Shown one piece after another: positions 1 through 64,000 of a stretch of 64,000 nt of DNA; position 1 is the first letter of the stretch, and each line of letters opens with the position of its first letter. The notes below the pieces were generated by a model. It saw only the letters and a program-made list of their open reading frames with translations. It was not told the DNA's origin and did no database searches. The stretch spans positions 3,017 through 67,016 of the forward strand of contig JACDEE010000004.1 of the NCBI GenBank assembly GCA_013816585.1. The letters run 5' to 3'. The stretch comes from Sphingosinicella sp. GTDB taxonomy: Bacteria > Pseudomonadota > Alphaproteobacteria > Sphingomonadales > Sphingomonadaceae. Both the position numbers and the translations under genes were made by a program.

Positions 1-14
1 GCGATCGGATCGCT

Positions 15-1004
15 GTGAGCGAAGGCCCGCTTACGCCGAGCGGGTCAATTCCGGACCTGGAAGCAGCGGCGCGGGACGCTCGCCCGGCGCGAGCGGTCGC
101 CGGTCCCTTGTCGATTACTTCGCCGCATATCCTGTTCCCTTTCATCCTGATCACCCTGATCTGGGGATCGACCTGGATCGTGATCCGCGACCAATTGGGT
201 GTTGTCCCGGCAAGCTGGTCGGTCACCTATCGTTTCCTGATCGCGGCCGCCGCGATGTTCGTGGTGGCCCGGGCAAGCGGCGCCTCTTTGCGGATCGGAC
301 GCGAAGGCCATATGCTCGCCGCCGCGTTCGGGCTTCCCCAATTCTTCCTCAATTTCAATTTCGTCTACGCCGCCGAACATCATATCACTTCGGGCCTGGT
401 GGCGGTCGTATTCGCGCTGCTGCTGGTCCCCAACAGCGCGCTGGCCTGGCTGTTCCTGAAACAGCGCGTCACCCGGCAATTCGCCATCGGATCGCTGGTC
501 GCCGCCATCGGAGTCGCCTTGCTGTTCGTGCAGGAAATGCGGGCGAGCGAGGCGGCGCCAGGTGAAGTGATGCTGGGCATCGGCCTTACCCTGCTGGGCG
601 TGCTCTGCGCCTCGTCCGCCAACGTCCTGCAGGCATCGGAGCGGCTGAAGCGGCGGCCCATGGCCAGCATGCTTGCCTGGGGAATGGTCTATGGCCTCAT
701 CGCCAATGCGGCCTGGGCGTTTTTCCTCAACGGCCCCCCTGTCGTGGAATACCGGCTGGGCTATTGGCTTGGGCTCCTCTATCTCGGCCTGATCGCTTCG
801 GCGCTGGCCTTCACCCTATATTTCGGCATTGTCCGCAAGATCGGGCCCGGAAAGGCGGCTTATTCCAGCATCCTGGTACCGGTCATCGCCATGGCACTTT
901 CGACGATCTTCGAAAATTATGTCTGGTCGACGTTGGCCGCGGCCGGCGGGGCGCTGGCAATGATCGGGATGGTCATAGCGCTGAAAGCGCGGAGCTCTGG
1001 CTGA
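15..1004 (+). CDS. EamA/DMT-family (drug/metabolite) transporter
   Basis: 329-aa ORF, multi-helix hydrophobic profile with two EamA-like halves. The start at 15 is close to the window edge, so the true start is uncertain. Confidence 0.8.
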   Translation: MSEGPLTPSGSIPDLEAAARDARPARAVAGPLSITSPHILFPFILITLIWGSTWIVIRDQLGVVPASWSVTYRFLIAAAAMFVVARASGASLRIGREGHMLAAAFGLPQFFLNFNFVYAAEHHITSGLVAVVFALLLVPNSALAWLFLKQRVTRQFAIGSLVAAIGVALLFVQEMRASEAAPGEVMLGIGLTLLGVLCASSANVLQASERLKRRPMASMLAWGMVYGLIANAAWAFFLNGPPVVEYRLGYWLGLLYLGLIASALAFTLYFGIVRKIGPGKAAYSSILVPVIAMALSTIFENYVWSTLAAAGGALAMIGMVIALKARSSG

Positions 1005-1021
1005 GGCCTATCTGGGCGGGT

Positions 1022-2500
1022 TCAGGATTCCCCATCGCCATCTGCCGGGAGAGTGAAGCAGAATGACGCGCCGCCATCCGGATCGTTTTCCGCCCAGATC
1101 TGTCCGCCATGACTTTCGACGATCGTCCGGGAAATGGAAAGGCCGAGGCCCAGCCCTTTCCCGGTGGGCGACTGCATCGGCGTGAAGACGTTGTTCTCCT
1201 GCCCGGGTTCGATTCCAGGGCCTATATCCTTCACCCTCACCACCGAATATTTGCCTTCGCGCCTGGCCGAAATCGTCAACTCGCGCCGTTCGCAATCCTT
1301 CATGATGTCCCAGGCGTTGCGGATCAGGTTCAGCAACACCTGTTCGGCCTGGACCGCATCGACCCTGACCAGGTCGGCTTCCTTGGCGATGTTCGTTCGC
1401 ACCGAGGACGCGTCGCCCCGGCCAATCGAAAAAAACAGCTTCAGCGCATCCTTCACCAATTGCTTCAGGGACGCGGACTCGGTTTGAAGCCCCTGTTGCG
1501 ACACCATGTTCCTGACGCGGCGGATAATCTCCCCCACCCGCTGAATCTGACGTTCCGCCTCCTCCAGCGCATGTTCCAGTCTGGAAGTGTCCGGATCGCC
1601 GGACTCCGCGATTCGCCGGCCGGCCCGCAGATAATTGGCGGCCGCGGCCAGCGGCTGGTTCAATTCATGGGCCAAAGTCCCCGCCATCGTGCCCATCGCG
1701 CTGAGCCTCGACACATGAATGATCTCCCGCTGCAATTCGACAAGTCTGACCTCCGCGGTTTTCATCTGGGTGATATCGCGCGAGACGACTGAGATTCCCA
1801 CCACCTGCCGATCTTCATCCACGACGGATGTCAGGGAAGTGTCCCACCATTTCGTCCGCCCTTCCGGGTCCGGATAGTTGGCCGTAAATTTGCCCGTCTC
1901 TCCCCCGAGCGCCTTGTCGAACGCGTCCTGCGCCTCTTTCAACCCGGGGACGAATTCCTCAACCCAGTTTCGGCCGACAATGCCTGCGGCCCTTTGGGGC
2001 GAAAGTTCGCGCTTGGCCGAATCATTCAAAAAGATGATCGTTGCGTCGAGGCCCAAAAGCACGATCGGGTCAGCGCTCGACCCGATAATGCTTCGGTTGA
2101 GCGCCTCGCTGACCGTCAGAGCCTCTCGAGTCATCTTGCGATCATGGATGTTGGTGCAGGTTCCGTACCAGGCCACGATTTTGCCGTTCTCGTCATATTG
2201 CGGCAGGCCGCGGCTGACGATCCACAAATATTCGCCGCTATGATGCCTCAGGCGATATTCTGCCTCGTAATTGCCCGTTTGCTGCGCTTCCTTCCATTGT
2301 GAGAGTGCGTGGTCCCGGTCGTCTGGATGGATTAGGGTCGCGCGGCCGTACGGCTTGCCAGACTCCATCTCGGTACCCGTGAATTCAATCCACTGGCGGT
2401 TATAATATTCCTTCCCGCCAGGTTCGTTGGCCCAAACCATCTGCGGCAGGCCATCGAGAATGTTTTGGAATCGCTCGAAATGGCTGGGCAGGTCCCGCAC
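1022..2500 (-). CDS. PAS-domain sensor histidine kinase
   Basis: 492 aa. Two PAS-like blocks (YYNRQWIEFTG, SRDITQMK), then an H-box (LAHELNQPL) and HATPase_c motifs (NLIRNA, DIGPGI, GKGLGLGLS). Confidence 0.85.
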   Translation of the reverse strand: MRDLPSHFERFQNILDGLPQMVWANEPGGKEYYNRQWIEFTGTEMESGKPYGRATLIHPDDRDHALSQWKEAQQTGNYEAEYRLRHHSGEYLWIVSRGLPQYDENGKIVAWYGTCTNIHDRKMTREALTVSEALNRSIIGSSADPIVLLGLDATIIFLNDSAKRELSPQRAAGIVGRNWVEEFVPGLKEAQDAFDKALGGETGKFTANYPDPEGRTKWWDTSLTSVVDEDRQVVGISVVSRDITQMKTAEVRLVELQREIIHVSRLSAMGTMAGTLAHELNQPLAAAANYLRAGRRIAESGDPDTSRLEHALEEAERQIQRVGEIIRRVRNMVSQQGLQTESASLKQLVKDALKLFFSIGRGDASSVRTNIAKEADLVRVDAVQAEQVLLNLIRNAWDIMKDCERRELTISARREGKYSVVRVKDIGPGIEPGQENNVFTPMQSPTGKGLGLGLSISRTIVESHGGQIWAENDPDGGASFCFTLPADGDGES

Positions 2501-2670
2501 TTTAAAACCCGACCAATGGATTCAACGACATTCACATCCTCTATTCGGTACCATTACTGTCACGATGCCAGCGTAGGTCAACTCTCTATAATCGCATGAA
2601 TCCGAAAGTGCGGAGTTCCGGTTTGCCCGGCCGCATTGCGCGCCTGCACACACGCGCCTAGATTGATTTC

Positions 2671-5253
2671 ATGCCCCAGATTCTGAATATGCCCGCCACG
2701 ATCCGCCGCGAGGATTACCGGCCGCCCGACTGGCTGATCCCCGAGATCGCGCTCGAATTCCACCTGGCCGCCGAAATCACGACGGTCAGATCGACGCTGA
2801 AGGTCGAACGGAACGGCGCGCATGACCGGCCACTTCGGCTGGATGCCGAGGCCCTGGATTTGGTCAGCGTCGAAGTCGACGGCGAGCCCGCAAGGTACAG
2901 CCTGGAAGACGAAGTCCTGACCGTGCACCTCGATGACAGCTCCGCCGTCGTGACGACCGCCACCAGGATCGCGCCGCGCGAAAATTCACAATTGATGGGC
3001 CTTTACGAATCGGGCTGCATATTGTGCACGCAGTGCGAAGCACAGGGTTTCAGGCGGATCACGCCTTTTCCCGACCGGCCCGACATATTGTCGCGCTATC
3101 GAGTCAGGATGGAGGCGGACAAGACGCTCTATCCCATCTTGCTTTCCAACGGCGACCCGGTCGCGGCAGGCGATCTGGAAGGCGGCAGGCACTGGGCCGA
3201 ATATAACGACCCCTTCCCCAAGCCCTGCTATCTGTTCGCGATCGTTGCCGGCGATCTTGCCGCCAATCGCGATCATTTCATCACCCGGTCAGGCAAGGAA
3301 GCGGAGCTCGGCATCTGGGTGCGCGAGCAGGATCTGCCCCGGACGAGCCACGCGATGCACGCCCTGAAGACCGCCATGGCGTGGGACGAAAAGGTCTATG
3401 GCCGCGAATATGACCTGGATGTGTTCAACATCGTCGCGGTCGCCGATTTCAATTTCGGGGCGATGGAGAATAAGGGCCTCAACGTCTTCAATTCGCGTTA
3501 CGTGCTGGCCGATCCGGATACGGCAACCGATGCCGATTACGATTCCGTGGCGGGCGTGGTCGCGCACGAATATTTCCACAATTGGTCGGGCAACCGCGTC
3601 ACTTGCCGCGACTGGTTCCAATTGAGCCTGAAGGAAGGCTTCACCGTTTTCCGCGACCAGCAATTTTCCGCCGATCAGGGATCGGAGGCGGTCAAGAGGA
3701 TCCAGGACGTGCGCGTGCTTCGGTCCTCGCAATTCCAGGAAGATGGGGGACCGCTCGCCCATCCGGTCCGGCCTGAATCCTATATCGAGATATCCAATTT
3801 CTACACCGCGACGGTGTATAATAAGGGCGCCGAACTGATCCGGATGCTCCACACGATATTGGGGCCGGAGAAATTCCGCGCGGGCACCGACCTTTATTTC
3901 CAACGCCACGACGGCGAGGCGGCGACCTGCGAAGATTTCGTGCGCGCGATGGAAGAGGCCGGTGAGACCGACCTGGGGCGTTTCCGTACATGGTACGAAC
4001 AAGCGGGAACGCCGCGCGTGAAGGCGGCGCTCACCCACGAGACGGCTGGCGGGCGAGCCCATTTGACCCTGGAGCAGCATTTACCCGCCACGCCGGGGCA
4101 GCCTGAAAAGAAACCGATGCCCATCCCTTTGAAGATCGCCTTGTTCGGCGAACTGAAGGGCGCAAAACTCGCCGAGCGGCTGGTATTGCTGGAGGATCAG
4201 GCGCTGGAGCTGACCTTCGACGATGTAGGCGAACGGCCGATATTATCGATCAACCGCGATTTCTCCGCGCCGGTGATTGTCGAAACAGCGAGAAGCGCCG
4301 ACGATCTGGCCTTCCTTTCGGCCAAAGACGACAATCCCTTCGCGCGGTTCGAGGCCATGCAGCAATTGATGCTCGATACCATGGTCGCTTCGGTGATGGG
4401 CCAGGCGGTCGACCATCGCCCGGTGATCGAAGCGGTTCGCGAGACGCTGGGCGATGCGGCGCTGGACCCGGCCTTCGTTGCCGAAACCGTCTTGTTGCCG
4501 AGCGAGGCCTTCGTTGGCGATCATATGCCGGAGGTAGAGCCAGAGGCGATCCATACCGCGCGCGAGGCATTGAGGGGCGATTTGGGCCATGAGCTCGAAA
4601 CCCTGTGGCGTGCGGCCTATCAGGCGACGTCGCTGGCCAAAAGGTTTGAATATTCATCGGTGGCCAAGGGGGCCCGGCGCCTGCGCAGCGTGTCGCTGGG
4701 CTATCTTGCCGCTTCAAAGGCCGATGACGCTGCCGCGATCGCGATGCGCCAGTATGAGCTGGCCGACAATATGACCGACCGGCAGGGAGCGCTTACCACG
4801 CTCGCCAACAGCGACTCGGCCGAGAGGCCCCGGGCGCTTGCCGCCTTTTACGACCGCTATCGGAATGACGATCTTGTGCTCGACAAATGGTTCACCACCC
4901 AGGCCCTGTCGACCCGGGACGACACGCTGGCAACCGTCCAGGCGCTCGCCCGGCACCCGGACTTTACGCTCAACAACCCGAACCGACTTCGTTCTTTGGT
5001 GTTGGCCTTCGCGGCAAATCAACGCGCTTTCCATTCGGGGTCCGGCGCCGGCTATCGGTTTTTGGCGGACATGATCCTGGCGGTAGAGAAGCTCAATCCG
5101 CAAACAGCGGCGAAACTGGTGCCGCCCTTGGGTCGCTGGCGCCGGTTCGGTGAGGTGCGCGGAACCTTGATGCGCGCCGAGCTCCAGCGGATCGTCGAAA
5201 CGCAGGGCCTGTCAAAGGACGTGTTCGAACAAGCCTCGAAAAGCCTGGGCTAG
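2671..5253 (+). CDS. pepN: aminopeptidase N (M1 zinc metallopeptidase)
   Basis: 860 aa. GAMEN motif (FGAMENKG), the zinc site HEYFHNWSGNRVT with downstream E (WFQLSLKEGFTVF), and a PepN-type C-terminal domain. Confidence 0.95.
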   Translation: MPQILNMPATIRREDYRPPDWLIPEIALEFHLAAEITTVRSTLKVERNGAHDRPLRLDAEALDLVSVEVDGEPARYSLEDEVLTVHLDDSSAVVTTATRIAPRENSQLMGLYESGCILCTQCEAQGFRRITPFPDRPDILSRYRVRMEADKTLYPILLSNGDPVAAGDLEGGRHWAEYNDPFPKPCYLFAIVAGDLAANRDHFITRSGKEAELGIWVREQDLPRTSHAMHALKTAMAWDEKVYGREYDLDVFNIVAVADFNFGAMENKGLNVFNSRYVLADPDTATDADYDSVAGVVAHEYFHNWSGNRVTCRDWFQLSLKEGFTVFRDQQFSADQGSEAVKRIQDVRVLRSSQFQEDGGPLAHPVRPESYIEISNFYTATVYNKGAELIRMLHTILGPEKFRAGTDLYFQRHDGEAATCEDFVRAMEEAGETDLGRFRTWYEQAGTPRVKAALTHETAGGRAHLTLEQHLPATPGQPEKKPMPIPLKIALFGELKGAKLAERLVLLEDQALELTFDDVGERPILSINRDFSAPVIVETARSADDLAFLSAKDDNPFARFEAMQQLMLDTMVASVMGQAVDHRPVIEAVRETLGDAALDPAFVAETVLLPSEAFVGDHMPEVEPEAIHTAREALRGDLGHELETLWRAAYQATSLAKRFEYSSVAKGARRLRSVSLGYLAASKADDAAAIAMRQYELADNMTDRQGALTTLANSDSAERPRALAAFYDRYRNDDLVLDKWFTTQALSTRDDTLATVQALARHPDFTLNNPNRLRSLVLAFAANQRAFHSGSGAGYRFLADMILAVEKLNPQTAAKLVPPLGRWRRFGEVRGTLMRAELQRIVETQGLSKDVFEQASKSLG

Positions 5254-5276
5254 CGGCCGGGATCAGCCGTTGAGGG

Positions 5277-5855
5277 CTAGCGTCCAACCCAGTCGGCGAC
5301 TTGCGCCGCGACCTGGTTGGCAGCGGTGTTGAGGGCGGGTGCGACCGAGGCGCGGTCTGCCGCGGCCACGGGAACCCGAGCCTCGAACCGGCGAGTGGTC
5401 ACTTGCTCCGCCCCGCGTGCCAGCGCCGCATCATAGGTCACCACCGCCTCCATACGCTGCGCATCGAGGCCGAATGCCTGTAGCTGGCCGGTCAGGCGAT
5501 TTCCCGGGTTAAAGCTGAACTGGAGCGGATCGAGCACCACCCGCCCAGTGCGCGCGCCTATCGTTTCCGACAGCAACCGGCGGAACAACTGGTCCGGCGA
5601 ATCCGCCCAGAAGGCTTCTTTGAGATAAGCGAGCGACTGGCCGTTCATGACCGGGATACGGGTAGTTGCCAGGGCCTGCGGAACCGACGGGCGAACCACC
5701 GTGATCGCATTTTCGGGCGACGAGGTGGTTGCGGCTGCGACCGGCAGCACCTGGTCAGGGGTAAGGGTCAACAGCAGATCGGGCGCCTTGCCGCCAAGGC
5801 CGCAGGCGGAAGTTGCGAGGATGGCCAAAGCCAGGAAGGGAAGCTTAGCTTTCAT
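5277..5855 (-). CDS. ABC-type transport auxiliary lipoprotein (DUF330/YmbA-like), Mla/Mce system component
   Basis: 192 aa with a lipobox-type signal (LAILATSAC). Lies 3 nt downstream of the MlaD-like gene in the same operon. Confidence 0.7.
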   Translation of the reverse strand: MKAKLPFLALAILATSACGLGGKAPDLLLTLTPDQVLPVAAATTSSPENAITVVRPSVPQALATTRIPVMNGQSLAYLKEAFWADSPDQLFRRLLSETIGARTGRVVLDPLQFSFNPGNRLTGQLQAFGLDAQRMEAVVTYDAALARGAEQVTTRRFEARVPVAAADRASVAPALNTAANQVAAQVADWVGR

Positions 5856-5858
5856 GTC

Positions 5859-6803
5859 TCATTCCGGCTTGTAAGTGGGAAGCTTGTCGCCGCCGATCAG
5901 CCCGCCAATGCCCTGGCGATCGACCTTCGTCGTGATGCTGTTCAAATTCTCGGTCGTCTCACGCAGATCGCGAACCAGCAGGCCGATTTCGGGAATGGTC
6001 TGTTTGGTCAGCGCATCGATGCCGGGGCGAGCATCGGTGAGCAAGGAGTCGAGATTCTTCATACTGGTCTCCGCCGCGCGGATGGTGTGGCGCAGGTCGT
6101 TGACCAGAGGCTTGCCGTCCGCATTCAGGAGCTGTTCGGTCGAACCGGCCACTCGTTCGAAGGAGGCGGCGGCGCGACCGGCCTGGGCAATGGCAAGGCG
6201 CGCCTCGGCCAGGGTGGCGGCGATTTCGGGAGAGCGGTCGGCGAGGGAGTCGGTGATTTCCTGGGTATTGGCCAGGATGCCCTTGATCGACTTCTGATTA
6301 TCCTCGTCGAGCGTCTCCGAAAGCCGCTCCGTCAGGGTCGAAACCCGTTCGAGCAATTCGGGAGCGCTGTTGAGCAACTCGCCCAGCGCGCCGGGCTTGG
6401 TCGGGATGACGGGAACGCCATAAGGGCCCTTCTCGGTGATCGGGGGTGCTCCCCGTGCGGCGCCGTCCAGCTGGATCTGCGAGACGCCCGTAAAACCAAC
6501 GCCCTGGATCGTCGCTGTGGTGCCCTGCAATACCGGCGTGTCGGATCGGATGGAAATACGGACCCGGACGAATTCCGGGCTGTTCGGCTCAAGCCCGATC
6601 AGTTCGACCTGGCCGACGGGCACGCCCGAAAAGCTCACGACCGACCCTTTGGCAAGGCCATCGACGGCCTGTTTGAAGAAGATGTCGTATTTCTTGGTGT
6701 CGTCGCCCGACACCTGGCTGAGCCAGATGATGAAGGCCACGACGGCGACGATCATCGCCAGCACGACGCCGCCGACGAGAATATGGTTGGAGCGCGTCTC
6801 CAT
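5859..6803 (-). CDS. MlaD/Mce-family substrate-binding protein
   Basis: 314 aa. N-terminal TM anchor (ILVGGVVLAMIVAVVAFIIWL), an MCE domain and a coiled-coil C-terminus. Its start overlaps the stop of the upstream ATPase gene. Confidence 0.85.
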   Translation of the reverse strand: METRSNHILVGGVVLAMIVAVVAFIIWLSQVSGDDTKKYDIFFKQAVDGLAKGSVVSFSGVPVGQVELIGLEPNSPEFVRVRISIRSDTPVLQGTTATIQGVGFTGVSQIQLDGAARGAPPITEKGPYGVPVIPTKPGALGELLNSAPELLERVSTLTERLSETLDEDNQKSIKGILANTQEITDSLADRSPEIAATLAEARLAIAQAGRAAASFERVAGSTEQLLNADGKPLVNDLRHTIRAAETSMKNLDSLLTDARPGIDALTKQTIPEIGLLVRDLRETTENLNSITTKVDRQGIGGLIGGDKLPTYKPE

Positions 6804-7594
6804 CAGCGGTCAGCGTCCTTTGCTATCGTTGCAGCCGCGCGTCCGCGCGGTCCCTTGAAATATTCCTGTATCCATTCATGGTCCAAAGCCAATAGTTCCG
6901 GAATCGTTCCAACCGCCACCACCTTATGATCGGCGAGCACCGCGACACGGTCGCAGATGGCGTACAATGTGTCGAGGTCGTGCGTGATCAGAAACACGGT
7001 GAGGCCCAACGCGTCGCGAAGGTCCTTGATCAGCTGGTCGAACGCCGCCGCGCCGATCGGATCGAGGCCCGCGGTGGGCTCGTCGAGGAACAACAGCTCC
7101 GGATCCAGCGCCAAAGCGCGCGCAATGCCGGCGCGTTTGCGCATGCCGCCGGACAATTCGGAAGGATATTTGGGCCCGGTTTCTGCGGGAAGACCCGTCA
7201 TCACGATCTTGTACGCGGCTATCTCATCCAGCAATTGCCCCTCGATCCGCGGGAAATATTCGCGAATCGGGACCTGGACGTTCTCGGCCACGGTCAGGGT
7301 TGAGAATAAGGCTCCGCCCTGGAACAATATCCCCCAACGCCGGCGGATATGCTTGGCTTCGTTTTCCTCGCGGTCCAGCATCGGCTCCCCAAAGACCTCG
7401 ACCTCGCCCTCATCCGGCCGTTGCAATCCGATGATCGAGCGCATCAGCACCGATTTGCCAGTGCCCGAGCCGCCGACCACCCCAAAAATCTCGCCGCGCC
7501 GGACCTCCAGGTCCAGCCCTTCATGCACCAATTGGTCGCCGAAGCTGTTCTTGAGGCCCCTGACCTCGATGATCGGTTCGCCCTTGCCCTTCAT
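6803..7594 (-). CDS. ABC transporter ATP-binding protein (MlaF-like)
   Basis: Walker A GGSGTGKS, signature LSGGMRKR, Walker B LLFLDEPT. I take the start at MKGKGEPIIEV (ATG 7594, ATGA overlap with the permease stop). The longer 496-aa ORF extension is Arg/Pro-rich shadow sequence. Confidence 0.9.
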   Translation of the reverse strand: MKGKGEPIIEVRGLKNSFGDQLVHEGLDLEVRRGEIFGVVGGSGTGKSVLMRSIIGLQRPDEGEVEVFGEPMLDREENEAKHIRRRWGILFQGGALFSTLTVAENVQVPIREYFPRIEGQLLDEIAAYKIVMTGLPAETGPKYPSELSGGMRKRAGIARALALDPELLFLDEPTAGLDPIGAAAFDQLIKDLRDALGLTVFLITHDLDTLYAICDRVAVLADHKVVAVGTIPELLALDHEWIQEYFKGPRGRAAATIAKDADR

Positions 7595-8742
7595 AGCCAG
7601 CCGATCGCGGTGAAGAAGACGGCGAAGACGGCGTCGAGCACGATCACCAGGAAAATGCCTTGGACGACGGCGGTGGTCGTCCTGAGGCCGACCGATTCGG
7701 CATTTCCTTCCACCTGGAGGCCCTGGAAGCAGCCGGCCATGGCGATGATCAGGCCGAATACAGGCGCCTTTATCAACGCCTGCCAGAGGTCGGTCATGGG
7801 AACGACTTCGCGAATGCGCTGGATGAAGGTGATGGGCGGAATTCCGATATCGGCCCAGACGAATATGCCGCCGCCGAGCATCGCCAGCAAGGCGGCGTAG
7901 AAAGCCAGGAGCGGCATCACCAGCACGGTCGAAAGGACGCGCGGCATGACCAACGCCTCCATCGGCGAGACTCCGATGGTGCGCATCGCGTCGATTTCCT
8001 CGGCAAGCTTCATCGATCCGATTTGCGCTGCAAAGGCCGAGCCCGAACGGCCGGCGACCATGATCGCGGTCATCAGTACTCCCAATTCCTTGACCGCGCT
8101 GCGTCCGACCAGATTGATCGTGAACACTTCGGCACCAAACTGGCGAAGCTGGACCGCACCCTGCTGAGCGATCACGATCCCGACCAGGAAGCTCATCAGG
8201 CCGATAATGCCCAACGAATGGACACCCACCACTTCGAATTGCTGAACCACCGCGTTCATACGGAAGCGACGAGGGTTTTTCATCAACTGCCACGCGGAGA
8301 GGAGAAGGGCCCCGAAAAAGCCAAGCAGCCCCACCATGGTCGTGCCCGCGGTAGCGGTCGCTGCGCCCATCTGGGTCAATACCCGCTGAAACGGATTGGT
8401 CCGATCGGGGCGCACCTTGACCGGCACATCCGCGTTCCCGACCTGCTCGATCAGAGCCGCCTGCTCGTCGTTCGCGCCGGTCAGTTCGGCCTTGCGATCA
8501 CGAATGAGCTTGTAGATCAGCCAGGCGCCGACCGTGTCCATTCGGCCCACGTCAGACAGATCGACTGCGAGTTTTTGAGCGTTCACCTCGTTAAGCCGTT
8601 CGGGCAAACGTCCCAATCGGGCGAGCGTGAGGTTGCCGCTAAAGCGCAGCAAAAGGCCGTCGCCCTTCGTTTCTTCTTCAGTAAAAGTGGCGACTGAGGT
8701 CATTGGATGTGAAGGATGCGTCAATTGGCCCCGGCAACGCAA
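7591..8742 (-). CDS. MlaE-family ABC permease with N-terminal STAS-like domain
   Basis: 383-aa ORF with an STAS-like N-terminus (LRFSGNLTLARL...) followed by a multi-TM MlaE-type permease core. Alternative start at 8703 (MTSVATF). Confidence 0.85.
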   Translation of the reverse strand: MRCRGQLTHPSHPMTSVATFTEEETKGDGLLLRFSGNLTLARLGRLPERLNEVNAQKLAVDLSDVGRMDTVGAWLIYKLIRDRKAELTGANDEQAALIEQVGNADVPVKVRPDRTNPFQRVLTQMGAATATAGTTMVGLLGFFGALLLSAWQLMKNPRRFRMNAVVQQFEVVGVHSLGIIGLMSFLVGIVIAQQGAVQLRQFGAEVFTINLVGRSAVKELGVLMTAIMVAGRSGSAFAAQIGSMKLAEEIDAMRTIGVSPMEALVMPRVLSTVLVMPLLAFYAALLAMLGGGIFVWADIGIPPITFIQRIREVVPMTDLWQALIKAPVFGLIIAMAGCFQGLQVEGNAESVGLRTTTAVVQGIFLVIVLDAVFAVFFTAIGWL

Positions 8743-8766
8743 GCAGGATGCGTGGTATAAGGATAG

Positions 8767-9507
8767 TTGGGTGGACAGGGCCTACGCATCTGTGCTTGCG
8801 AAAGTTCCGTGAAAAGCCAGCTTGCCATTTACGACATGGACCGAACGATCACCCGTCGGGCGACCTATACGCCCTTCCTGATCCATGCCGCGTTGCAGCT
8901 GGCGCCCTGGCGGCTGATCCTGCTGCCCTTCGTCATATTGTCGATGCTGGCTTATGTCATGAAGCTGATCGAGCGCGGCCGGCTGAAGGAAATCAATTAC
9001 ACTTTGCTGATCGGGCGCGGGATCGCGCCTGAGAAACTGGATCCTGTGATCCAGAGCTTCGCCGACCGGCAGATCGCCAATAACATCATGCCCGGCGCCC
9101 GGGCGGCGATTGCGGCGGACCGCGCGGCGGGGCGGCGACTGGTAATGGCGACCGCTTCCTACCGCCTCTATGCGGCCGCGATCGCCGAACGATTGGGTTT
9201 CAACGATGTGATCGCCACCGAAACCCAATATGACGGCAAGGGCCGCATCATCGCCAGGATCGACGGCGCCAATTGCTATGGCGACCACAAACTGGCGATG
9301 ATCCAGGCCTGGCTACAGCGCGAGGGGCTGGAGCGCGAGGCCGTGCATATCCGCTTTTATTCGGACCATATTTCCGATTCCGTGGTCCACCATTGGTCGG
9401 ATGAGCCCGTGGCCGCCAACGCGCACGACCGGCTGGTCCGTCTGGCCGAGGCCGAAGGCTGGGAAGTGCATGATTGGAGCCGCGAGGCGGCCGAGCCGCC
9501 CCGCTAA
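8767..9507 (+). CDS. HAD-IB family hydrolase/phosphatase
   Basis: HAD motif I DMDRTIT near the N-terminus, with a cap and C-terminal HAD motifs. The start is probably the in-frame GTG at 8809 rather than 8767. Confidence 0.75.
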   Translation: MGGQGLRICACESSVKSQLAIYDMDRTITRRATYTPFLIHAALQLAPWRLILLPFVILSMLAYVMKLIERGRLKEINYTLLIGRGIAPEKLDPVIQSFADRQIANNIMPGARAAIAADRAAGRRLVMATASYRLYAAAIAERLGFNDVIATETQYDGKGRIIARIDGANCYGDHKLAMIQAWLQREGLEREAVHIRFYSDHISDSVVHHWSDEPVAANAHDRLVRLAEAEGWEVHDWSREAAEPPR

Positions 9508-9510
9508 GGC

Positions 9511-10818
9511 TCAGATCGCGCTCAGCGCCTGTTCGAAATCGGCGACCAGATCGTCGGGATCTTCCACGCCGATCGAAATCCGAACGAGATTGTCGGTGAT
9601 GCCGAGCGCGGCCTTGCGTTCGTCGGGCACCGACAAGTGAGTCATGGCCGCCGGCGCGCTCGCCAGGGTTTCGGTTCCGCCCAAGCTGACCGCCAGCTTG
9701 GAGATCTTCAGCGCGTCGAGGAAGGCGAAGGATTCGCGTTCGCCGCCCCGCAGGTAAAGCGAGAAGGTCGAACCCGCGCCAGTGCAATGGCGGCGGTAAA
9801 TGTCGGCCTGCCGGTCGTTGCTGAGGAAACCCAGATAGCCGACCGTCTCGACCTTTGGCTGATCGCGAAGGAAGGCACAGACCTTGGCGGCATTTTCGCC
9901 AGCGCGGCTCATCCGCAATTCCAGCGTCTCCAGGCTTCTAAGCAGCATCCAGGCGCTGTTGGGATCGGTGATGGTGCCGATCGTGTTGCGCATCATCCGG
10001 ATCGGATTGATGAGCGCGTTGGAACCGACCACGCCGCCCGCAACCAGATCGCTATGGCCGCCGGCATATTTGGTGAGCGAATAGACCGAAAGATCGGCGC
10101 CATGGTCGAGCGGCTTGGACCAGAGCGGCCCGAGGAACGTATTGTCGATCGCGATCGGCGGACGCTGATCTTCGCCGGCGAAGAGCGTTTCGCGCGCGGC
10201 GGCGACCGCCTGGACATCCACCAGGACATTGGTCGGGTTGGCCGGGCTTTCGAGATAGATGAGCGATACGCGACCCATCGACTTGGCGCGCGAAATCACT
10301 TCTTCAATTTCGCTCTGTTCGGCGCCGGCCGGGAAATCCAGCCATTTGACTCCGAACTTGCCGAGGATCCGGCCGATCAGAGTCTCGGTCGCGGCATAAA
10401 GCGGCCCCGAATGGACGATCACGTCGCCCGGCTGGACGAAGGTCAGGAGCAAGGTGGCGATGGCCGACATGCCGCTGGAGAAGGTCAGCGCGTCCTCGGC
10501 ATCTTCCCAGACGGCGAGGCGGTCCTCCAATATTTCCTGATTGGGGCCGTTGAAGCGCGAATAGACGAGGCCTTCCGCGCCGCCGGGCCGTTTGCCGGTC
10601 ACGCCCTCGAAATGGCGTTTGCCGGCGGCGGCGTTTTCAAAGACGAAGGTCGAGGTCAGGAAAATGGGTGGTTTAAGCGATCCTTCCGACAGCGCCGGAT
10701 CGAAGCCATGGCCCATCATCAGGGTAGAAGGCTTCAGCTTGCGCCCGTTTATTTCCAGCACATCCGCTTTGGGACGGCGGCGTGGCGTGGCGCCGGTGAG
10801 GTCGGATTCGTCGGTCAT
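9511..10818 (-). CDS. Cys/Met-metabolism PLP-dependent enzyme (cystathionine gamma-synthase/gamma-lyase family)
   Basis: PLP-lysine context SLTKYAGGHSD and overall family-like sequence. Start taken at MTDESDL (ATG 10818); the longer ORF start at 10914 is unlikely. Confidence 0.85.
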   Translation of the reverse strand: MTDESDLTGATPRRRPKADVLEINGRKLKPSTLMMGHGFDPALSEGSLKPPIFLTSTFVFENAAAGKRHFEGVTGKRPGGAEGLVYSRFNGPNQEILEDRLAVWEDAEDALTFSSGMSAIATLLLTFVQPGDVIVHSGPLYAATETLIGRILGKFGVKWLDFPAGAEQSEIEEVISRAKSMGRVSLIYLESPANPTNVLVDVQAVAAARETLFAGEDQRPPIAIDNTFLGPLWSKPLDHGADLSVYSLTKYAGGHSDLVAGGVVGSNALINPIRMMRNTIGTITDPNSAWMLLRSLETLELRMSRAGENAAKVCAFLRDQPKVETVGYLGFLSNDRQADIYRRHCTGAGSTFSLYLRGGERESFAFLDALKISKLAVSLGGTETLASAPAAMTHLSVPDERKAALGITDNLVRISIGVEDPDDLVADFEQALSAI

Positions 10819-10855
10819 ATTTCGAAACTCTTCTGGTGGATGGCGCTGCCTAGAC

Positions 10856-12262
10856 CTAGCCGACGAGGGCGGCAACCGCCCACACGATACCGACCATGAT
10901 CGGCACCCCGGCAAGGTCGAGCAGGAAGCCGGCCTTCAGCATGCGCGGAAGCGCGATGTGGCCGGTGGACCAGGCGATCGCGTTCGGACCCGTTCCCGAT
11001 GGAAGCATGAAACCCCAGCTCGCGGCAAAAGCGGCTGGGATCGCGAGCAGGATCGGATCGACGCCGGTGGCCAGGATCAGGCCGCCGACGACCGGGATGA
11101 TTCCGCTCGCCGTGGCGACGTTGGACGCGAATTCGGTGATCAGGATGACGATCGCCACCAGCACCAGGGCGATGATGATTGCCGGCACCATCGCCAGCGG
11201 CCGAAGCACCGTGCCCAGCCACGAGGCGAGGCCGGATTCGCCAATGCCTGCGGCCAGCGCGAGGCCGCCGCCGAACATCATGATCACCCCCCAGGGCGCT
11301 CGATTGGCCTCGTCCCAATTGAGGATGGCGCGGCCGGTCCCGTCGGGAATGATGAACAGCAGCAAGGCGCCGAGGATCGCGACCGATCCATCGGTCAAGG
11401 CATCGGGCGCGAGGTAAGGCGAAATGAGCGGCACGGCCATCCAGGCCAGCACCACTGCCAGGACGAGCGGGACCAGCCGCTTCTCGCCGACGCTCCACGG
11501 AGAGGCCTCACCGATCCCGGCGCGCGCGGCCTCGGCATCGAAATCCGCGGGGCGGACCTTCTGCACCTTGAGCAGAATCCACCAGGCGAGCGGGATCGAC
11601 ACCAAAACGACGGGCAATCCGTATATCGCCCAGGTCAGGAAATTGATGTGGAGGCCCGTGCTTCGTTCGATGATCCCGGCGGCGATGGCGTTGGTAGGCG
11701 ATCCGACAAGCGTGCCAAGCCCGCCGATCGAAGCGGCAAAGGCGATCCCCATGGCGAGCGCGCCCGGGAATCCGTCCGTATCGCCTTCCTTGATCTGGGC
11801 GGCGCGAAGGACAGCCACGGCGATCGGCATCATGATCAGGCTGGTCGCGGTATTGGATACGATCAGGCTTAATATCGCGGTGGCCGCCATGAAGGCGAAC
11901 AGCAAGGCCGCGGGAGTCTTCCCGCCTTTGCTGACAATCGCCAGCGCGAGCCGCCGGTGGAGCCCGGTTCGCTCGATCGCCAGCGCTATGATCGCGCCGC
12001 CCAGCACCAGGAACAGGATCGGCGAATAATAAGAAGCGGCGCTTTCATTGGCGCTCATGATGCCAAACATCGGAAAGGCCAAAAAAGGGAGCAAGGCGGT
12101 AGCCGTGAGCGGCAACGCCTGCGTCATCCACCAGGTCGCCATGAGCAGAACCAGCGCGGTGGTTCGCCAGGCATCGACCGGCATCCCTTCCGGCGCGGGC
12201 AAGGCCAGCAGGATCGCGAACAGGGCAAGGCCGCCCCAGAGACCAAGACGGGCGGCGGTCAT
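10856..12262 (-). CDS. DASS/SLC13-family anion (sulfate/di-tricarboxylate) symporter
   Basis: About 468 aa, polytopic, with the N-terminal WWMTQALPLTATALLP motif typical of DASS transporters. Start taken at MTAARLG (ATG 12262), an ATGA overlap with the GST stop. Confidence 0.8.
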   Translation of the reverse strand: MTAARLGLWGGLALFAILLALPAPEGMPVDAWRTTALVLLMATWWMTQALPLTATALLPFLAFPMFGIMSANESAASYYSPILFLVLGGAIIALAIERTGLHRRLALAIVSKGGKTPAALLFAFMAATAILSLIVSNTATSLIMMPIAVAVLRAAQIKEGDTDGFPGALAMGIAFAASIGGLGTLVGSPTNAIAAGIIERSTGLHINFLTWAIYGLPVVLVSIPLAWWILLKVQKVRPADFDAEAARAGIGEASPWSVGEKRLVPLVLAVVLAWMAVPLISPYLAPDALTDGSVAILGALLLFIIPDGTGRAILNWDEANRAPWGVIMMFGGGLALAAGIGESGLASWLGTVLRPLAMVPAIIIALVLVAIVILITEFASNVATASGIIPVVGGLILATGVDPILLAIPAAFAASWGFMLPSGTGPNAIAWSTGHIALPRMLKAGFLLDLAGVPIMVGIVWAVAALVG

Positions 12263-12888
12263 GCGGCGAAATTTCGTTCGAGAACCGCGGCGATGGCGGG
12301 AAGCGCGTCCGCCCGAAGCGCGATCGCGTGAAGCTTTGGACAATGTTCGGCTATCCAGGGTCGGCGCGGGCGCCAGTGCGACATTGCGGCGACGTAGAGA
12401 TCCAGCGCGGAAGGCGTATCGCCCAGCACGAATGGCCCCTTGCCCGTCTGCTGTTCGAATTGCTTCCAGAGCGACCGGCGGAATGTATCCACATTATCGG
12501 TCAATTGGCGCGTGGCGTCCGGCGCCCATCGCTCCGGATAATCGCGATAGGTGAAAGTCGGATAGAGCGCGGAGACGAACCAGACCAGCCGGTCGAGAAA
12601 GGCCGGGCGCAACGGATCGCCCGCCAGCGGCGCGAGCCCCGAATCCGGGTTGAGTTCGGCCAGATGGAGGACGATCGCAGCGCTCTCGGTCAGGATTTCG
12701 CCGTCGGGCGCGATCAGCGTCGGCACGCGGCCCAGCGGATTTACCGCCAGCAGCCTGTCGCGCGCCGGGCCGGGCGCGTCGAAACCCTCGACGTCGATGA
12801 ATTCGAAGGGGGTGCCAGTCCAGGCCAGCGCTCCTTCAGCCAGCACCGATCCCCAGCCGCGCACGCCGAAAAGCCGCGTATCGTTCAT
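12259..12888 (-). CDS. glutathione S-transferase family protein
   Basis: GST N-terminal fold motif (NPLGRVPTL...ESAAIVLHL). Start taken at MNDTRLF, preceded by a GGGGGAA RBS. Confidence 0.8.
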   Translation of the reverse strand: MNDTRLFGVRGWGSVLAEGALAWTGTPFEFIDVEGFDAPGPARDRLLAVNPLGRVPTLIAPDGEILTESAAIVLHLAELNPDSGLAPLAGDPLRPAFLDRLVWFVSALYPTFTYRDYPERWAPDATRQLTDNVDTFRRSLWKQFEQQTGKGPFVLGDTPSALDLYVAAMSHWRPRRPWIAEHCPKLHAIALRADALPAIAAVLERNFAA

Positions 12889-12970
12889 CCATTCCCCCAG
12901 TTTTTTGACAATGATGCCAGAGGCCGGGCCGGGCCGCCAGCCCACCCGATCCGCTACACCCTCGCCGGAT

Positions 12971-13726
12971 CTAATCCGGGAGCGCGATCAGCGAAAATTG
13001 CCGCCCATAATCGGGCTCGCCCAAATGGGTGGCGCGGCGAAAGCTGAAGAAGCGGTCCAGGTTAGAATAAGTGTCGAGGCCAAGGGCTTCGATCCGTGTC
13101 AGGCCGGCGGCGGCGAGACGCGCGAGGGCATAGCCTTCGAGGTCGAATTGGTAATGATCCGGCCGGCCGCCCGAAAAGAAGCGCTCATTGGCTTCATCGG
13201 CCTCGGCGAAACGGAGAAAGAAGGCTTCGTCCACTTCATAGGATTTGCGGGCAATGGCCGGGCCCACTGCCGCCTGAATATTCTCGCGGTGCGCTCCCAG
13301 CTTCTCCATCGCCTCGACCGTCGCCTCGATCACGCCGCCAAGGGCGCCCTTCCAACCGGCATGCGCCGCGCCGATCACTCCGGCCGCTTCATCGGCGAAC
13401 AGGATCGGGACGCAGTCGGCGGTGAGGATTCCCAGCGCCAGGCCTGGACGATCGGTGACCAGCGCGTCGGCATGGGGCCGTGCATCGTCCAGTGGCGCGG
13501 TCACCGGTACAACCGACGCAGAATGGACCTGATAGACGGTGACGAGCTGTGCGCTGGGGGCCACGGCCTCGACCGCGAGCCGGCGATTTTCATGGATCGC
13601 AACGGGATCGTCGCCGGAGCCCAGGCCCACGTTCAGCCCCCAGCAAAGGCCCTGCGACACGCCGCCGCGACGACCAAGGAAGCCGTGGGGAACGGGGAGC
13701 GCGGCCTTGTTTACTTCAACCTTCAT
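12971..13726 (-). CDS. pgeF: peptidoglycan editing factor PgeF / YfiH (DUF152) family
   Basis: 251 aa with a HGF..R.GG.S N-terminus and the conserved ADC.P and HAGW.G motifs. Confidence 0.85.
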   Translation of the reverse strand: MKVEVNKAALPVPHGFLGRRGGVSQGLCWGLNVGLGSGDDPVAIHENRRLAVEAVAPSAQLVTVYQVHSASVVPVTAPLDDARPHADALVTDRPGLALGILTADCVPILFADEAAGVIGAAHAGWKGALGGVIEATVEAMEKLGAHRENIQAAVGPAIARKSYEVDEAFFLRFAEADEANERFFSGGRPDHYQFDLEGYALARLAAAGLTRIEALGLDTYSNLDRFFSFRRATHLGEPDYGRQFSLIALPD

Positions 13727-13735
13727 TGCCGTCCT

Positions 13736-14713
13736 TCATGAAAAACCAGCAGGTTCGGGCCATCGTTCAGCCGTGAGCGCCAGGACCTTGAACAAGGTCC
13801 CCATTTGGTCGGGGGCCACCAGTCGATCCTTGGCCATCCGGATTTCGTCGGCGCGTTCGGGCGTCGTTTTGGCGAGCAAGGCGGCGCGAACCTCGATCCC
13901 CATTTCCCGCAACCATTCGCCCTGGTTCATGGGTCCGGTCACCCTGGCCCCCTCCCGGTCCGCGGCCCGGCAAAGTGCCTGGAAATCGACATGGGCGGTA
14001 AGATCATGCTCACCTGGATTTTCCCATGGATCGGCAAAACCGTGGCCTTTCACCGCCTGCAGCGTATCTCCGGCGCCGCTCCGTTCGTGGCCATAATCCA
14101 CGACCAGCATGGCGCCGCCCTGAACGGCAAGGCGCCTCGCCAGATCGCGGATTATCGCGATCGAGGCCGGCGAAGTTTCAACGATCGTGCCTGGCTCCGC
14201 GGCAGCCAGCGGCGCCGGAATAAGCGGGCCCGCCACCGGCGAAAACCGCCCGTCCTGAAAGTTCACCAGGGTTTCATGCCAGCCGGTTTCGCTCGCGACC
14301 AGTTGCCGAACCGGGAGTGCGTCGAAAAATTCGTTGGCGACGATCAGCAGCGGCGCGTCTTCGGGAAGGGTCGACACGTCCCCATGCCAACGCGCGTTTG
14401 GAACGCGCCCCCGCTGCGCCTCGCGCAGCATCGGGCTGGTTTCGACCAGATGGACGCTGGGCTGCAATCTGGCCGACCGCATCGATCGAAGCGCGTCCGC
14501 CGCAAGGGTGCCGCGCCCCGGGCCAAGTTCAACGAAACAGGCATTGGCCGGCTCACCCGCGCGCTGCCACAGATCCGCCAGCCACAAGCCGACCAGCTCC
14601 CCGAACATCTGGCTGATCTCTGGAGCGGTGGTGAAGTCCCCCGCGCTACCCAAGGGGTCGCGCGTGCCGTAATAATGCGCGTTCGCACGCGCCATATATT
14701 CGGCGACCGACAT
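13736..14713 (-). CDS. class I SAM-dependent methyltransferase, MidA/NDUFAF7-like (DUF185)
   Basis: 325 aa with the DFTTAPEISQMFGELVG and ELGPGRGTL motifs characteristic of the family. Confidence 0.8.
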   Translation of the reverse strand: MSVAEYMARANAHYYGTRDPLGSAGDFTTAPEISQMFGELVGLWLADLWQRAGEPANACFVELGPGRGTLAADALRSMRSARLQPSVHLVETSPMLREAQRGRVPNARWHGDVSTLPEDAPLLIVANEFFDALPVRQLVASETGWHETLVNFQDGRFSPVAGPLIPAPLAAAEPGTIVETSPASIAIIRDLARRLAVQGGAMLVVDYGHERSGAGDTLQAVKGHGFADPWENPGEHDLTAHVDFQALCRAADREGARVTGPMNQGEWLREMGIEVRAALLAKTTPERADEIRMAKDRLVAPDQMGTLFKVLALTAERWPEPAGFS

Positions 14714-14784
14714 CGGGCCGCCATCCTCGATCAGGCGCGCCAGCCTTTTGGCGAGACCGGCAGGTTCAGGAGATACTGGGGGGA

Positions 14785-15660
14785 TCAGGCGACGCTTTCA
14801 TTGCCGGCGAACGGCTCGACCCTTTGCTGTCGTCCCTTGGCGGTGGCGATAAGGTACAGGCCGCCCAGGATCATCGGCACGGTCAGGGTCTGGCCCATGC
14901 TGAGACCCCAGGAAAGATTTTCGAGGCCCCGGTCCGGCTGGCGCACCAATTCGACCAGAAAGCGGGAAATTCCGTAGCCCAGGATGAAGGTTCCGACGAG
15001 CTTGCCCGGCTGATAACGGGCATCCGTCTTCCAGAACATGAGCCAGAGCAGGAGGCCAAGCAGGAGGCCCTCCAGCCCCGCCTCGTAAAGCTGGCTCGGA
15101 TGACGCGGGAGTTCGCCCGCGCCGGGGAAGATCATCCCCCATGGCGCGTCGGTCGGACGGCCCCACAATTCGCCATTCACGAAATTGGCGATTCGGCCGA
15201 AAAAGAGCCCGAAGGGAACGCAGCAGGCGACATAATCGTGGACTCGAAGCCATTGGAGGCCTTGTTTCCAGGACATATAAAGGATGCCGATCGAGACGCC
15301 GATCACGCCGCCGTGGAAGGACATTCCCCCGTCCCAGAGCCGGATGATGGAGCCCGGATTCTCCAGGTAGAATTCGGGGCGATAGAAAAGGACATAGCCC
15401 AGCCTTCCGCCGATCAGGACCCCCAAGGTGGCGTAAAAAACCAGATCGTCTGCATGCCGGCGCGCAAGCGGCGCTCCGGGCCGGGCCAGCAGTTTCAACA
15501 GATACCACCAGCCGACCGCGATCCCCGCGAGATAGGCCAGCGAGTACCAGCGAAGCTGAAAGAATCCGAGGTCCAGAGCGATCGGATCGAGGCCCAGACT
15601 GCCCCATCGTAGCGCGGACGTAGCGTCAAATGCGGCGGCGGTAAAAACTGGTATCGACAA
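14785..15660 (-). CDS. lgt: prolipoprotein diacylglyceryl transferase
   Basis: Lgt motifs ([37 protein letters not shown]). The family-typical length of about 290 aa implies the TTG start at 15660; the 355-aa ORF extension is probably not translated. Confidence 0.85.
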
Positions 15661-15730
15661 GGCTTCCCCCTGAGACTTTGCGCCCTCATAGTGACCGGCA
15701 AAACAAACGGGAAGAGCGAAGGAGAGACGA

Positions 15731-17419
15731 ATGCCGAGCGAGCTCGACCGCAAGTTCGATGCTGTGCTGGAAAAGGTGACCGGGCCCGGGGGGAAGATCC
15801 AGTTCAGCCGGGATTCCGAAGGCCGGGCGATCGTCGCCAATCTGCCGCCCACCCTCCCCGGATTGTTCGACGCTTTTTGCGCGCTTCATGGCAGTAAGGA
15901 AGCGCTGGTCGCGGATGGGGAAAGGCTGAGCTTCGAGGAATTGAACGCGCAAGCCGACCGGGTCGCAAGAGCGCTGGTCGGCGGCTTCGGCATCGGCAAG
16001 GGAGACCGGGTCGCGATTGCCATGCGCAACGCGCCCGCCTGGATAATCACCTATATGGCGGTGCTGAAAGCAGGCGGGGTCGTCACATTGCTCAACGGTT
16101 GGTGGCAGACCGAAGAGCTTAACCACGCGCTGACGCTTACCGAACCGAAACTCGTCATTGCCGACGAACCCCGATCAAAACGGCTCGACGCGACCGGCCT
16201 CTGGCTTCCGACGGTAATTCTCCCGGTCGAAAAAAAGATCGGTGAAGCGCTGGCCCCGTTGTTCGAAAAGGGCGGCGAAGATTCGGTTCTTCCGGAACTA
16301 GGTGCGGAGGACGATGCCACTATCCTGTTCACCTCCGGATCGACGGGAGCGGCGAAGGGCGCGATATCGACCCATCGCGCGGTAACCAGCGGCGTCTACA
16401 CTTATTCGACGAGCCTGATCACGTTGCTCGGCATATTGGAAAGCGAGGGAAGGCCGCCCGCAAACCCGCCCAAGACCCTGGTCAATGTACCGCTTTTCCA
16501 CGTCACAGGCGAAGTCCCGGTGATGCTCAACAGCTTCGTCATCGGACGCGCCATGGTGCTGATGGCCAAATGGGATGCCGGCGAGGCGCTCCGCCTGATC
16601 GAGGAGGAGAAAGTCACTTATTTCGTGGGGGTTCCCACAATGAGCTACGAATTGATGCAACATCCCGACCGGGAGAAATATGATCTGTCGACGCTGACTG
16701 ACGTGGCGGCCGGCGGCGCCGCCCGCCCCGCAAGCCACGTACGGCGCCTGGAGCAGAGCTTTCCCAGCGCCCAGCCGGCGCTCGGCTATGGCCTCACCGA
16801 AACCAATGCGGTCGGATGCGGCAATTTCTGGTCCAATTATTCCGACAAGCCGACCTCTACCGGACGTCCGCAACGCCCGATGGCGGAATTGGCCATATTG
16901 GGGGCCAATGACATCCATCTTCCCGCCGGCGAAAGGGGCGAGATCGCGATCCGGTCCGCGGCCAATGTCCGCGGTTATTGGCGCGATCCCGAAGCCACGG
17001 CCGCCGCCTTCACTTCTGACGGATATTTCCGGAGCGGCGACATCGGCTATCTCGACGCAGACAATTATCTGTTCATCATCGACCGGAAGAAGGACATCAT
17101 CATCCGCGGCGGCGAGAATATCAGCTGCCAGGAGGTGGAAGCCGCCTGCTATTCGCATAGCTCCGTATCGGAAGCCTGCGTGTTCGGAATAGCCGACGAG
17201 CGATTGGGTGAGGTCCCGGTCGCGATCATCTATTGCGAAGAGGATGGGATGCTGAACGAAGAGGCCCTGCTCGCCTTCCTTCGCGAGCGGCTCGCCATGT
17301 TCAAGCTCCCGGCTTATGTCCGCTTTTTCGACGAGCCGCTGCCCAAGCTCGGCACCGGCAAGATCGACAAGGTAAGCTTGCGGACAAGCTATCGATCGGA
17401 AGTGGCGGAGGACGCCTGA
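15731..17419 (+). CDS. AMP-dependent acyl-CoA synthetase/ligase (class I adenylate-forming)
   Basis: 562 aa with the AMP-binding motif [16 protein letters not shown], and the C-terminal GKIDK lysine motif. Confidence 0.85.
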
Positions 17420-17437
17420 CGCCTCTATCAGGCGGTC

Positions 17438-19666
17438 ATGGCGACCCGCAGCAAAAGGATCGAAGTCAGCCGGCGAACCCTGCTGGTGGGCGGCGGAATA
17501 GGCGCCGGACTGCTGATCGCCTGGGGCGCCTGGCCGCGCAGCTACCAGCCCAATTTGCGCGCCGCGCCCGGCGAGACATTGTTCAACGCCTTCCTCAAGA
17601 TCGGCGTCGATGGCCGCGTGATCGTCGCGGTCCCGCAGGCCGAGATCGGCCAGGGAGTCTATACCAGCCTTCCGCAAATACTGGCTGATGAACTCGGCGC
17701 CGACTGGCGTACCGTCGCGGTCGAACCGGCGCCCCTCAATCCGCTCTACGCCAACCATTTGCTGGCGCAGGAATATGGCGCATTGGGAATGTTCGGCGGC
17801 ATAAGCGCGTGGGCGGCCCGCGAATATGCGACGCGCAATTCCTTGATGTTCACCGGCGGATCGACCTCCATTCGGGCGTTCGAACCGCGCATGCGCGAAG
17901 CGGGAGCCGCGGCGCGGACCCTGCTCATGCAGGCCGCTGCAAAGCGCTGGGACGTCGATTGGGAAGAGACGGATAGCGCCCAGGGCTTCGTCACCCATGA
18001 AGACAAGAAGTTGAGCTTTGCGGAGCTCGCCGCCGAGGCGGCCGAGTTCGATCTGCCGGAAAATCTTCCCGTCCGGGGCGGCGTCGACAACCGCCTGGTG
18101 GGCAAGCCCCTGCCGCGGATCGATTTGCCGGCAAAGGTGGACGGGTCCGCCCAGTTCGCGGCCGACGTCCGTCTTCAGAACATGGTCTATGCCTCGGTAC
18201 GGCAGGGTCCGCGCGGGGGGACCAGCCGCCTGGTCCGGGTCGACCGTGCCGCCGCCGATGCAATCCATGGCGTACTGGCAATATTCGAATTTCCAGACTG
18301 GTGCGGCGCGGCCGCGACCAATTGGTGGGCGGCCAATGAAGCCGTGCAGGCGATGAAGCCACGGTTCGAAACCAAAGGAGATCTGGCGAGCCATTCCGGA
18401 ATCGGTGCCGCGCTGAAAGCAGCGTTCGAAACCGACGATTCGAGCCGCCTGTTCGAACAGGGCGACGCGGATGCCTTGCTGGAGGGCGCTGGAGTGGTGA
18501 CCGCCGATTATGCGGTCGGCCTTGCCCCGGGCGCCCCGATGGAGCCGCTCACTGCGACTGCGCGCTTCACCGGCGACCGGCTGGAAATCTGGGCGCCCAC
18601 CCAGGCGCCGGGTTTCGCGCGCGCCGCCGCGGCACGGGCCGCGAACATTTCCGAAGCCCAAGTGATCGTCTATCCCATGCTGATCGGCAGCGGCTACGGC
18701 CGCAAGATCGAAACCAAGGCGATCGAGCAGGCTGCGATGATCGCGGGTCAGATCAAGCGGCCGGTCCAGCTTAGCTGGTCACGGGTCGAGGAGATGATGC
18801 AGGATCATTTCCGTCCCCCGGCGCTGGCGCGGCTTTCGGCACGGATGGCGCAGAACGGCACCATCCTTGGCTGGCGCTGCCGGATAGCCGCGCCCGCCAC
18901 TACCGCCCAGATGATCGGCAGGCTGGAAACAGGCAAAGCGGATCTGGGCGCCAGGAGGGATGAGGCAGCAGTCGCCGGCGCTGTTCCGCCTTATGCCATT
19001 CCATCAGTCGCGATCGACCATCTGCCCGTGGATATCGGCCTTGAAACAGGGATGTGGCGGTCCAGCGCGCACAGCTACACCGCCTTTTTCACCGAATGTT
19101 TCATCGACGAGTTGGCGCGCAAGGCCGGAATCGAGCCCTTGTCGTACCGGATGCAGATGCTCGGCGATAATCCGCGGCTCGCCCGGGCACTTTCTACCGC
19201 GGCGGCGCTTGGCGGCTGGGATGGCGGCGCGGCGGGAAGCGCGATGGGCATCGCTGCGCACAGCGCCTACGGATCGCATGTTGCGATTCTGGTGGAGATC
19301 GCGGTGGACGAAACGCAGCGTATCAAAGTGCTGCGCGCGGTTGCCGCGGTCGATTGTGGGCGGGTGATCAATCCGGAGATCGTCAGGCAATTGGTCGAAG
19401 GCGCCGTCGTTCACGGAATTTCCGGGGCGACGGGGCATCCGATCGAAATCGAGCGCGGCCTCCCGACGGGCCGCAATCTTGGTTCGCTGGGCCTGCCACG
19501 CCTGGCCGACACGCCGGAGATCATGGTCGAAATATTACCGAGCGAAGAGCATCCGGGCGGGGTCACCGAGCTTGGAGTCCCGCCCGTGGCGCCCGCCATC
19601 GCCAACGCCTTGTTCGCCCTGACCGGCCGGCGTCTCCGCACTCTGCCGCTGGGGAGCGAAACATGA
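17438..19666 (+). CDS. xanthine dehydrogenase-family molybdopterin-binding subunit (IorB/aldehyde oxidoreductase large subunit-like)
   Basis: 742 aa with a Tat-like N-terminus (SRRTLLVGGGIGAG). Family-like blocks include EIGQGVYTSL and a C-terminal GG.TELGVPPVAPAIANA. Confidence 0.85.
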   Translation: MATRSKRIEVSRRTLLVGGGIGAGLLIAWGAWPRSYQPNLRAAPGETLFNAFLKIGVDGRVIVAVPQAEIGQGVYTSLPQILADELGADWRTVAVEPAPLNPLYANHLLAQEYGALGMFGGISAWAAREYATRNSLMFTGGSTSIRAFEPRMREAGAAARTLLMQAAAKRWDVDWEETDSAQGFVTHEDKKLSFAELAAEAAEFDLPENLPVRGGVDNRLVGKPLPRIDLPAKVDGSAQFAADVRLQNMVYASVRQGPRGGTSRLVRVDRAAADAIHGVLAIFEFPDWCGAAATNWWAANEAVQAMKPRFETKGDLASHSGIGAALKAAFETDDSSRLFEQGDADALLEGAGVVTADYAVGLAPGAPMEPLTATARFTGDRLEIWAPTQAPGFARAAAARAANISEAQVIVYPMLIGSGYGRKIETKAIEQAAMIAGQIKRPVQLSWSRVEEMMQDHFRPPALARLSARMAQNGTILGWRCRIAAPATTAQMIGRLETGKADLGARRDEAAVAGAVPPYAIPSVAIDHLPVDIGLETGMWRSSAHSYTAFFTECFIDELARKAGIEPLSYRMQMLGDNPRLARALSTAAALGGWDGGAAGSAMGIAAHSAYGSHVAILVEIAVDETQRIKVLRAVAAVDCGRVINPEIVRQLVEGAVVHGISGATGHPIEIERGLPTGRNLGSLGLPRLADTPEIMVEILPSEEHPGGVTELGVPPVAPAIANALFALTGRRLRTLPLGSET

Positions 19667-20670
19667 TCCCTCCATCCAATCACCCACCGGTGACAAACCC
19701 CAAAATCGGCCTGCTGCTCGTCAATCTCGGCACGCCCGATCGGCCGGAGCCAGGAGCGATCCGGATCTACCTGAAGCAATTCCTGTCCGACCGCCGGGTG
19801 GTGGAGCTTCCGTGGCTGCTCTGGCAGCCGATCCTTCGGGGGATCGTGCTCACCACGAGGCCCAAAAAGTCCGCTCACGCCTATCGGCAGGTCTGGACCG
19901 GCGAGGGTTCGCCGCTGGCCGCGATCACCCGGCGCCAGGCCCAAGCCTTGGAAGGAGCGTTTGGCGAACAAGTGACCGTCGATCACGCGATGCGCTATGG
20001 AAAGCCTGCGATCGGCGAACGGATCGAGGCGCTGAAGGATATGGGTTGCGAGCGAATATTGATCGCGCCGCTCTACCCGCAATATTGCGCAGCAACGACT
20101 GCCACGGCGAACGACGAAGCCTTTGCCGCGCTTGCACGGATGCGATGGCAGCCGGCGCTGAGGACCTTGCCACCTTATCATGACGATCCGGTCTATATCG
20201 ATGCGCTGAAAGCGAGCGTGGAAGAGGGCGTGGCGGCGCTGGATTTCAAGCCGGATGCGATCCTCGCCAGCTTCCACGGCATGCCGGAACGGACGCTGCA
20301 TTTGGGCGATCCCTATCATTGCCATTGCCGCAAGACGGCGCGTCTTCTGGGCGAAGCGATGGGGCGTGAATTGCTGGTCAGCTTCCAGTCGCGCTTCGGC
20401 AAGGCCAAATGGCTCGAGCCCGCGACCGCCGACACGCTTGCAGCATTGCCGCAGCAAGGAACCCGTAAAATCGCCGTGGTCGCGCCCGGATTTTCCGCCG
20501 ATTGCCTAGAGACTTTGGAGGAGCTGGCGATCAGCGGCCGCAAGATTTTTCTCGAAGGCGGCGGTACCCATTTCGCCTATCTGCCCTGCCTCAACGACAG
20601 CCCCCAGGGCATAAAAATGCTGCGCAGCATTTTAGGACGCGAGCTTGAAGGTTGGGTTACCCCGCCATAA
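19663..20670 (+). CDS. hemH: ferrochelatase
   Basis: N-terminus MIPPSNHPP..IGLLLVNLGTPD and the LYPQY motif. ATG 19663 overlaps the upstream TGA (ATGA). Confidence 0.9.
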   Translation: MIPPSNHPPVTNPKIGLLLVNLGTPDRPEPGAIRIYLKQFLSDRRVVELPWLLWQPILRGIVLTTRPKKSAHAYRQVWTGEGSPLAAITRRQAQALEGAFGEQVTVDHAMRYGKPAIGERIEALKDMGCERILIAPLYPQYCAATTATANDEAFAALARMRWQPALRTLPPYHDDPVYIDALKASVEEGVAALDFKPDAILASFHGMPERTLHLGDPYHCHCRKTARLLGEAMGRELLVSFQSRFGKAKWLEPATADTLAALPQQGTRKIAVVAPGFSADCLETLEELAISGRKIFLEGGGTHFAYLPCLNDSPQGIKMLRSILGRELEGWVTPP

Positions 20671-20704
20671 GAGCGAGGGATAAATAAAAAGGCAGGAGAC
20701 AGGA

Positions 20705-21427
20705 ATGGCACGCGTTGCGATCGTTACCGGGGGAACCCGCGGCATCGGCGAGGCGATCAGCCTCGCGCTTCAGGAAAAGGGAATGACGGTCGCCGCAATC
20801 TATGCCGGCAATGACGAGAAAGCGCGCGCTTTCACCGATCGCACCGGGATCAAATCCTACAGATGGGACGTGTCCGATTTCGACGCGTGCCTCGCGGGCG
20901 CCGCCCAGGTCGAAAGCGAGATCGGGCCGGTCGACGTCCTGGTGAACAATGCGGGCGTCACGCGCGACGGAACGATGAAGCGGATGAGCCGCGACATGTG
21001 GGACGACGTGATCGACATCAATCTGGGCGGTTGCTTCAACATGGCCAAGGCGCTGTGGAATGGAATGACCGACCGCAAATTCGGCCGGATCGTCAATATC
21101 GGGTCGATCAACGGCCAGGCCGGCCAATATGGCCAGGTCAATTATGCCGCCGCCAAATCCGGGATCCACGGTTTCACCAAGGCGCTGGCGCAGGAAGGCG
21201 CCCGGGCCGGAATCACCGTCAACGCGATCGCACCGGGATATATCGATACGGAAATGGTCGCCGCGGTTCCCGAGGATGTTCTCGCCAAGATCGTGGCGCG
21301 CGTGCCGGTCGGAAGGCTCGGCAAAGCGGAAGAGATTGCGCGCGGAGTGGCCTTCCTGGTCGCCGACGATGCCGGTTTCGTCACTGGATCGACCTTGTCG
21401 ATCAATGGCGGCCAGCACATGTATTGA
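20705..21427 (+). CDS. phbB: acetoacetyl-CoA reductase (SDR)
   Basis: 240 aa with TGGTRGIG, NNAG and YAAAK catalytic motifs. Close resemblance to PhaB/PhbB along its full length. Confidence 0.85.
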   Translation: MARVAIVTGGTRGIGEAISLALQEKGMTVAAIYAGNDEKARAFTDRTGIKSYRWDVSDFDACLAGAAQVESEIGPVDVLVNNAGVTRDGTMKRMSRDMWDDVIDINLGGCFNMAKALWNGMTDRKFGRIVNIGSINGQAGQYGQVNYAAAKSGIHGFTKALAQEGARAGITVNAIAPGYIDTEMVAAVPEDVLAKIVARVPVGRLGKAEEIARGVAFLVADDAGFVTGSTLSINGGQHMY

Positions 21428-21663
21428 TGCCCGGGCAAGATTTCACGGGACCCGTCAAGCGATCGATGATGATCGCGGGCCATGCGACGTCGATCAGCCT
21501 AGAGCCGATTTTCTGGGACGCGCTCAGGGAAGCGGCCGAGGCTGAAAATCTTCCCCTGAACGCGCTGGTCGCGCGGATTGACGCCGAACGAATCCAGGCG
21601 CCGCGGCCGGCCAATCTGGGCAGTGCCATCCGCGTCTGGCTGTACCATCGCCGCCCGAATTAA
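21427..21663 (+). CDS. ribbon-helix-helix (RHH_4-like) domain protein
   Basis: 78-aa ORF. Its ATG at 21427 shares one base with the phbB TGA. The sequence ISLEPIFWDALREAA..LNALVARID is typical of the small alphaproteobacterial RHH family. Confidence 0.6.
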   Translation: MPGQDFTGPVKRSMMIAGHATSISLEPIFWDALREAAEAENLPLNALVARIDAERIQAPRPANLGSAIRVWLYHRRPN

Positions 21664-24600
21664 CGCGCCAGCAGCATCCGGGCCTGGGTCGCGATCTGAG
21701 CCAGCATCGGCGCCGTCGTGACCGGAGAGATGCGCGCGCGATCCACGATCCGCCGGAACTGGTCGATGCGCGCCGCTTGCTTGGCCGCCCATTGATCGAC
21801 CGCGGCCTGGGGATTGTCGCCCTTGCGCCGTTCCAGGAAATCGAGCCGCAATTGTTCGAACTCGCGCGCGAGCCCTGCCGTCAGCAGGCGTTCCCATTGG
21901 TCGGTCGCCTGGAAGCGGTTGGCCGCGGTCTGGGCCCAATCGAGGCCCAGCACTTCGCCCAATTTGGTATAGGCCTCGGTCAGCGCCAACTCGTCTATGC
22001 CCATCTTCTGGCCCAGAACGGCGATGCCGATGCCGCCGTTCAGTTCGTACAGGCGGACGATACGGTCGGCGACCGAATCCGGGGCTCCAAGCGTCTTCAG
22101 CCGTGCGCGCATCGATCCGGCCTGGCTGAGGGCTTCTTCGCGAAGCAGCCGGTTCACCGCTTCGTTGAGTTTCTCAAGGCCCGGCCGGATCGTGTCGACG
22201 ATCTGTTCCAGCTTCGCCGTGGCCGGCGTGCTGCGCAATATATCGGCGATATGCAATTGCAGCGCGCGCGACGCCTGGTCGAACAATTCCAATCTTATGT
22301 CTTCGGCAAGCACGGCGGTGTCGAGTTCGCGCCACAATTCGTCCATCCCGAACAGGCGCTCGGCCGCGACGAACGCTGCCGCGGCCTGACCGAAGGAAGC
22401 GCCTTCTTCTTCCGTCAGCGAGAACGGGGCAGTGATTCCGAGCCGGTTGACGAAGCGGTTGGCGATCTTTGTGGCGATGATTTCGCGCCGCAACTGGTGC
22501 GTGAGGATCGCCTCGCCGTGCCGTTGCTGCATCACCTTGGGAAAGGCGCCGCACAATTCGGGCGTCAGCGTCGCATCCTCGGTCAGCTTCCCGGCCTCGA
22601 TCGCGGCCTGCAGCGCCATTTTCGAAGTGGACAGCAGGACCGCGAGCTCAGGCCGGGTCAGGCCGCGATTTTCCTGTGCGCGGCGCAGCAATATCTCATT
22701 GCTTTCCAGCCCCTCGACCGCGCGGTTCAGGCGCCCGCCTTCTTCGAGGATCTCGATCGCGCGGACCAAAGACGGCAAGGCCGCGGCGCCGCCGCGCTCG
22801 GCGATCGACAAAGCCAGCGTCTGGAGGCGATTATCTTCCAGCACAATTTCGGCGACATCGTCGGTCATCTCGACCAGCAAGTTATTGCGGTCTTCGAAGG
22901 AAAGCCGCCCTTCCAGCATCTCGCGGTTGAGCGAGATCTTGATGTTGACCTCGTTGTCCGAACAATCGACGCCGGCCGAATTGTCGATGAAGTCGGTATT
23001 CACGCGGCCGCCGGCCTGCGCGAATTCGATGCGCCCGGCCTGGGTCAGGCCCAGATTGGCGCCCTCGCCGATCGCCTTCGCCCGTATGTCGGCCCCGTTG
23101 ATTCGGATCGCATCATTGGCGGGGTCGCCGACCTCGGAATTGCTCTCGCTCTTGGCCTTTATGTAGGTGCCGATGCCGCCGAACCAGATAAGGTCGGCGG
23201 GCGCCTTCAGGATCGCGGTGATCAGCCCGGCGGGATCGATCTCTTTTACCGTCAAACCCAGGGCCTGCTTGGTCTCGGGCGAGAGCGGGATCGATTTCTG
23301 GCTGCGCGGAAATACTCCGCCGCCCTTGGAAATCAGCGCCTTGTCATAATCGTCCCAACTGGACCGCGGCAGGTTGAACAAGCGGTTGCGCTCGTCCCAG
23401 CTCTTCGCCGCGTCGGGATCGGGGTCGAGAAAGATATGGCGATGGTCGAATGCGGCCAGCAGCCTGATCGTCTTTGACAGCAGCATCCCGTTGCCGAAAA
23501 CGTCTCCGGACATGTCGCCGCATCCGACGACGCTGACCGGCTGGGTCTGCACGTCCACGCCCATTTCGGCGAAATGGCGCTGCACCGAAACCCAGGCGCC
23601 GCGCGCCGTAATTCCCATCGCCTTGTGATCATAGCCCTGGCTTCCGCCGCTGGCGAAGGCATCGCCCAGCCAGAATTTGCGAGATGTGGCGATTTCGTTC
23701 GCAACGTCGGAGAAGGACGCGGTGCCCTTGTCCGCGGCGACCACGAAATAGGGATCGTCGCCATCGCGGACGGTAACGTCTTCGGGATGAACGATCTTGC
23801 CGTCGACGAGATTGTCCGTGACCGACAGCAAGGTCCGGATGAACGCCCGATAGCATTCGGTGCCTTCGGCCAGCCAGGCATCCCGATCGGCGATCGGGGG
23901 GAGCTGTTTGGGATAGAAGCCGCCCTTCGCTCCGGTCGGCACGATCACCGCATTCTTGACGATCTGCGCCTTCAGGAGGCCCAAAATCTCGGTCCGGAAA
24001 TCGTCGCGCCGGTCGGACCAGCGCAGGCCCCCGCGCGCCACCGGGCCGGCGCGCAGATGGATGCCTTCGACGCGGGGCGAATAGACCCAGATTTCGCGCC
24101 ATGGCACCGGAGCCGGAAGTCCGGGAACGAGGCTGGAATCGAGCTTGAAGGCCAGGGCTTCACGTCCCGATGCGGCAAAGGCGTTGGTCCGCAGGATGGC
24201 GGCGATGACGCCCCCAAGCAGCCGCAATATGCGATCCTCGTCGATCGCCGCGACATTGGCGAGACCCTGAGTAATCGCCTTTTGCGCCGCTTCGATTGCC
24301 CCCGTCCGCGATCCCTGAATCGACGGATCATGCTGCGCATCGAACAAGGCGATCAGGCCGCGGGTGACGTCCGGCGCGCGGCGCAGTGCATCGACCACGG
24401 TGACCATCGAATAGGAAAGACCGGTCTGGCGCAAATAGCGGAACCAGGCGCGAAACAGCACGACATCGCGGGAATTGAGGCCGGCGGCGACCAGCAATTG
24501 GTTGAATACATCGTTTTCGGCGCCGCCTTCCAGCACGGCGGAAATCGTCTTTTCCACCAATTTGGCCCGCTGCATCACGCCCGCGGCGTCGCCGTCGCGC

Positions 24601-26363
24601 ACTTCCAGCGAGAAATCGTGAATATATCCAAGCCGCCCTTCGTCCAGCGGCGTCGGCTGCTCCTCCAGCACCCGAAACCCGAAATTCTCGAATACAGGGA
24701 CCGCTTCGGACAGCGGGATCACTCCGGCGAGGCGATAGGTTTTGAGGTGCAATTGCGCCGGACCGTCGGACGCCTTGCGGTAAAGGCGTGCATCCCGCGC
24801 ATTCGCGCCCTTCATCTCGGAAATGCGAAGCACGTCCTGCGCCGCCTCTTCGGCGCTCGTATGCGTCCGATAACTTTCCGGGAAATCGTCCATGAAGCCG
24901 ATCGCAAGGCGGGTCGCGCGCGATACGCCCACCATTTCGCCGAGCGCCTCTTCGACGCTCGGCTCCCAGCCGCGGACCATGTCGACCAGTCGGGCATCGA
25001 GCCCCGCCGCGTCCGACATGGGCGCGTCGTCCTTCACGTCCAGCATGTAGCGGATCAAGGCGAGATCGCCCTCGCCCAGTTCGACCGACCAATTGGATAT
25101 GGTCCCTTGCGCCGCTCCCTCGATCATCTCGCCGATGGCGACGCGGCGCTGCGTATTGAGCTCGTCGCGCGGCAACCAGACGAAGGCGAAAATGTGCCGC
25201 TTCAAAACGCTCGGCAGCAACATCAAGGTCGGGCGCGGACGGTCGGCCAGCGACATCGCGGTCATGGCCAGCGTCTTGACCGCGTCGGAACCCAGGCCAA
25301 TCAGCAGATCGTGCGGCAAAGTCGCGACCGCATGGCGCAGAGCCTTGCCGGCATGTCCCTTGGGATCGAAATTGAATTCCTCTTCCAGCCCTGCGAGCCG
25401 CCGCCGCAGCAGGGGCACGTCTTCCGCCGGTGCCTTCAGCGCCTGGCTGGTCCAGAGGCCCGCATGAACCGAAAGGCCGGTGACTTCCTTGCCCTCGGTC
25501 ACGGGCACGATCACCAGGTCGAACGGCACGCGGCGGTGAACCGTCGAAAGCCGGTCGGCCTTCACGATCAAGGGCGCGGGATTGCCCTGCATGAAATATT
25601 CGGTGGCGCCCCCACAGGCATTTTCGGTCCAGAGCGCGGCGCCCGGCAGCTTCAGGAAGCCCAGCGCCTGCTCGCTTGCGGACGAACATTGAACCTGGTG
25701 CCCGAGCAGGGTCATCGCGCCGTCGGCGAACCAGCGAAGCAAAGCGGCTCCCTCTGCTTCGCCAAGCGCTTGCGCATCGGTGCGCATGCGTTGCTGCAGC
25801 GCCTGCCAGTCCTGCACCGACGCCCGGACATCGCCCAGCACCTGATAAAGCTCGGCTTCCAACTCGCGCCGCTCGCGAGCATCGGCGCGGTCGAGCTCCA
25901 TATACATGATCGATTCCCGCGCGGGGAGCTCGGCGCAGCGGACCTCCAGGCGCCTCAATATACCGTCGGCGTCGCGCTCCGCGCAGACGACCGGGTGGAG
26001 CAGGCGGTGGATGATAAGGTCCTTGGCGGCGATGGCCGCCGCCACCGAATCCACCAGGAACGGCATGTCGTCATTGACGATGCACAGCCGCATCCGACGC
26101 TGACCGACCGCGCCGCCCGAGGATTCAAGACGGATGAGCGCCGCGCCGGGCCGGCGTTTCCGGGCCGCGAGCGCTATGAACGCCGCCGCATTGTCCCTGT
26201 CCTCGTCGGAAAAGCCGGCTATTTCGCCCGGCAGCGCGCTGTTCAGCAACGCTTCGCTGATACCGGCAACCAATTTTCGGTCGGCCGGCTGGTCTGCCGC
26301 CTTGTCACCGGCGTCGCTTCCCGGGGAAGCGCCTTTGGATCCAGCAACATTGTCCGCAGTCAT
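21660..26363 (-). CDS. NAD-specific glutamate dehydrogenase, large (~180 kDa) type
   Basis: 1567-aa ORF with the size and conserved catalytic core of large bacterial NAD-GDH (e.g. PTGAKGGF, VVAADKGTA, GGSQGYDHKAMGITARG). Confidence 0.95.
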   Translation of the reverse strand: MTADNVAGSKGASPGSDAGDKAADQPADRKLVAGISEALLNSALPGEIAGFSDEDRDNAAAFIALAARKRRPGAALIRLESSGGAVGQRRMRLCIVNDDMPFLVDSVAAAIAAKDLIIHRLLHPVVCAERDADGILRRLEVRCAELPARESIMYMELDRADARERRELEAELYQVLGDVRASVQDWQALQQRMRTDAQALGEAEGAALLRWFADGAMTLLGHQVQCSSASEQALGFLKLPGAALWTENACGGATEYFMQGNPAPLIVKADRLSTVHRRVPFDLVIVPVTEGKEVTGLSVHAGLWTSQALKAPAEDVPLLRRRLAGLEEEFNFDPKGHAGKALRHAVATLPHDLLIGLGSDAVKTLAMTAMSLADRPRPTLMLLPSVLKRHIFAFVWLPRDELNTQRRVAIGEMIEGAAQGTISNWSVELGEGDLALIRYMLDVKDDAPMSDAAGLDARLVDMVRGWEPSVEEALGEMVGVSRATRLAIGFMDDFPESYRTHTSAEEAAQDVLRISEMKGANARDARLYRKASDGPAQLHLKTYRLAGVIPLSEAVPVFENFGFRVLEEQPTPLDEGRLGYIHDFSLEVRDGDAAGVMQRAKLVEKTISAVLEGGAENDVFNQLLVAAGLNSRDVVLFRAWFRYLRQTGLSYSMVTVVDALRRAPDVTRGLIALFDAQHDPSIQGSRTGAIEAAQKAITQGLANVAAIDEDRILRLLGGVIAAILRTNAFAASGREALAFKLDSSLVPGLPAPVPWREIWVYSPRVEGIHLRAGPVARGGLRWSDRRDDFRTEILGLLKAQIVKNAVIVPTGAKGGFYPKQLPPIADRDAWLAEGTECYRAFIRTLLSVTDNLVDGKIVHPEDVTVRDGDDPYFVVAADKGTASFSDVANEIATSRKFWLGDAFASGGSQGYDHKAMGITARGAWVSVQRHFAEMGVDVQTQPVSVVGCGDMSGDVFGNGMLLSKTIRLLAAFDHRHIFLDPDPDAAKSWDERNRLFNLPRSSWDDYDKALISKGGGVFPRSQKSIPLSPETKQALGLTVKEIDPAGLITAILKAPADLIWFGGIGTYIKAKSESNSEVGDPANDAIRINGADIRAKAIGEGANLGLTQAGRIEFAQAGGRVNTDFIDNSAGVDCSDNEVNIKISLNREMLEGRLSFEDRNNLLVEMTDDVAEIVLEDNRLQTLALSIAERGGAAALPSLVRAIEILEEGGRLNRAVEGLESNEILLRRAQENRGLTRPELAVLLSTSKMALQAAIEAGKLTEDATLTPELCGAFPKVMQQRHGEAILTHQLRREIIATKIANRFVNRLGITAPFSLTEEEGASFGQAAAAFVAAERLFGMDELWRELDTAVLAEDIRLELFDQASRALQLHIADILRSTPATAKLEQIVDTIRPGLEKLNEAVNRLLREEALSQAGSMRARLKTLGAPDSVADRIVRLYELNGGIGIAVLGQKMGIDELALTEAYTKLGEVLGLDWAQTAANRFQATDQWERLLTAGLAREFEQLRLDFLERRKGDNPQAAVDQWAAKQAARIDQFRRIVDRARISPVTTAPMLAQIATQARMLLAR

Positions 26364-26447
26364 AAGGTTCGGCTCCTGACGCTCGCACGGCTGTCCGGCC
26401 GTCGGCTTCGCGCGGGGCTATAGCCATCGCAAGGGCCAAGCGGCAAG

Positions 26448-26486
26448 GCGCAAGGCCTGCCGGCCGCCGAAATAGTGGCCTTGCGC
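26448..26486 (-). terminator. 10-bp perfect inverted repeat downstream of the 26499-27152 gene (possible terminator)
   Basis: GCGCAAGGCC (26448-26457) and GGCCTTGCGC (26477-26486) are separated by 19 nt. No clear U-tract follows. Confidence 0.3.
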
Positions 26487-26498
26487 GAAGGGCCCGCG

Positions 26499-27152
26499 TC
26501 AGGCGCTGAGCGGAAGCTCGCGATGCGCGGCTTGGTGAACCGACGCCGCTATTGCGGCGCTCCAGCCCGCATGGGGGCCCTGCCGGAAGCCGGCGAGAGC
26601 CTGGCCGACCTCGAATGCGATTGCGGCGGTCTCTTCGCTGTCCGCGAATTCGCGCCAGGTGAGCATGCCGGCGATGAAATCGATCCGGTCCGACCGGTCG
26701 GATCGGTCCGACAATGGCAAAAGGATCGCGCGGTAAAGTATCCGTTCGCCCGTCGGCCCCATTTGCTCGCCCTCGAATGCCAGCGGCTCGCCAGTGGCGA
26801 GAATTGCGGGATAATGGCCGGTCAGTCGAGACAGCAAGCTGTCGGCCGGGACGTCGCGAACCGCGTGGATTTCCGCCTCGCCGCAGGGTTCGCGGAGTGC
26901 CTGGCCGATCCTGGCCATGACCGGATTGTGGTTGCCGCCGCGAAGGTCGAGCAGCAGGCTGTGCGGCCCGTTCAAACTGGCAGGGTCCATGTCCTGGATC
27001 GAAGGGAGTCTGCGCCCCCGAAGCGCTGACACCCAGCGGCGATAGGCACGAATCTGGACGCGGCGGTCGTCGAGGCGGGATGTGGAAGGAAGGTCGATGT
27101 CGCCTGGGCCGCCAGGATCCCCGCCTTCACTTGCCGTACCGAGACTGTCCAT
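26499..27152 (-). CDS. hypothetical protein, PAS_5/DUF1457-like
   Basis: 217 aa. The central and C-terminal parts (YRAILLPLS..., IDFIAGMLTW) resemble the alphaproteobacterial PAS_5 family. This is from recollection only. Confidence 0.5.
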   Translation of the reverse strand: MDSLGTASEGGDPGGPGDIDLPSTSRLDDRRVQIRAYRRWVSALRGRRLPSIQDMDPASLNGPHSLLLDLRGGNHNPVMARIGQALREPCGEAEIHAVRDVPADSLLSRLTGHYPAILATGEPLAFEGEQMGPTGERILYRAILLPLSDRSDRSDRIDFIAGMLTWREFADSEETAAIAFEVGQALAGFRQGPHAGWSAAIAASVHQAAHRELPLSA

Positions 27153-27292
27153 CCGCCGATTCCTTATCCGTGCCCCAAGGAATCGCCCAATGTGGTTGAG
27201 AAAGGCTTAAAATCGTTGCGGCCCTGCAACGGCCAGCGCGCTTGTCTTTGACCGGACCCGCTGATAATGCGCGCCGTCCTCACCGTAGGTAC

Positions 27293-27368
27293 GCCGCTTT
27301 AGCTCAGCTGGTAGAGCACATCATTCGTAATGATGGGGTCAGGTGTTCGAGTCACCTAAGCGGCACCA
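27293..27368 (+). tRNA. tRNA-Thr (anticodon CGT)
   Basis: Cloverleaf read by eye. Acceptor GCCGCTT/AAGCGGC, D-arm AGCTCAGCTGGTAGAGC, anticodon loop TTCGTAA, T-arm GGTGTTCGAGTCACC, and an encoded CCA. Confidence 0.9.
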
Positions 27369-27464
27369 CCGTCCAAGTCATACGCGCAGGCGATGGCCAT
27401 CGCGTGATCGGCCGATGAAACCATTGCCCTTATGCGGGCGGAAGTGGCTTCGTGCGGAAGGTAA

Positions 27465-27488
27465 AGGGGTGCCGGGATCCCAGCACCC
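27465..27488 (-). terminator. hairpin terminator downstream of the repeat-protein gene
   Basis: GGGGTGC-N10-GCACCCC, a perfect 7-bp GC-rich stem. On the minus strand it is followed by TTTACCTT and lies 16 nt after the stop codon. Confidence 0.5.
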
Positions 27489-27503
27489 CTCGAAATTCAA
27501 ATC

Positions 27504-27857
27504 TTAATCGATTGCGTTCCGGGCGCGGTCGAGCGGACCACGGTTTGGATCGTCACGGCCGTCAAGCGCGTTGGCGGCGCGATCGACCGGACCCTTGTTG
27601 GGGTCGTCGGTGCCGTCGATTGCATTCTGCGCGCGGTCGAGTGGGCCCCTGTTGGGATCATCTGTGCCGTCGATAGCGTTCTGTGCCCGATCTACTGGAC
27701 CCTTGTTGGGGTCATCTGTGCCGTCGATCGCATTAGCGAGCCGGTCGAGCGGGCCGCGATTGGGATCATCATGGCCGTCAAGCGCATTGGCTACTTTATC
27801 GGCCAAGGTATCGTTCGGCTTTTGCGAAGCCTCGTTTTGCGTGTCGCGATCGCTCAT
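27504..27857 (-). CDS. acidic tandem-repeat protein (5.3 copies of an 18-aa N-A-[IL]-D-G-x-D-D-P-N-[KR]-G-P-[LV]-D-R-A unit), function unknown
   Basis: ATG at 27857 with GGAGAG 6 nt upstream. The repeat copies differ only at synonymous third positions in this frame, which supports translation. Confidence 0.75.
   Translation of the reverse strand: MSDRDTQNEASQKPNDTLADKVANALDGHDDPNRGPLDRLANAIDGTDDPNKGPVDRAQNAIDGTDDPNRGPLDRAQNAIDGTDDPNKGPVDRAANALDGRDDPNRGPLDRARNAID
27507..27791 (-). repeat. in-frame 54-nt tandem repeat (108-nt alternating super-repeat) inside the CDS
   Basis: Direct reading. The units alternate between NRGPLDR and NKGPVDR variants, giving 5 full units plus a 5-codon partial unit. 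Confidence 0.9.
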
Positions 27858-27898
27858 GATATTCTCTCCTGACTGGCCCAGGTGCGGGCGCATCTTCT

Positions 27899-27923
27899 AA
27901 CAAGCGCGGACCCACGGAGTTCC
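27899..27923 (-). promoter_or_regulatory. near-consensus sigma-EcfG-like promoter (GGAAC-N16-TGTT) upstream of the repeat-protein gene
   Basis: Minus strand reads GGAACtccgtgggtccgcgctTGTT, about 40 nt upstream of the ATG. The alphaproteobacterial GSR consensus is GGAAC-N16-17-CGTT, so there is one mismatch in the -10 element. Confidence 0.35.
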
Positions 27924-28045
27924 TTAATTCCCGGGACACGATACTTGATTCCATAATTCCGGTGACACGATAATTAATCCTGGTTGTTGCGGCCTGGCTT
28001 CTGAAATTCTGGGCAGGCAATACTTAATTCTGGCTGGCTCGGTCA
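27919..28045. repeat. AT-rich iterated motif array (TTAATTCY-like, 6 copies; includes a 19-nt direct repeat at 27925 and 27954)
   Basis: TAATTCCCGGGACACGATA (27925-27943) and TAATTCCGGTGACACGATA (27954-27972) match at 17/19 with a 29-nt period. Related TTGATTCC, TAATTAATCC, GAAATTCT and TTAATTCT copies extend to 28031. Confidence 0.6.
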
Positions 28046-28184
28046 TGGCTTCTTCCAGACCGGCGTTTGCCCCAACTCAGCCTCTAATCACTCGATGAAA
28101 GTCATTGCCGCTACCGCTCGGCATACGGCCCGTTAAGTTACGGCCACCTTCCGATGCCGCCGCTGCCGTCCGGAACCGCGCCCA

Positions 28185-29129
28185 TCATCGGCTGAATATG
28201 GCCGCGACCAATGCGATCCGCTCGACCTCCCGATAGGCGGGAGAATTGAGCTCCTCGCCGAAAACGTCGGGGTCGAGCTCACGATATTGGAGCCGGCATC
28301 CATTAACCCTGGCGACCATCTCCAGCTTCGCTTTCATCGCGTCGATCCCGGCGACGATCGCGCTCCCCGAATAAAGTATGAAGCGGCCGACCTTGGAGAG
28401 CCGGGGCAGTACCGCTTCGGTCATGTCGATCGAAACCTGTGCCCCGTGGTTAGAGCCGCCGTCGCGATAGAGACGGCTGTCAGGGTCGATTATGTAGGGC
28501 GGGTTGGCGATGGCGATATCGATGACTCCAGAATAACCAGCCAGCACGTCGCCGCATCGGGCCTCCACAGTGACCCCGGCCACGCGCGCGTTGACCCGCG
28601 CATAAGTGAGTGCGACCGGATTGATGTCGGTCACCACCACCCTGGCCTCGGGAACCGATCGAGCCGCGATAATGGCCCCGACCCCGGACCCGGTGCCGAC
28701 ATCCAGAATGACCGGGGGCTGGTCCCAGGACCGACCCTTCAGGTCATCCAGTTGCGCGCGCACCAGGTCGGCGAAGCGATAACTGTCCGGCCCCAGGAAA
28801 ACGGCGTCCGGCGCGTCGGTCGGATAGGAAGAGTGGACGAACAGATCGCCATGAACCCTGGAAACCCGCACAAGCGAGCGCAGGATCCCGGCCGTTTCGA
28901 TCAGCAATTTCGCGTCACGCAGCGATTTTTCGACTTCCAGGTCGAACGTTCCTGGGGGGAAGGGCAGGCTCCAGCCCAGGGCATCGCGCAGGTCACCCGC
29001 ATATTCCCCGCGCCGCCGATCTAGATTGTTCGAGTGCGTGGCGGGAGTCACCGTCACGAAATCATAATTTCGTTGATCGAGGCACCGGAGCAGCCGTTCC
29101 AGGGCAAGGTCGCGGGCGGATTGATCCAC
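28185..29129 (-). CDS. class I SAM-dependent methyltransferase with NPPY motif (PrmC/HemK-like amino-group methyltransferase)
   Basis: 314 aa. Motif I is VILDVGTGSGVG, followed by an acidic loop (VVTDIN), and motif IV is IANPPYI. Confidence 0.8.
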   Translation of the reverse strand: MDQSARDLALERLLRCLDQRNYDFVTVTPATHSNNLDRRRGEYAGDLRDALGWSLPFPPGTFDLEVEKSLRDAKLLIETAGILRSLVRVSRVHGDLFVHSSYPTDAPDAVFLGPDSYRFADLVRAQLDDLKGRSWDQPPVILDVGTGSGVGAIIAARSVPEARVVVTDINPVALTYARVNARVAGVTVEARCGDVLAGYSGVIDIAIANPPYIIDPDSRLYRDGGSNHGAQVSIDMTEAVLPRLSKVGRFILYSGSAIVAGIDAMKAKLEMVARVNGCRLQYRELDPDVFGEELNSPAYREVERIALVAAIFSR

Positions 29130-29174
29130 TATCTTATGTCAGTCTGATTTCAGCCATTTAGCCGTTTCTAGCAC

Positions 29175-29200
29175 GGAACAAGGGTCTCGCATCCGACGTT
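29175..29200 (+). promoter_or_regulatory. sigma-EcfG-type (general stress response) promoter motif GGAAC-N17-CGTT
   Basis: GGAACaagggtctcgcatccgaCGTT is an exact match to both conserved blocks and ends 6 nt before the first ATG of the downstream ORF. Confidence 0.5.
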
Positions 29201-29206
29201 TTTCGA

Positions 29207-30169
29207 ATGATGGGGCCCAGCAACTCAAATAGGCCGATGGGCCGCGTACAAGCACCCGAACCGGCCGTGATGAGCGACGCCTTTCAGCAGCGCCTTGCCC
29301 GTTGGAACCGCGATCGCCTGGCGCCCGGCTTTCCCGACCAGGATTTTGCGGCGACCAGTGCCCGCGATCAGCAGATGCGGATCACCGAGGCGGGATTCTT
29401 TACCGAGCTTCGCGAGGAGGTGGCCGATCTCGCGGCCGCTGCGCCGGCCTCGCCCGCCGATTTCGTTGCCTGGTACGAAGAATTGAAACAGACCGGCCCG
29501 GGGCAGAATGATCCGCTTTTTCCATGGCTCGCGGAACATGCCAGCAAAGCCGAATTGCGCTGGTTCTTCGAACAGGAGGCGGCGGGCGAGGCAGGGTTCG
29601 ATGATCTGGTCGCACTCACCCAGGTGAAGATGCCGACGGCGGCCAAGCTGGAACTCGCGCGAAATTACTGGGACGAAATGGGCCGCGGCAACGCCAAGGG
29701 CATGCACGGGCCGATGCTGCAGATCCTGGCCGACGCCCTTCAAGTCACGCCGACGATCGAAAATACCATTCCGGAAAGCCTTGCGCTTGCCAACGCGATG
29801 ACCGCCATGGCGACGCGCCGGGATCTTGCCTGGCATTCGATCGGCGCGCTTGGCGTTATCGAACTGACCGCCCCGACACGCGCATCCAAAGTCTCGGCTG
29901 GATTGCGGCGGGTGGGTTTCAACGGCCGGCAACGCCATTATTTCGACTTGCATGCCGTGCTGGACGTCAAGCACAGCGAGGCATGGGTGTCGGAAGTCAT
30001 AAGGACGCTGGTGGCCGAAGACCCGGCGCGCGCGCGCTTTATCGCGGAAGGCGCGCTGATCCGACTCAGATGCGGTCAGCGTTGCTATGCGCGATACCGG
30101 AGCGAGTTGTGGCGCACTGCCTCCGCGCCAAGGCCCGGTCACGAAGCGCCGGGTCGCCAGGCCGCGTGA
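29207..30169 (+). CDS. iron-containing redox enzyme family protein (heme-oxygenase-like diiron fold, PF14518-like)
   Basis: 320-aa ORF with Glu/His-rich helices (EQEAAGEAGFDD, NYWDEMGRGNAKGMHGPM, HYFDLHAVLDVKHSEAW) typical of HO-like diiron oxidases. The true start may be the internal ATG at 29237 or 29270, given the promoter position. Confidence 0.7.
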   Translation: MMGPSNSNRPMGRVQAPEPAVMSDAFQQRLARWNRDRLAPGFPDQDFAATSARDQQMRITEAGFFTELREEVADLAAAAPASPADFVAWYEELKQTGPGQNDPLFPWLAEHASKAELRWFFEQEAAGEAGFDDLVALTQVKMPTAAKLELARNYWDEMGRGNAKGMHGPMLQILADALQVTPTIENTIPESLALANAMTAMATRRDLAWHSIGALGVIELTAPTRASKVSAGLRRVGFNGRQRHYFDLHAVLDVKHSEAWVSEVIRTLVAEDPARARFIAEGALIRLRCGQRCYARYRSELWRTASAPRPGHEAPGRQAA

Positions 30170-30187
30170 CCCGCGGACTTCGTTGAA

Positions 30188-31495
30188 GTGCGAATCCTGG
30201 GCTTCACGGAAACCTGCGACCTGGGCGCGCTCTATCGCAGCCTGATCGCCGAGGGCCATGAGGTCCGGATCATAATTTCTGAAGCCGAAGCGCGTGGGAC
30301 GATGCGCGGCCTCGTCACGCAAATAGAGGATTGGGACGCTGCCCTCGAATGGGTCGGCCACGACGGGCTTATCCTGTTTGAAAGCGTGTCGGAGGGTTAT
30401 GGCGAGCGGCAGGATGCCTTGCGGCTCCAGGGCTATCGAGTGATTGGCGGGAGCGCCTGGGGCGACCGGCTGGAAAATGACCGCGCCTTTGGGCAGGAAC
30501 TGCTCGCGGAGCTCGGCTTCCCGGCCGGCCATGTCTGGGAATTCGCCGAGGTCGCGGAGGGTATCGACTTCATCGGCAAGCGACCCGCCCGCTACGTCAT
30601 CAAATTCAGCGGACCCGATTTTTCTTCCGGGGATAATTTTATCGGCGAGATGACGGACGGCGCGGACGTGGCGGCCTATCTGTCGTGCAAGAGCGGTCTG
30701 CTGGACGGCGGTTCGCGCTATGTCCTGATGGAATTTATCGAGGGAATCGAAATGGGCGTCGGCGCCTATTTCAACGGCGAGCGTTTTCTGCGGCCCGCCT
30801 GCCTCGATTGGGAACATAAGCGCTTCTTCGCCGGCGACATGGGCGAATTGACCGGCGAGATGGGCACCGTTGCGACCTTCACCGGTAGCGATGTTTTTTT
30901 CGAAGCCACCTTGCTCGGGCTGGAGCCTTATTTTCGAGGCCGAGGCCATATCGGCTACGTCAATCTCAACACTATCGTGAACGATGCCGGGATCTGGCCG
31001 CTCGAATTCACCTGCCGCTTTGGATATCCAGGTTTCGCCGTGCTCGATCCGCTGCAGGAAACCCCGTGGGGCGATTTGTTCGAGCGGATGCTCGATCCCG
31101 GCAGCGCGGCCATGGAAATTGCTCCGGGCTTCTCGACCGGCATAGTCGTCACGACCCCGCCCTTTCCCTACAGCCGGAAGCAGATGGACGAGCCGATAGG
31201 TCTGCCGATCCTGCTCTCGCCTTCTTTGACTCCGGAGGACCATGATCATCTGCATTATGGCGAAGTCGGTCTGGCGGGGGATCAATTGATCACGAGCGGG
31301 CTTTACGGCTGGACAATGGTGGTCACAGGGACCGGCGCCAGCATAAACGGTTCGATCCAGGCCGCTTATGATCGCGTGGCCAAAATCCATGTCCCTCGCG
31401 GGCGCTACCGGCTTGATATCGGCGACCGCATTGCTGACGAATATGAGCGCCTGGAAACATTGGGCTGGATCGGCCCGGGCGCGGGGTTTTCGTGA
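30188..31495 (+). CDS. PurD-family ATP-grasp ligase paralog (phosphoribosylglycinamide-synthetase-like)
   Basis: 435 aa with a GTG start. DWEHKRFFAGDMGELTGEMG matches the PurD signature DHKR..GD.GPNTGGMG. YVNLNTIV...PLEFTCRFGYPG matches PurD's EFNCRFGDPE. Confidence 0.8.
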   Translation: MRILGFTETCDLGALYRSLIAEGHEVRIIISEAEARGTMRGLVTQIEDWDAALEWVGHDGLILFESVSEGYGERQDALRLQGYRVIGGSAWGDRLENDRAFGQELLAELGFPAGHVWEFAEVAEGIDFIGKRPARYVIKFSGPDFSSGDNFIGEMTDGADVAAYLSCKSGLLDGGSRYVLMEFIEGIEMGVGAYFNGERFLRPACLDWEHKRFFAGDMGELTGEMGTVATFTGSDVFFEATLLGLEPYFRGRGHIGYVNLNTIVNDAGIWPLEFTCRFGYPGFAVLDPLQETPWGDLFERMLDPGSAAMEIAPGFSTGIVVTTPPFPYSRKQMDEPIGLPILLSPSLTPEDHDHLHYGEVGLAGDQLITSGLYGWTMVVTGTGASINGSIQAAYDRVAKIHVPRGRYRLDIGDRIADEYERLETLGWIGPGAGFS

Positions 31496-31499
31496 TTCC

Positions 31500-31898
31500 A
31501 TGGGGCTGAAACAACTTCCGCACGAACAGGTGATGGTGCGCCTCGCGCCCTCGCCCATATCCGGGATTGGTGTGTTCTCCGCGCAGCATATTGGCGAGGG
31601 CACCAACATCTTTGCCAACGACATGCGTGCCATTCGCTGGATCAGCGAGAAAGATGTCGCGGCGCTTAGCGGGCCCCAGCGCGCCTTGTATGACGATTTC
31701 GCCATCCGTCGCGATGGAGAATATGGCTGCCCGGAAAACTTCAATCTTCTGACGGTCGGCTGGTATCTCAACGAACCGGCGGCGGGCCAATCCCCGAACG
31801 TCCATATGACCGAAGATTATCAGATCATCGCTTCACGCGACATTGCGACGGGGGAAGAGATTACCGTCCGATATTCGACTTTTTCGGATAGTGTTTGA
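31500..31898 (+). CDS. small SET-domain-like protein (putative lysine methyltransferase fold)
   Basis: 132 aa, ATG 4 nt after the upstream stop. It has GIGVFS (the SET GxG block) and a C-terminal GEEITVRYS (an ELxxxY-like block). The NHS block is degenerate (LNEPAAG..PNV). Confidence 0.55.
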   Translation: MGLKQLPHEQVMVRLAPSPISGIGVFSAQHIGEGTNIFANDMRAIRWISEKDVAALSGPQRALYDDFAIRRDGEYGCPENFNLLTVGWYLNEPAAGQSPNVHMTEDYQIIASRDIATGEEITVRYSTFSDSV

Positions 31899-31948
31899 GA
31901 TTGCGGCTAGCGGATACGGATAAGGTCGCTGGCGCTTGCGCCACGAGG

Positions 31949-32272
31949 TCAGAGCGCCAGATGCTCCACCGCCGCCCGCAACCTTTCGTCATTGCGTTGC
32001 CGGTCTTCTGCACTCTCCAGCCGTTCAAGAAGGCGCCGCTGCTTTTTCAACAGGGTTTGCACTCGTTTGGCGGCTACCTGATAGGCCCTGATCCGAACGC
32101 GCCGCGCATGATTAGACTTCCTGCGCGGGTCGGCCGCCCGCTCTCGCTCCAGCATCACCTCGGCAAGTCCATTGAGAATGAGCAGGGCGCCGTTCAGCCC
32201 CTCCTCAACGCCCTGCGCCCTGGCAAGTTTTTCCCGCTCGCCGGCCGATGTTTCCAAGCGAGGCCGTTTCAC
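31949..32272 (-). CDS. hypothetical small charged/coiled-coil protein
   Basis: The GTG at 32272 overlaps the ppk2 TGA (GTGA). It encodes 107 aa rich in R/E/L/A heptad-like sequence. No recognisable family. Confidence 0.35.
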   Translation of the reverse strand: MKRPRLETSAGEREKLARAQGVEEGLNGALLILNGLAEVMLERERAADPRRKSNHARRVRIRAYQVAAKRVQTLLKKQRRLLERLESAEDRQRNDERLRAAVEHLAL

Positions 32273-33045
32273 AGCGAATAATTCTCGATCGGTTTCAACT
32301 GGCCGTAGCGTTCTTTCTTCGGCTTGCCGGCGAGAGGGGCAAAGGGAATTTCTTTTTCCGGCACCCTGGTCTCGGGCAACCGGTCGAGCAAGTCGCGAAC
32401 CAGCGTCAGCCGGCCCAATTTCTGATCGTTGAAATCGACCAGCGTCCAGGGCGCATCGGCGGTGTGGCTGGCCTTTAACATCGCCTCGCGCGCCTTGGTA
32501 TAATCGCCATATTTCTCGCGCGCCGCCAGGTCGATCGGCGAAAGTTTCCACCGTTTCAGGGGGTCGATCAGCCGCTCTTCGAACCGTTCTTCCTGCTTCG
32601 CCTGGTCACAGGTCAGCCAATATTTGAAGAGAAGGATGCCGTCATCCACCAGCTGTTTCTCAAAGCTTGGGGCCTGTTCCAGGAAAGCTTCGGCCTGCGC
32701 GTCAGTGCAATAGCCCATCACCCGCTCGACCCCTGCCCGGTTATACCAGCTTCGGTCGAACAGGGCGATTTCCCCGGCCGCAGGAAGGTGAGCGACATAG
32801 CGCTGGAAATACCATTGCGACCTTTCGCGCTCGCCTGGTTTGGAAAGGGCGACCACCCGGCACTGGCGCGGGTTCAGATTTTCGGAAATGGCCTGGATCG
32901 CGCCGCCCTTTCCCGCCGTGTCCCGGCCTTCGAATATGATCAGCAATCTCTTGCCGCATTCCTGCACCCACCGCGCCGCCTGGATCAATTGCTCCTGCAT
33001 CGGCTGCAGCAGGGCCTCATATTCCTTCCGCTTCAACTTCGACAT
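32269..33045 (-). CDS. ppk2: polyphosphate kinase 2
   Basis: Walker A-like FEGRDTAGKGG plus the SWYFQRY and FDRSWYNR motifs. Start taken at MSKLKRKEY with a GGAAGAGGA RBS. Confidence 0.9.
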   Translation of the reverse strand: MSKLKRKEYEALLQPMQEQLIQAARWVQECGKRLLIIFEGRDTAGKGGAIQAISENLNPRQCRVVALSKPGERERSQWYFQRYVAHLPAAGEIALFDRSWYNRAGVERVMGYCTDAQAEAFLEQAPSFEKQLVDDGILLFKYWLTCDQAKQEERFEERLIDPLKRWKLSPIDLAAREKYGDYTKAREAMLKASHTADAPWTLVDFNDQKLGRLTLVRDLLDRLPETRVPEKEIPFAPLAGKPKKERYGQLKPIENYSL

Positions 33046-33226
33046 AAGGTCCTCTTCCTGACGAACGTTATTCACGCAAATCAAACCGGTGTGCAGCGAC
33101 CGGCGCCGTCTTCCTACTCCGCATCAACGACCAGGGGGTGCGACATTCCTTGGAATCAGCTGCCCTGGCGTGACACGAATGGCTTCGCCCCATTGCGGAG
33201 GTTCGCCCGGATGGTAAACCAACCTG

Positions 33227-34005
33227 ATGGCCAAACTATCCGACGCCTTGCATGGGTTCGAAATTCAGGGCGACCACCATGTCATCGAAGCGCCGGAGGA
33301 TTGGTCACAAGGCCGGACTCTTTATGGGGGGATGACCACGGCGCTTTGCTACGAGGCGGCCAAGCTTCAATGTGGCCCCCAGGCCCAATTGCGATCGGCG
33401 CAAATGACGTTTGTCGGTCCCGCGAGCGGCATCCTCACCTTTCGGGCAGATGTCCTTCGTGCCGGAAAATCCAGCACCGCGATCGCCGTCGATTGCCGGA
33501 CCGGGGAGGCGCTGGCGGCGCGCGCCAGTTTCGTGTTCGGCGCCGACCGGTCGAGCCTGATCGATGGTCGGGCCAGCCGGCGGACTGACCTTCCGGACCC
33601 GCCGGAGGCCTGTCCCCCCTTCATTGGCGCTACCGGAGGGTTTCACGACAATTTCGAACTTAAGCTTGCGGACGGATCCCCGCTCTGCAGCGGCGGGCCG
33701 CTCGGTTTCAGAGCGTGGACTCGGTTCCGCGAGGGGCCGGGGACGGACCCATGACCGCCTTGCTCGCGCTGGCGGATTCACTGCCACCGGCCGCCATGGC
33801 GGGCTTTCCGCAATCCGTGCCGATCAGCACGATGACGTGGGCATTGGATGTGATGGAGGCCCCCTCCGACATGGACGGATGGCACCTGCTCATGTCCGAA
33901 AGCGATCATAGTCTGAACGGCTATTCGATGCAGTCGATGTCGCTTTGGGACGCACAGGGTAAGCATTTGGCGATTGGCCGGCAGGTCGTTGCCATTTTCA
34001 TCTAG
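33227..34005 (+). pseudogene. TesB-like acyl-CoA thioesterase (double hotdog) interrupted by a 1-nt frameshift
   Basis: The N-terminal 175 aa (33227-33754) and C-terminal ~85 aa (33751-34005, a different frame) together give a family-typical ~260 aa. The junction is at the CCC run at 33748-33750. Confidence 0.6.
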
Positions 34006-34055
34006 CACGGCCCGCATTTGCTTACCCGCGCAGTTGAGGAGCCTTTAACCTCATT

Positions 34056-35474
34056 GTGCCAAATGGCTGCTCGATGAGACATGAGAAAATAATGGCCAAA
34101 GCAGGCGGGAAGCGGATCAGAAGGTCCGAGCTTCTCAGCGCTTTCAGCTACGCCCTCGACATTACCGAAGGCCAGCCGGAAGGGCATAGCGTCAGGTCGT
34201 GCTGGATCGCCTGCCAGCTGGGCGAGCAGCTTGGCCTGCGCCGGGACGAGCAACGGGACCTCTTCTACGCGGTCCTTTTGAAAGACCTTGGTTGCAGCAG
34301 CAACGCCGCCAGGATCTGCAACGTCTATCTGGCGGACGACCGATCCTTCAAACGTGATTTCAAACTTGTCGGCCCGAAGCTGTCGGACATACTCGCCTTC
34401 GTCTTTTCACAAACCGCGTCCCGGGCTCCGCTGATGAGCCGCGCGAAATCCATTTTTAACATCCTGATCAATGGTCCTGCGATCAGTCAGGAACTGATCC
34501 AGACACGTTGCGAACGCGGCGCCGACATAGCGCGGCAACTTCGTTTTTCGGACGCGGTCGCGCAAGGAATCTACCATCTGGACGAGCATTGGGACGGATC
34601 CGGAAAGCCCGATGGACTGGTCGGTGAGGCTATTCCGCTTCTGTCGCGAATTGCCCTGCTCGCGCAGGTCGCCGATGTCTTTCACACGCATGATGGTCCG
34701 GCCGCGGCAACAGCCGAGGTCATGAGACGAAGTGGCTCGTGGCTCGACCCACGCCTTGCCGAGGCTTTCTCTGCGCTGGCCAGCGGCTCGGGATTCTGGG
34801 CCAGACTCGCATCGCCGACCCTTGCCGAGGAGCTGCTGCACTCTTCGGCCGCGCAGTGCCAAATGCTTGCTGAGGAGGATTTTCTGGACGACGTCGCCGC
34901 CGCCTTTGGAAGCGTCGTCGATGCAAAAAGCCCCTATACCAGCGGGCATTCCGAGCGCGTGGCCGGCTATTGCGACAGGATAGCAGCGCTGGTCGGTTAT
35001 GATCCGGCCCGCCGCCGCTGGCTAAGGCGCGGAGCGCTTCTGCACGATATCGGGAAGCTCGGGGTCAGTAATAATATCCTGGACAAGCCGGCCAAGCTGG
35101 ACGCCGCGGAATGGGATCTGATGCGGCAGCACGCATCCCACACGCTGTCGATCCTCAGCAGGATATCGGCCTTTGGCGATCTGGCGCCCATTGCAGCCGC
35201 GCACCACGAGCGGCTGGACGGCCGCGGCTATCCCATGGGTCTTGCCGACAACCAAATCAGCCTCGAAACCCGGATCATCACGATCTGCGATTTTTTCGAT
35301 GCCCTCACCGCCGATCGGCCCTACCGCCGGGCCATGTCCGCCGAACAGGCGCTCGGGATCATTTCAGAAAGCGTCGGCACCGCAGTGGATGTCACCTGCT
35401 ACCAGGCTTTGTGCCGGATGGTCGAAGAGGATTCAGAGGCGCCCAAAGCCCGCCCTCCGGTCGGGCTCGCCTGA
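34056..35474 (+). CDS. HD-GYP domain protein (c-di-GMP phosphodiesterase family), tandem degenerate + intact domains
   Basis: The C-terminal domain has HDIGKLGV and HHERLDGRGYP. The N-terminal domain has the degenerate equivalents LLKDLGCS and EHWDGSGKPDG. Confidence 0.85.
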   Translation: MPNGCSMRHEKIMAKAGGKRIRRSELLSAFSYALDITEGQPEGHSVRSCWIACQLGEQLGLRRDEQRDLFYAVLLKDLGCSSNAARICNVYLADDRSFKRDFKLVGPKLSDILAFVFSQTASRAPLMSRAKSIFNILINGPAISQELIQTRCERGADIARQLRFSDAVAQGIYHLDEHWDGSGKPDGLVGEAIPLLSRIALLAQVADVFHTHDGPAAATAEVMRRSGSWLDPRLAEAFSALASGSGFWARLASPTLAEELLHSSAAQCQMLAEEDFLDDVAAAFGSVVDAKSPYTSGHSERVAGYCDRIAALVGYDPARRRWLRRGALLHDIGKLGVSNNILDKPAKLDAAEWDLMRQHASHTLSILSRISAFGDLAPIAAAHHERLDGRGYPMGLADNQISLETRIITICDFFDALTADRPYRRAMSAEQALGIISESVGTAVDVTCYQALCRMVEEDSEAPKARPPVGLA

Positions 35475-35517
35475 TACTCCAGCGTCTATATCGAACGACG
35501 CACATGATAGCTTTGCG

Positions 35518-37371
35518 CTAAATCGTGCCCAGCTTCGCGCGGATACGCTCGTCCACGCGCCGCTCGAAGATAGTCAGCGGCATCGCCCCTTCCTTCAATA
35601 TTTCGTGGAAGTCGCGGACATCGAAGGCGGAGCCGAGCGCCTGCTGCGCCTTGGCGCGGGCGCGGACCCAGGCGATATGGCCGATCTTGTAGCTGCAGGC
35701 CTGACCCGGCGAGGCGCAATAGCGTTCCACCTCTCGCTGCACGCGCGAACGGGCAAAGCCGGTGGCGGCCACCATATGATCGATTGCCTGTTCGCGGGTC
35801 CAGCGTTTGTGGTTGAGCCCGGTATCGACCACCAGCCGTTCGGCCCGGAACAGGAAGGATTGGAGATAGCCGGCGCGTTCGATGCCCTGATAGGCGCCAA
35901 GCTCGTCCGCCACCTGCTCCGCATATAATGCCCAGCCTTCGCCATAAGCCGAATAGAAAGCGATCCGGCGGAGCATGGGGATTTCCGCCGAACCCTGAGT
36001 GACGCTGTTCTGCAGATGATGGCCTGGATTGCCTTCATGATAGGTAAGAGCAGGGAGCGAATATTTGGGCCAGTCGCCGGTCGATTTGAGATTGATGAAG
36101 TAAATGGCCGGGCGCGAACCGTCGAGCGAGGCCGGGCGATAATAGCCGTTGGACGCCCCGGCTTCGATCTCCGGTGGCACACGGCGGATTTCGAGCGGGT
36201 CGTTCGGTGGATTGTTAAAGGCCTTGGGAAGGCGGCCAGCCATGTCCGCCATCCCTTTGTTGAGGCTGACGAGAAGCGCGGCGCGCCCCTCGTCCGTGTT
36301 CGGGTAAAGTTGCTCGGGCGATTTGTTGAGCTCGGTCAAACGCTCGCCGACGCTCCCCTTCGTATGGCCCGCCGCACGCAATATCTTGTCGAGTTCGGCG
36401 GTGATGTCCGCCACCTGCTGCAGGCCCAGCGCGTGGATTTCGTCGGGGCTGTAATTGGTCGTGGTGGCTTCTTTCAGGGCCGCCGCGTAGATTTCCTCGC
36501 CGCCCGGGACGCGCCAGACGCCATCCCCCGGTCGCGTGGTCGGGCGAAGTGCCACCAGGGCCGCGATCTGCCGGTCGAGCGCCGGATAGATTTGCCGGCC
36601 GACGATCGCGGTGGCGCGGGCGGCCCAGTCGCCGGACAGATTCTTCGCCGCGGCCCGGGTCGCAAGCGAGGTGACCATATTGCTTGTCCCGGCGGCGGGC
36701 TTGCGTAGATCCCTTAGCTGGCCGAGCGCCAGATCGAGCGACCAACCGGGTGCCAGAAATCCGCGCGATGCCTGGCGCTGCTGTTCCGCTGTCTCATGGT
36801 CGAGCACGGTTGCAAATTGCGAAAGGCGCGACAAATAGGCTTCGGCATCGGCCAGGGTTTCAATGGTATGTGCGCTGTTGAGGAAATCGGGAACCGAGAA
36901 ATAGGCGCCGTCCTGCTGGCTGATCAAATACGGGCTTTGCGGATTGCCGACATTGAACCGTTCCGGACCGACATTGCTGGTCTGAAGATCCCAGATCACC
37001 ACTTCCCGGTTGAGCGCCATGGCCGTGCTCAGCTTCGCGGGGTCGACCGCTTCGAGGCTGGCGATGAAGCGGTTTGTTTGCGCAATATCTTCCTCGCGCG
37101 CAGCAGGATAGGGACGGATATCGAGCTGGGACTTCAGCCCGGCAAGCGCGTCCTTGTCGAGGCCGGTATAAGTGGCAAGATAGGGGTCGGATCGGACCTG
37201 TTCCTGGAAGATCGATTCAAACAATTTGCCGAGGGCCGCATCGCCCATGCCGCCGGCTGCACCTGCCGAAGAAACGGCGGGCGCCGCCAGCGGACCGGCG
37301 GCGCAGGAGGCGAGGAAGGGCAAGGCCAGTGCGGCAGCGCTTCCGCTGACCAGAAATTGACGACGGTCCAT
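35518..37371 (-). CDS. DUF885-family protein (secreted/lipoprotein, metallopeptidase-like HExxH)
   Basis: 617 aa with a Tat/lipobox-like N-terminus (MDRRQFLVSGSAAALALPFLASC) and the YHEGNPGHH motif typical of DUF885. Confidence 0.85.
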   Translation of the reverse strand: MDRRQFLVSGSAAALALPFLASCAAGPLAAPAVSSAGAAGGMGDAALGKLFESIFQEQVRSDPYLATYTGLDKDALAGLKSQLDIRPYPAAREEDIAQTNRFIASLEAVDPAKLSTAMALNREVVIWDLQTSNVGPERFNVGNPQSPYLISQQDGAYFSVPDFLNSAHTIETLADAEAYLSRLSQFATVLDHETAEQQRQASRGFLAPGWSLDLALGQLRDLRKPAAGTSNMVTSLATRAAAKNLSGDWAARATAIVGRQIYPALDRQIAALVALRPTTRPGDGVWRVPGGEEIYAAALKEATTTNYSPDEIHALGLQQVADITAELDKILRAAGHTKGSVGERLTELNKSPEQLYPNTDEGRAALLVSLNKGMADMAGRLPKAFNNPPNDPLEIRRVPPEIEAGASNGYYRPASLDGSRPAIYFINLKSTGDWPKYSLPALTYHEGNPGHHLQNSVTQGSAEIPMLRRIAFYSAYGEGWALYAEQVADELGAYQGIERAGYLQSFLFRAERLVVDTGLNHKRWTREQAIDHMVAATGFARSRVQREVERYCASPGQACSYKIGHIAWVRARAKAQQALGSAFDVRDFHEILKEGAMPLTIFERRVDERIRAKLGTI

Positions 37372-37685
37372 GGGGCATCCTTAAGGTAGGGGTTTGGCCA
37401 GACTTTAGCCGGGGAATCCTGGGCGGCAAGCGGGCTTTATTCCAGGCGTCCCGTCGGAACCGATGAACGACTGCCGCCCGGATGATTTGCGAGCGGCACC
37501 TGCTGGCCGAGCGGGAAGTCAGGGCCTGCGGCTGATGCAGCGCATTCTGGGCGCTCGCGGAGGCGAAATTAATGTGAATTGGCTCGAATTCGGCCTGGAT
37601 GCCACCATCCGCCTCCCTCGAACAGGCTGAAGCCGATTCATGCAGGGGTGCTGACCTCGCGCCCGGGAAGGCATTGAAGCCGCCC

Positions 37686-38279
37686 TCAAGGTTTCGCCTG
37701 TAGCAACCGGCGCTCCAGAGCCTCGCGCACACCGCCCCATTCCTCATCGATGATGGAAAAGAGCGCCGTGTCCCTTTTATGCCCGGTCCACGTGATCTTG
37801 TGGCGGCGGATGATAGCTTCCTTTTTCGCGCCCAGTTTCAGTACGGCGGCCTGGCTGCGGGCGTTGCGCGAATCCACCCCGAACTGAACACGCACCGCCC
37901 CCGCATCGAAGGCGTGGCCCAGCATCAGCAATTTGGTTTCCGGGTTAATAGCGGTTCCGCGATATTCAGGCCGGAACCAGGTGGAGCCGATCTCCAGCGT
38001 TCGATTGTGCCGGTCGATGAAGAGGTGGCTCGACGTGCCGGCGATCCGGCCGCTGGCCTTGTCGCGTACCGCAAAGGCGATGCGGTCGGGCATTTTGGTC
38101 ATGGCCTGCCAGTAACGGTCGAAATGCTCGCCCATCGCGCTGATCACCTGCAATTGCCAATTTTCAGGATCGCAATTGAGCGCCTCTCGCATCTCGGCTT
38201 CGTGCTCGCCGGTGACGGGTTCCAACCGGACGTGATCGCCCTCGAGGGTGCGGGGTTCCAGGTTCATTCGATCGGGCAT
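37686..38279 (-). CDS. GNAT-family N-acetyltransferase (RimJ/RimL-like)
   Basis: 197 aa with an acetyltransferase fold pattern (VRLEP...; GTAINPETKLLMLGHAF; NARSQAAVLKLGAKKE). Confidence 0.8.
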   Translation of the reverse strand: MPDRMNLEPRTLEGDHVRLEPVTGEHEAEMREALNCDPENWQLQVISAMGEHFDRYWQAMTKMPDRIAFAVRDKASGRIAGTSSHLFIDRHNRTLEIGSTWFRPEYRGTAINPETKLLMLGHAFDAGAVRVQFGVDSRNARSQAAVLKLGAKKEAIIRRHKITWTGHKRDTALFSIIDEEWGGVREALERRLLQAKP

Positions 38280-38303
38280 ATCGCGTTCTCCCTATAGAAT
38301 ATT

Positions 38304-38323
38304 CGTCACGGGCGGCCGTGACG
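38304..38323 (-). terminator. perfect 8-bp stem / 4-nt loop hairpin between lepA and the GNAT gene
   Basis: CGTCACGG-gcgg-CCGTGACG. On the minus strand it is followed by the A/T-rich AATATTCTATAGG. Confidence 0.4.
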
Positions 38324-38429
38324 TCGGACGGGGTCGGCTGGGTAGCCAGCCGCCCCGCCGGCCGGAATGCGCCGTCTCGCGCGGCTGCTCGGGCGGCGCT
38401 TCGCGCCGGCCTCGCTGCCGCGGTGCGGC

Positions 38430-40247
38430 TTATTCTTCCCCCATCCTGAGGGCTGCGATGAAAGCCTCCTGCGGGATCTGGACAGATCCATATTCGCGCA
38501 TGCGCTTCTTTCCCTCTTTCTGCTTTTCCAGCAGCTTCTTCTTTCGGCTGATGTCGCCGCCATAGCATTTGGCGGTGACGTCCTTGCGAAGCGCGGCGAT
38601 GGTTTCGCGAGCGATCACCTTGCCACCGATCGCCGCCTGGATCGGGATCTTGAACAAATGGCGGGGGATCAGGTCCTTCAACCGCTCGCACATTCCGCGT
38701 CCACGCGCTTCCGCAGTGCCGCGATGGACGATCATCGAAAGCGCGTCGACCGGCTCGTTATTGACCAGAAGGCTCATCTTGACGAGGTCACCCTCACGGT
38801 GGCCGATCTGGTGATAATCGAAGCTCGCATAGCCGCGCGAAATGCTCTTCAGCCGGTCGTAAAAATCGAACACGACTTCGTTCAAGGGCAGTTCGTAGGT
38901 CAGTTGGGCTCGGCCCGCCACATAGGTCAGGTTCTTTTGAATACCGCGCCGGTCCTGGCAGAGCTTCAGGATCGATCCGAGATATTCGTCGGGCACATAG
39001 ATAGTCGCTTCGATCCACGGCTCCTCGATCCGCTCGATCCGGTTGGGATCGGGCATGTCCGCCGGGTTGTGGAGCTGGATGATCCGCGCTGGATCCTCCT
39101 TCGAATGCGACAGGTGGATATTATAGACCACGCTCGGCGCGGTGGTGATGAGGTCCAGATCATATTCGCGGGTCAGCCGCTCCTGGATAATTTCAAGGTG
39201 AAGCAGGCCGAGGAACCCGCAGCGAAAGCCGAAGCCCAAGGCGGCGCTGGTTTCCATTTCGAAGCTGAAGGAAGCATCGTTCAGCCGAAGCTTCGAAATG
39301 CTTTCGCGCAATTTTTCGAAATCATTGGCATCCACCGGGAACAGGCCGCAGAAAACCACCGGCTGCACTTCCTTGAACCCGGGCAGCGCCTCAGCGGCGG
39401 GTCGGCGAACGTCGGTGATCGTGTCGCCGACGCGGGTTTCGGAAATGTCCTTGATCTGCGCGGTAATGAAACCGATCTCGCCCGCGACCAACTCGGTCAT
39501 CTGCTCGATCTTCGGCCGGAAGGCGCCGACGCGGTCCACCAGATGGGTCGTTCCGCCGGCCATGAACTTGACGTTCTGGCCCTTCTTGATGATCCCGTCG
39601 ATCACCCGGATCAAGATGACGACGCCCAGATAAGGGTCGTACCAGCTATCCACCAGCATCGCCTTTAGCGGCGCCTCGCGGTCGCCGCTGGGTGGCGGGA
39701 TGCGACGGACGATCGCCTCCAATATCTCGTCGATGCCGATCCCGGTCTTGGCCGAGGCCAGCACCGCATCGTCGGCGGGAAGGCCGATTATGTCCTCAAT
39801 CTCTTTGCGCACCTGTTCGGGCTCGGCGGCGGGAAGGTCGATCTTGTTGATGACCGGCACGATTTCATGGTCATGCTCGATTGACTGATAAACGTTGGCT
39901 AGCGTCTGCGCTTCCACCCCCTGCGCCGCGTCCACGACCAGCAAGGCGCCCTCGCACGCGGCAAGGCTCCGGCTAACTTCATAGGCGAAATCGACATGGC
40001 CTGGAGTGTCCATAAGGTTCAAGACATAGGTCTCGCCGTCCAGGGCCTTGTAATCCAGCCGCACGGTCTGCGCCTTGATCGTGATCCCGCGCTCTTTCTC
40101 GATATCCATATTGTCCAGCACCTGGCTCGACATTTCGCGATCGGTCAGGCCGCCTGTCCGCTGAATCAGCCGGTCGGCGAGGGTCGACTTCCCGTGGTCG
40201 ATATGAGCGATGATGGAGAAGTTTCGGATGCGGGAGAGTTCGGTCAT
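38430..40247 (-). CDS. lepA: translation elongation factor 4 (LepA)
   Basis: N-terminus [26 protein letters not shown], then DTPGHVDF and NKID GTPase motifs and a LepA C-terminal domain. Start at ATG 40247. Confidence 0.95.
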
Positions 40248-40365
40248 TGAAGCGCTTTTCTGTGGGCTGAACGCGCGCCCTAGCATCCGTGGCGGCTAGC
40301 GCCAACCGGGGCTCGATTACCAAGTCAGAACCAAAGTGGAGAAAGGCGCTGAGCCTGCTCCGGCC

Positions 40366-40995
40366 TCAGGTGAAAATATGGGTATTGCAGGGCGAGGTCA
40401 CGCCCTTGCCGTCGCTGCCCCAGCGGCGGAAACCCTTGCTGTCCACGTGGAACCGGTTGCCGCTGTAGAAGCCCAGCCCAACATCATATTGTTCGCCCCG
40501 GAAATCGTGAATGGCGCAGAGGCTGCGGAGCATGGCGGGGCGGCTGACCGGCTTCACCGGGACCAGATCGAGCGCGAAGAAATGGCGGTGCGCGCTGGCT
40601 TTGGCGCCGCCCGAACATTGATTGAGGCCCTCGTTACGATAGCCCGAAACCGCCTCGACCGGGCCGATCACCGGCTGGACGTGGTCCTTCACATAGCCAA
40701 GCGTCTCAGAAATATGCTGCCATTCGGCGACCGGAGCGACTTCGAAGCGCGGCCCCGAGCAATCGCGCCACATGCTGGCGGTACGGACCAGCTGCCAGGT
40801 CGGCACCACGCCCTGGACATCCTTCATGTCGAGAAAGGTCTTGAACGAAAGAACCTGCGCCCGGGCGGCGGGTTCGCGCGCCAGCCAGGCAAGATAATCG
40901 GCCCGCCCCTGTCCCTCGGCGATGCTTTGCGCCGTCGCCGGAACAGAACATAGGCCCAGCGCCAGGAGCGAGGCAAAACGTCCAAGTCTTTGCAT
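40366..40995 (-). CDS. secreted peptidase M15A-like (D-Ala-D-Ala carboxypeptidase-family metallohydrolase)
   Basis: Signal peptide (LLALGLCSVPATAQS) and a zinc-ligand pattern of SGYR...SAHRHFFALDL...FHVD. Confidence 0.7.
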   Translation of the reverse strand: MQRLGRFASLLALGLCSVPATAQSIAEGQGRADYLAWLAREPAARAQVLSFKTFLDMKDVQGVVPTWQLVRTASMWRDCSGPRFEVAPVAEWQHISETLGYVKDHVQPVIGPVEAVSGYRNEGLNQCSGGAKASAHRHFFALDLVPVKPVSRPAMLRSLCAIHDFRGEQYDVGLGFYSGNRFHVDSKGFRRWGSDGKGVTSPCNTHIFT

Positions 40996-41078
40996 TTGTT
41001 ATATATAGTGATTTCACGCCGGTTTTTCAACCTCGGCGCGCTGCGGGGAGGAGTTGGACCAGGTCGGGTGGGGCGCGA

Positions 41079-41492
41079 TCAAGTCCCCGGAAGCGTCTGC
41101 AAATAGACGCGTCGGCTCTGCTGCAGCGTTATCGGCGGAAGATCGACAAAAAACAACTCCAGATCCACCGTATAGCTCATCTGGATATTGTAATAATCGG
41201 AGCTTCCGGATTTTCCGGGGGTCAGAATGGGCGTTGCCAGATTTTTCGCGACCAAGCCGAACTTGGCGGCATTGATCTTCGATTTGATTTGCGCTGTAGA
41301 AGGTCGAGGGTGAAGTGTGGCAAGACGCGCCCCTTCGGCGAGCGCATTGCTGAGCCCGGCGCTAGCGAAAAACAATATGCCGAGCTGCCCAATCGCCACG
41401 AGCAAGGCGACGAAGGCCGGAGCGACGAGCGCGAATTCGATCGCGGCCGCCCCCCGAAGGTCGGAGAGGACAGGGGCGCCACGCCGCATCAT
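41079..41492 (-). CDS. TadE/TadG-family pilus assembly (pseudopilin-like) protein
   Basis: N-terminal TadE motif GAAAIEFALVAPAFVALLVAI. 137 aa. Confidence 0.8.
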   Translation of the reverse strand: MMRRGAPVLSDLRGAAAIEFALVAPAFVALLVAIGQLGILFFASAGLSNALAEGARLATLHPRPSTAQIKSKINAAKFGLVAKNLATPILTPGKSGSSDYYNIQMSYTVDLELFFVDLPPITLQQSRRVYLQTLPGT

Positions 41493-41947
41493 TTCACCCT
41501 CAGCGTCGATCGCGAAGCAAGGTGGAGGACCCCTTTGTTATTTCCCGCGCCGAAGGGACCGTAAGAGAATAGAGGTTTAAAGTCCGATTTTATGGTCACT
41601 TTTACGAACCGCGCCACCTCCTGAGTGCCCGGGCAGGTGGCGGCGGCGGAATTGGCTTGTTTCACCCCGTCGCATTCCAGCCACGTGCGGACATCGATAT
41701 TGCTCGCGGCTTCACCCGAGGCCAAGGCAGCCTCCGGGATTACATAACTATAATCGCTTTGCAGCGCACCGACGGTGACCATCTCCAGCGTCCGATAGAC
41801 GGCTTGGTCAAGCTGAAATTTCCGGCCAACCGCGCGTGCGGCATCGGTTATGCCCACCACCATGAAGGCCAGCATCGGGGCGACCAAAGCGAACTCGATC
41901 GCACTGGCCCCGCGCGGGTCGCTGAGAAGGTGCTTTAAGCGCAGCAT
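41489..41947 (-). CDS. TadE-like pilus assembly protein
   Basis: N-terminal GASAIEFALVAPMLAFMVVGI. Start taken at MLRLKH (ATG 41947). 4-nt overlap with the next tadE-like gene. Confidence 0.8.
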   Translation of the reverse strand: MLRLKHLLSDPRGASAIEFALVAPMLAFMVVGITDAARAVGRKFQLDQAVYRTLEMVTVGALQSDYSYVIPEAALASGEAASNIDVRTWLECDGVKQANSAAATCPGTQEVARFVKVTIKSDFKPLFSYGPFGAGNNKGVLHLASRSTLRVK

Positions 41948-41948
41948 C

Positions 41949-43190
41949 TCAGGCGACCAGCCGCACCCATTTGGCATCGAAGGACTTGGCGCCTCCCCCG
42001 GAGGGGCAGCTATTGTTGATCGTCGTATTGCCTTCGAAGGTCAGGTGATGCGCGACCAGCTGAATGCAGTTGGTCGTCATTCCGGAATTTCCGTTAAAGG
42101 TCAGATCTTGCGATGGAAAATAGAAAGCCCCCACGAACTTCGAAGTGCTGTTGCCGTTGATCTTATGACCCGCGGTAGGCGCACGCCGGTCGTAATACAT
42201 GATCACGCCTTCGTAGGTGCCGCTGGTAGGCGCGGACAGATCGACCTTGGCGCTCCCGTTAATGGAGACGCTCGGAAAGGAGGTAGGGTTGGTCGGCGTT
42301 TCGCTCGTAAGGACAATGGTGGCCCCGGTGCCCGACAGATCGGCCTTGGAATTGAGAGTGAGAGGGCCGGTTAGGATTAGGGTGGTGTTCGCGGGAAGAG
42401 GGAAAGCCCTATCCACATCCATTCCCTTATAGCATCGTCCGCTGACGATACTGGTCGGCAGTGTGCTGTCGGTGATTTGCGGAAAGCAGCCCTCGGCGCG
42501 AATTACCGGGTCGGGGATAGTCGAGAATGGATCAGCTTGCTTTAGCGAATAAGGAAGAAGCAAGGTCGGCTGTTTATAGACGCTGCTACTGGGAACCCCG
42601 CCCACCGCGGCGATCGGCGACGCCGTTACAGCGGCGCTTCCCGCCGCGGAAACGGCCGACGATCCGGTCGTGTTGGAAATCATCCCGCAGCCAAGATTCA
42701 CCGTGGCATTGCCCGCGAAGGTGATCCCGGTCCCGCTGCTCTCGTCGAGCGAAACCATGCAATATTTACCGCTGAAGACCAGGGCCGCGGTCGCCTGGAC
42801 GTTGATGATCGGCAGTTTCGAAGAGAAGAATGACCAGAAGGGTAGCGCGCGCTTCGCTGTGAGCACCACACGTACCGCGCGATTGGCATGCGTGCCGCTC
42901 GTCGGTTGGGTGATGGCGGCCGAGGACAAGGGAAAGGCATCGTTAAAACCAAGGGCCTTGGTGGCCGCTGCGTTCGCGTCCTTGGTCTGCGCCTTGGCGT
43001 ACGCGCCCGCCAGCGCGGCCGAATCCGCCGCGCGCTGCAAATGGCGTTTGAGCAGGCTGAGCTGGATCGTGTCCACGGCGAGGCCCGCCGACCCCACCAG
43101 CAAAGGCATGGCGGCCGCGACCATGATCAGCACATTGCCCTTTTTGTCCGACCGCAGATTTCTGCGCGATTTGAAGAGCCTCATATGCAA
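41949..43190 (-). CDS. TadG-like (Flp pilus-assembly TadE/G-like domain) protein
   Basis: 413 aa. The N-terminus GNVLIMVAAAMPLLVGSAGLAVD...LQRAADSAALAGA is typical of TadG/PF13400. The C-terminal part is Gly/Ser/Thr-rich. Confidence 0.75.
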   Translation of the reverse strand: MHMRLFKSRRNLRSDKKGNVLIMVAAAMPLLVGSAGLAVDTIQLSLLKRHLQRAADSAALAGAYAKAQTKDANAAATKALGFNDAFPLSSAAITQPTSGTHANRAVRVVLTAKRALPFWSFFSSKLPIINVQATAALVFSGKYCMVSLDESSGTGITFAGNATVNLGCGMISNTTGSSAVSAAGSAAVTASPIAAVGGVPSSSVYKQPTLLLPYSLKQADPFSTIPDPVIRAEGCFPQITDSTLPTSIVSGRCYKGMDVDRAFPLPANTTLILTGPLTLNSKADLSGTGATIVLTSETPTNPTSFPSVSINGSAKVDLSAPTSGTYEGVIMYYDRRAPTAGHKINGNSTSKFVGAFYFPSQDLTFNGNSGMTTNCIQLVAHHLTFEGNTTINNSCPSGGGAKSFDAKWVRLVA

Positions 43191-43344
43191 TCCCTCGACT
43201 TCACGAACATTTGTTCATTCGGCGGAGTAGCGGAACGAGGTTTATCCACGGTTAGATGACATGGTTAACGGCGCTTAATCATGCGCTTGGGATATGAAAC
43301 CACACGGCTTGGCGCTTCGCCCCGGTGCCGCTATCATGCCGGGC

Positions 43345-43668
43345 ATGAGCAAGCCCATCAGCGTCGATCTTCCCCATAAACTCGGCAAGGAAGAGGCGAG
43401 GCGCCGCATCCATGGCGGCATAGGTGGTCTCGGTAATCATATTCCCGGCGGCGCTGCGGACGTGAAGTCCAATTGGGAAGGCGACCGGCTGAACCTGGCG
43501 GTGAAGGCGATGGGCCAGGAAGTGACCGCCAGGATCGACGTCCAGGAAGCCGTGGTACGCGTCGAGGTCGTCCTGCCACCGATGCTCGGCTTCTTTGGAA
43601 ATCAGATCGAAAAGCTGCTGAAAAAGCAGGGCGGCCAAATGCTCGAGGACAAATCGAAGAAGACTTGA
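43345..43668 (+). CDS. polyhydroxyalkanoic acid system family protein (TIGR02610-like)
   Basis: 107 aa starting MSKPISVDLPHKLGKEEARRRI...W.GD.L, which is typical of the family. Confidence 0.7.
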   Translation: MSKPISVDLPHKLGKEEARRRIHGGIGGLGNHIPGGAADVKSNWEGDRLNLAVKAMGQEVTARIDVQEAVVRVEVVLPPMLGFFGNQIEKLLKKQGGQMLEDKSKKT

Positions 43669-43756
43669 ATCCGGCGCGCATCGTCCGGGGCCGCCGGCAC
43701 GCCCTTGCCACTGGCGCACAGGCCGCTAGCATCCGTCCGAACGAGGGGAGACGGGC

Positions 43757-45064
43757 ATGCGGCATGTGGCGATAATCGGATCCGGGCCCGCCGGTTATTA
43801 CTGCGCCGAAGCGCTCCAGAAGGAATTGGGGGACGAGGTGCATGTCGACATCATCGACCGCCTGCCCGTTCCTTATGGCCTGATCCGCTTTGGCGTCGCC
43901 CCCGACCACCAATCGATCAAGGCGGTTTCGCGCCGCTATGAAAAGACCGCGCTTAGCGACAATGTCCGCTTCGTCGGCAATGTGACGGTCGGCCGCGACA
44001 TTTCAATCGCCGAACTGATGGAGCTTTATGACGCCGTGATCCTGGCCACCGGCGCCCCCAATGATCGGGTGCTGGAAGTGCCGGGCAGCGATCTTCCGGG
44101 CGTGATCGGATCGGCCGCCTTCGTCGGCTGGTATAATGGTCACCCCGATTTCACCGACCTCGATCCGCCGCTCGATGCCGAGGCCGCAGTGGTGATCGGG
44201 AACGGCAACGTGGCCCTGGACGTGGCGCGGATCCTTTCCAAGACCCGCACCGAATTCCAGGGATCGGATATCGTCGGGCACGCGCTCGACGCGCTGGAAA
44301 AAAGCGCCATCCGGACGATCCATGTGCTGGGCCGGCGCGGCCCGCACCAGATTGCCATGACCCCCAAGGAATTAGGCGAGCTTGGCCATCTGGAAGACGC
44401 GGCGCCGCGGGTCGATCCGGCCGATTTCCCGCCGGAGGTCGACGATGCGCTGCTGGAGCCGGGAATGCGGAAATCGGTCACGCATCTGCGCGAATTTGCG
44501 GGCGCTGCCGCCAAGCGCAAAAGGATCGATTTCGATTTCTTCGCGATGCCGGTCGCGGTGGAGGGTAATGGACGGGTCGAGCGCGTGATCGTGGAGCGGA
44601 CCAGGCTGACCGAGGATCTGCGATCGGTCGGCACAGGCGAAACCTATGCGATCGAATGCGGTCTGGTGGTGAGCTGCATCGGTTACAAGACACCGCCGAT
44701 CGAGGGGGTACCCTATGAACATGGAAGGGGCCGCTTCGCCAATTCGGACGGCATGATTGCCGACGGGCTTTATTGCGTGGGCTGGGCGCGACGCGGCCCG
44801 ACCGGCACCATCGGCACCAATCGCCCCGACGGGTTCGAAGTGGCCGAAAAGATCGCCTCCAAATATCGCGGCGGCGCCAGCGGCAAATTCGGCCGGGCCG
44901 GACTCGATACCTTGTTGGACGGACGCGGTGTCGACATCGTCACCTTCCGCGACTGGCAGAAGATCGAGGCGCAGGAGATAAAGCGCGCACGCGACGGCAG
45001 CCCGCGCGAAAAGTTTACTCATATCGAGGAATTGCTGGGCGCGCGGAGCCCGGAAAAGGACTGA
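43757..45064 (+). CDS. ferredoxin--NADP(+) reductase, FprA/adrenodoxin-reductase type
   Basis: 435 aa with an FAD-binding GSGPAGYY and a second dinucleotide fold VVIGNGNVALD. The N-terminus resembles FprA (PVPYGLIRFGVAPDH). Confidence 0.85.
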   Translation: MRHVAIIGSGPAGYYCAEALQKELGDEVHVDIIDRLPVPYGLIRFGVAPDHQSIKAVSRRYEKTALSDNVRFVGNVTVGRDISIAELMELYDAVILATGAPNDRVLEVPGSDLPGVIGSAAFVGWYNGHPDFTDLDPPLDAEAAVVIGNGNVALDVARILSKTRTEFQGSDIVGHALDALEKSAIRTIHVLGRRGPHQIAMTPKELGELGHLEDAAPRVDPADFPPEVDDALLEPGMRKSVTHLREFAGAAAKRKRIDFDFFAMPVAVEGNGRVERVIVERTRLTEDLRSVGTGETYAIECGLVVSCIGYKTPPIEGVPYEHGRGRFANSDGMIADGLYCVGWARRGPTGTIGTNRPDGFEVAEKIASKYRGGASGKFGRAGLDTLLDGRGVDIVTFRDWQKIEAQEIKRARDGSPREKFTHIEELLGARSPEKD

Positions 45065-45158
45065 TTCGGTGGCTGCCTACGGGTGCTTGCGCTCCCCATT
45101 GGCCCTGCTTATAGACCCGCCCCTGTCTCCCGGTGGCGTTCGCGCCGGACACACCGGT

Positions 45159-45235
45159 CGGGGAGTAGCTCAGCCTGGTAGAGCACTGTCTTCGGGAGGC
45201 AGGGGCCGGAGGTTCGAATCCTCTCTCCCCGACCA
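45159..45235 (+). tRNA. tRNA-Pro (anticodon CGG)
   Basis: Acceptor CGGGGAG/CTCCCCG, D-arm AGCTCAGCCTGGTAGAGC, anticodon loop TTCGGGA, T-arm GGAGGTTCGAATCCTCT, and an encoded CCA. Confidence 0.9.
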
Positions 45236-45271
45236 TTTTCCTTGCCACGCGATGCAAGAGAGGTTGTCCCG

Positions 45272-45832
45272 GTGCCCAGGTTGATCCTGTTCAACAAGCC
45301 CTATGGCGTTCTCTCGCAATTCACGGATCGCGGCACCCCCTCGCCGCGTCCGACACTTTCGGACTTTATCGATCTGCCTCAAGTCTATCCTGCCGGCCGC
45401 CTTGACCAGGACAGCGAAGGACTTCTCCTTCTGACGGACGATGGCCGTCTTCAGGCGCGGATCGCGGACCCTCGCTTCAAGATGGCGAAAACCTATCTGG
45501 CGCAGGTTGAAGGCGTTGTCGAAGAGGCGGCGATCGAACTGCTGAGGCAAGGAATATTGTTGAAGGATGGGCGCACCCGGCCTGCCGAAGCCAGGCGGAT
45601 CGCCGATCCCGATCTTTGGCCCCGGAATCCGCCCATACGTGTCCGCCAGAGCGTGCCGGATTGCTGGCTGGAGCTGAAGATCAGCGAAGGCCGGAACCGG
45701 CAAGTTCGCCGGATGACGGCGGCGATCGGACATCCGACTCTAAGGCTGGTTCGTTCGGCGATCGGAGGCTGGGTCCTCGGCGATTTGAAGCCGGGGGAAT
45801 GGAAGCCCGCGCCTCCGGATACATTCACCTAA
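45272..45832 (+). CDS. rluE: 23S rRNA pseudouridine synthase RluE
   Basis: LILFNKPYGVLSQFTD, AGRLDQDSEGLLLLT, KTYLAQVEG and GRNRQVRRMTA match RluE blocks. The GTG at 45272 has an AGAGAGG RBS. The ORF-track start at 45242 lies only 7 nt from the tRNA. Confidence 0.85.
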   Translation: MPRLILFNKPYGVLSQFTDRGTPSPRPTLSDFIDLPQVYPAGRLDQDSEGLLLLTDDGRLQARIADPRFKMAKTYLAQVEGVVEEAAIELLRQGILLKDGRTRPAEARRIADPDLWPRNPPIRVRQSVPDCWLELKISEGRNRQVRRMTAAIGHPTLRLVRSAIGGWVLGDLKPGEWKPAPPDTFT

Positions 45833-45848
45833 ATCCAGCCTCGCAGTC

Positions 45849-47006
45849 CTATTCGCCAGCCTCCTCGTCAAAGGCAACGCTTCCCTGGTTAACGAGTATT
45901 TCCACCAATTCCAGTATAGCCGCCGACTGCGCGAGATCGGGGTCCAGATGGATACGCACTTGCGCGCACAGACGCCTTGCAAATGCAGCACTTTCCCCAC
46001 CGCATTCGAAGGACTGGCCGTCCACAAACAACAGGATCAAATCGTCGGTCTGGGGCAGATAAGAATAGCGGCTGGCGGGGCTGCGAACCAGCGGCACCGC
46101 GCGCGCGATGCTGTCCCGCACCTCGTCCACGCCTACGGATCGTGCGGGACTCCAATCGACATCGGGATATTTCGGATGGCTGCTATATTCGCCGAACCAA
46201 CGAGCAAATCCCTGCTTATCTGTCATCCGTTCGGTCATCATCATGTGCAGCCTGGCGATCGCAGATTTAGCAATCTCGCCCGGATTCTCCTGTATCGTCA
46301 GGTCCGGGTCCCGATAGCGCTCGTCCTCGGGCAATCGGGCGAGTAGGTGTTCGGTCCAGCCGGCAACCAGATCGCTCGTCGAAGGCGATCGGAAGCCGAC
46401 TGAATAGGTCATGCAATCATCGCCGACCGCCATGCCGTAATGCGCGATACCCGGCGGGACATAAAGAATGTCTCCGGCCTCAAGCACCCACTCCTCCTCC
46501 GCCTCGAACTTCGCCAATAGCCGCATATCCTGATCAGGCAGGATTTCGCTGCTGTCATCGCAGCGTCCGCCAATCTGCCATTTGCGTTTGCCAAGACCCT
46601 GGATGAGGAAGACGTCATATTGGTCGAAGTGCGGACCCGCGCTGCCGCCGTCGGAAGCGTAGCTGACCATAACATCGTCGATCCGCCAATTGGGTATGAA
46701 CCGGAACGGATCGATGAGGGCAGCGACTTCGGGAACATGATGGTCCACCGCCTGCACGAGCAGGGTCCAGTCTTTCGCGGGAAGCTGTTCAAAGCGAGCC
46801 TCCTCAAACGGCCCGTGTTCGAGCGTCCATCCGCCAGGGCCTCGCATGATGAGGCGCGATTCCACTTCCTCTTCGCATGCCAGCCCCGCCAGCTCGTCCG
46901 GGGCAAGAGGATTGGTCCAGGAACCCCACGGATTCCTGATCAACGCCACCTTCTTTTGCCAATATTCGCGCAGGAAGGCGGCGGGGTCGAAATCGTACAG
47001 CGTCAT
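45849..47006 (-). CDS. JmjC/cupin ribosomal oxygenase (RoxA/YcfD-like, uL16 arginine hydroxylase family)
   Basis: 385 aa with an N-terminus FLREYWQKK..LIR and the Fe(II) facial triad context GPHFDQYDVFLIQG...GDILYVPPGIAHYG. Confidence 0.8.
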   Translation of the reverse strand: MTLYDFDPAAFLREYWQKKVALIRNPWGSWTNPLAPDELAGLACEEEVESRLIMRGPGGWTLEHGPFEEARFEQLPAKDWTLLVQAVDHHVPEVAALIDPFRFIPNWRIDDVMVSYASDGGSAGPHFDQYDVFLIQGLGKRKWQIGGRCDDSSEILPDQDMRLLAKFEAEEEWVLEAGDILYVPPGIAHYGMAVGDDCMTYSVGFRSPSTSDLVAGWTEHLLARLPEDERYRDPDLTIQENPGEIAKSAIARLHMMMTERMTDKQGFARWFGEYSSHPKYPDVDWSPARSVGVDEVRDSIARAVPLVRSPASRYSYLPQTDDLILLFVDGQSFECGGESAAFARRLCAQVRIHLDPDLAQSAAILELVEILVNQGSVAFDEEAGE

Positions 47007-47116
47007 GGATTCTCCCGCGGGGCCGTAAGCAAGGCGTCATCCGTAACATGGATTTACGAAAGCTCGCGCCCAGCTTCATTCACCCTGGAGGAAATGCCGG
47101 CTCACGGCGCTCCGGA

Positions 47117-48598
47117 TCAATCGAGCAGATGCTTCTGGATCTTGCCCGCCGCAGTGCGCGGGAAGTCCGCGACATATTCAAAGCTCCTGGGGATTTTATA
47201 GGGCGCCAATCTTCCCCGGCAAAATTCATGCATAAGCTCGTCGGTGGGCGCCGCCGCGCCTTCGCGAAGCACCAGGAAAGCCCGCCCGGCCTCTCCCCAT
47301 TTCGGATCGGGTCGCGCGACGATTGCGGCCTCCGCGACGGCGGGGTGCGAACAGAGCACGTTTTCAACTTCCGCCGGATAGACATTTTCTCCTCCGGAAA
47401 TGAACATCTCCTTCTGGCGGCCAGTGACATAATAAAATCCCTGGGCATCGCGCCGCGCCAGGTCACCCGAACGAAGCCAGCCATCCGGGGTGAAAGCCGC
47501 TTTGGTCGCTTCCTCGTTGCGCCAATAGCCGGGCGAAATCCCGGGACCCGCAAAGAGCAGTTCGCCGACCATTTCGTCCGCGACGTCCTTGCCCTCGCTG
47601 TCGACGATGCGCGCGCTGCACAAAAGCTGTGGTTTGCCGACAGATCCGATATGGTCCCAGGCGTCGGCCGGAGCGGTCAGAAAGGCTGTCGGACCCGTCT
47701 CGGTCATCCCCATTCCGTTGCACACCCGAAGGCCAAGTTCGCGATAGCGTTCGGCCAGAGCGTCAGGCAGCGGCGCGCCGCCGCATCCCCAATGCCGCAC
47801 ATGACCGAGCGGCGCTGCAGCAAACCGCGGATGGTCAAGCAATTCCTGGAAAATGGTGGGAACCGCGAAGAAGGTATCGATCCTTCTTTGTTCGAACTGA
47901 CCGACCAACAGGTCCGCATTAAATCCGGTCATCACCAGCACGCGCCCGCCTGCCATCAGGGTGGGCAGGGTATGAAGGTTGATGCCCGCCGTGTGGAACA
48001 GCGGCAGGAAGTTCAGGGTGGTATCCTGACTGCCAAGATCGATCGCGCTGCCAATATTAACGTAATTGGCGAGCACCATTCCGTAATTATGGATGACGCC
48101 TTTCGGGCGGCCTGTCGTGCCGGACGTATAAAGCAAATACCAGATGTCCGAGGCGGGCCATAAGGTGCGAAAGGAGCGTGGCCGCGCCTTTTCCACCAGG
48201 CCTTCATAATCGCCATCAAGGGCGATGGTGGGCGGCGGATACATGATCCGGCCAACCACAGCTTCATCCTCCGCGCCGTAGAAGAGCAATTTGGGAGTGC
48301 AGTCGGTGAGCAGCTGGTCGAGCTCGGCGGGCGGCATCCGCCAGTTGAGCGGCACCAGGATCGCGCCCAATTTTCCGCAGGCGAACAGCAATTCGAAAAA
48401 GGCCGTGCGATTGCGGCACAATATCGCAACCCGGTCGCCGGGTCCGATCTTGCGGTCAGCCATCAAGGACGCGGCCTGGACGGCGCGGCGATCCAGATCG
48501 GCATAAGTCAGGACCCGGCCGGTACCGACTTCCTCCATGGCCACCCGGTCGGGCGCCAGCGCCGCACGTTTGGCGCTGATGTCGGGAAGGTCGATCAT
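47117..48598 (-). CDS. AMP-dependent acyl-CoA synthetase/ligase
   Basis: YTSGTTGRPKG, GMTE and GKIQK motifs. Start at MIDLPD (ATG 48598), an ATGA overlap with the TetR stop. Confidence 0.85.
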   Translation of the reverse strand: MIDLPDISAKRAALAPDRVAMEEVGTGRVLTYADLDRRAVQAASLMADRKIGPGDRVAILCRNRTAFFELLFACGKLGAILVPLNWRMPPAELDQLLTDCTPKLLFYGAEDEAVVGRIMYPPPTIALDGDYEGLVEKARPRSFRTLWPASDIWYLLYTSGTTGRPKGVIHNYGMVLANYVNIGSAIDLGSQDTTLNFLPLFHTAGINLHTLPTLMAGGRVLVMTGFNADLLVGQFEQRRIDTFFAVPTIFQELLDHPRFAAAPLGHVRHWGCGGAPLPDALAERYRELGLRVCNGMGMTETGPTAFLTAPADAWDHIGSVGKPQLLCSARIVDSEGKDVADEMVGELLFAGPGISPGYWRNEEATKAAFTPDGWLRSGDLARRDAQGFYYVTGRQKEMFISGGENVYPAEVENVLCSHPAVAEAAIVARPDPKWGEAGRAFLVLREGAAAPTDELMHEFCRGRLAPYKIPRSFEYVADFPRTAAGKIQKHLLD

Positions 48599-49188
48599 TT
48601 CCGTTTCCTGAGACCTTCGGACACCAGGTTGATCGCCACGTCGGCAACCTCGGCCGGCGGCAAATCCTTGTCCCACAGGCCGTAGCGCATGCCGAGGAAT
48701 ACACTCATCCCGATCAGCGCCCAGGCCCGCGGTTCATCGGCACCTTCGATAATCTCGCCGCGCCCGGCGGCCGCGGCAAGGTTCCGACGATAGCCGTCGG
48801 CGAAGGTCAGATAATGTTCGCGATAGGCGTCGGGCGCGACGAACTGGGATTCCTCGATGATCCGGTACAGTTCGGGATGTTTGCGGACGAAGGCGATGAA
48901 GGCGGTGAGGCCCAAACGCTCCGCGGCAAGCCGGTCGGGAGCGTCCTTGACCGCTCCCGCGACATGCTGGCGCACGGAATGGCTCATGTCGCGCACCAGC
49001 GCCCGGAACACCTCCTCCTTGCTTTCGAAATAGGTGTAGAAGGAGCCTAGCGCGACACCGGCGCGCTGGGTGATGCCGGTGATGGCGGCCTCGTGATAGC
49101 CGCGCTCGCCAAATTCTACCGCCGCCGCCTCGATCAGGCGCCGCAAGGTCTTTTGGCCGCGGGCGGTGCGTGGTGTCTTGTCCCCCAT
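48595..49188 (-). CDS. TetR/AcrR-family transcriptional regulator
   Basis: 197 aa with an N-terminal HTH (AAVEFGERGYHEAAITGITQRAGVALGSFYTYF). Confidence 0.85.
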   Translation of the reverse strand: MGDKTPRTARGQKTLRRLIEAAAVEFGERGYHEAAITGITQRAGVALGSFYTYFESKEEVFRALVRDMSHSVRQHVAGAVKDAPDRLAAERLGLTAFIAFVRKHPELYRIIEESQFVAPDAYREHYLTFADGYRRNLAAAAGRGEIIEGADEPRAWALIGMSVFLGMRYGLWDKDLPPAEVADVAINLVSEGLRKRK

Positions 49189-49220
49189 AACATCGATAGT
49201 GCCGCCGCGATTACGGCAAC

Positions 49221-49238
49221 GTCAAGTTGAACATTGAC
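49221..49238. promoter_or_regulatory. candidate TetR operator (GTCAA-N8-TTGAC inverted repeat) in the divergent intergenic region
   Basis: GTCAAgttgaacaTTGAC lies between the TetR start (49188) and the hydrolase start (49253). Only 5-bp arms. Confidence 0.25.
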
Positions 49239-49252
49239 TCACCTTTCAGTTT

Positions 49253-50146
49253 ATGAGAAATCGCGACTGCGAGATCTCCCACAAGAGGGGAAACGCAGGG
49301 GAGGGTGGATTGCCGGAATTTATCGCGCCCGACGGCGCGCGCATCTTTTATCAGGATATCGGCAATGGCAGGCCCGTATTGCTCCTCCATGGGCTGATGG
49401 CTCACAAGGATTTTTTCCGTTTCCAGAGAGAACTCGCCGATCAATTTCGCCTGATCGAAGTGGATTTCCGGGGACATGGCGGCTCCCGGGCTGACGGCCA
49501 GTTGCCGACCGTTGAACAACTGGCGGCGGACATCGCCGAGCTCAGCGATTTCCTCGGCCTGCAAGGAACGATCGGAATCGGCTGGTCGCTTGGCGCCACC
49601 ATACTCTGGCACGTACTCACCGGTGCGGCAGCGCATCGTTTCGCGGCGTCGGTGATCGTCGACATGACCCCGCGCGTGCTCAATGACGACGATTGGGACC
49701 TCGGCCTTTCCAGCGAAATATGCGGTGCGCGAAGCGAAGCGATCCGGGACGATTTCAGGACCTTCGCAACCAGCGCCGGCCATGCCATCTTTGCGCAGCC
49801 GCTGGGCCCCCGCACCCAGGACCTTGCCGACTGGGCCGGGGACGAATTCGCCGCGAATGATCCCGCCGCGATCGGGGCCTTATGGGCGTCATTGGTGAAG
49901 CAGGACCTGCGGCCGATCCTGGGACAGATTCGGCAGCCGACGCTGATCGCGCATGGCGCGCAAAGCAGCCTCTACGGATCGGACACTGCCGATTATCTGG
50001 CGGGTGCCCTTTCCAGCGCCGAAGCCATTTCCTTCGCCGGATCGGGTCATGCTCCGCATCTGGAGCAGCCCGAACTTTTCAACCAAGCCATCCGGGAATT
50101 TGCGGCCGGCCTGCCGCGAGCCCGTGAAACCCAAGCAACGCATTGA
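49253..50146 (+). CDS. alpha/beta hydrolase
   Basis: Oxyanion HGL(M) motif (PVLLLHGLMAH), nucleophile elbow GWSLGA, and a C-terminal GH. An alternative TTG start at 49310 follows GGGGAGGG. Confidence 0.8.
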   Translation: MRNRDCEISHKRGNAGEGGLPEFIAPDGARIFYQDIGNGRPVLLLHGLMAHKDFFRFQRELADQFRLIEVDFRGHGGSRADGQLPTVEQLAADIAELSDFLGLQGTIGIGWSLGATILWHVLTGAAAHRFAASVIVDMTPRVLNDDDWDLGLSSEICGARSEAIRDDFRTFATSAGHAIFAQPLGPRTQDLADWAGDEFAANDPAAIGALWASLVKQDLRPILGQIRQPTLIAHGAQSSLYGSDTADYLAGALSSAEAISFAGSGHAPHLEQPELFNQAIREFAAGLPRARETQATH

Positions 50147-50160
50147 ACAGGAGAAACCTC

Positions 50161-52503
50161 ATGGCCAGGAACACATTTTTGACTGCCCTCAAGATCGGCA
50201 CCGCCTTTGCGGCGATCGCCGTGTGCGCGCCCGCCTTTGCACAGGTTTCGGAAGCCGACCCGGAAGTGGAAGCTGCCGAGGGCGTTGCGAACGATGAGGC
50301 AATTGTCGTGACCGCCAGGCGCCGCGAGGAGCGTCTGGTCGACGTACCGATCGCGATCACCGCTTATTCCGGAGAGCAGCTTGAGCAGTCGGGCGCAATA
50401 GACATAACCGACATCGCCCAGACTACCCCGAACGTCACGCTGGAACCGTCGCGGGGTACCAACTCCACGCTTACCGCGTTTATCCGCGGTGTGGGCCAGC
50501 AGGATCCGGTTGCCGGTTTCGAAAATGGGGTCGGCATCTATCTGGACGATGTATATCTGAACCGGCCGCAGGGCGCCGTGCTGGACATTTACGATGTTGA
50601 GCGGATCGAAGTATTGCGTGGCCCGCAAGGCACTCTCTATGGGCGCAACACGATCGGCGGGGCGCTCAAATATGTAACTCGCCGCCTCGGCAATGAGCCG
50701 CGCATGGCGCTTCGTGCGGCCTATGGAAGTTACGACCAGGCCGACATCGTCGCCAGCTTTGCGCTCCCCCTCGGGGATAGTGGTTTCAGCATCGGTGGCG
50801 GTGGAGCCGTGTTGACACGGGAGGGATTCGGCAAAAATCTCACGACGGGCGCGGAGAATTACAACAAGGATGTCAAGGCCGTCCGCGGTTCCTTTGAATA
50901 TGATCGAGGCGGCCTGTTTGTGCGGCTGTCCGGAGATTATACCGACGACGAGAGCAGCGCGCGCGGCGGCCACCGTCTTATCACCGGTCTCGCTACGGGT
51001 CGGCCTGTGCTCGATAACGTTTATGATACACGTGGGGGTCTGCGGGATCCCGAGCAATCGGTAGAAGCCTATGGTGGCTCGTTGTTTGCTGAACTGGAGA
51101 TATCCCCTTCGGTCACGTTGCGCAGTATCACCGGTTATCGGAAGGATGATAGCGGTACGCCAATCGATTTCGACGCGCTGCCGGTCGTGGATGTCGACGT
51201 CCCCGCATTCTACAACAACAAGCAGACGTCACAGGAACTGCAGGCGCTGTTCGACATCGGACCTCTGAATGCGCTGGTGGGTGGATATTATCTGGATGCA
51301 TCGGCACGAACCGTTTTTGACGTTCGCCTTCCGAACACGGTGACGGCCCTGACCTTCGGCAATGTCGATACGCAGACCTACGCCATATTCGCGGATGCGA
51401 CTTATGATATCACACCTCAGTTCAGTGCTTCGGTCGGCGCCCGCTATACGTGGGACGAACGGACCAGCTCGATCCGGCGCGGCGTATTCCTCGGAGGGGG
51501 CGGCTCGCCATTCTTTGGCGGCACGGGCAGACAGATACTTGTGCAATCCACATTCGATGGAACCAAGGATTTCAAGAAATTCACACCGCGGGCATCGCTG
51601 AGCTTCAAGCCGCATCCGGACCACAACATTTACGCTAGTTATTCGAAGGGGTTTAAAGGCGGTGGATTCGACCCGCGAGGCGTCACCACCGCATGCCGTA
51701 CGCCGACCGGCGTGGTCTGTAACGCGCAGGAGATATTCGACTTCATTGCCTTTGATCCAGAGGAAGTGGACAGCTACGAAATTGGCTACAAGGCTTCGGT
51801 ACTCGACCGCCGCCTCAATTTTGCTCTCGCCGCATTTCGCGCCGACTATACCGATGTCCAGATACCGGGATCTGTGGGAACGGTCCTGAATGGCCAGCAG
51901 ACCTTCATCGGGATCACCACCAATGCGGGAGAAGCCCGGATTCAAGGCGTCGAGGCGGAAGCCAGTGCCACGCTTGGTCGTGATTTTGCGGGTGCCGGAA
52001 GCCGTTTCGGACTTGCCGGGACTCTGGGTTATATCGATGCGGAATATAAGCAGTTCATCGATGGCCGCGGGATCGACGTAGCTGATCGGCGGTCGTTCCA
52101 GAACACACCTAAATGGACTGCCAGCAGCACCGTTAGCCTAGCATTGCCGATCGGCGACGGGTCGCTGGACGCGAGCGCCACTGCCGCCTATCGCAGCCGC
52201 GTTCAGCAGTTCGAAATTCCGACGCCAATGCTCGATCAAAAAGGATATACGTTGCTGGACGCCAATCTCGTCTGGCACGCCCCCGGGGACAAATTCACGA
52301 TCGGGATCCACGGCCGCAACCTGACGAACAAAAGATATGTGGTTTCGGGATATAATTTCCTGGCGCAGAACCCTGACACAGGCGCTTTCCTGCCGGGTCT
52401 CGCCGGTCAGCCCTTTCGGCCCTCCTTGGGAGCAGAAGGCGTGCTGACCGCTTATTACGGGAATCCTCGGCAAGTATTCGGCACGATCGGAGTGAAATTC
52501 TAA
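50161..52503 (+). CDS. TonB-dependent receptor
   Basis: Signal peptide (AAIAVCAPAFAQ), a plug domain (IVVTARRREE, a TonB-box-like region) and a beta-barrel ending in the terminal F (GTIGVKF). ATG 50161 follows an AGGAGA RBS. Confidence 0.9.
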   Translation: MARNTFLTALKIGTAFAAIAVCAPAFAQVSEADPEVEAAEGVANDEAIVVTARRREERLVDVPIAITAYSGEQLEQSGAIDITDIAQTTPNVTLEPSRGTNSTLTAFIRGVGQQDPVAGFENGVGIYLDDVYLNRPQGAVLDIYDVERIEVLRGPQGTLYGRNTIGGALKYVTRRLGNEPRMALRAAYGSYDQADIVASFALPLGDSGFSIGGGGAVLTREGFGKNLTTGAENYNKDVKAVRGSFEYDRGGLFVRLSGDYTDDESSARGGHRLITGLATGRPVLDNVYDTRGGLRDPEQSVEAYGGSLFAELEISPSVTLRSITGYRKDDSGTPIDFDALPVVDVDVPAFYNNKQTSQELQALFDIGPLNALVGGYYLDASARTVFDVRLPNTVTALTFGNVDTQTYAIFADATYDITPQFSASVGARYTWDERTSSIRRGVFLGGGGSPFFGGTGRQILVQSTFDGTKDFKKFTPRASLSFKPHPDHNIYASYSKGFKGGGFDPRGVTTACRTPTGVVCNAQEIFDFIAFDPEEVDSYEIGYKASVLDRRLNFALAAFRADYTDVQIPGSVGTVLNGQQTFIGITTNAGEARIQGVEAEASATLGRDFAGAGSRFGLAGTLGYIDAEYKQFIDGRGIDVADRRSFQNTPKWTASSTVSLALPIGDGSLDASATAAYRSRVQQFEIPTPMLDQKGYTLLDANLVWHAPGDKFTIGIHGRNLTNKRYVVSGYNFLAQNPDTGAFLPGLAGQPFRPSLGAEGVLTAYYGNPRQVFGTIGVKF

Positions 52504-52504
52504 T

Positions 52505-53794
52505 ATGGACAAGGCGAGGAGCAGTGGAAGTGGTGCTACCGCAACCGGCGGAGGGCGAGTGCTCTCCATCCTGCTCCTCGCCTACATCTTCAATTTCATC
52601 GACCGGCAGATAATCGGCGTCCTGGCGATCCCGATCAAAGCCGAACTGCAGCTGAGCGATACGCAGCTCAGCCTGATGGGCGGCATCGCCTTCGCCTTAT
52701 TCTACAGCGGCATCGCAATCCCGGTTGCCTGGCTCGCGGACCGCAAGAATCGGGTCAACATCATCGCCGCTTCGGTGGCCTTGTGGAGCCTGTTCACGGC
52801 GCTTTGCGGGCTTGCCCAGAATTTCTGGCATCTGTTCTTCGCCCGCATGGGGGTTGGGATTGGCGAAGCCGGAGGGGTCGCGCCTTCTTACGCCCTCATT
52901 TCCGATTTCTTTCCGCCCGCGCGGCGAGCCAGCGCACTGGCGATCTTTTCGCTTGGCATCCCGATCGGCTCTGCGCTCGGCGTTTTCTTCGGCGGATGGA
53001 TCGCTTCCAACCTCGACTGGCGCTCAGCCTTCATCATCGTCGGCCTGGCGGGGCTTCCCGCCGCCTTACTGGTGAAGCTGGCTATAAGAGAGCCGGTGCG
53101 AGGAGGGTTCGACACCGCCGATGCCAGCGCCTCGCCGGCGCCGCCGCCCTTTTCAGCCGTCTTCAGGACGATGGCCGCCAAGCCGAGCTTCTGGCTGCTT
53201 TCCTTCGGCGCGGCCTCCGGATCGATCCTCGGCTATGGCCTCATTTTCTGGCTGCCCTCATTCTTCAAGCGCAGCTTCGGCCTGGAGCTGATGGAAGTAA
53301 GCTGGTTCTACGGGTCGATCGTGCTGGTGGGCGGAACGGCCGGGACCTGGCTGGGCGGCTGGTTCGCCGATCGTGCCGGCAAATCCAGCAAGGCGTCCTA
53401 TGCCTTGATCCCTGCCATCTGCTTCCTGCTTGCAGCCCCCATTTTCGCCATGGGACTGTTTGCGCCCACGCACCTGATCGGATGGCTATTGTTCGTGGTC
53501 GGTCAGGCGCTGGCCTTGGCCTGGCTCGGACCCGTGATCAACGCCGTGCAGCATATCGTGCCGCCCAACATGCGCGCGACAGCGTCGGCCAGTTTCCTGT
53601 TCATCAACAATCTGATCGGGATCGGATTTGGAATCTTCTTCCTGGGCTTCATGTCTGACCAGATGAATGCGCGCCACGGCGACGACGCGCTCCAATATTC
53701 AATCCTCTACGGGCTCGCTTTCTACCTGCTGAGTTCTGCGCTCTACTTCATCGCCTCGACGCGCCTGAAGCGCGATTGGCACGAGGCCGCCTAG
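52505..53794 (+). CDS. MFS transporter (Spinster-like)
   Basis: 429 aa, about 12 TM helices, with the MFS motif DRKNR after TM2. ATG 1 nt after the TBDR stop. Confidence 0.85.
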   Translation: MDKARSSGSGATATGGGRVLSILLLAYIFNFIDRQIIGVLAIPIKAELQLSDTQLSLMGGIAFALFYSGIAIPVAWLADRKNRVNIIAASVALWSLFTALCGLAQNFWHLFFARMGVGIGEAGGVAPSYALISDFFPPARRASALAIFSLGIPIGSALGVFFGGWIASNLDWRSAFIIVGLAGLPAALLVKLAIREPVRGGFDTADASASPAPPPFSAVFRTMAAKPSFWLLSFGAASGSILGYGLIFWLPSFFKRSFGLELMEVSWFYGSIVLVGGTAGTWLGGWFADRAGKSSKASYALIPAICFLLAAPIFAMGLFAPTHLIGWLLFVVGQALALAWLGPVINAVQHIVPPNMRATASASFLFINNLIGIGFGIFFLGFMSDQMNARHGDDALQYSILYGLAFYLLSSALYFIASTRLKRDWHEAA

Positions 53795-54606
53795 GTCGCG
53801 AAGTCCGGGTCCAGTCGATAGGCTTTGCGAAGCAGGGCCGGCCAGGCCAGCGCACCAGCCGCCAGTTTCAATCCCATCTTGCCTTGCTGCGCGGTAACTT
53901 CCGGAGCGCCCTGCGACGGATTGTTGAGAGCGTCACCCGCCGATAGCGCCAATATTTGCGCCTCACAGGCACGTTCGAGAAAATAGATTTTCAGAAAGGC
54001 CTCGCCCACCGTCTCGCCCACCGCCAGAGTCCCATGGTTGCGAAGCAGCATCGCGCCCTTGTCGCCGATGTTGGCGATCAGCCGCTCGCGCTCATCCAGA
54101 TCGACCGCGACGCCTTCATAATCATGATAGGCGACATCGTCCCGCACCAGCATCGCGGTCTGGGTTAGCGGGAGCAGCCCTTCGGCATGGGCCGAAACCG
54201 CCTGGCCGTGCGGGGTATGAAGATGCATCACCGAATGCGCATCTTCGCGCGCCATGTGCAGCGCCGAATGGATGGTGAAGCCCGCCGCGTTGGTGATGAA
54301 CGGCGTTTCGTCCACGGGATGGCCGTTCATGTCGACCTTGACCAGCGAGGAAGCGGTCACTTCCTCGAACATCAGATTATAGGGATTGAGCAGGAAATGA
54401 TGCTCTGGGCCGGGAACGCGTGCCGACAGGTGGGTGAAGATCAGATCGTCCCAGCCGAAATAAGCGATCAGCCGGTAGGCCGCGGCAAGATCGACCCGGA
54501 TCTTCCATTCCGTCTCGCTAACCTTGCCCTCGAGCGACGGGATTTCGACCGATGACAATGCTTTCGCATCCGCCATTTCCCTGCCGATTGCATTCACACG
54601 TCCCAT
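53791..54606 (-). CDS. class II aldolase/adducin-family protein
   Basis: 271 aa with the His-rich metal site (HSALH..., HLHTPHG) typical of the class II aldolase fold. Confidence 0.85.
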   Translation of the reverse strand: MGRVNAIGREMADAKALSSVEIPSLEGKVSETEWKIRVDLAAAYRLIAYFGWDDLIFTHLSARVPGPEHHFLLNPYNLMFEEVTASSLVKVDMNGHPVDETPFITNAAGFTIHSALHMAREDAHSVMHLHTPHGQAVSAHAEGLLPLTQTAMLVRDDVAYHDYEGVAVDLDERERLIANIGDKGAMLLRNHGTLAVGETVGEAFLKIYFLERACEAQILALSAGDALNNPSQGAPEVTAQQGKMGLKLAAGALAWPALLRKAYRLDPDFAT

Positions 54607-54642
54607 CGGGATCCTTTCGCGATTTTGCCAAGCTTAGCGGCT

Positions 54643-55284
54643 TCAAGCGACGGGCGCGACCCTGTCCGGATGGGCCTCGGCGAATGCCTCAAGCCCGCAG
54701 GCCTCCGCATCGACCCGGACCAGCAGGGGGAATTCGTCCAACGCAACGTTGAACCGCCGCGCATTATACATTTGCGGCACTAGAAAGATGTCGGCGAGAC
54801 CGGGGCTGTCTCCGAACAGAAATTTTCCCGACCGCTCGGCCGCCATCGCTTCCAGCGCCGCCAGGCCTTGCCGCACCCAATGCCCATACCATTGATTGCG
54901 CTCTGCCTCGTCTCGGCCGAACGGGCCGGACAGATATTTTAGCACCCGAAGATTATTGAGCGGGTGGGTGTCGCAGGCGATGATCAGGGCGAGGCCCATC
55001 ACATGGGCGCGGTCCAGCGGATCGGCAGGCAGCAAGGCCGGTTCGGGATATAGGCCGTCCAGATAATCGATGATCGCCAGGCTCTGCGTGATCGGGCGTC
55101 CGGCGACCTCCAGCATCGGCACCAAGCCCTGCGGATTGCGGGCAAGATAGTCGACATTCCTATGCTGTCCTTCGACCAGATCCACCGGCACGCTTTCGTA
55201 CGCCGCCGCCTTCATGTTGAGCGCGATGCGCACGCGGTAGCTCGCGGACGAGCGGTAATAATCGAAAAGAACAGGCTTGGTCAT
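54643..55284 (-). CDS. maiA: maleylacetoacetate isomerase (zeta-class GST)
   Basis: 213 aa with the zeta-class signature SSASYRVRIALN and the NPQGLVPML motif. Confidence 0.8.
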   Translation of the reverse strand: MTKPVLFDYYRSSASYRVRIALNMKAAAYESVPVDLVEGQHRNVDYLARNPQGLVPMLEVAGRPITQSLAIIDYLDGLYPEPALLPADPLDRAHVMGLALIIACDTHPLNNLRVLKYLSGPFGRDEAERNQWYGHWVRQGLAALEAMAAERSGKFLFGDSPGLADIFLVPQMYNARRFNVALDEFPLLVRVDAEACGLEAFAEAHPDRVAPVA

Positions 55285-55350
55285 GCGCTGCCCCTAGCGC
55301 AGTTCCGCCGCCGAGCGAAGATGGGGCGTGGGGTCCACGGAAAACGCGGC

Positions 55351-55719
55351 CTAATCCTGAGGAGCGTCCTTCTTCAGCCATTCGGCATTTCGGGCAACCG
55401 ATTCGACCGTGAACTCTTCATCGCCCGCGGCCATGGAATGGCTCCAGCTTCGCTCGCTCAATTTCTCGGCCAGGCACCGATATTCCCAGATCCGATGGCC
55501 CGAACCCTCCGCCCGGACCATATGGATACGAACGTCGCCCCCGGCGATCTCGTATGGCCCGCGCACCGCGTCATAATCCTTGGCCCCCAGCACCAAAGTG
55601 TCGAGATGCGTGACGCAGGCGGCCGGATTGGCGAATCGCTCGGCGCTCGCCTTGAACGGTGCCTCTTCGGCCATGGCCGGTGAGGCGCCCAAAAAAGCAG
55701 CGAGAATGAAGCGGATCAT
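55351..55719 (-). CDS. hypothetical secreted protein
   Basis: 122 aa with a signal peptide (MIRFILAAFLGASPAMA). No recognisable family. Confidence 0.5.
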   Translation of the reverse strand: MIRFILAAFLGASPAMAEEAPFKASAERFANPAACVTHLDTLVLGAKDYDAVRGPYEIAGGDVRIHMVRAEGSGHRIWEYRCLAEKLSERSWSHSMAAGDEEFTVESVARNAEWLKKDAPQD

Positions 55720-55760
55720 CGAACCAGATTCGCTCCCGCCGGGTGAACGCCGGCTTAAGT

Positions 55761-56039
55761 CTATTTGAAATTGTCGGCGTAGCTCTGGATCCGGAGCTTG
55801 CGCGGCGCAGGGGGGATTAGATGATGTTCGATGTCGTGGCGGGAGGCATAGCCCTTGGCCTCTTCCAGCGTCGCGAAGGTAAGCGTCACTTGCGCCTGCG
55901 TATCCGCGCCCCCTGACCAGCCCATCAGAGGGTCGGGGCGACGCCGGCTGTGGGATTCAAATTCCAATACCCAATCGCCCTCGCGGGCCTTGCCCGATTG
56001 CATCGCATTTTTCGACCGTTGGAAAAGACGCGCGGCCAT
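55761..56039 (-). CDS. ETC complex I subunit family protein (NDUFS4-like)
   Basis: 92 aa starting at MAARLFQ, with the conserved NAMQSG...W.LEF.......DPLMGW.....T....L.F...E.A..YA pattern. Confidence 0.75.
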   Translation of the reverse strand: MAARLFQRSKNAMQSGKAREGDWVLEFESHSRRRPDPLMGWSGGADTQAQVTLTFATLEEAKGYASRHDIEHHLIPPAPRKLRIQSYADNFK

Positions 56040-56193
56040 GTTCTTCCTTTGAAATTCTGAGCTCGTTCCAGACCCTATACCGCCGCCGCCGCATTTGTCG
56101 AAGGGGCTTGGACGGTTAATCCGGGCTTCAGGTGCAGGAGCAGAGATTGTTGCGCAGGGGAAATGATCGGCCAAGGCCGGGTGGGAGGTTCGG

Positions 56194-56679
56194 ATGAGCG
56201 CTATCGCAAAGAAAATCGCCTGCGGCACGGCCGCCGCATTCCTGTTGCTTTCAACCACTGTGCCGGCGGAAGCGCGGCACCGGCGGCACTATGACCGCGA
56301 CGATGTCGATGCGGGCGACGTGATCGGGGCGGCGATCGTCCTTGGGGGGATCGCCGCGATCCTGTCTGCGTCCAAGGGCCGCGATTATGGCGGCACTTAC
56401 GGCGCCGAGCGCAAGGCGGTAAAAGCTTGCGTGCGCGAGGCGGAAAGCGGCGGATCACGTTATGAAACGGCCCGGGTCGACGATGTCACCAACGTCGATA
56501 GAAGAGACGGTTATTATTTCGTTCGCGGGATGCTGGAAACCCGAAGCGGCAGCCACTATCCCGGAGGCCCTGCCCGCGGCCGCGATGGGTGGCAGGAGGG
56601 CGAGCGCGAAGGCTTCACCTGCACCGCGCGGGGCAAGAAGGTTTACGATTTTCAGCGGAGCGGCGGTTACCATTGGTGA
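56194..56679 (+). CDS. hypothetical exported/membrane protein
   Basis: 161 aa. A signal-like N-terminus, a basic RHRRHYDRDD stretch, a hydrophobic GAAIVLGGIAAILSA segment, and a charged C-terminal domain. Confidence 0.5.
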   Translation: MSAIAKKIACGTAAAFLLLSTTVPAEARHRRHYDRDDVDAGDVIGAAIVLGGIAAILSASKGRDYGGTYGAERKAVKACVREAESGGSRYETARVDDVTNVDRRDGYYFVRGMLETRSGSHYPGGPARGRDGWQEGEREGFTCTARGKKVYDFQRSGGYHW

Positions 56680-56784
56680 TCGGCCGCTTCATTGGCCTTG
56701 CACCCCGGATTGATATAATCGTCCTGCCGGCGCCCTGAAATCGGGACGCCGCAGACACGGATTTCATGAAGGAATGAGCGCAAG

Positions 56785-57591
56785 TTGAGCCCGATTTCTA
56801 TCCTGGGGATTCCCCACGACGATAATTCTTCTTCGATGAAGGGACCGGCAGAAGCACCCCCTCTCATTCGGCGCGAACTCTTCTCCGATACCTATAGCAG
56901 CTGGAGCGAAACCGGCGTCGATTTCAGTGCACCAGATGCGGTCGTCGACCATGGCGATCTGGATTTCGGTTCAGGCGCCGATCCCTGGGATATCATCGAG
57001 CAGAATGTCGGCCGGATAATGGATTTGGGGCACCCATTGATTTCGCTGGGCGGCGATCATGCCATCACCCACCCGATCATCCGCGCGGTTCGGAAACGCC
57101 ACCCGAGCCTCACCATCCTCCATATCGACGCGCATCCCGACATCTATCACGATTATCAGGGCAATCCGCGGTCGCACACCTCGCCCTTCGCCCGGATCAT
57201 GGAGGAAGGGCTTGCCGATCGCCTGATCCAAGTGGGTCTTCGCACAGTCAACGACCATCATCGCGAACAATTCAGGCGGTTCGGAGTCGAAGTGATCGAC
57301 ACGGTCCGTTGGGGGCAGGATATCGATCTCAACCTGACCACCCCGGTCTACCTATCGATGGACATTGACGCGCTCGATCCGGCCTTTGCGCCCGGCGTGT
57401 CGCACAGGGAGCCCGGCGGCCTTTCCACGCGCCAGGTAATCGACCTGATCCACAGGGTGAACCAGCCGATCGTCGCCGCCGACATCGTGGAATTTAACCC
57501 GCGCTGCGACCTTTCCAACATGACCGCGATTGTCGCCGCCAAGCTGCTGAAGGAGATTGGCGGAATGATGGTAAAGACGGCACGCACCTGA
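56785..57591 (+). CDS. arginase-family protein (agmatinase/ureohydrolase)
   Basis: Mn-binding motifs GGDHAITHP, HIDAHPD and SMDIDALDP. TTG start after an AAGGAA RBS. Confidence 0.85.
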   Translation: MSPISILGIPHDDNSSSMKGPAEAPPLIRRELFSDTYSSWSETGVDFSAPDAVVDHGDLDFGSGADPWDIIEQNVGRIMDLGHPLISLGGDHAITHPIIRAVRKRHPSLTILHIDAHPDIYHDYQGNPRSHTSPFARIMEEGLADRLIQVGLRTVNDHHREQFRRFGVEVIDTVRWGQDIDLNLTTPVYLSMDIDALDPAFAPGVSHREPGGLSTRQVIDLIHRVNQPIVAADIVEFNPRCDLSNMTAIVAAKLLKEIGGMMVKTART

Positions 57592-57594
57592 GCC

Positions 57595-60063
57595 TTAGCT
57601 GCGCCGCGCGTCAGCTCTTTTGGTGCGGAGCGTTGGATCGGCACGCGCCGGGTCGTCCGGCCAGGGGTGCCTTGGGTAGCGGCCGCGCATTTCCTTGGCG
57701 ACATCGGCCCAGCTTCCTTTCCAGAAGCCCGGCAGGTCCCGGGTCGTCTGGATCGGCCGTCCCGCGGGTGAGGTCAGGCTGAGGATAAGCGGCACCTCGC
57801 CTGCCGCCACCATCGGGTGTTCCAAGAGACCAAAGAAAGCCTGCACCCGCGCCGTGACGGTCGGACCGGCTTCGGCCTCGTAATCGATCGCATGCTGGCT
57901 GCCGGCCGGAGTGGCGAAGTTTTCGGGCGCCAGTCGCTCGACCGATTTGCGCCCCTCCCAGCCAAGCAGGGCCTCAAGCGTGCCCGACAAGGCGGCGCGA
58001 TCGATGTCGGCGAGCTGGCGCTTGCCGGCCACCAGCAGCGGCAGCCACTGATCGATCGACGCCCGCAGGCTTTCGTCCGACAGATCGGGAAGCGCCGGAT
58101 CATAGCGCCGGGCAAAGGCCGCGCGCCTGCGCAAGGCCGCTACCGCGTCGGGCCAGGGAAGGAGATAGAGGCCATGGGCCCGGACCCCTTCCACCAGCGC
58201 CCCTTCTATCTCCTGCGGTAGAGCCCGGGCGTCGCTACCGCGCGATAACATTATAGCGCCCAGGCGCCGGCCTTGTTCGGCCTGCACGCTGCCGGCTTTC
58301 GGATCGAACAATATCTGCCTTCCGCTTTCGATGCGGTCTCCGAACAATAGATCAACCGTCGTCTCGTCGATCGCCGCGGCGGACAGGATTCGAGCGCCGG
58401 CCGCAAGGCCTCCGACCTCTGCCACCGCCAGCCATTGCTCGCGGGCAAGGGACCCGGCGGGGTCCAGCCTGAAGCCTCGCCCCCCCACGGATACCCAATC
58501 GGCGCCGTCGGCACCGCGCCGCCTGGACAGCCGGTCGGGAAAGGCCAACGCGACGCAGGCCCCGATTGGCTCGGCCTCAGCGGGCGGCGGCGAAGCGACC
58601 CCCGCAGGCCTCAGCAGTCCAAGCCAGTTTCGGGCAAGCCCCCGTGCCGCCTGGGCTCTGGGGCCACGGTCGGCACGCCAGCGGCGCAGCCTTGGTTCGA
58701 GGTCGATGTCACTTCCGCCAAGACCCCGCTCGGACAGCAGAACGGCCACGGCCGCAGCGGTCTCGCCCCAGCCCCGGCTCTCCGCCTCGATCATCATATG
58801 GGCGAGGCGCGGTGGAAGCGGAAATGCCGCGATCGTCTTGCCGTGCGGGGTCGGACGCCCGCTCTCGTCCAATGCCCCCAGCGAAAGCAGCCGCCGACGC
58901 GCTTCCTCGACCCCGGCGGCGGACGGCGGGTCGATCCATTTCAATGTGCGGGGATCGCCGACACCCCATAAAGCGCAATCGAGCAGCAAGGCGGTAAGAT
59001 CCGCCTCCAGGATTTCGGGCGGGTCGAAGCGCGGAAGGCTCGCCGTGGCCGCTTCCTCCCACAAGCGATAGACGATCCCCGGTCCTTGCCGCCCCGCCCG
59101 TCCCGCCCGCTGCGTGACCGAGGCCTGGCTTGCCCGTTCGGTGACCAGGCGGACCAGGCCCGCGGCGCGGTCATAGCGGGGCCGGCGGGCGAGGCCGCTA
59201 TCCACCACGATCCTTACCCCATCCAGCGTCAGGCTGGTTTCGGCGATGGAAGTGGCGAGGATGATCTTTCGCCGTCCGGCCGGCGCGGCGGCGATCGCCG
59301 CCCTCTGCTCGGCCGGCTGCAGGCTGCCATGAAGCGGAAGGATGTCCACATGTGCGGGGAGCCCGTTCAGGCGTTCCCGGGTCCGCTCGATTTCGGCAAC
59401 GCCCGGTAGAAAGGCAAGAAGGCTTCCCTCGGCTTCGCCGATCGCCCGGCGGATCGCCGATGCCATTTCATCCTCGATCCTTTTTTCAGACGATCGGCCG
59501 AGATGACGAAGTTCGATCGGATGGCTGCGCCCTTCGCTTTCGACCACGGGGGCGTTGCCCATCAGCCCTGAAAAGCGAGCGCCATCGAGCGTCGCGGACA
59601 TGGCGACGAGCCGCAAATCGGCGCGGAAGGCGGCCTGGGCATCCAGTGCCAAAGCCAGGCCGAAATCGCTGTCCAGGCTTCGCTCATGGACTTCGTCGAA
59701 CAGCACCGCCGAAACGCCCCGAAGCTCGGGGTCGGCCTGGATACGGTTGCGGAAGATACCTTCGGTAAGGACGAGGATGCGCGTACGTGCGGATCGCTTG
59801 CTGTCGAGGCGGGTAGCATAGCCGATGGTCCCCCCGACCGGTTCCCCCGCAAGCTCCGCCATCCGCTCCGCCGCGGCGCGCGCGGCGAAGCGCCGGGGCG
59901 ACAGAAGCAGGATGTCGCCGGTGCACCAGGGCTCGCTCATCAAGGCCGGCGCGACAGCAGTGGTCTTGCCCGCGCCTGGCGGGGCGACAAGCACGGCATT
60001 GGGGCCGTCACGAAGCGCGGCGAGCAGATCGGGAAGGACGGAGTGGATCGGAAGAGGGCTCAC
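57595..60063 (-). CDS. hrpB: ATP-dependent RNA helicase HrpB
   Basis: 822 aa. DEAH-box helicase motifs (APPGAGKTT, FDEVHERS, TSIAETSLT, QRAGRAGR) and an HrpB C-terminal domain. Confidence 0.9.
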   Translation of the reverse strand: MSPLPIHSVLPDLLAALRDGPNAVLVAPPGAGKTTAVAPALMSEPWCTGDILLLSPRRFAARAAAERMAELAGEPVGGTIGYATRLDSKRSARTRILVLTEGIFRNRIQADPELRGVSAVLFDEVHERSLDSDFGLALALDAQAAFRADLRLVAMSATLDGARFSGLMGNAPVVESEGRSHPIELRHLGRSSEKRIEDEMASAIRRAIGEAEGSLLAFLPGVAEIERTRERLNGLPAHVDILPLHGSLQPAEQRAAIAAAPAGRRKIILATSIAETSLTLDGVRIVVDSGLARRPRYDRAAGLVRLVTERASQASVTQRAGRAGRQGPGIVYRLWEEAATASLPRFDPPEILEADLTALLLDCALWGVGDPRTLKWIDPPSAAGVEEARRRLLSLGALDESGRPTPHGKTIAAFPLPPRLAHMMIEAESRGWGETAAAVAVLLSERGLGGSDIDLEPRLRRWRADRGPRAQAARGLARNWLGLLRPAGVASPPPAEAEPIGACVALAFPDRLSRRRGADGADWVSVGGRGFRLDPAGSLAREQWLAVAEVGGLAAGARILSAAAIDETTVDLLFGDRIESGRQILFDPKAGSVQAEQGRRLGAIMLSRGSDARALPQEIEGALVEGVRAHGLYLLPWPDAVAALRRRAAFARRYDPALPDLSDESLRASIDQWLPLLVAGKRQLADIDRAALSGTLEALLGWEGRKSVERLAPENFATPAGSQHAIDYEAEAGPTVTARVQAFFGLLEHPMVAAGEVPLILSLTSPAGRPIQTTRDLPGFWKGSWADVAKEMRGRYPRHPWPDDPARADPTLRTKRADARRS

Positions 60064-60102
60064 CTGGTACTCACCTCGGCCACCCTGATGTGGGTGGGCG
60101 AA

Positions 60103-61116
60103 TCAATAAGCCCGCGAGATGGCAAATTCGACCGCTTCGATCAGCGCCGCCTTGGCCTTGCCGGTGGGAAAGGAGCCGAGCGCGTCGATCGCGCGCTGCC
60201 CATAAAGTCGGGCGCGCTCGACCGTATCGTCGATCGCCCGGCTGTCCCGCAGCAGGCGGGTTGCGTGGGCCAGGTCCTCGTCCGAAATGCGGCTTCCCTG
60301 CATCGCGTCGCGCCAGAATGTCCGATCGGCATCACTTCCACGCGCCACCGCCAGGATTACCGGCAAGGTCACCTTGCCGTCGCGGAAATCATCGCCTGCG
60401 CCCTTGCCCATCGTGGCAGCGTCGGAAGAATAGTCGATCGCATCGTCGATAAGCTGGAACGCGATGCCGAGGTTGCGCCCGAAGGAATCGAGATGCTCCT
60501 CCGTCTCTTCGCCTTGCTCGGCGACGATGGCCGCTATCCGGCAAGCGGCGGCAAACAGAGCGGCGGTCTTGGCGCTGATGATCGAGAGATAATGATCCTC
60601 GCTGGTTTCGATCCGCCGCTGGGCGGTCAGCTGATCGACCTCGCCTTCCGCGATCACCGACGAGGCCCGCGACAATATCTTGAGCACTTTCAGGCTGCCA
60701 TCCTCGACCATTAGCTCGAAGCTGCGCGAAAACAGGAAATCGCCGACCAGCACGCTCGCGGGATTGCCCCAGATGATATTGGCAGTGTGCTTACCGCGGC
60801 GCAGGCCGGAACTGTCGACCACGTCGTCATGAAGCAGGGTCGCGGTGTGGATGAATTCGACCGCGGCGGCGAGCTTGTGATGCCTTGTTCCTGGATAATC
60901 GAGCAATCGCGCGCAGGCCAGGGTCAGCATCGGTCGCATCCGTTTGCCGCCGCCGGTGATCAAATGGCCCGCAAGCTCCGGGATCAGCACGACCTCGCTC
61001 CGCATCCGTTCGAGGATGACGCTGTTCACGTGATTGAGGTCCGCCCAAACGAGTTGCACCATCGCATCGAGCGACGGAGCGCCGGGCTGTCCAAGCTGGT
61101 GGATGGTCGCAGTCAT
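60103..61116 (-). CDS. ispB: polyprenyl (octa-/decaprenyl) diphosphate synthase
   Basis: 337 aa with the two Asp-rich motifs LLHDDVVD and QLIDDAID. Chain length cannot be told from the sequence. Confidence 0.85.
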   Translation of the reverse strand: MTATIHQLGQPGAPSLDAMVQLVWADLNHVNSVILERMRSEVVLIPELAGHLITGGGKRMRPMLTLACARLLDYPGTRHHKLAAAVEFIHTATLLHDDVVDSSGLRRGKHTANIIWGNPASVLVGDFLFSRSFELMVEDGSLKVLKILSRASSVIAEGEVDQLTAQRRIETSEDHYLSIISAKTAALFAAACRIAAIVAEQGEETEEHLDSFGRNLGIAFQLIDDAIDYSSDAATMGKGAGDDFRDGKVTLPVILAVARGSDADRTFWRDAMQGSRISDEDLAHATRLLRDSRAIDDTVERARLYGQRAIDALGSFPTGKAKAALIEAVEFAISRAY

Positions 61117-61228
61117 GGCTGGCGTTCTTTGGTCCGCCCGCCCGCAAATGGCAAGTCGAAGGCGCCGTTCATCGTGGCGGAGCCGGTGTCTGGGGCCTGG
61201 TTTCAGGCGGCTGCATCAGCGTTCCGGA

Positions 61229-62668
61229 TCATCTGCACAAAGGCAATTTCAGCCTCGCCAGCAATCCGCCGAGATCCTCGCTTTCCTCGAGCGAAACGGA
61301 GCCGCCGTAGATTTCGGCGACATCCCGGACGATGGCGAGGCCAAGGCCGGTTCCTGGTTTCTCAACATCGAGGCGCGCGCCGCGATCGAAGATGCTCGTG
61401 CGCTGGGCTTCCGGTATCCCCTTGCCGTCATCCTCGACGTCGATTTCGACGCATTCCTCCCCGGCTTTGACTGTCACGAATACGCGCCCACCGCCATATT
61501 TGGCCGCGTTTTCGATGAGATTGCCGAGCATCTCGTCCAGATCCTGGCGCTCGACCCGCACCGAAGCCTTGCGGTCGCCGGCAAGGTCGATGGTAATGCC
61601 TTCGAACAGGCGACCCACCGCGCGCTCGACCGCCTCCAGCGAGGGCCAGACCTCCGCCCGCGCCTGCGCGCTGGATCGGCGTCCGATCGCCCGGGCGCGG
61701 GCCAGATGGTGGTCGACCTGGCGGCGCATGGTCGAGGCTTCGCGAAGCACCGCCTCTGCCAGATCGGGGCTCTTCACCGACGCCGCGCTGGTAATGACGG
61801 TAAGCGGCGTCTTCAGCGCATGGGCAAGATTGCCGGCATGCCGCCGCGCTTCTTCGGCCTGCTTCTCAACATGCTCAAGCAGCTCGTTAAGCTCCTGCGT
61901 CAGCGGGGCGATTTCGCGCGGGAAGCGCTCTTCGATACGCGATTGCCGGCCCGAACGTATCGCGGCTATTTCCTTGCGAACGCGGCGGAGTGGCCAGAGG
62001 CCGTAGACTGCCTGCAACGCCGCCAGAACGATAAGACCGAGGCCAAGCGCACCGAACGACCGGACCATGGTCCGCCTAAGCACATTGATCTGAGCGTCCA
62101 GGCCGTCGCGGCTTTGCGCTACCTGGAATCGCCAGCGTACCGGCGATCCTGGCAGGCGCGCGTCGCGCTCGACCAGACGCAACGTCTCGGTTTCGAATTC
62201 TTCGCTGTCATAGCTGTGGATTTCGAAGTCGCGATGGTCCGCGACCACGGCCAGGCGGCGGTCCCAAAGCGATCGGGAAGGAAAAGCCTCGAAGCCCTCA
62301 CCGCTGATCTGGAAATACACTCCCGAATAAGGCTCCAGGAAGCGCTGGTCTGCCAGCTGCCGGTTAAGCGTGACTTCGCCCAACGGACCGATTTCGGCCG
62401 AGGTCAAAAGTGCGGTCAGAACATATTCGCCCTGTGCATCGAAATTACGAGTGATGGCGGAAGTCAGCACCCGGTCCAGGGCGATTCCGCCGCCTGCCAG
62501 CAGGACCAATATCCACAAGGCGGAGACGGTGATCATGCGCCGCGTCAGCGATCCGGTGGACCCGGATCTCGAGACGCCAAGGGGCGGACGTCGGAATAAA
62601 GAAAAAGCGGACTTCACGGCCTGGTCCGCTTGTCCTTCACGCGGCGGGGTCTTCCAGCGAATAGCCAA
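61229..62668 (-). CDS. two-component sensor histidine kinase (periplasmic sensor + HAMP + HisKA + HATPase_c)
   Basis: H-box AGNLAHALKTPL plus NLIENAAKY, DDGKGI and GTGLGLAI. Its 5' end overlaps the response-regulator gene. Alternative GTG start at 62614. Confidence 0.8.
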   Translation of the reverse strand: MAIRWKTPPREGQADQAVKSAFSLFRRPPLGVSRSGSTGSLTRRMITVSALWILVLLAGGGIALDRVLTSAITRNFDAQGEYVLTALLTSAEIGPLGEVTLNRQLADQRFLEPYSGVYFQISGEGFEAFPSRSLWDRRLAVVADHRDFEIHSYDSEEFETETLRLVERDARLPGSPVRWRFQVAQSRDGLDAQINVLRRTMVRSFGALGLGLIVLAALQAVYGLWPLRRVRKEIAAIRSGRQSRIEERFPREIAPLTQELNELLEHVEKQAEEARRHAGNLAHALKTPLTVITSAASVKSPDLAEAVLREASTMRRQVDHHLARARAIGRRSSAQARAEVWPSLEAVERAVGRLFEGITIDLAGDRKASVRVERQDLDEMLGNLIENAAKYGGGRVFVTVKAGEECVEIDVEDDGKGIPEAQRTSIFDRGARLDVEKPGTGLGLAIVRDVAEIYGGSVSLEESEDLGGLLARLKLPLCR

Positions 62669-63302
62669 GGCCGCGGATGGTAGTGATCACATCCTGGCCG
62701 AGTTTCTTGCGGATCCTGGTCACGAACACTTCGATCGTGTTGGAATCTCGGTCGAAATCCTGGTCGTAAATATGCTCGATCAGTTCGGTCCGCGACACCA
62801 CCTTGCCCTTGTGGTGCATCAGATAGGACAACAATTTATATTCCTGGGCGGTCAGCTTCACCGGTTCGCCGGCCAGCGTTACCTTGCCCGACCTTGTGTC
62901 GAGCCGGACTTCGCCAGCGGTCATTTCGGTGCTGGCATTGCCGGACGCGCGGCGGATCAGCGCGCGCAGGCGGGCGATCAATTCTTCGGTTTGGAACGGC
63001 TTGGCCAGATAATCGTCGGCGCCGGCGTCGAGCCCGGCCACCTTGTCCGACCAGCTGTCGCGCGCGGTCAGCACCAGAACCGGGACTTTCATATCCTCCT
63101 TGCGCCAGCGGTCCAATACGGTCAGGCCATCGACTTCGGGCAGACCGAGATCCAGGACGATCGCGTCATAGCTTTCGGTGGAGCCGAGATAATGGCCGTC
63201 CTCGCCGTCGGTGGCGAGGTCTACCGCATAGCCTGCGCCCTCAAGGGTCGCGCGAAGCTGGCGGCCGAGATTCGGTTCGTCCTCGACGATCAGAACCCTC
63301 AT
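62637..63302 (-). CDS. OmpR-family response regulator
   Basis: 221 aa. Receiver domain (MRVLIVEDE, DAIVLDLGLP, LTAR) and a winged-helix C-terminus (LT..EY.LL..L, TIRGLGY). Confidence 0.9.
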   Translation of the reverse strand: MRVLIVEDEPNLGRQLRATLEGAGYAVDLATDGEDGHYLGSTESYDAIVLDLGLPEVDGLTVLDRWRKEDMKVPVLVLTARDSWSDKVAGLDAGADDYLAKPFQTEELIARLRALIRRASGNASTEMTAGEVRLDTRSGKVTLAGEPVKLTAQEYKLLSYLMHHKGKVVSRTELIEHIYDQDFDRDSNTIEVFVTRIRKKLGQDVITTIRGLGYSLEDPAA

Positions 63303-63416
63303 TCACTTATCCCCTTGCTATGGTCAGGCGTCATTTAACCGCCCAACCAGCGCGATTGCCAATGGTTTCATCATCAAAGCTTTGCGGAAGGGGGATTGTT
63401 ACGGGGCCACCCGGGT

Positions 63417-63722
63417 TCAAAAGCCGGATTTGCCCACCACTTGGCCGGTGCGGGCATCGACATCGACCCATAATACCTGACCCTGGGCCATGAATTTCAG
63501 CCGGTAATAGTCCCCGTGCAGCTCGGGGCCGAGATAGGAGGCGCCGCGGGCGCGCATCCGGGGAACGATCCGGGCCTCTATCACCCGCAGCGGCATGATG
63601 TTGCCTTGCATGGTACCGCGCCATACCTCGTCTTGCTCCCGGTCGCGCGGGCGCGCGTCGGCGGACGGCATTATGGCCGTAGCGCCAAGAGCGGCAGCGA
63701 GAAGGGGGACGAACAAGCGCAT
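63417..63722 (-). CDS. PepSY-domain periplasmic protein
   Basis: About 101 aa starting at MRLFVPLLAAALG (signal peptide). The C-terminal YRLKF...G.V.WV.VDA.TG.V pattern is typical of PepSY. Confidence 0.7.
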   Translation of the reverse strand: MRLFVPLLAAALGATAIMPSADARPRDREQDEVWRGTMQGNIMPLRVIEARIVPRMRARGASYLGPELHGDYYRLKFMAQGQVLWVDVDARTGQVVGKSGF

Positions 63723-64000
63723 ATGCAAAACCCGATTTTTCCTTGAGGTCCTGCGTGGCATAGGGCGCGAGCATTGAATAGGTCATGAATGCCGATGAAG
63801 GCTTAGTGAAAGATTTCGAAGCCGGACCTGCCTAAGTATTTGATTAAACGGCTATCCAAACCCCCTCGCGGCGCGGGCCGGCCTTCTGGCTCGGTAATGG
63901 TTCAGCCGACTGTGTCGCCCGCGCAACAGTGTGACCTTCAGGCCGCCCGCGATCGTTCGATCGCTTCGGATGCTTCCAGCCAACGGGCTTCGGCCGCGGC

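Follow-up and report, generated by a model that had tools for sequence, protein, structure and literature searches.

A recurring neighbourhood of diiron oxygenase, ATP-grasp ligase, SET-protein and methyltransferase genes in Sphingosinicella, tentatively read as a stress-metabolite module

The window, the whole 64-kb stretch of Sphingosinicella sp. DNA analysed here, contains a block of five genes next to a tRNA-Thr gene. A sequence-only reading had described five ORFs, the tRNA and two promoter-like motifs in this block, and all are found at the positions it gave, including the 18-nt gap between the oxygenase and ligase genes and the 4 nt that separate the ligase stop codon from the SET start codon. 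Its family calls (heme-oxygenase-like diiron enzyme, PurD-family ATP-grasp paralog, SET-like protein, NPPY methyltransferase) all hold in profile matches. Base composition over the block is not unusual. The features are as follows.

27293..27368, plus strand: tRNA-Thr(CGT), found by ARAGORN and Rfam
27504..27857, minus strand: acidic repeat protein, 117 aa, five copies of a 54-nt (18-aa) unit, outside the module
27899..27923, minus strand: EcfG-like motif GGAAC-N16-TGTT; 41 nt separate it from the start codon (ATG 27857) of the repeat gene
28185..29129, minus strand: NPPY SAM methyltransferase (MTase), 314 aa, Pfam MTS E=1e-10
29175..29200, plus strand: σEcfG-type promoter motif GGAAC-N17-CGTT, upstream of the HDO/ATP-grasp/SET operon
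29207..30169, plus strand: heme-oxygenase-like diiron oxidase/oxygenase (HDO) of BelK/HrmI type, Pfam Haem_oxygenas_2 (PF14518) E=7e-42
30188..31495, plus strand: PurD-fold ATP-grasp ligase of a distinct non-PurD subfamily, Pfam GARS_A 37.6 bits, GARS_C 28.8 bits
31500..31898, plus strand: minimal SET-domain protein, 132 aa, Pfam SET 26.2 bits (cut-off 22.4)

The ATP-grasp ligase is the hub of the module. Its sequence matches in the PDB are PurD structures only (E=1e-28), GARS_A and GARS_C are recognizable, and its EHKR...TGEMG loop resembles the DHKR...NTGGMG loop of PurD, but it scores 82 bits against TIGR00877 (PurD), for which the cut-off is 288, and Pfam detects no GARS_N domain in it. 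RFGYPG stands where PROSITE PS00184 demands R[LF]GDPE, ExT replaces the ATP-grasp ExN, the N-terminal signature is TETCDLG whereas PurD has a Gly-rich GGREHA-type loop, and the gene is not in a purine gene context. The protein thus belongs to a separate, non-PurD subfamily of the PurD fold. With neither the asparagine of the canonical ExN nor the aspartate of PS00184, it may follow a chemistry other than that of PurD. Haloarchaeal proteins with these non-PurD traits have been judged not to be true GARS (Brown et al. 2011). Public records often name members of the ligase family "phosphoribosylamine--glycine ligase." Distant relatives (25–33% identity, ExT kept) are placed in phage virion gene modules, flanked by genes for DNA-ejection proteins and tail fibres, and a fusion with portal and Mu-F head proteins occurs in one of them; this setting suggests macromolecular targets. 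The phage relatives have no SET partner. The gene of a Bacteroidota relative overlaps that of a GNAT, an enzyme that caps amines.

The SET protein is the core partner of the ligase. When its AlphaFold2 model (pLDDT 83) was compared with the PDB by Foldseek, the top 50 matches were all SET domains, the best being vSET (E=6e-7); MLL, SET7/9 and SETD8 are further structural matches. Its subtype has a conserved N-E-P in place of the canonical N-H-S, with E standing where the SAM-binding H is expected; the catalytic-site Tyr125 is invariant in the subtype. BurB, a Burkholderia SET-domain methionine S-methyltransferase (PDB 9l4t), is a weak profile match (E=0.048). It is likewise a small stand-alone bacterial SET enzyme, one that serves a metabolic pathway and takes a free amino acid as substrate, but the resemblance reflects no specific kinship: histone-type SET domains outscore BurB, the BurB reaction is an S-methylation, and BurI, BurD, and BurE, which accompany BurB in its cluster, are missing at the window locus.

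The best PDB match of the HDO is HrmI (9n1a; E=1.6e-29, 32% identity over 227 aa). HrmI and BelK, from the hormaomycin and belactosin pathways, are L-lysine Nε-oxygenases; they act on free L-lysine, which HrmI holds through its backbone (HDO review). The window HDO shares with them the PF14518 assignment and the diiron ligand set: E157, H167, E219, Y245, H249, D253, and H256 correspond, at near-equal spacing, to the validated BelK ligands with their conserved Tyr, and all are invariant in 42 relatives. Identity is low, however; no HrmJ/BelL (Fe/2OG)- or BelN-like partner is found among the annotated neighbours, and the window HDO is alphaproteobacterial and carries a stress sigma factor motif, whereas HrmI and BelK belong to actinomycete antibiotic clusters. 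Mangotoxin mboA/C/D also join an amino-acid-tailoring HDO with ATP-grasp ligases, and such clusters yield small peptides; SznF oxidises Nω-methyl-L-arginine, so that methylation precedes the HDO step (HDO review). The mangotoxin and SznF systems are sporadic toxin or antibiotic clusters with ligases of another clade, whereas the module is chromosomal, widespread, and apparently stress-regulated, and includes a SET partner.

The MTase, an accessory member of the module, is predicted from its sequence to be a class-I SAM methyltransferase of HemK/N6AMT1 (NPPY) type. It carries VILDVGTGSG at residues 140–149 and NPPY at 209–212, with D143xGxGxG and N209-P210-P211 invariant in 48 family sequences. 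HemK/PrmC and N6AMT1, its best NCBIfam and PDB matches (33 bits for N6AMT1/HemK in the PDB), share the class-I fold, motif I, and the NPP(Y) motif IV, but the MTase falls far under the family cut-offs (67 bits against TIGR03534 PrmC, cut-off 199) and its N-terminal domain, conserved over some 135 aa that have no Pfam match, is unrelated. A model of N6-adenine DNA methyltransferases, PADLOC mad2, is similarly close (57.7 bits), and TIGR04188, for ATP-grasp peptide-maturase methyltransferases, matches very weakly (17.7 bits, cut-off 380).

These four genes form a real, uncharacterised recurring neighbourhood. The ligase is carried by about 475 GTDB species genomes, and the ligase-centred counts were made on the 56 loci that have 4 kb or more on each side. 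A SET gene lies within 3 kb of the ligase in 46 of the 56 and within 300 bp in 43; HDO and MTase are both beside the ligase in 32 (57%), SET is the sole partner in 18, and only two loci have no SET, HDO, or MTase nearby. HDO is always accompanied by MTase in ligase-centred loci. The genes occur in 27 distinct orders and orientations over Sphingomonadales, Hyphomicrobiales, Rhodospirillales, and Caulobacterales, some of them tight co-directional MTase-HDO-ligase runs. The earlier grouping of the divergent MTase with the plus-strand operon is therefore matched by synteny in many genomes, in several gene orders. Seen from the HDO the linkage is loose, and HDO is often alone: among 29 full-flank HDO-centred metagenome loci (HDO orthologs, 60–68% identity), MTase is present in 13, ligase in five, and neither in 16. 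Genes for GDH, PPK2, a thioesterase, an HD-GYP protein, a 217-aa ORF, and the repeat protein never show comparable linkage to ligase loci. Genes flanking the module are highly variable, and no transporter, precursor-supply, or additional biosynthetic gene is conserved beside it in the flanks of related loci. The sequence-only reading did not recognise the set as a pathway, and we agree: a literature search found no published description of the four-enzyme module, and profile cut-offs and PDB matches make none of the four enzymes an ortholog of a characterised one: the PurD tests exclude the ligase, the MTase scores too low for PrmC, and HDO and HrmI share 32% identity.

The ligase and SET domains are fused in one case (P0182, on a 73-kb contig), with SET at the C-terminus. 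Eukaryotic TTLL12 likewise has a SET-type domain and an ATP-grasp ligase in one protein, although with the SET domain N-terminal, and the near-universal ligase-SET adjacency echoes this pairing; TTL, however, belongs to another ATP-grasp clade than PurD, and homology to the module is seen at the superfamily level only. TTLL12 is described with a SET-like plus TTL-like architecture (PMC3520985) and reportedly does not catalyse histone methylation.

The GGAAC-N17-CGTT motif at 29175–29200 is the sole perfect site in the window and ends 6 nt before ATG 29207. It resembles promoters of σEcfG (ECF15), the general stress response sigma factor. Its −10 element reaches to 29200, which makes ATG 29237 a possible alternative HDO start, as in the NCBI gene call (310 aa). 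The strict motif GGAAC-N15-18-CGTT precedes SET genes at 15 of 71 loci, against an expectation of 0.43, and HDO genes at 17 of 64, against an expectation of 0.65, an enrichment of about 30-fold that backs the resemblance first noted in the window; only about a quarter of loci carry the motif. Consensus and placement, less than 100 bp from the CDS, agree with data from S. melonis Fr1 (PMC6599016). Both transcription units had been thought to be preceded by such a motif. This is so for the HDO operon but not for the MTase, which has no EcfG motif in front of it at the window locus: the minus-strand motif (27899–27923) is located between the MTase and repeat genes, so that it can drive the repeat gene only, and an AGGAGAG ribosome-binding site follows it before that gene.

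We tentatively read the four genes as one module of the alphaproteobacterial σEcfG regulon, which would make or tailor a small, lysine-like, amine-bearing metabolite with a protective role under stress. The HDO would N-oxygenate a side-chain amine, as HrmI and BelK do on free L-lysine; the ligase would convert a small carboxylate into an activated acyl-phosphate and couple it to an amine or hydroxylamine; and the SET and NPPY methyltransferases would N-methylate substrate or product. The single EcfG-type promoter at 29175–29200 would drive the HDO-ligase-SET operon, with the MTase transcribed divergently. Membership of one regulon is suggested by the motif enrichment together with the position of the window's only perfect site at the operon start. 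A small molecule is suggested because the substrate of the nearest characterised HDO, whose ligands are all kept, is free L-lysine, because PurD, like PurD-fold enzymes in general, is a small-molecule ligase, because free amino acids can be methylated by a small SET enzyme of bacteria, as BurB shows, and because the Bacteroidota ligase relative is paired with another amine-capping enzyme; SznF offers a precedent for methylation followed by an HDO, and mangotoxin one for small peptides from HDO and ATP-grasp enzymes. Almost all SET domains, and also HemK/N6AMT1, act on proteins, which counts against this reading. So do the weak HDO-side linkage, the phage ligase relatives, the want of conserved pathway genes, the ligase ExN and PS00184 changes, the E-for-H replacement in SET, and the modest share of loci with an EcfG motif.

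An amino-acid-derived stress metabolite is nevertheless favoured over a stress-induced protein-modification system, which seems to us somewhat less likely. There the ligase would attach an amino acid to a protein by RimK/TTL-like chemistry on a PurD fold, SET would methylate a lysine in that protein, the substrate of the HemK-like MTase would be a glutamine or another planar nitrogen, and the HDO would have an accessory oxidative role. The vast majority of SET domains methylate protein lysines, and the structural matches are vSET, MLL, SET7/9 and SETD8; the MTase is nearest to the protein glutamine methyltransferases HemK/N6AMT1; PurD-fold enzymes, on the other hand, are small-molecule ligases, and HrmI grips a free amino acid. 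The phage relatives of the ligase would fit a protein target, but their identity is low and they have no SET partner. Pairing with GNAT in Bacteroidota and the absence of conserved small-molecule pathway genes also speak for modification of a protein, yet no candidate target protein is conserved near the module either. P0182 mirrors the TTLL12 architecture, but TTLL12 reportedly does not methylate histones. Self-sacrificing CADD-type enzymes excepted, the HDO review describes no HDO that acts on protein.

Less probable still is that the genes serve no common pathway and are merely co-regulated stress genes, with ligase and SET as one unit and HDO and MTase as another, or with all four independent. 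The frequent solitary HDO orthologs, the loci in which SET is the only partner, the EcfG motifs that occur separately before SET or HDO, and the variable flanks would all fit, but ligase-side co-localisation holds over four orders and 27 arrangements, no other tested flanking gene approaches it, HDO is never without MTase in ligase-centred loci, and the genes are tightly packed both in the co-directional runs and in the window operon. By far the least credible is a RiPP-like or substrate-protein system in which the neighbouring acidic repeat protein would be the substrate of the module enzymes, despite the adjacency of the genes, the EcfG-like motifs before both repeat gene and operon, and the faint TIGR04188 match. 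The missing co-occurrence in effect disproves the earlier suggestion that the repeat protein is a member or substrate of the module: none of the 80 ligase-centred loci has the protein, and none of the 29 HDO-centred loci with full flanks. It has only 19 homologs in 5.8 billion proteins, versus thousands for the ligase; both of those with inspected contigs are in unrelated surroundings, and one homolog carries a fused YflT stress-protein domain. Nor does the proximity to tRNA-Thr noted in the earlier reading recur: no tRNA-Thr adjoins the module in 44 related loci, and tRNA-Thr(CGT) is an incidental neighbour. The repeat gene encodes a small protein separate from the module and has an EcfG-like promoter of its own; the homolog at locus L083 also has GGAAC-N16-TGTT, 40 nt upstream of the start.

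Four of the genes beside tRNA-Thr in the window form an orphan enzyme module, the parts of which belong to known superfamilies: an NPPY SAM methyltransferase (MTase), a heme-oxygenase-like diiron enzyme of the HrmI/BelK type (HDO), a PurD-like ATP-grasp enzyme (ligase), and a SET protein. These family assignments, made at first from the sequence alone, were borne out by profile and structure searches. The coordinates and lengths of the five open reading frames (ORFs), the intergenic gaps of 18 and 4 nt between the HDO, ligase, and SET genes, and the MTase motifs VILDVGTGSG and NPPY are as that sequence-only reading described them. The features are as follows.

432-456, minus: third and last relaxed EcfG-like site in the window, GGAAC-N16-TGTT
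27293-27368: tRNA-Thr(CGT)
27504-27857, minus: repeat gene (117-aa acidic protein), five copies of a 54-nt (18-aa) unit
27923..27899, minus: EcfG-like motif GGAAC-N16-TGTT, preceding the repeat gene
28185-29129, minus: MTase
29175-29200: EcfG-type promoter motif GGAAC-N17-CGTT, sole perfect site in the window
29207-30169, plus: HDO, Pfam Haem_oxygenas_2 (E=7e-42)
30188-31495, plus: ligase, Pfam GARS_A and GARS_C; purD 82 bits (cut-off 288)
31500-31898, plus: SET protein, Pfam SET 26.2 bits (cut-off 22.4)

Because the -10 element of the perfect site ends at 29200, the HDO start is probably 29237, which is also the NCBI gene call. The closest protein relatives of the window proteins are found in Sphingomonadales metagenome-assembled genomes. 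Rfam identified nothing besides the tRNA over 26300-33300, and a scan for sigma-70 promoters and terminators gave no signal beyond chance level.

Relatives of the ligase were found in approximately 475 species genomes (one genome per GTDB species), nearly all of them from Alphaproteobacteria, and the carriers belong to the Sphingomonadales, Caulobacterales, Hyphomicrobiales (including Bradyrhizobium, Methylocystis, Rhodopseudomonas, Enterovirga, and Lichenibacterium), and Rhodospirillales. Some are named isolates, and strains of Sphingomonas, Bradyrhizobium, Methylocystis, and Rhodopseudomonas are among them. Cultured carriers include Methylocystis rosea SV97, Sphingomonas sp. JC676, Sphingomonas antarctica, Enterovirga aerilata, Rhodopseudomonas rhenobacensis DSM 12706, and Bradyrhizobium sp. 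MOS003. Window proteins were mapped onto the best 80 ligase loci, and co-localization was counted in the 56 flanked by 4 kb or more on either side. Gene calls in related loci, which are approximate, required GC3 above both GC1 and GC2 in addition to tblastn/HMM mapping; in high-GC loci antisense "shadow" ORFs merge clusters when all ORFs are clustered, and a relaxed GC3 filter picked an 848-aa antisense ORF.

The neighborhood that had been noticed in the window recurs in these relatives. Of the 56 full-flank loci, 46 have a SET-like gene no more than 3 kb from the ligase gene (no more than 300 bp in 43), 32 have both HDO and MTase, none has HDO without MTase, and two have none of the three partners. 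The SET genes near the ligase fall into at least three subtypes, each matching PF00856, and some loci have two. The four module genes occur in 27 distinct orders and orientations across related loci, among them MTase-HDO-ligase runs in one direction in the Hyphomicrobiales; proximity that is kept while order varies is the usual sign of functional coupling. Exhaustive searching with HMMER also recovered a ligase::SET fusion of 578 aa (P0182), with a ligase part 51% identical to that of the window and a window-type SET part; it is encoded at 3179-4915 of locus L212, on a 73-kb contig, with a stand-alone second SET gene upstream at 2781-3170.

Seen from the HDO side, the association is looser. 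Metagenome contigs searched with an HDO alignment yielded orthologs 60-68% identical, and among the 29 HDO-centered loci with full flanks the MTase is present in 13, the ligase in five, and SET in three. In 16 of the 29, HDO has neither MTase nor ligase nearby, so it does not serve the ligase exclusively. The pathway genes are either frequently scattered or able to work independently in pairs; that the module enzymes have no pathway in common at all we consider unlikely.

The tRNA gene is incidental to the module, being absent beside it in all 44 related loci inspected for tRNA-Thr. A tRNA-linked genomic island was rejected on the grounds of normal composition and a lack of tRNA conservation. 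In the best 80 ligase loci, the module is accompanied by none of the other window neighbors, namely glutamate dehydrogenase, a 217-aa ORF, PPK2, the thioesterase, and the HD-GYP protein. Enoyl-CoA hydratase, a Crp-like regulator, and glycosyltransferase/Glf fusions adjoin it in some lineages only and were not accepted as members. All four module genes are carried at 41.4-45 kb on a 128-kb plasmid (NZ_CP060781) of the cultured Sphingomonas daechungensis KACC 18115, near a HisKA-type kinase gene; there HDO and ligase are each split over two frames, as frameshifts or pseudogenes.

The ligase clearly belongs to the ATP-grasp superfamily, with 37.6 bits against GARS_A (cut-off 27) and invariant K139 and E273, and its structural matches are to PurD only. 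It scores 81.8 bits against the PurD equivalog TIGR00877, below the cut-off of 288. The GARS_N domain (PF02844) is absent from the whole protein and also from residues 1-99 at E≤10, where Pfam gives a single, negligible chance-level match. The PROSITE PS00184 pattern R[LF]GDPE and the ATP-grasp ExN Mg-binding motif are replaced by CRFGYPG and LEFT, so that residues 273-282 have Thr for the ExN asparagine and GYPG for the GDPE of PurD. T275 and Y280 are conserved throughout the family, including its haloarchaeal, Bacteroidota, and viral relatives. By the same motif criterion, Brown et al. excluded haloarchaeal "extra PurD-like" proteins from the GAR synthetases (PMC3261824). A true purD paralog in purine synthesis was rejected on the failed PurD signatures, and the name "phosphoribosylamine--glycine ligase," which public records often give to this family, is probably a misannotation.

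Relatives of the ligase with the same PLEFTxR "ExT" signature, 25-33% identical, are encoded on 44 viral contigs (IMG/VR loci L169-L210, with the match at about 6001-7300 in most; proteins P0312, P0199, and P0222). In a recurrent podophage-like arrangement, the ligase gene lies between genes for DNA-ejection or internal virion proteins and tail-fiber genes, and a single viral protein of 1236 aa is a fusion of portal, ATP-grasp, and Mu-F domains. Several of the viral relatives contain LAGLIDADG/Hint inteins, and no PHROG family corresponds to the viral ligase. Two plasmids carry further relatives: in Chondrinema litorale (L166, 6001-7739) a GNAT acetyltransferase gene overlaps a ligase gene of 32% identity, and in Roseomonas haemaphysalidis (L165) a ligase of 45% identity is adjoined by an aminotransferase and a set comprising type III PKS, methyltransferase, and FAD monooxygenase.

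The closest solved relative of HDO is HrmI (E=1.6e-29, 32% identity over 227 aa). In BelK the ligands E205, H215, E269, H299, D303, and H306 have been validated by mutation, and Y295 is the conserved Tyr (PMC11611017). HDO has E157, H167, E219, H249, D253, and H256 together with Y245, at nearly the spacing of BelK, and all seven are invariant across 42 family sequences; judged by these residues, diiron oxygenase activity is very likely. HrmI and BelK convert the ε-amine of free L-lysine to the hydroxylamine and then to the nitro group. No partner of the HrmJ/BelL type (Fe/2OG) is present among the annotated window neighbors, and this absence of HrmI pathway partners suggests that HDO is not a functional HrmI/BelK ortholog.

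The SET fold is supported by PF00856 (26.2 versus 22.4 bits) and by an alignment-based AlphaFold2 model (pLDDT 83), for which the top 50 Foldseek matches are SET domains only, vSET being the best. The catalytic-site Tyr Y125 and N91 are invariant. In the window subtype a conserved Glu (LNEP) replaces the SAM-contacting His of NHS and RY replaces DY; sister subtypes beside the same ligase retain NHS and DY. The best NCBIfam match of the MTase is PrmC (TIGR03534; 67.4 bits versus a cut-off of 199), aligned over residues 122-220 alone, and the protein also matches Pfam MTS. Motif I (D143xGxGxG) and the N209-P210-P211 of motif IV are invariant, followed in the window by Y212. The HemK N-terminal domain was not found, the N-terminal 135 aa having no Pfam match even at E≤10, and a single-sequence AlphaFold2 model reached pLDDT 35. 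Judged from these profiles, the MTase is a HemK/N6AMT1-like core with a conserved N-terminal domain. Its core (residues 135-291) scores 57.7 bits against the PADLOC model for mad2, a DNA methyltransferase of the MADS system; this about equals the HemK matches, and a nucleic-acid substrate is therefore possible. A known anti-phage defense system was rejected, the PADLOC matches being those of the MTase to generic DNA methyltransferase models, with none for the other four proteins.

Regulation by the general stress response (GSR) had been proposed from motifs at both transcription units. As a prediction this stands for the plus-strand HDO operon and for the repeat gene, and fails for the MTase: the motif at 27923..27899 is downstream of the MTase gene and therefore serves the repeat gene only. 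The site at 29175-29200 agrees with the σEcfG (ECF15) motif, defined as GGAAC at -35 and CGTT at -10 with a spacer of approximately 16-17 nt, within approximately 100 bp of the start codon; in Sphingomonas melonis Fr1 the experimentally derived consensus and its spacing from the start codon are the same (PMC6599016). Strict matches to the motif (GGAAC-N15-18-CGTT) are few in related loci: 54 sites in 1.15 Mb, of which 15 immediately precede a SET gene and two an HDO gene. The motif is over-represented in the upstream windows of SET genes (15/71; expected, 0.43) and, in the HDO-centered set with stand-alone genes included, of HDO genes (17/64; expected, 0.65), and it is missing in about three-quarters of loci. 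These frequencies favor the proposed promoter, and we conclude that the module genes probably belong, recurrently, to the general stress regulon.

The repeat protein, which had been suggested as a partner or substrate of the enzymes, is not borne out in that role: it is found in none of 80 ligase-centered and none of 29 full-flank HDO-centered loci. The same counts tell against its being a RiPP-like precursor on which the adjacent enzymes act, as does the MTase score of 17.7 bits (cut-off 380) against the ATP-grasp peptide-maturase methyltransferase family TIGR04188, and we regard that reading as highly improbable. Among 5.8 billion proteins it has 19 homologs in total. Two on long contigs lie in unrelated contexts, one of them beside a HisKA_2 kinase; one is fused to a YflT stress-protein domain; and one also has GGAAC-N16-TGTT 40 nt upstream of its gene. 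On the most plausible reading it is a separate hydrophilic protein that evolves fast and has an EcfG-like promoter. Just upstream of that promoter (27920-28027), a 29-nt unit, TTCCTTAATTCCCGGGACACGATACTTGA, is present in three direct copies (100%, 83%, and 66% identity), the first of which overlaps the -35 GGAAC; the copies may serve as an operator or as reiterated promoter elements.

All four module enzymes could plausibly act on nitrogen, through N-oxygenation, amide formation, and two N-methylations. We tentatively favor, at somewhat less than even probability, a small, lysine-like molecule as the substrate over protein modification, because the nearest relative of HDO and PurD both work on free metabolites; because a bacterial SET enzyme, BurB of Burkholderia, methylates a free amino acid; because SznF oxidizes an N-methylated amino acid; because clusters with HDO and ATP-grasp enzymes yield small peptides; and because HDO-ligase operon arrangements link the ligase to HDO.

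Modification of proteins by the module is possible, if rather doubtful. SET and HemK-type enzymes typically methylate proteins, a GNAT enzyme is paired with the Bacteroidota ligase relative, ExT ligase relatives on the 44 viral contigs stand in a podophage-like virion setting, and one viral protein joins ligase to portal and Mu-F domains. The ligase-SET pairing, once fused (P0182), also recalls the eukaryotic TTLL12, which combines SET-like and ATP-grasp (tubulin-tyrosine-ligase-like) domains in one protein. In its fullest form, which we likewise hold to be rather unlikely, the ATP-grasp and SET core would be a GSR-deployed prokaryotic protein-modification device, an aminoacyl ligase plus lysine methyltransferase sometimes made as one TTLL12-like polypeptide; podophages would have acquired the ExT clade as a virion-module, possibly ejected, enzyme, and the HrmI-like oxygenase and NPPY methyltransferase would extend the chemistry.

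No description of the module was found in literature on SET with ATP-grasp and HDO, on EcfG/PhyR with SET, or on PurD-like proteins. A 2026 survey distinguishes at least 25 types of HDO and ATP-grasp cluster, most of which it leaves uncharacterized, and a mangotoxin supplement mentions neither SET nor the taxa that carry the module. The module is of note for its breadth, stress control, SET-ligase coupling, and phage link, as a widespread set of effector enzymes with active sites intact by sequence and a ligase of recurrent, probably mistaken name that this analysis corrects. A small-molecule substrate would mean a new stress metabolite, just the second SET enzyme with a metabolite as its substrate, and a physiological role for HrmI-type N-oxygenases beyond antibiotic pathways; protein modification would mean a bacterial counterpart to the SET and ATP-grasp pairing of TTLL12, tied to phage virion enzymes.

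Three further observations concern the flanks of the block. For the 217-aa ORF at 26499-27152 (minus), which separates the NAD-glutamate dehydrogenase gene from tRNA-Thr, neither Pfam nor NCBIfam gives a match, and related loci have no equivalent. The 370-bp gap between SET and PPK2 contains overlapping ORFs on both strands (31949-32281), for which neither the related loci nor Pfam gave homologs: the NCBI call is a 106-aa plus-strand gene with coding-like GC3 and odd sequence, and the product of the minus strand would be a helical Arg/Glu-rich peptide. Acyl-CoA thioesterase II is apparently split between 33227-33754 and the next ORF, with overlapping calls (L001, 13040-13567 and 13564-13818); the 4HBT_3 and 4HBT_3C domains are in separate ORFs, which may reflect a frameshift.

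Follow-up and report, generated by a model that had tools for sequence, protein, structure and literature searches.

An acidic 18-residue tandem-repeat gene of Sphingomonadales with an EcfG-type promoter motif and a modular link to YflT-type stress proteins

The 64,000-nucleotide stretch of DNA from Sphingosinicella sp. analyzed here (the window) contains a gene for a 117-residue protein, most of which is made up of tandem 18-residue units. We consider it probable that this gene encodes a small cytoplasmic, acidic and disordered general-stress protein of the hydrophilin type, transcribed alone from an EcfG promoter. Each unit would consist of a short amphipathic helix, (L/V)DRAxNA(L/I)D, and a rigid Asp/Pro/Gly turn, GxDDPN(R/K)GP. 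This 18-residue module, apparently specific to Sphingomonadales, is in most relatives attached as a tail to a YflT-type stress protein anchored in the membrane. EcfG would switch the repeat gene on under stress such as desiccation, osmotic or heat stress; inside the cytoplasm, the multivalent repeat may then serve as a polymer that protects or binds. Three elements of this proposal, namely EcfG dependence, disorder in vivo and the protective function, are what we infer from the analyses described below.

The general stress regulons of alphaproteobacteria are rich in small hypothetical proteins that may play roles in desiccation and in survival on surfaces. The family defined here has a clear sequence signature, a consistent ECF/EcfG promoter motif and an evolutionary link to YflT-type membrane stress proteins. 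It represents a compact candidate bacterial hydrophilin outside the LEA/GsiB lineage.

The repeat gene and its conservation

The coding sequence occupies positions 27504–27857 on the reverse strand, from an ATG at 27857–27855 to a TAA stop at 27506–27504, and an independent gene caller gave an identical 117-residue product for the source assembly. The translated protein comprises a 22-residue head (MSDRDTQNEASQKPNDTLADKV), five 18-residue units and a terminal RNAID. This layout, including the units as listed, is exactly that given in a preliminary description of the region. Residues 13–26 of the head (KPNDTLADKVANAL) align to the repeat core PNRGPLDRAANAL; they therefore represent a degenerate sixth unit. 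A degenerate pattern of the unit, GAYGAYCCNAAYMGNGGNCC, has five in-frame matches in the window, all of which are inside the repeat ORF, against 0.35 expected by chance.

At the DNA level, Tandem Repeats Finder places the array at 27522–27791 (reverse strand), with a period of 54 nt (5.0 copies, 71% matches, score 207) and a super-period of 108 nt (2.5 copies, 78% matches, score 318). The units alternate between NRGPL and NKGPV along the array, and the 108-nt super-repeat previously proposed on this basis is seen both in the translation and in the longer period. In their first halves, the units do not alternate strictly but show an outer/inner arrangement, in which units 1 and 5 are alike, as are units 2–4. 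The 12.4-kDa protein is strongly acidic, with a pI of 4.3, a net charge of −11 and 25 Asp residues. Its GRAVY value on the Kyte-Doolittle scale is −1.36, and glycine accounts for 10 of the 117 residues (8.5%). Cys is absent, as noted in the preliminary description, and so are F, W and Y.

The units have diverged extensively in DNA sequence. Nei-Gojobori counts pooled over the 10 unit pairs yield a pS of 0.69 and a pN of 0.15 in the sense frame (pN/pS 0.22). Thus, synonymous sites between units are near saturation, while replacement sites are conserved. The remaining scorable frames have pN/pS values between 1.3 and 3.4, with the exception of one antisense frame (0.31), in which wobble positions coincide. 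Pairwise comparison of seven standalone orthologues gives pS values of 0.52–0.86 and pN values of 0.13–0.26. These orthologues retain the sense frame, the start codon, the Shine-Dalgarno sequence and the stop codon, while DNA identity at synonymous sites is gone. The central claim of the preliminary description, that the peptide rather than the DNA is conserved under purifying selection and without recent slippage, is therefore borne out by the difference between pS and pN among units as well as among orthologues. However, its statement that the repeats differ only at synonymous sites is too strong. Units 2 and 4, for which seven differences had been counted, all of them synonymous, actually differ at 10 nucleotides. 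Seven of these are synonymous third-position changes, and three fall in the first codon, where GCT (Ala) corresponds to CAG (Gln) and constitutes a replacement. Every one of the 10 unit pairs contains between one and six replacement codons.

Some features of individual units are maintained at the same place in the array across species, for example a 'DRL' following unit 1 and, in unit 2, an N-R position that is variant. The array is therefore older than these species and is not being homogenised. As judged from the substitution patterns, the gene is real, coding and under strong purifying selection, and its repeats are old and conserved as peptide, not as DNA.

An antisense 'shadow' ORF of 109 residues (MAARSTGPLLGSSVPSIAF...), at 27571–27900 on the forward strand, spans the repeat array and is itself repetitive; it could mislead gene callers.

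Family distribution and fusion to YflT-type proteins

To define the family, we combined a word-indexed search of 5.8 billion proteins (19 relatives), an exhaustive profile search of 1.84 billion cluster representatives (33 relatives at E≤0.001) and a scan of 185,579 species genomes, in which 43 loci with the repeat family were located. All loci titled to the order level belong to Sphingomonadales, and two are titled only 'uncultured Alphaproteobacteria'. The only Pfam match of the repeat protein is DUF7553, which is below threshold (E of 0.007, 17 bits compared to a cut-off of 27). Searches of NCBIfam, PDB sequences and Rfam gave nothing relevant to the repeat gene, the sole Rfam match in the region being the neighboring tRNA, and a full-text literature search for DDPNRGP-type strings found no paper. 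The family is small, lineage-restricted and described in no domain database or paper searched. Two PDB matches, one to a low-complexity repeat region of a protein annotated as LIM zinc-binding-domain-containing and one to an enolase at E∼0.8, were judged to be due to chance. Weak profile matches outside Sphingomonadales (P0148, P0152, P0156, P0157 and P0159) are unrelated repeat proteins.

The core of the unit, DDPNRGPLDRAANA, was examined in 137 units from 44 proteins. Eight of its positions (D0, D1, P2, G5, P6, D8, R9 and N12) are 97–100% invariant. The spacing between units is 18 residues in 77 cases and 28 residues, with a Gly-rich linker, in 13 cases. A divergent long relative from a metagenome (P0143, 250 residues) carries degenerate units (DDPSRGPIDRAANPLDD, DDPDRGPVDRVANAIDG and DNPDRGPIDSLDNEVDG) at irregular spacing and has no YflT core; thus, the module can also evolve into longer standalone arrays.

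The repeat is most often part of a larger protein. At 36 of the 43 loci, one to seven copies of the core are fused in frame within a protein of 220–300 residues, which otherwise consists of the conserved YflT-type core, a hydrophobic segment of the Gly-zipper type and a C-terminal domain. Most fused proteins have the repeat at the N-terminus; in L003, L010, L013 and P0140 it is at the C-terminus. When three fused relatives were scanned with the YflT profile (PF11181), L010 scored 28.1 bits, above the cut-off of 26.2, L009 fell just under the cut-off with 23.2 bits, and L017 had no match. Another relative, the metagenomic protein P0009, has a precomputed PF11181 annotation. The in-frame fusions show a modular link between the repeat and YflT-type stress proteins, a label that the Pfam matches support in part.

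Standalone genes, encoding proteins of ∼90–120 residues, are present at seven loci in addition to the window. Sphingomonas tagetis MG17 and S. oligophenolica S5.1 are cultivable bacteria with the standalone form, and Sphingomonas sp. Leaf67 is one with the fused form. The standalone proteins and the C-terminally fused form share the ending NAIDRN-, the lead-in DKVxxAxDGHDDP and a GGAAC promoter. The window gene is therefore read as a tail-only derivative of the C-terminally fused form. Pfam detected no PF11181 match in the window protein, and no fused YflT-type core was found anywhere in the 64-kb window. Thus, compared to the YflT/general stress protein 17M family (PF11181), whose core accompanies the repeat in 36 of 43 homologues together with the Gly-zipper segment and an ECF-type promoter motif, the window protein corresponds to the repeat tail only, without the YflT domain or a membrane segment.

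Promoter and transcription unit

An EcfG-type promoter motif of the form GGAAC-N16-TGTT (GGAACTCCGTGGGTCCGCGCTTGTT) is located upstream of the repeat gene at 27899–27923 on the reverse strand (−35 element GGAAC at 27923–27919, −10 element TGTT at 27902–27899), ending 41 nt before the ATG. The EcfG motif of Sphingomonas melonis Fr1 is GGAAC-N17-20-GTT and is enriched within 100 bp of the CDS (PMC6599016). In Sphingopyxis granuli TFA, the motif is GGAAC-N16-CGTT with an almost invariant AAC, and TGTT is a frequent −10 variant that is functional in vitro (PMC7083833). The window promoter fits the motifs of both species, and the gene has the arrangement expected of EcfG regulon promoters, i.e. GGAAC-N16/17-(C/T)GTT less than ∼100 bp upstream of the CDS. 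It is thus predicted, from the motif, to belong to the regulon of the PhyR-NepR-EcfG system. The EcfG regulons of these two species include many small hypothetical proteins; none of the species whose EcfG regulons have been published carries a homologue of the repeat gene.

The motif recurs throughout the family. GGAAC-N16-18-GTT, which has a background rate of 4.8e-5 per nt, starts between −63 and −74 relative to the ATG in the window gene and in six of the seven standalone orthologues, the remaining one being a frameshifted MAG contig. It starts between −58 and −64 in three C-terminally fused genes. The upstream DNA around these motifs is otherwise unalignable among relatives. When either G or T is allowed at the first position, (G/T)GAAC-N16-18-GTT is found in 37 of 42 loci, compared to 0.027 expected per 150-nt region. 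Most of the N-terminally fused genes (L007–L041) have TGAAC-N16-18-GTT, at about −95 to −130 from the start of the repeat. The TGAAC variant of the −35 element is absent from the main text of both sphingomonad regulon papers (PMC6599016, PMC7083833), and may indicate weaker recognition by EcfG or a different ECF sigma factor. The motif and its position predict that the whole family is driven by an ECF sigma factor, which appears to be of the EcfG type.

Other elements of a transcription unit are also recognizable. A Shine-Dalgarno sequence, AGGAGA, can be read at 27865–27870 (reverse strand), 7 nt upstream of the ATG, and a purine-rich block before the ATG is conserved in the alignment of orthologues. 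An upstream ATG at 27893 is an implausible start, since it lies approximately at the predicted transcription start; the ATG at 27857 is thus taken as the start codon. Beginning 13 nt past the stop codon, an intrinsic-terminator-like hairpin at 27464–27491 (reverse strand) contains a 12-bp GC-rich stem and a GAUC loop, followed by UUUACCUU. Its folding energy is −25.3 kcal/mol (z = −3.4), and none of 200 shuffled sequences folds as well. A convergent tRNA-Thr(CGT) gene is located downstream, at 27293–27368. With its own predicted promoter, Shine-Dalgarno site and terminator, the repeat gene is monocistronic as far as these signals can indicate.

Three direct repeats of 29 nt are located upstream of the promoter at 27920–27948, 27949–27977 and 27999–28027 (forward strand), with 100%, 83% and 66% identity to the first copy, which overlaps the −35 GGAAC. 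A regulator may bind there, or the copies may be left over from a duplication of the promoter. A third strict match in the window, GGAAC-N17-GTT at 432–456 on the reverse strand, falls inside the CDS of an EamA-like transporter on the opposite strand and probably occurs by chance.

Candidate function, alternative explanations and neighboring enzymes

AlphaFold2 models of the window protein have a mean pLDDT of 45, and in them (L/V)DRAxNA(L/I)D forms short helices and GxDDPN(R/K)GP forms loops. In a fused relative, the YflT-type domain is predicted with a pLDDT of 70–83 and the repeats with 40–54. The underlying alignments are shallow (13 and 9 sequences), so that the low confidence is weak evidence for disorder. 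The repeat protein is probably disordered according to these models, in agreement with its earlier characterization as probably extended or disordered. The most hydrophobic 15-residue stretch reaches a Kyte-Doolittle maximum of −0.46; in the absence of a hydrophobic stretch, the protein is predicted to have neither a signal peptide nor a membrane segment.

The hydrophilin criteria of Garay-Arroyo, as quoted in PMC7448490, are a glycine content above 6% and a hydrophilicity index above 1.0, and the window protein lies within both numerical limits with its Gly content of 8.5% and GRAVY of −1.36. A further criterion, accumulation under water-deficit or osmotic stress, is addressed here by the promoter prediction. 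Among the roles suggested in the preliminary description, that of a stress hydrophilin fits these values, the EcfG-type promoter and the fusion of the repeat to YflT-type proteins. Zmo0994, an LEA-like protein of Zymomonas, has a signal peptide (PMC7448490).

The closest functional analogue of the window protein is GsiB of Bacillus subtilis, together with the group 1 LEA proteins. Both the window protein and GsiB are small, very hydrophilic, free of Cys and Trp, and almost wholly composed of tandem units of ∼20 residues. GsiB is expressed from a sigma-B promoter, and the window gene likewise has the promoter of a general-stress sigma factor, predicted from the motif to be of the EcfG type. However, there is no sequence relationship between them, as no LEA or KGG match was found in Pfam and nothing in NCBIfam. 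In addition, the window unit has 18 residues and is acidic (protein pI 4.3), with many Pro and Asp residues. The core of the family varies far less than such proteins usually do, the family is restricted to Sphingomonadales, and the module also forms the tail of a membrane protein. Homology between GsiB and LEA group 1 is cited in PMC3691520.

The invariance of the core bears on a different mechanism, in which the repeat is a specific multivalent binding module that a conserved protein partner would recognize as a short linear motif, or that would bind a metal or another ligand. The module would normally be displayed on the membrane-anchored YflT-type protein, and the standalone form would be a soluble scaffold, buffer or competitor. 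This explanation agrees with the hydrophilin-type one on regulation and departs from it on mechanism; we regard it as conceivable, but doubtful. In its favor, near-invariance of eight core positions across 44 proteins of one order, combined with linkers that vary (18- or 28-residue spacing), exceeds what a generic hydrophilic shield would need, at 97% or more, and points to a specific ligand or structure. The copy number of one to seven is as expected of a module tuned by valency, and the unit-position features kept across species mark an old array that is not homogenised. However, no partner or ligand can be identified, no gene is conserved beside the family, and the AlphaFold2 models do not show the repeat docking onto the YflT-type domain. 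Metal binding in particular had been suggested from a resemblance to Asp-rich cation-binding loops. Eight regular expressions, covering EF-hand (PROSITE PS00018), DxDxDG, RTX, TSP3, Excalibur, dockerin and crystallin-type patterns, gave no match in the protein, nor did Pfam. The Asp of 'LDG' is only 44% conserved among the 137 units, and the invariant core has a net charge of only −1. Cation binding by the repeat is thus weakened as a proposal, as far as known patterns and conservation can tell. The specific version, in which the near-invariant DDPNRGPLDRAANA would be an unrecognised multivalent binding motif on the YflT-type protein and the standalone protein its stress-induced soluble competitor or scaffold, seems unlikely to us. 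If true, the standalone repeat gene would add a minor level of regulation to the general stress response instead of protecting passively. Only a specific ligand for the invariant core would make the payoff more than modest.

The genes adjacent to the repeat gene suggest another possibility, which is that the repeat protein is a ribosomally made multi-core precursor or substrate modified by the neighboring HemK-like methyltransferase, HO-like di-iron enzyme, ATP-grasp ligase and SET protein. These genes are physically close in the window genome, with the ATP-grasp gene less than 3 kb away, and both the repeat gene (27923, reverse strand) and the HO-like operon (29175, forward strand) have EcfG-type motifs and may be co-induced. 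The near-identical tandem units resemble multi-core RiPP precursors and contain Thr, Lys and Asp, the residue types that are cross-linked in graspetides. However, when 11 neighboring proteins of the window (NAD-GDH, ORF217, the HemK-like methyltransferase, the HO-like di-iron enzyme, the PurD-like ATP-grasp protein, SET, PPK2, thioesterase, HD-GYP, FabG and HemH) were used as tblastn queries, none had a match (E≤1e-3) closer than 8 kb to any of the 43 homologues. The question raised earlier, whether homologues adjoin the methyltransferase, HO-like and ATP-grasp genes, is thus answered by none of 43 loci. An all-against-all comparison of the ORFs at the standalone loci and in the window revealed no common gene besides the repeat gene. 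Conversely, three other sphingomonad genomes (L044–L046) share the conserved methyltransferase, HO-like and ATP-grasp genes, with a SET gene as well in L046, and none of these three enzyme-cluster loci contains a DDPNRGP-type ORF. The family sizes are also unequal, with more than 4,398 members for the ATP-grasp family compared to 19–33 for the repeat protein, and the best matches of the ATP-grasp protein are PurD/GARS (PF01071, PF02843, TIGR00877) rather than the peptide-maturase type. A gap of 327 nt separates the repeat gene, which has a predicted promoter and a terminator to itself, from the methyltransferase gene. The repeat protein does not follow leader/core logic, and conservation is lacking for the residues that might be cross-linked, Thr and Lys being at no conserved unit position among the 137 units. 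On this genomic evidence, the absence of co-occurrence largely refutes a precursor role, which we consider very improbable, and the tempting assignment of the repeat gene as a RiPP precursor is set aside as unsupported. The best explanation for the adjacency is a chance juxtaposition of two separate transcription units, both predicted to belong to the general stress response. The probability that the repeat is a non-coding, DNA-level tandem repeat, or that the antisense ORF is the real gene, is negligible. The antisense frame is open over 109 residues with a pN/pS of 0.31, a value that is the expected shadow of its wobble positions coinciding with those of the real gene. The ratio is lowest in the sense frame, where synonymous sites are saturated; the gene signals of this frame outlast synonymous identity among the orthologues, and in 36 genomes its repeat is joined in frame to a folded domain.

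The enzyme cluster itself (window 28185–31898) consists of the HemK-like methyltransferase gene, divergent from an operon for the HO-like (Haem_oxygenas_2), PurD-like ATP-grasp and SET proteins. In each of the four genomes examined, an EcfG-type motif, GGAAC-N16/17-(C/G)GTT, immediately precedes the HO-like gene (window 29175–29200, forward strand; L044 5016, L045 1932 and L046 5933, reverse strand). A literature search on this cluster found nothing relevant. It looks like a pathway for small-molecule or protein modification under general-stress regulation. In Sphingomicrobium, genes for Ku and LigD (non-homologous end joining) are found just downstream of the enzyme cluster (L044 8277–11672; L045 5193–6918). 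Ku is among the top EcfG-regulated genes of S. melonis Fr1 (PMC6599016 Table 1), which, together with this location, suggests local clustering of general-stress genes.
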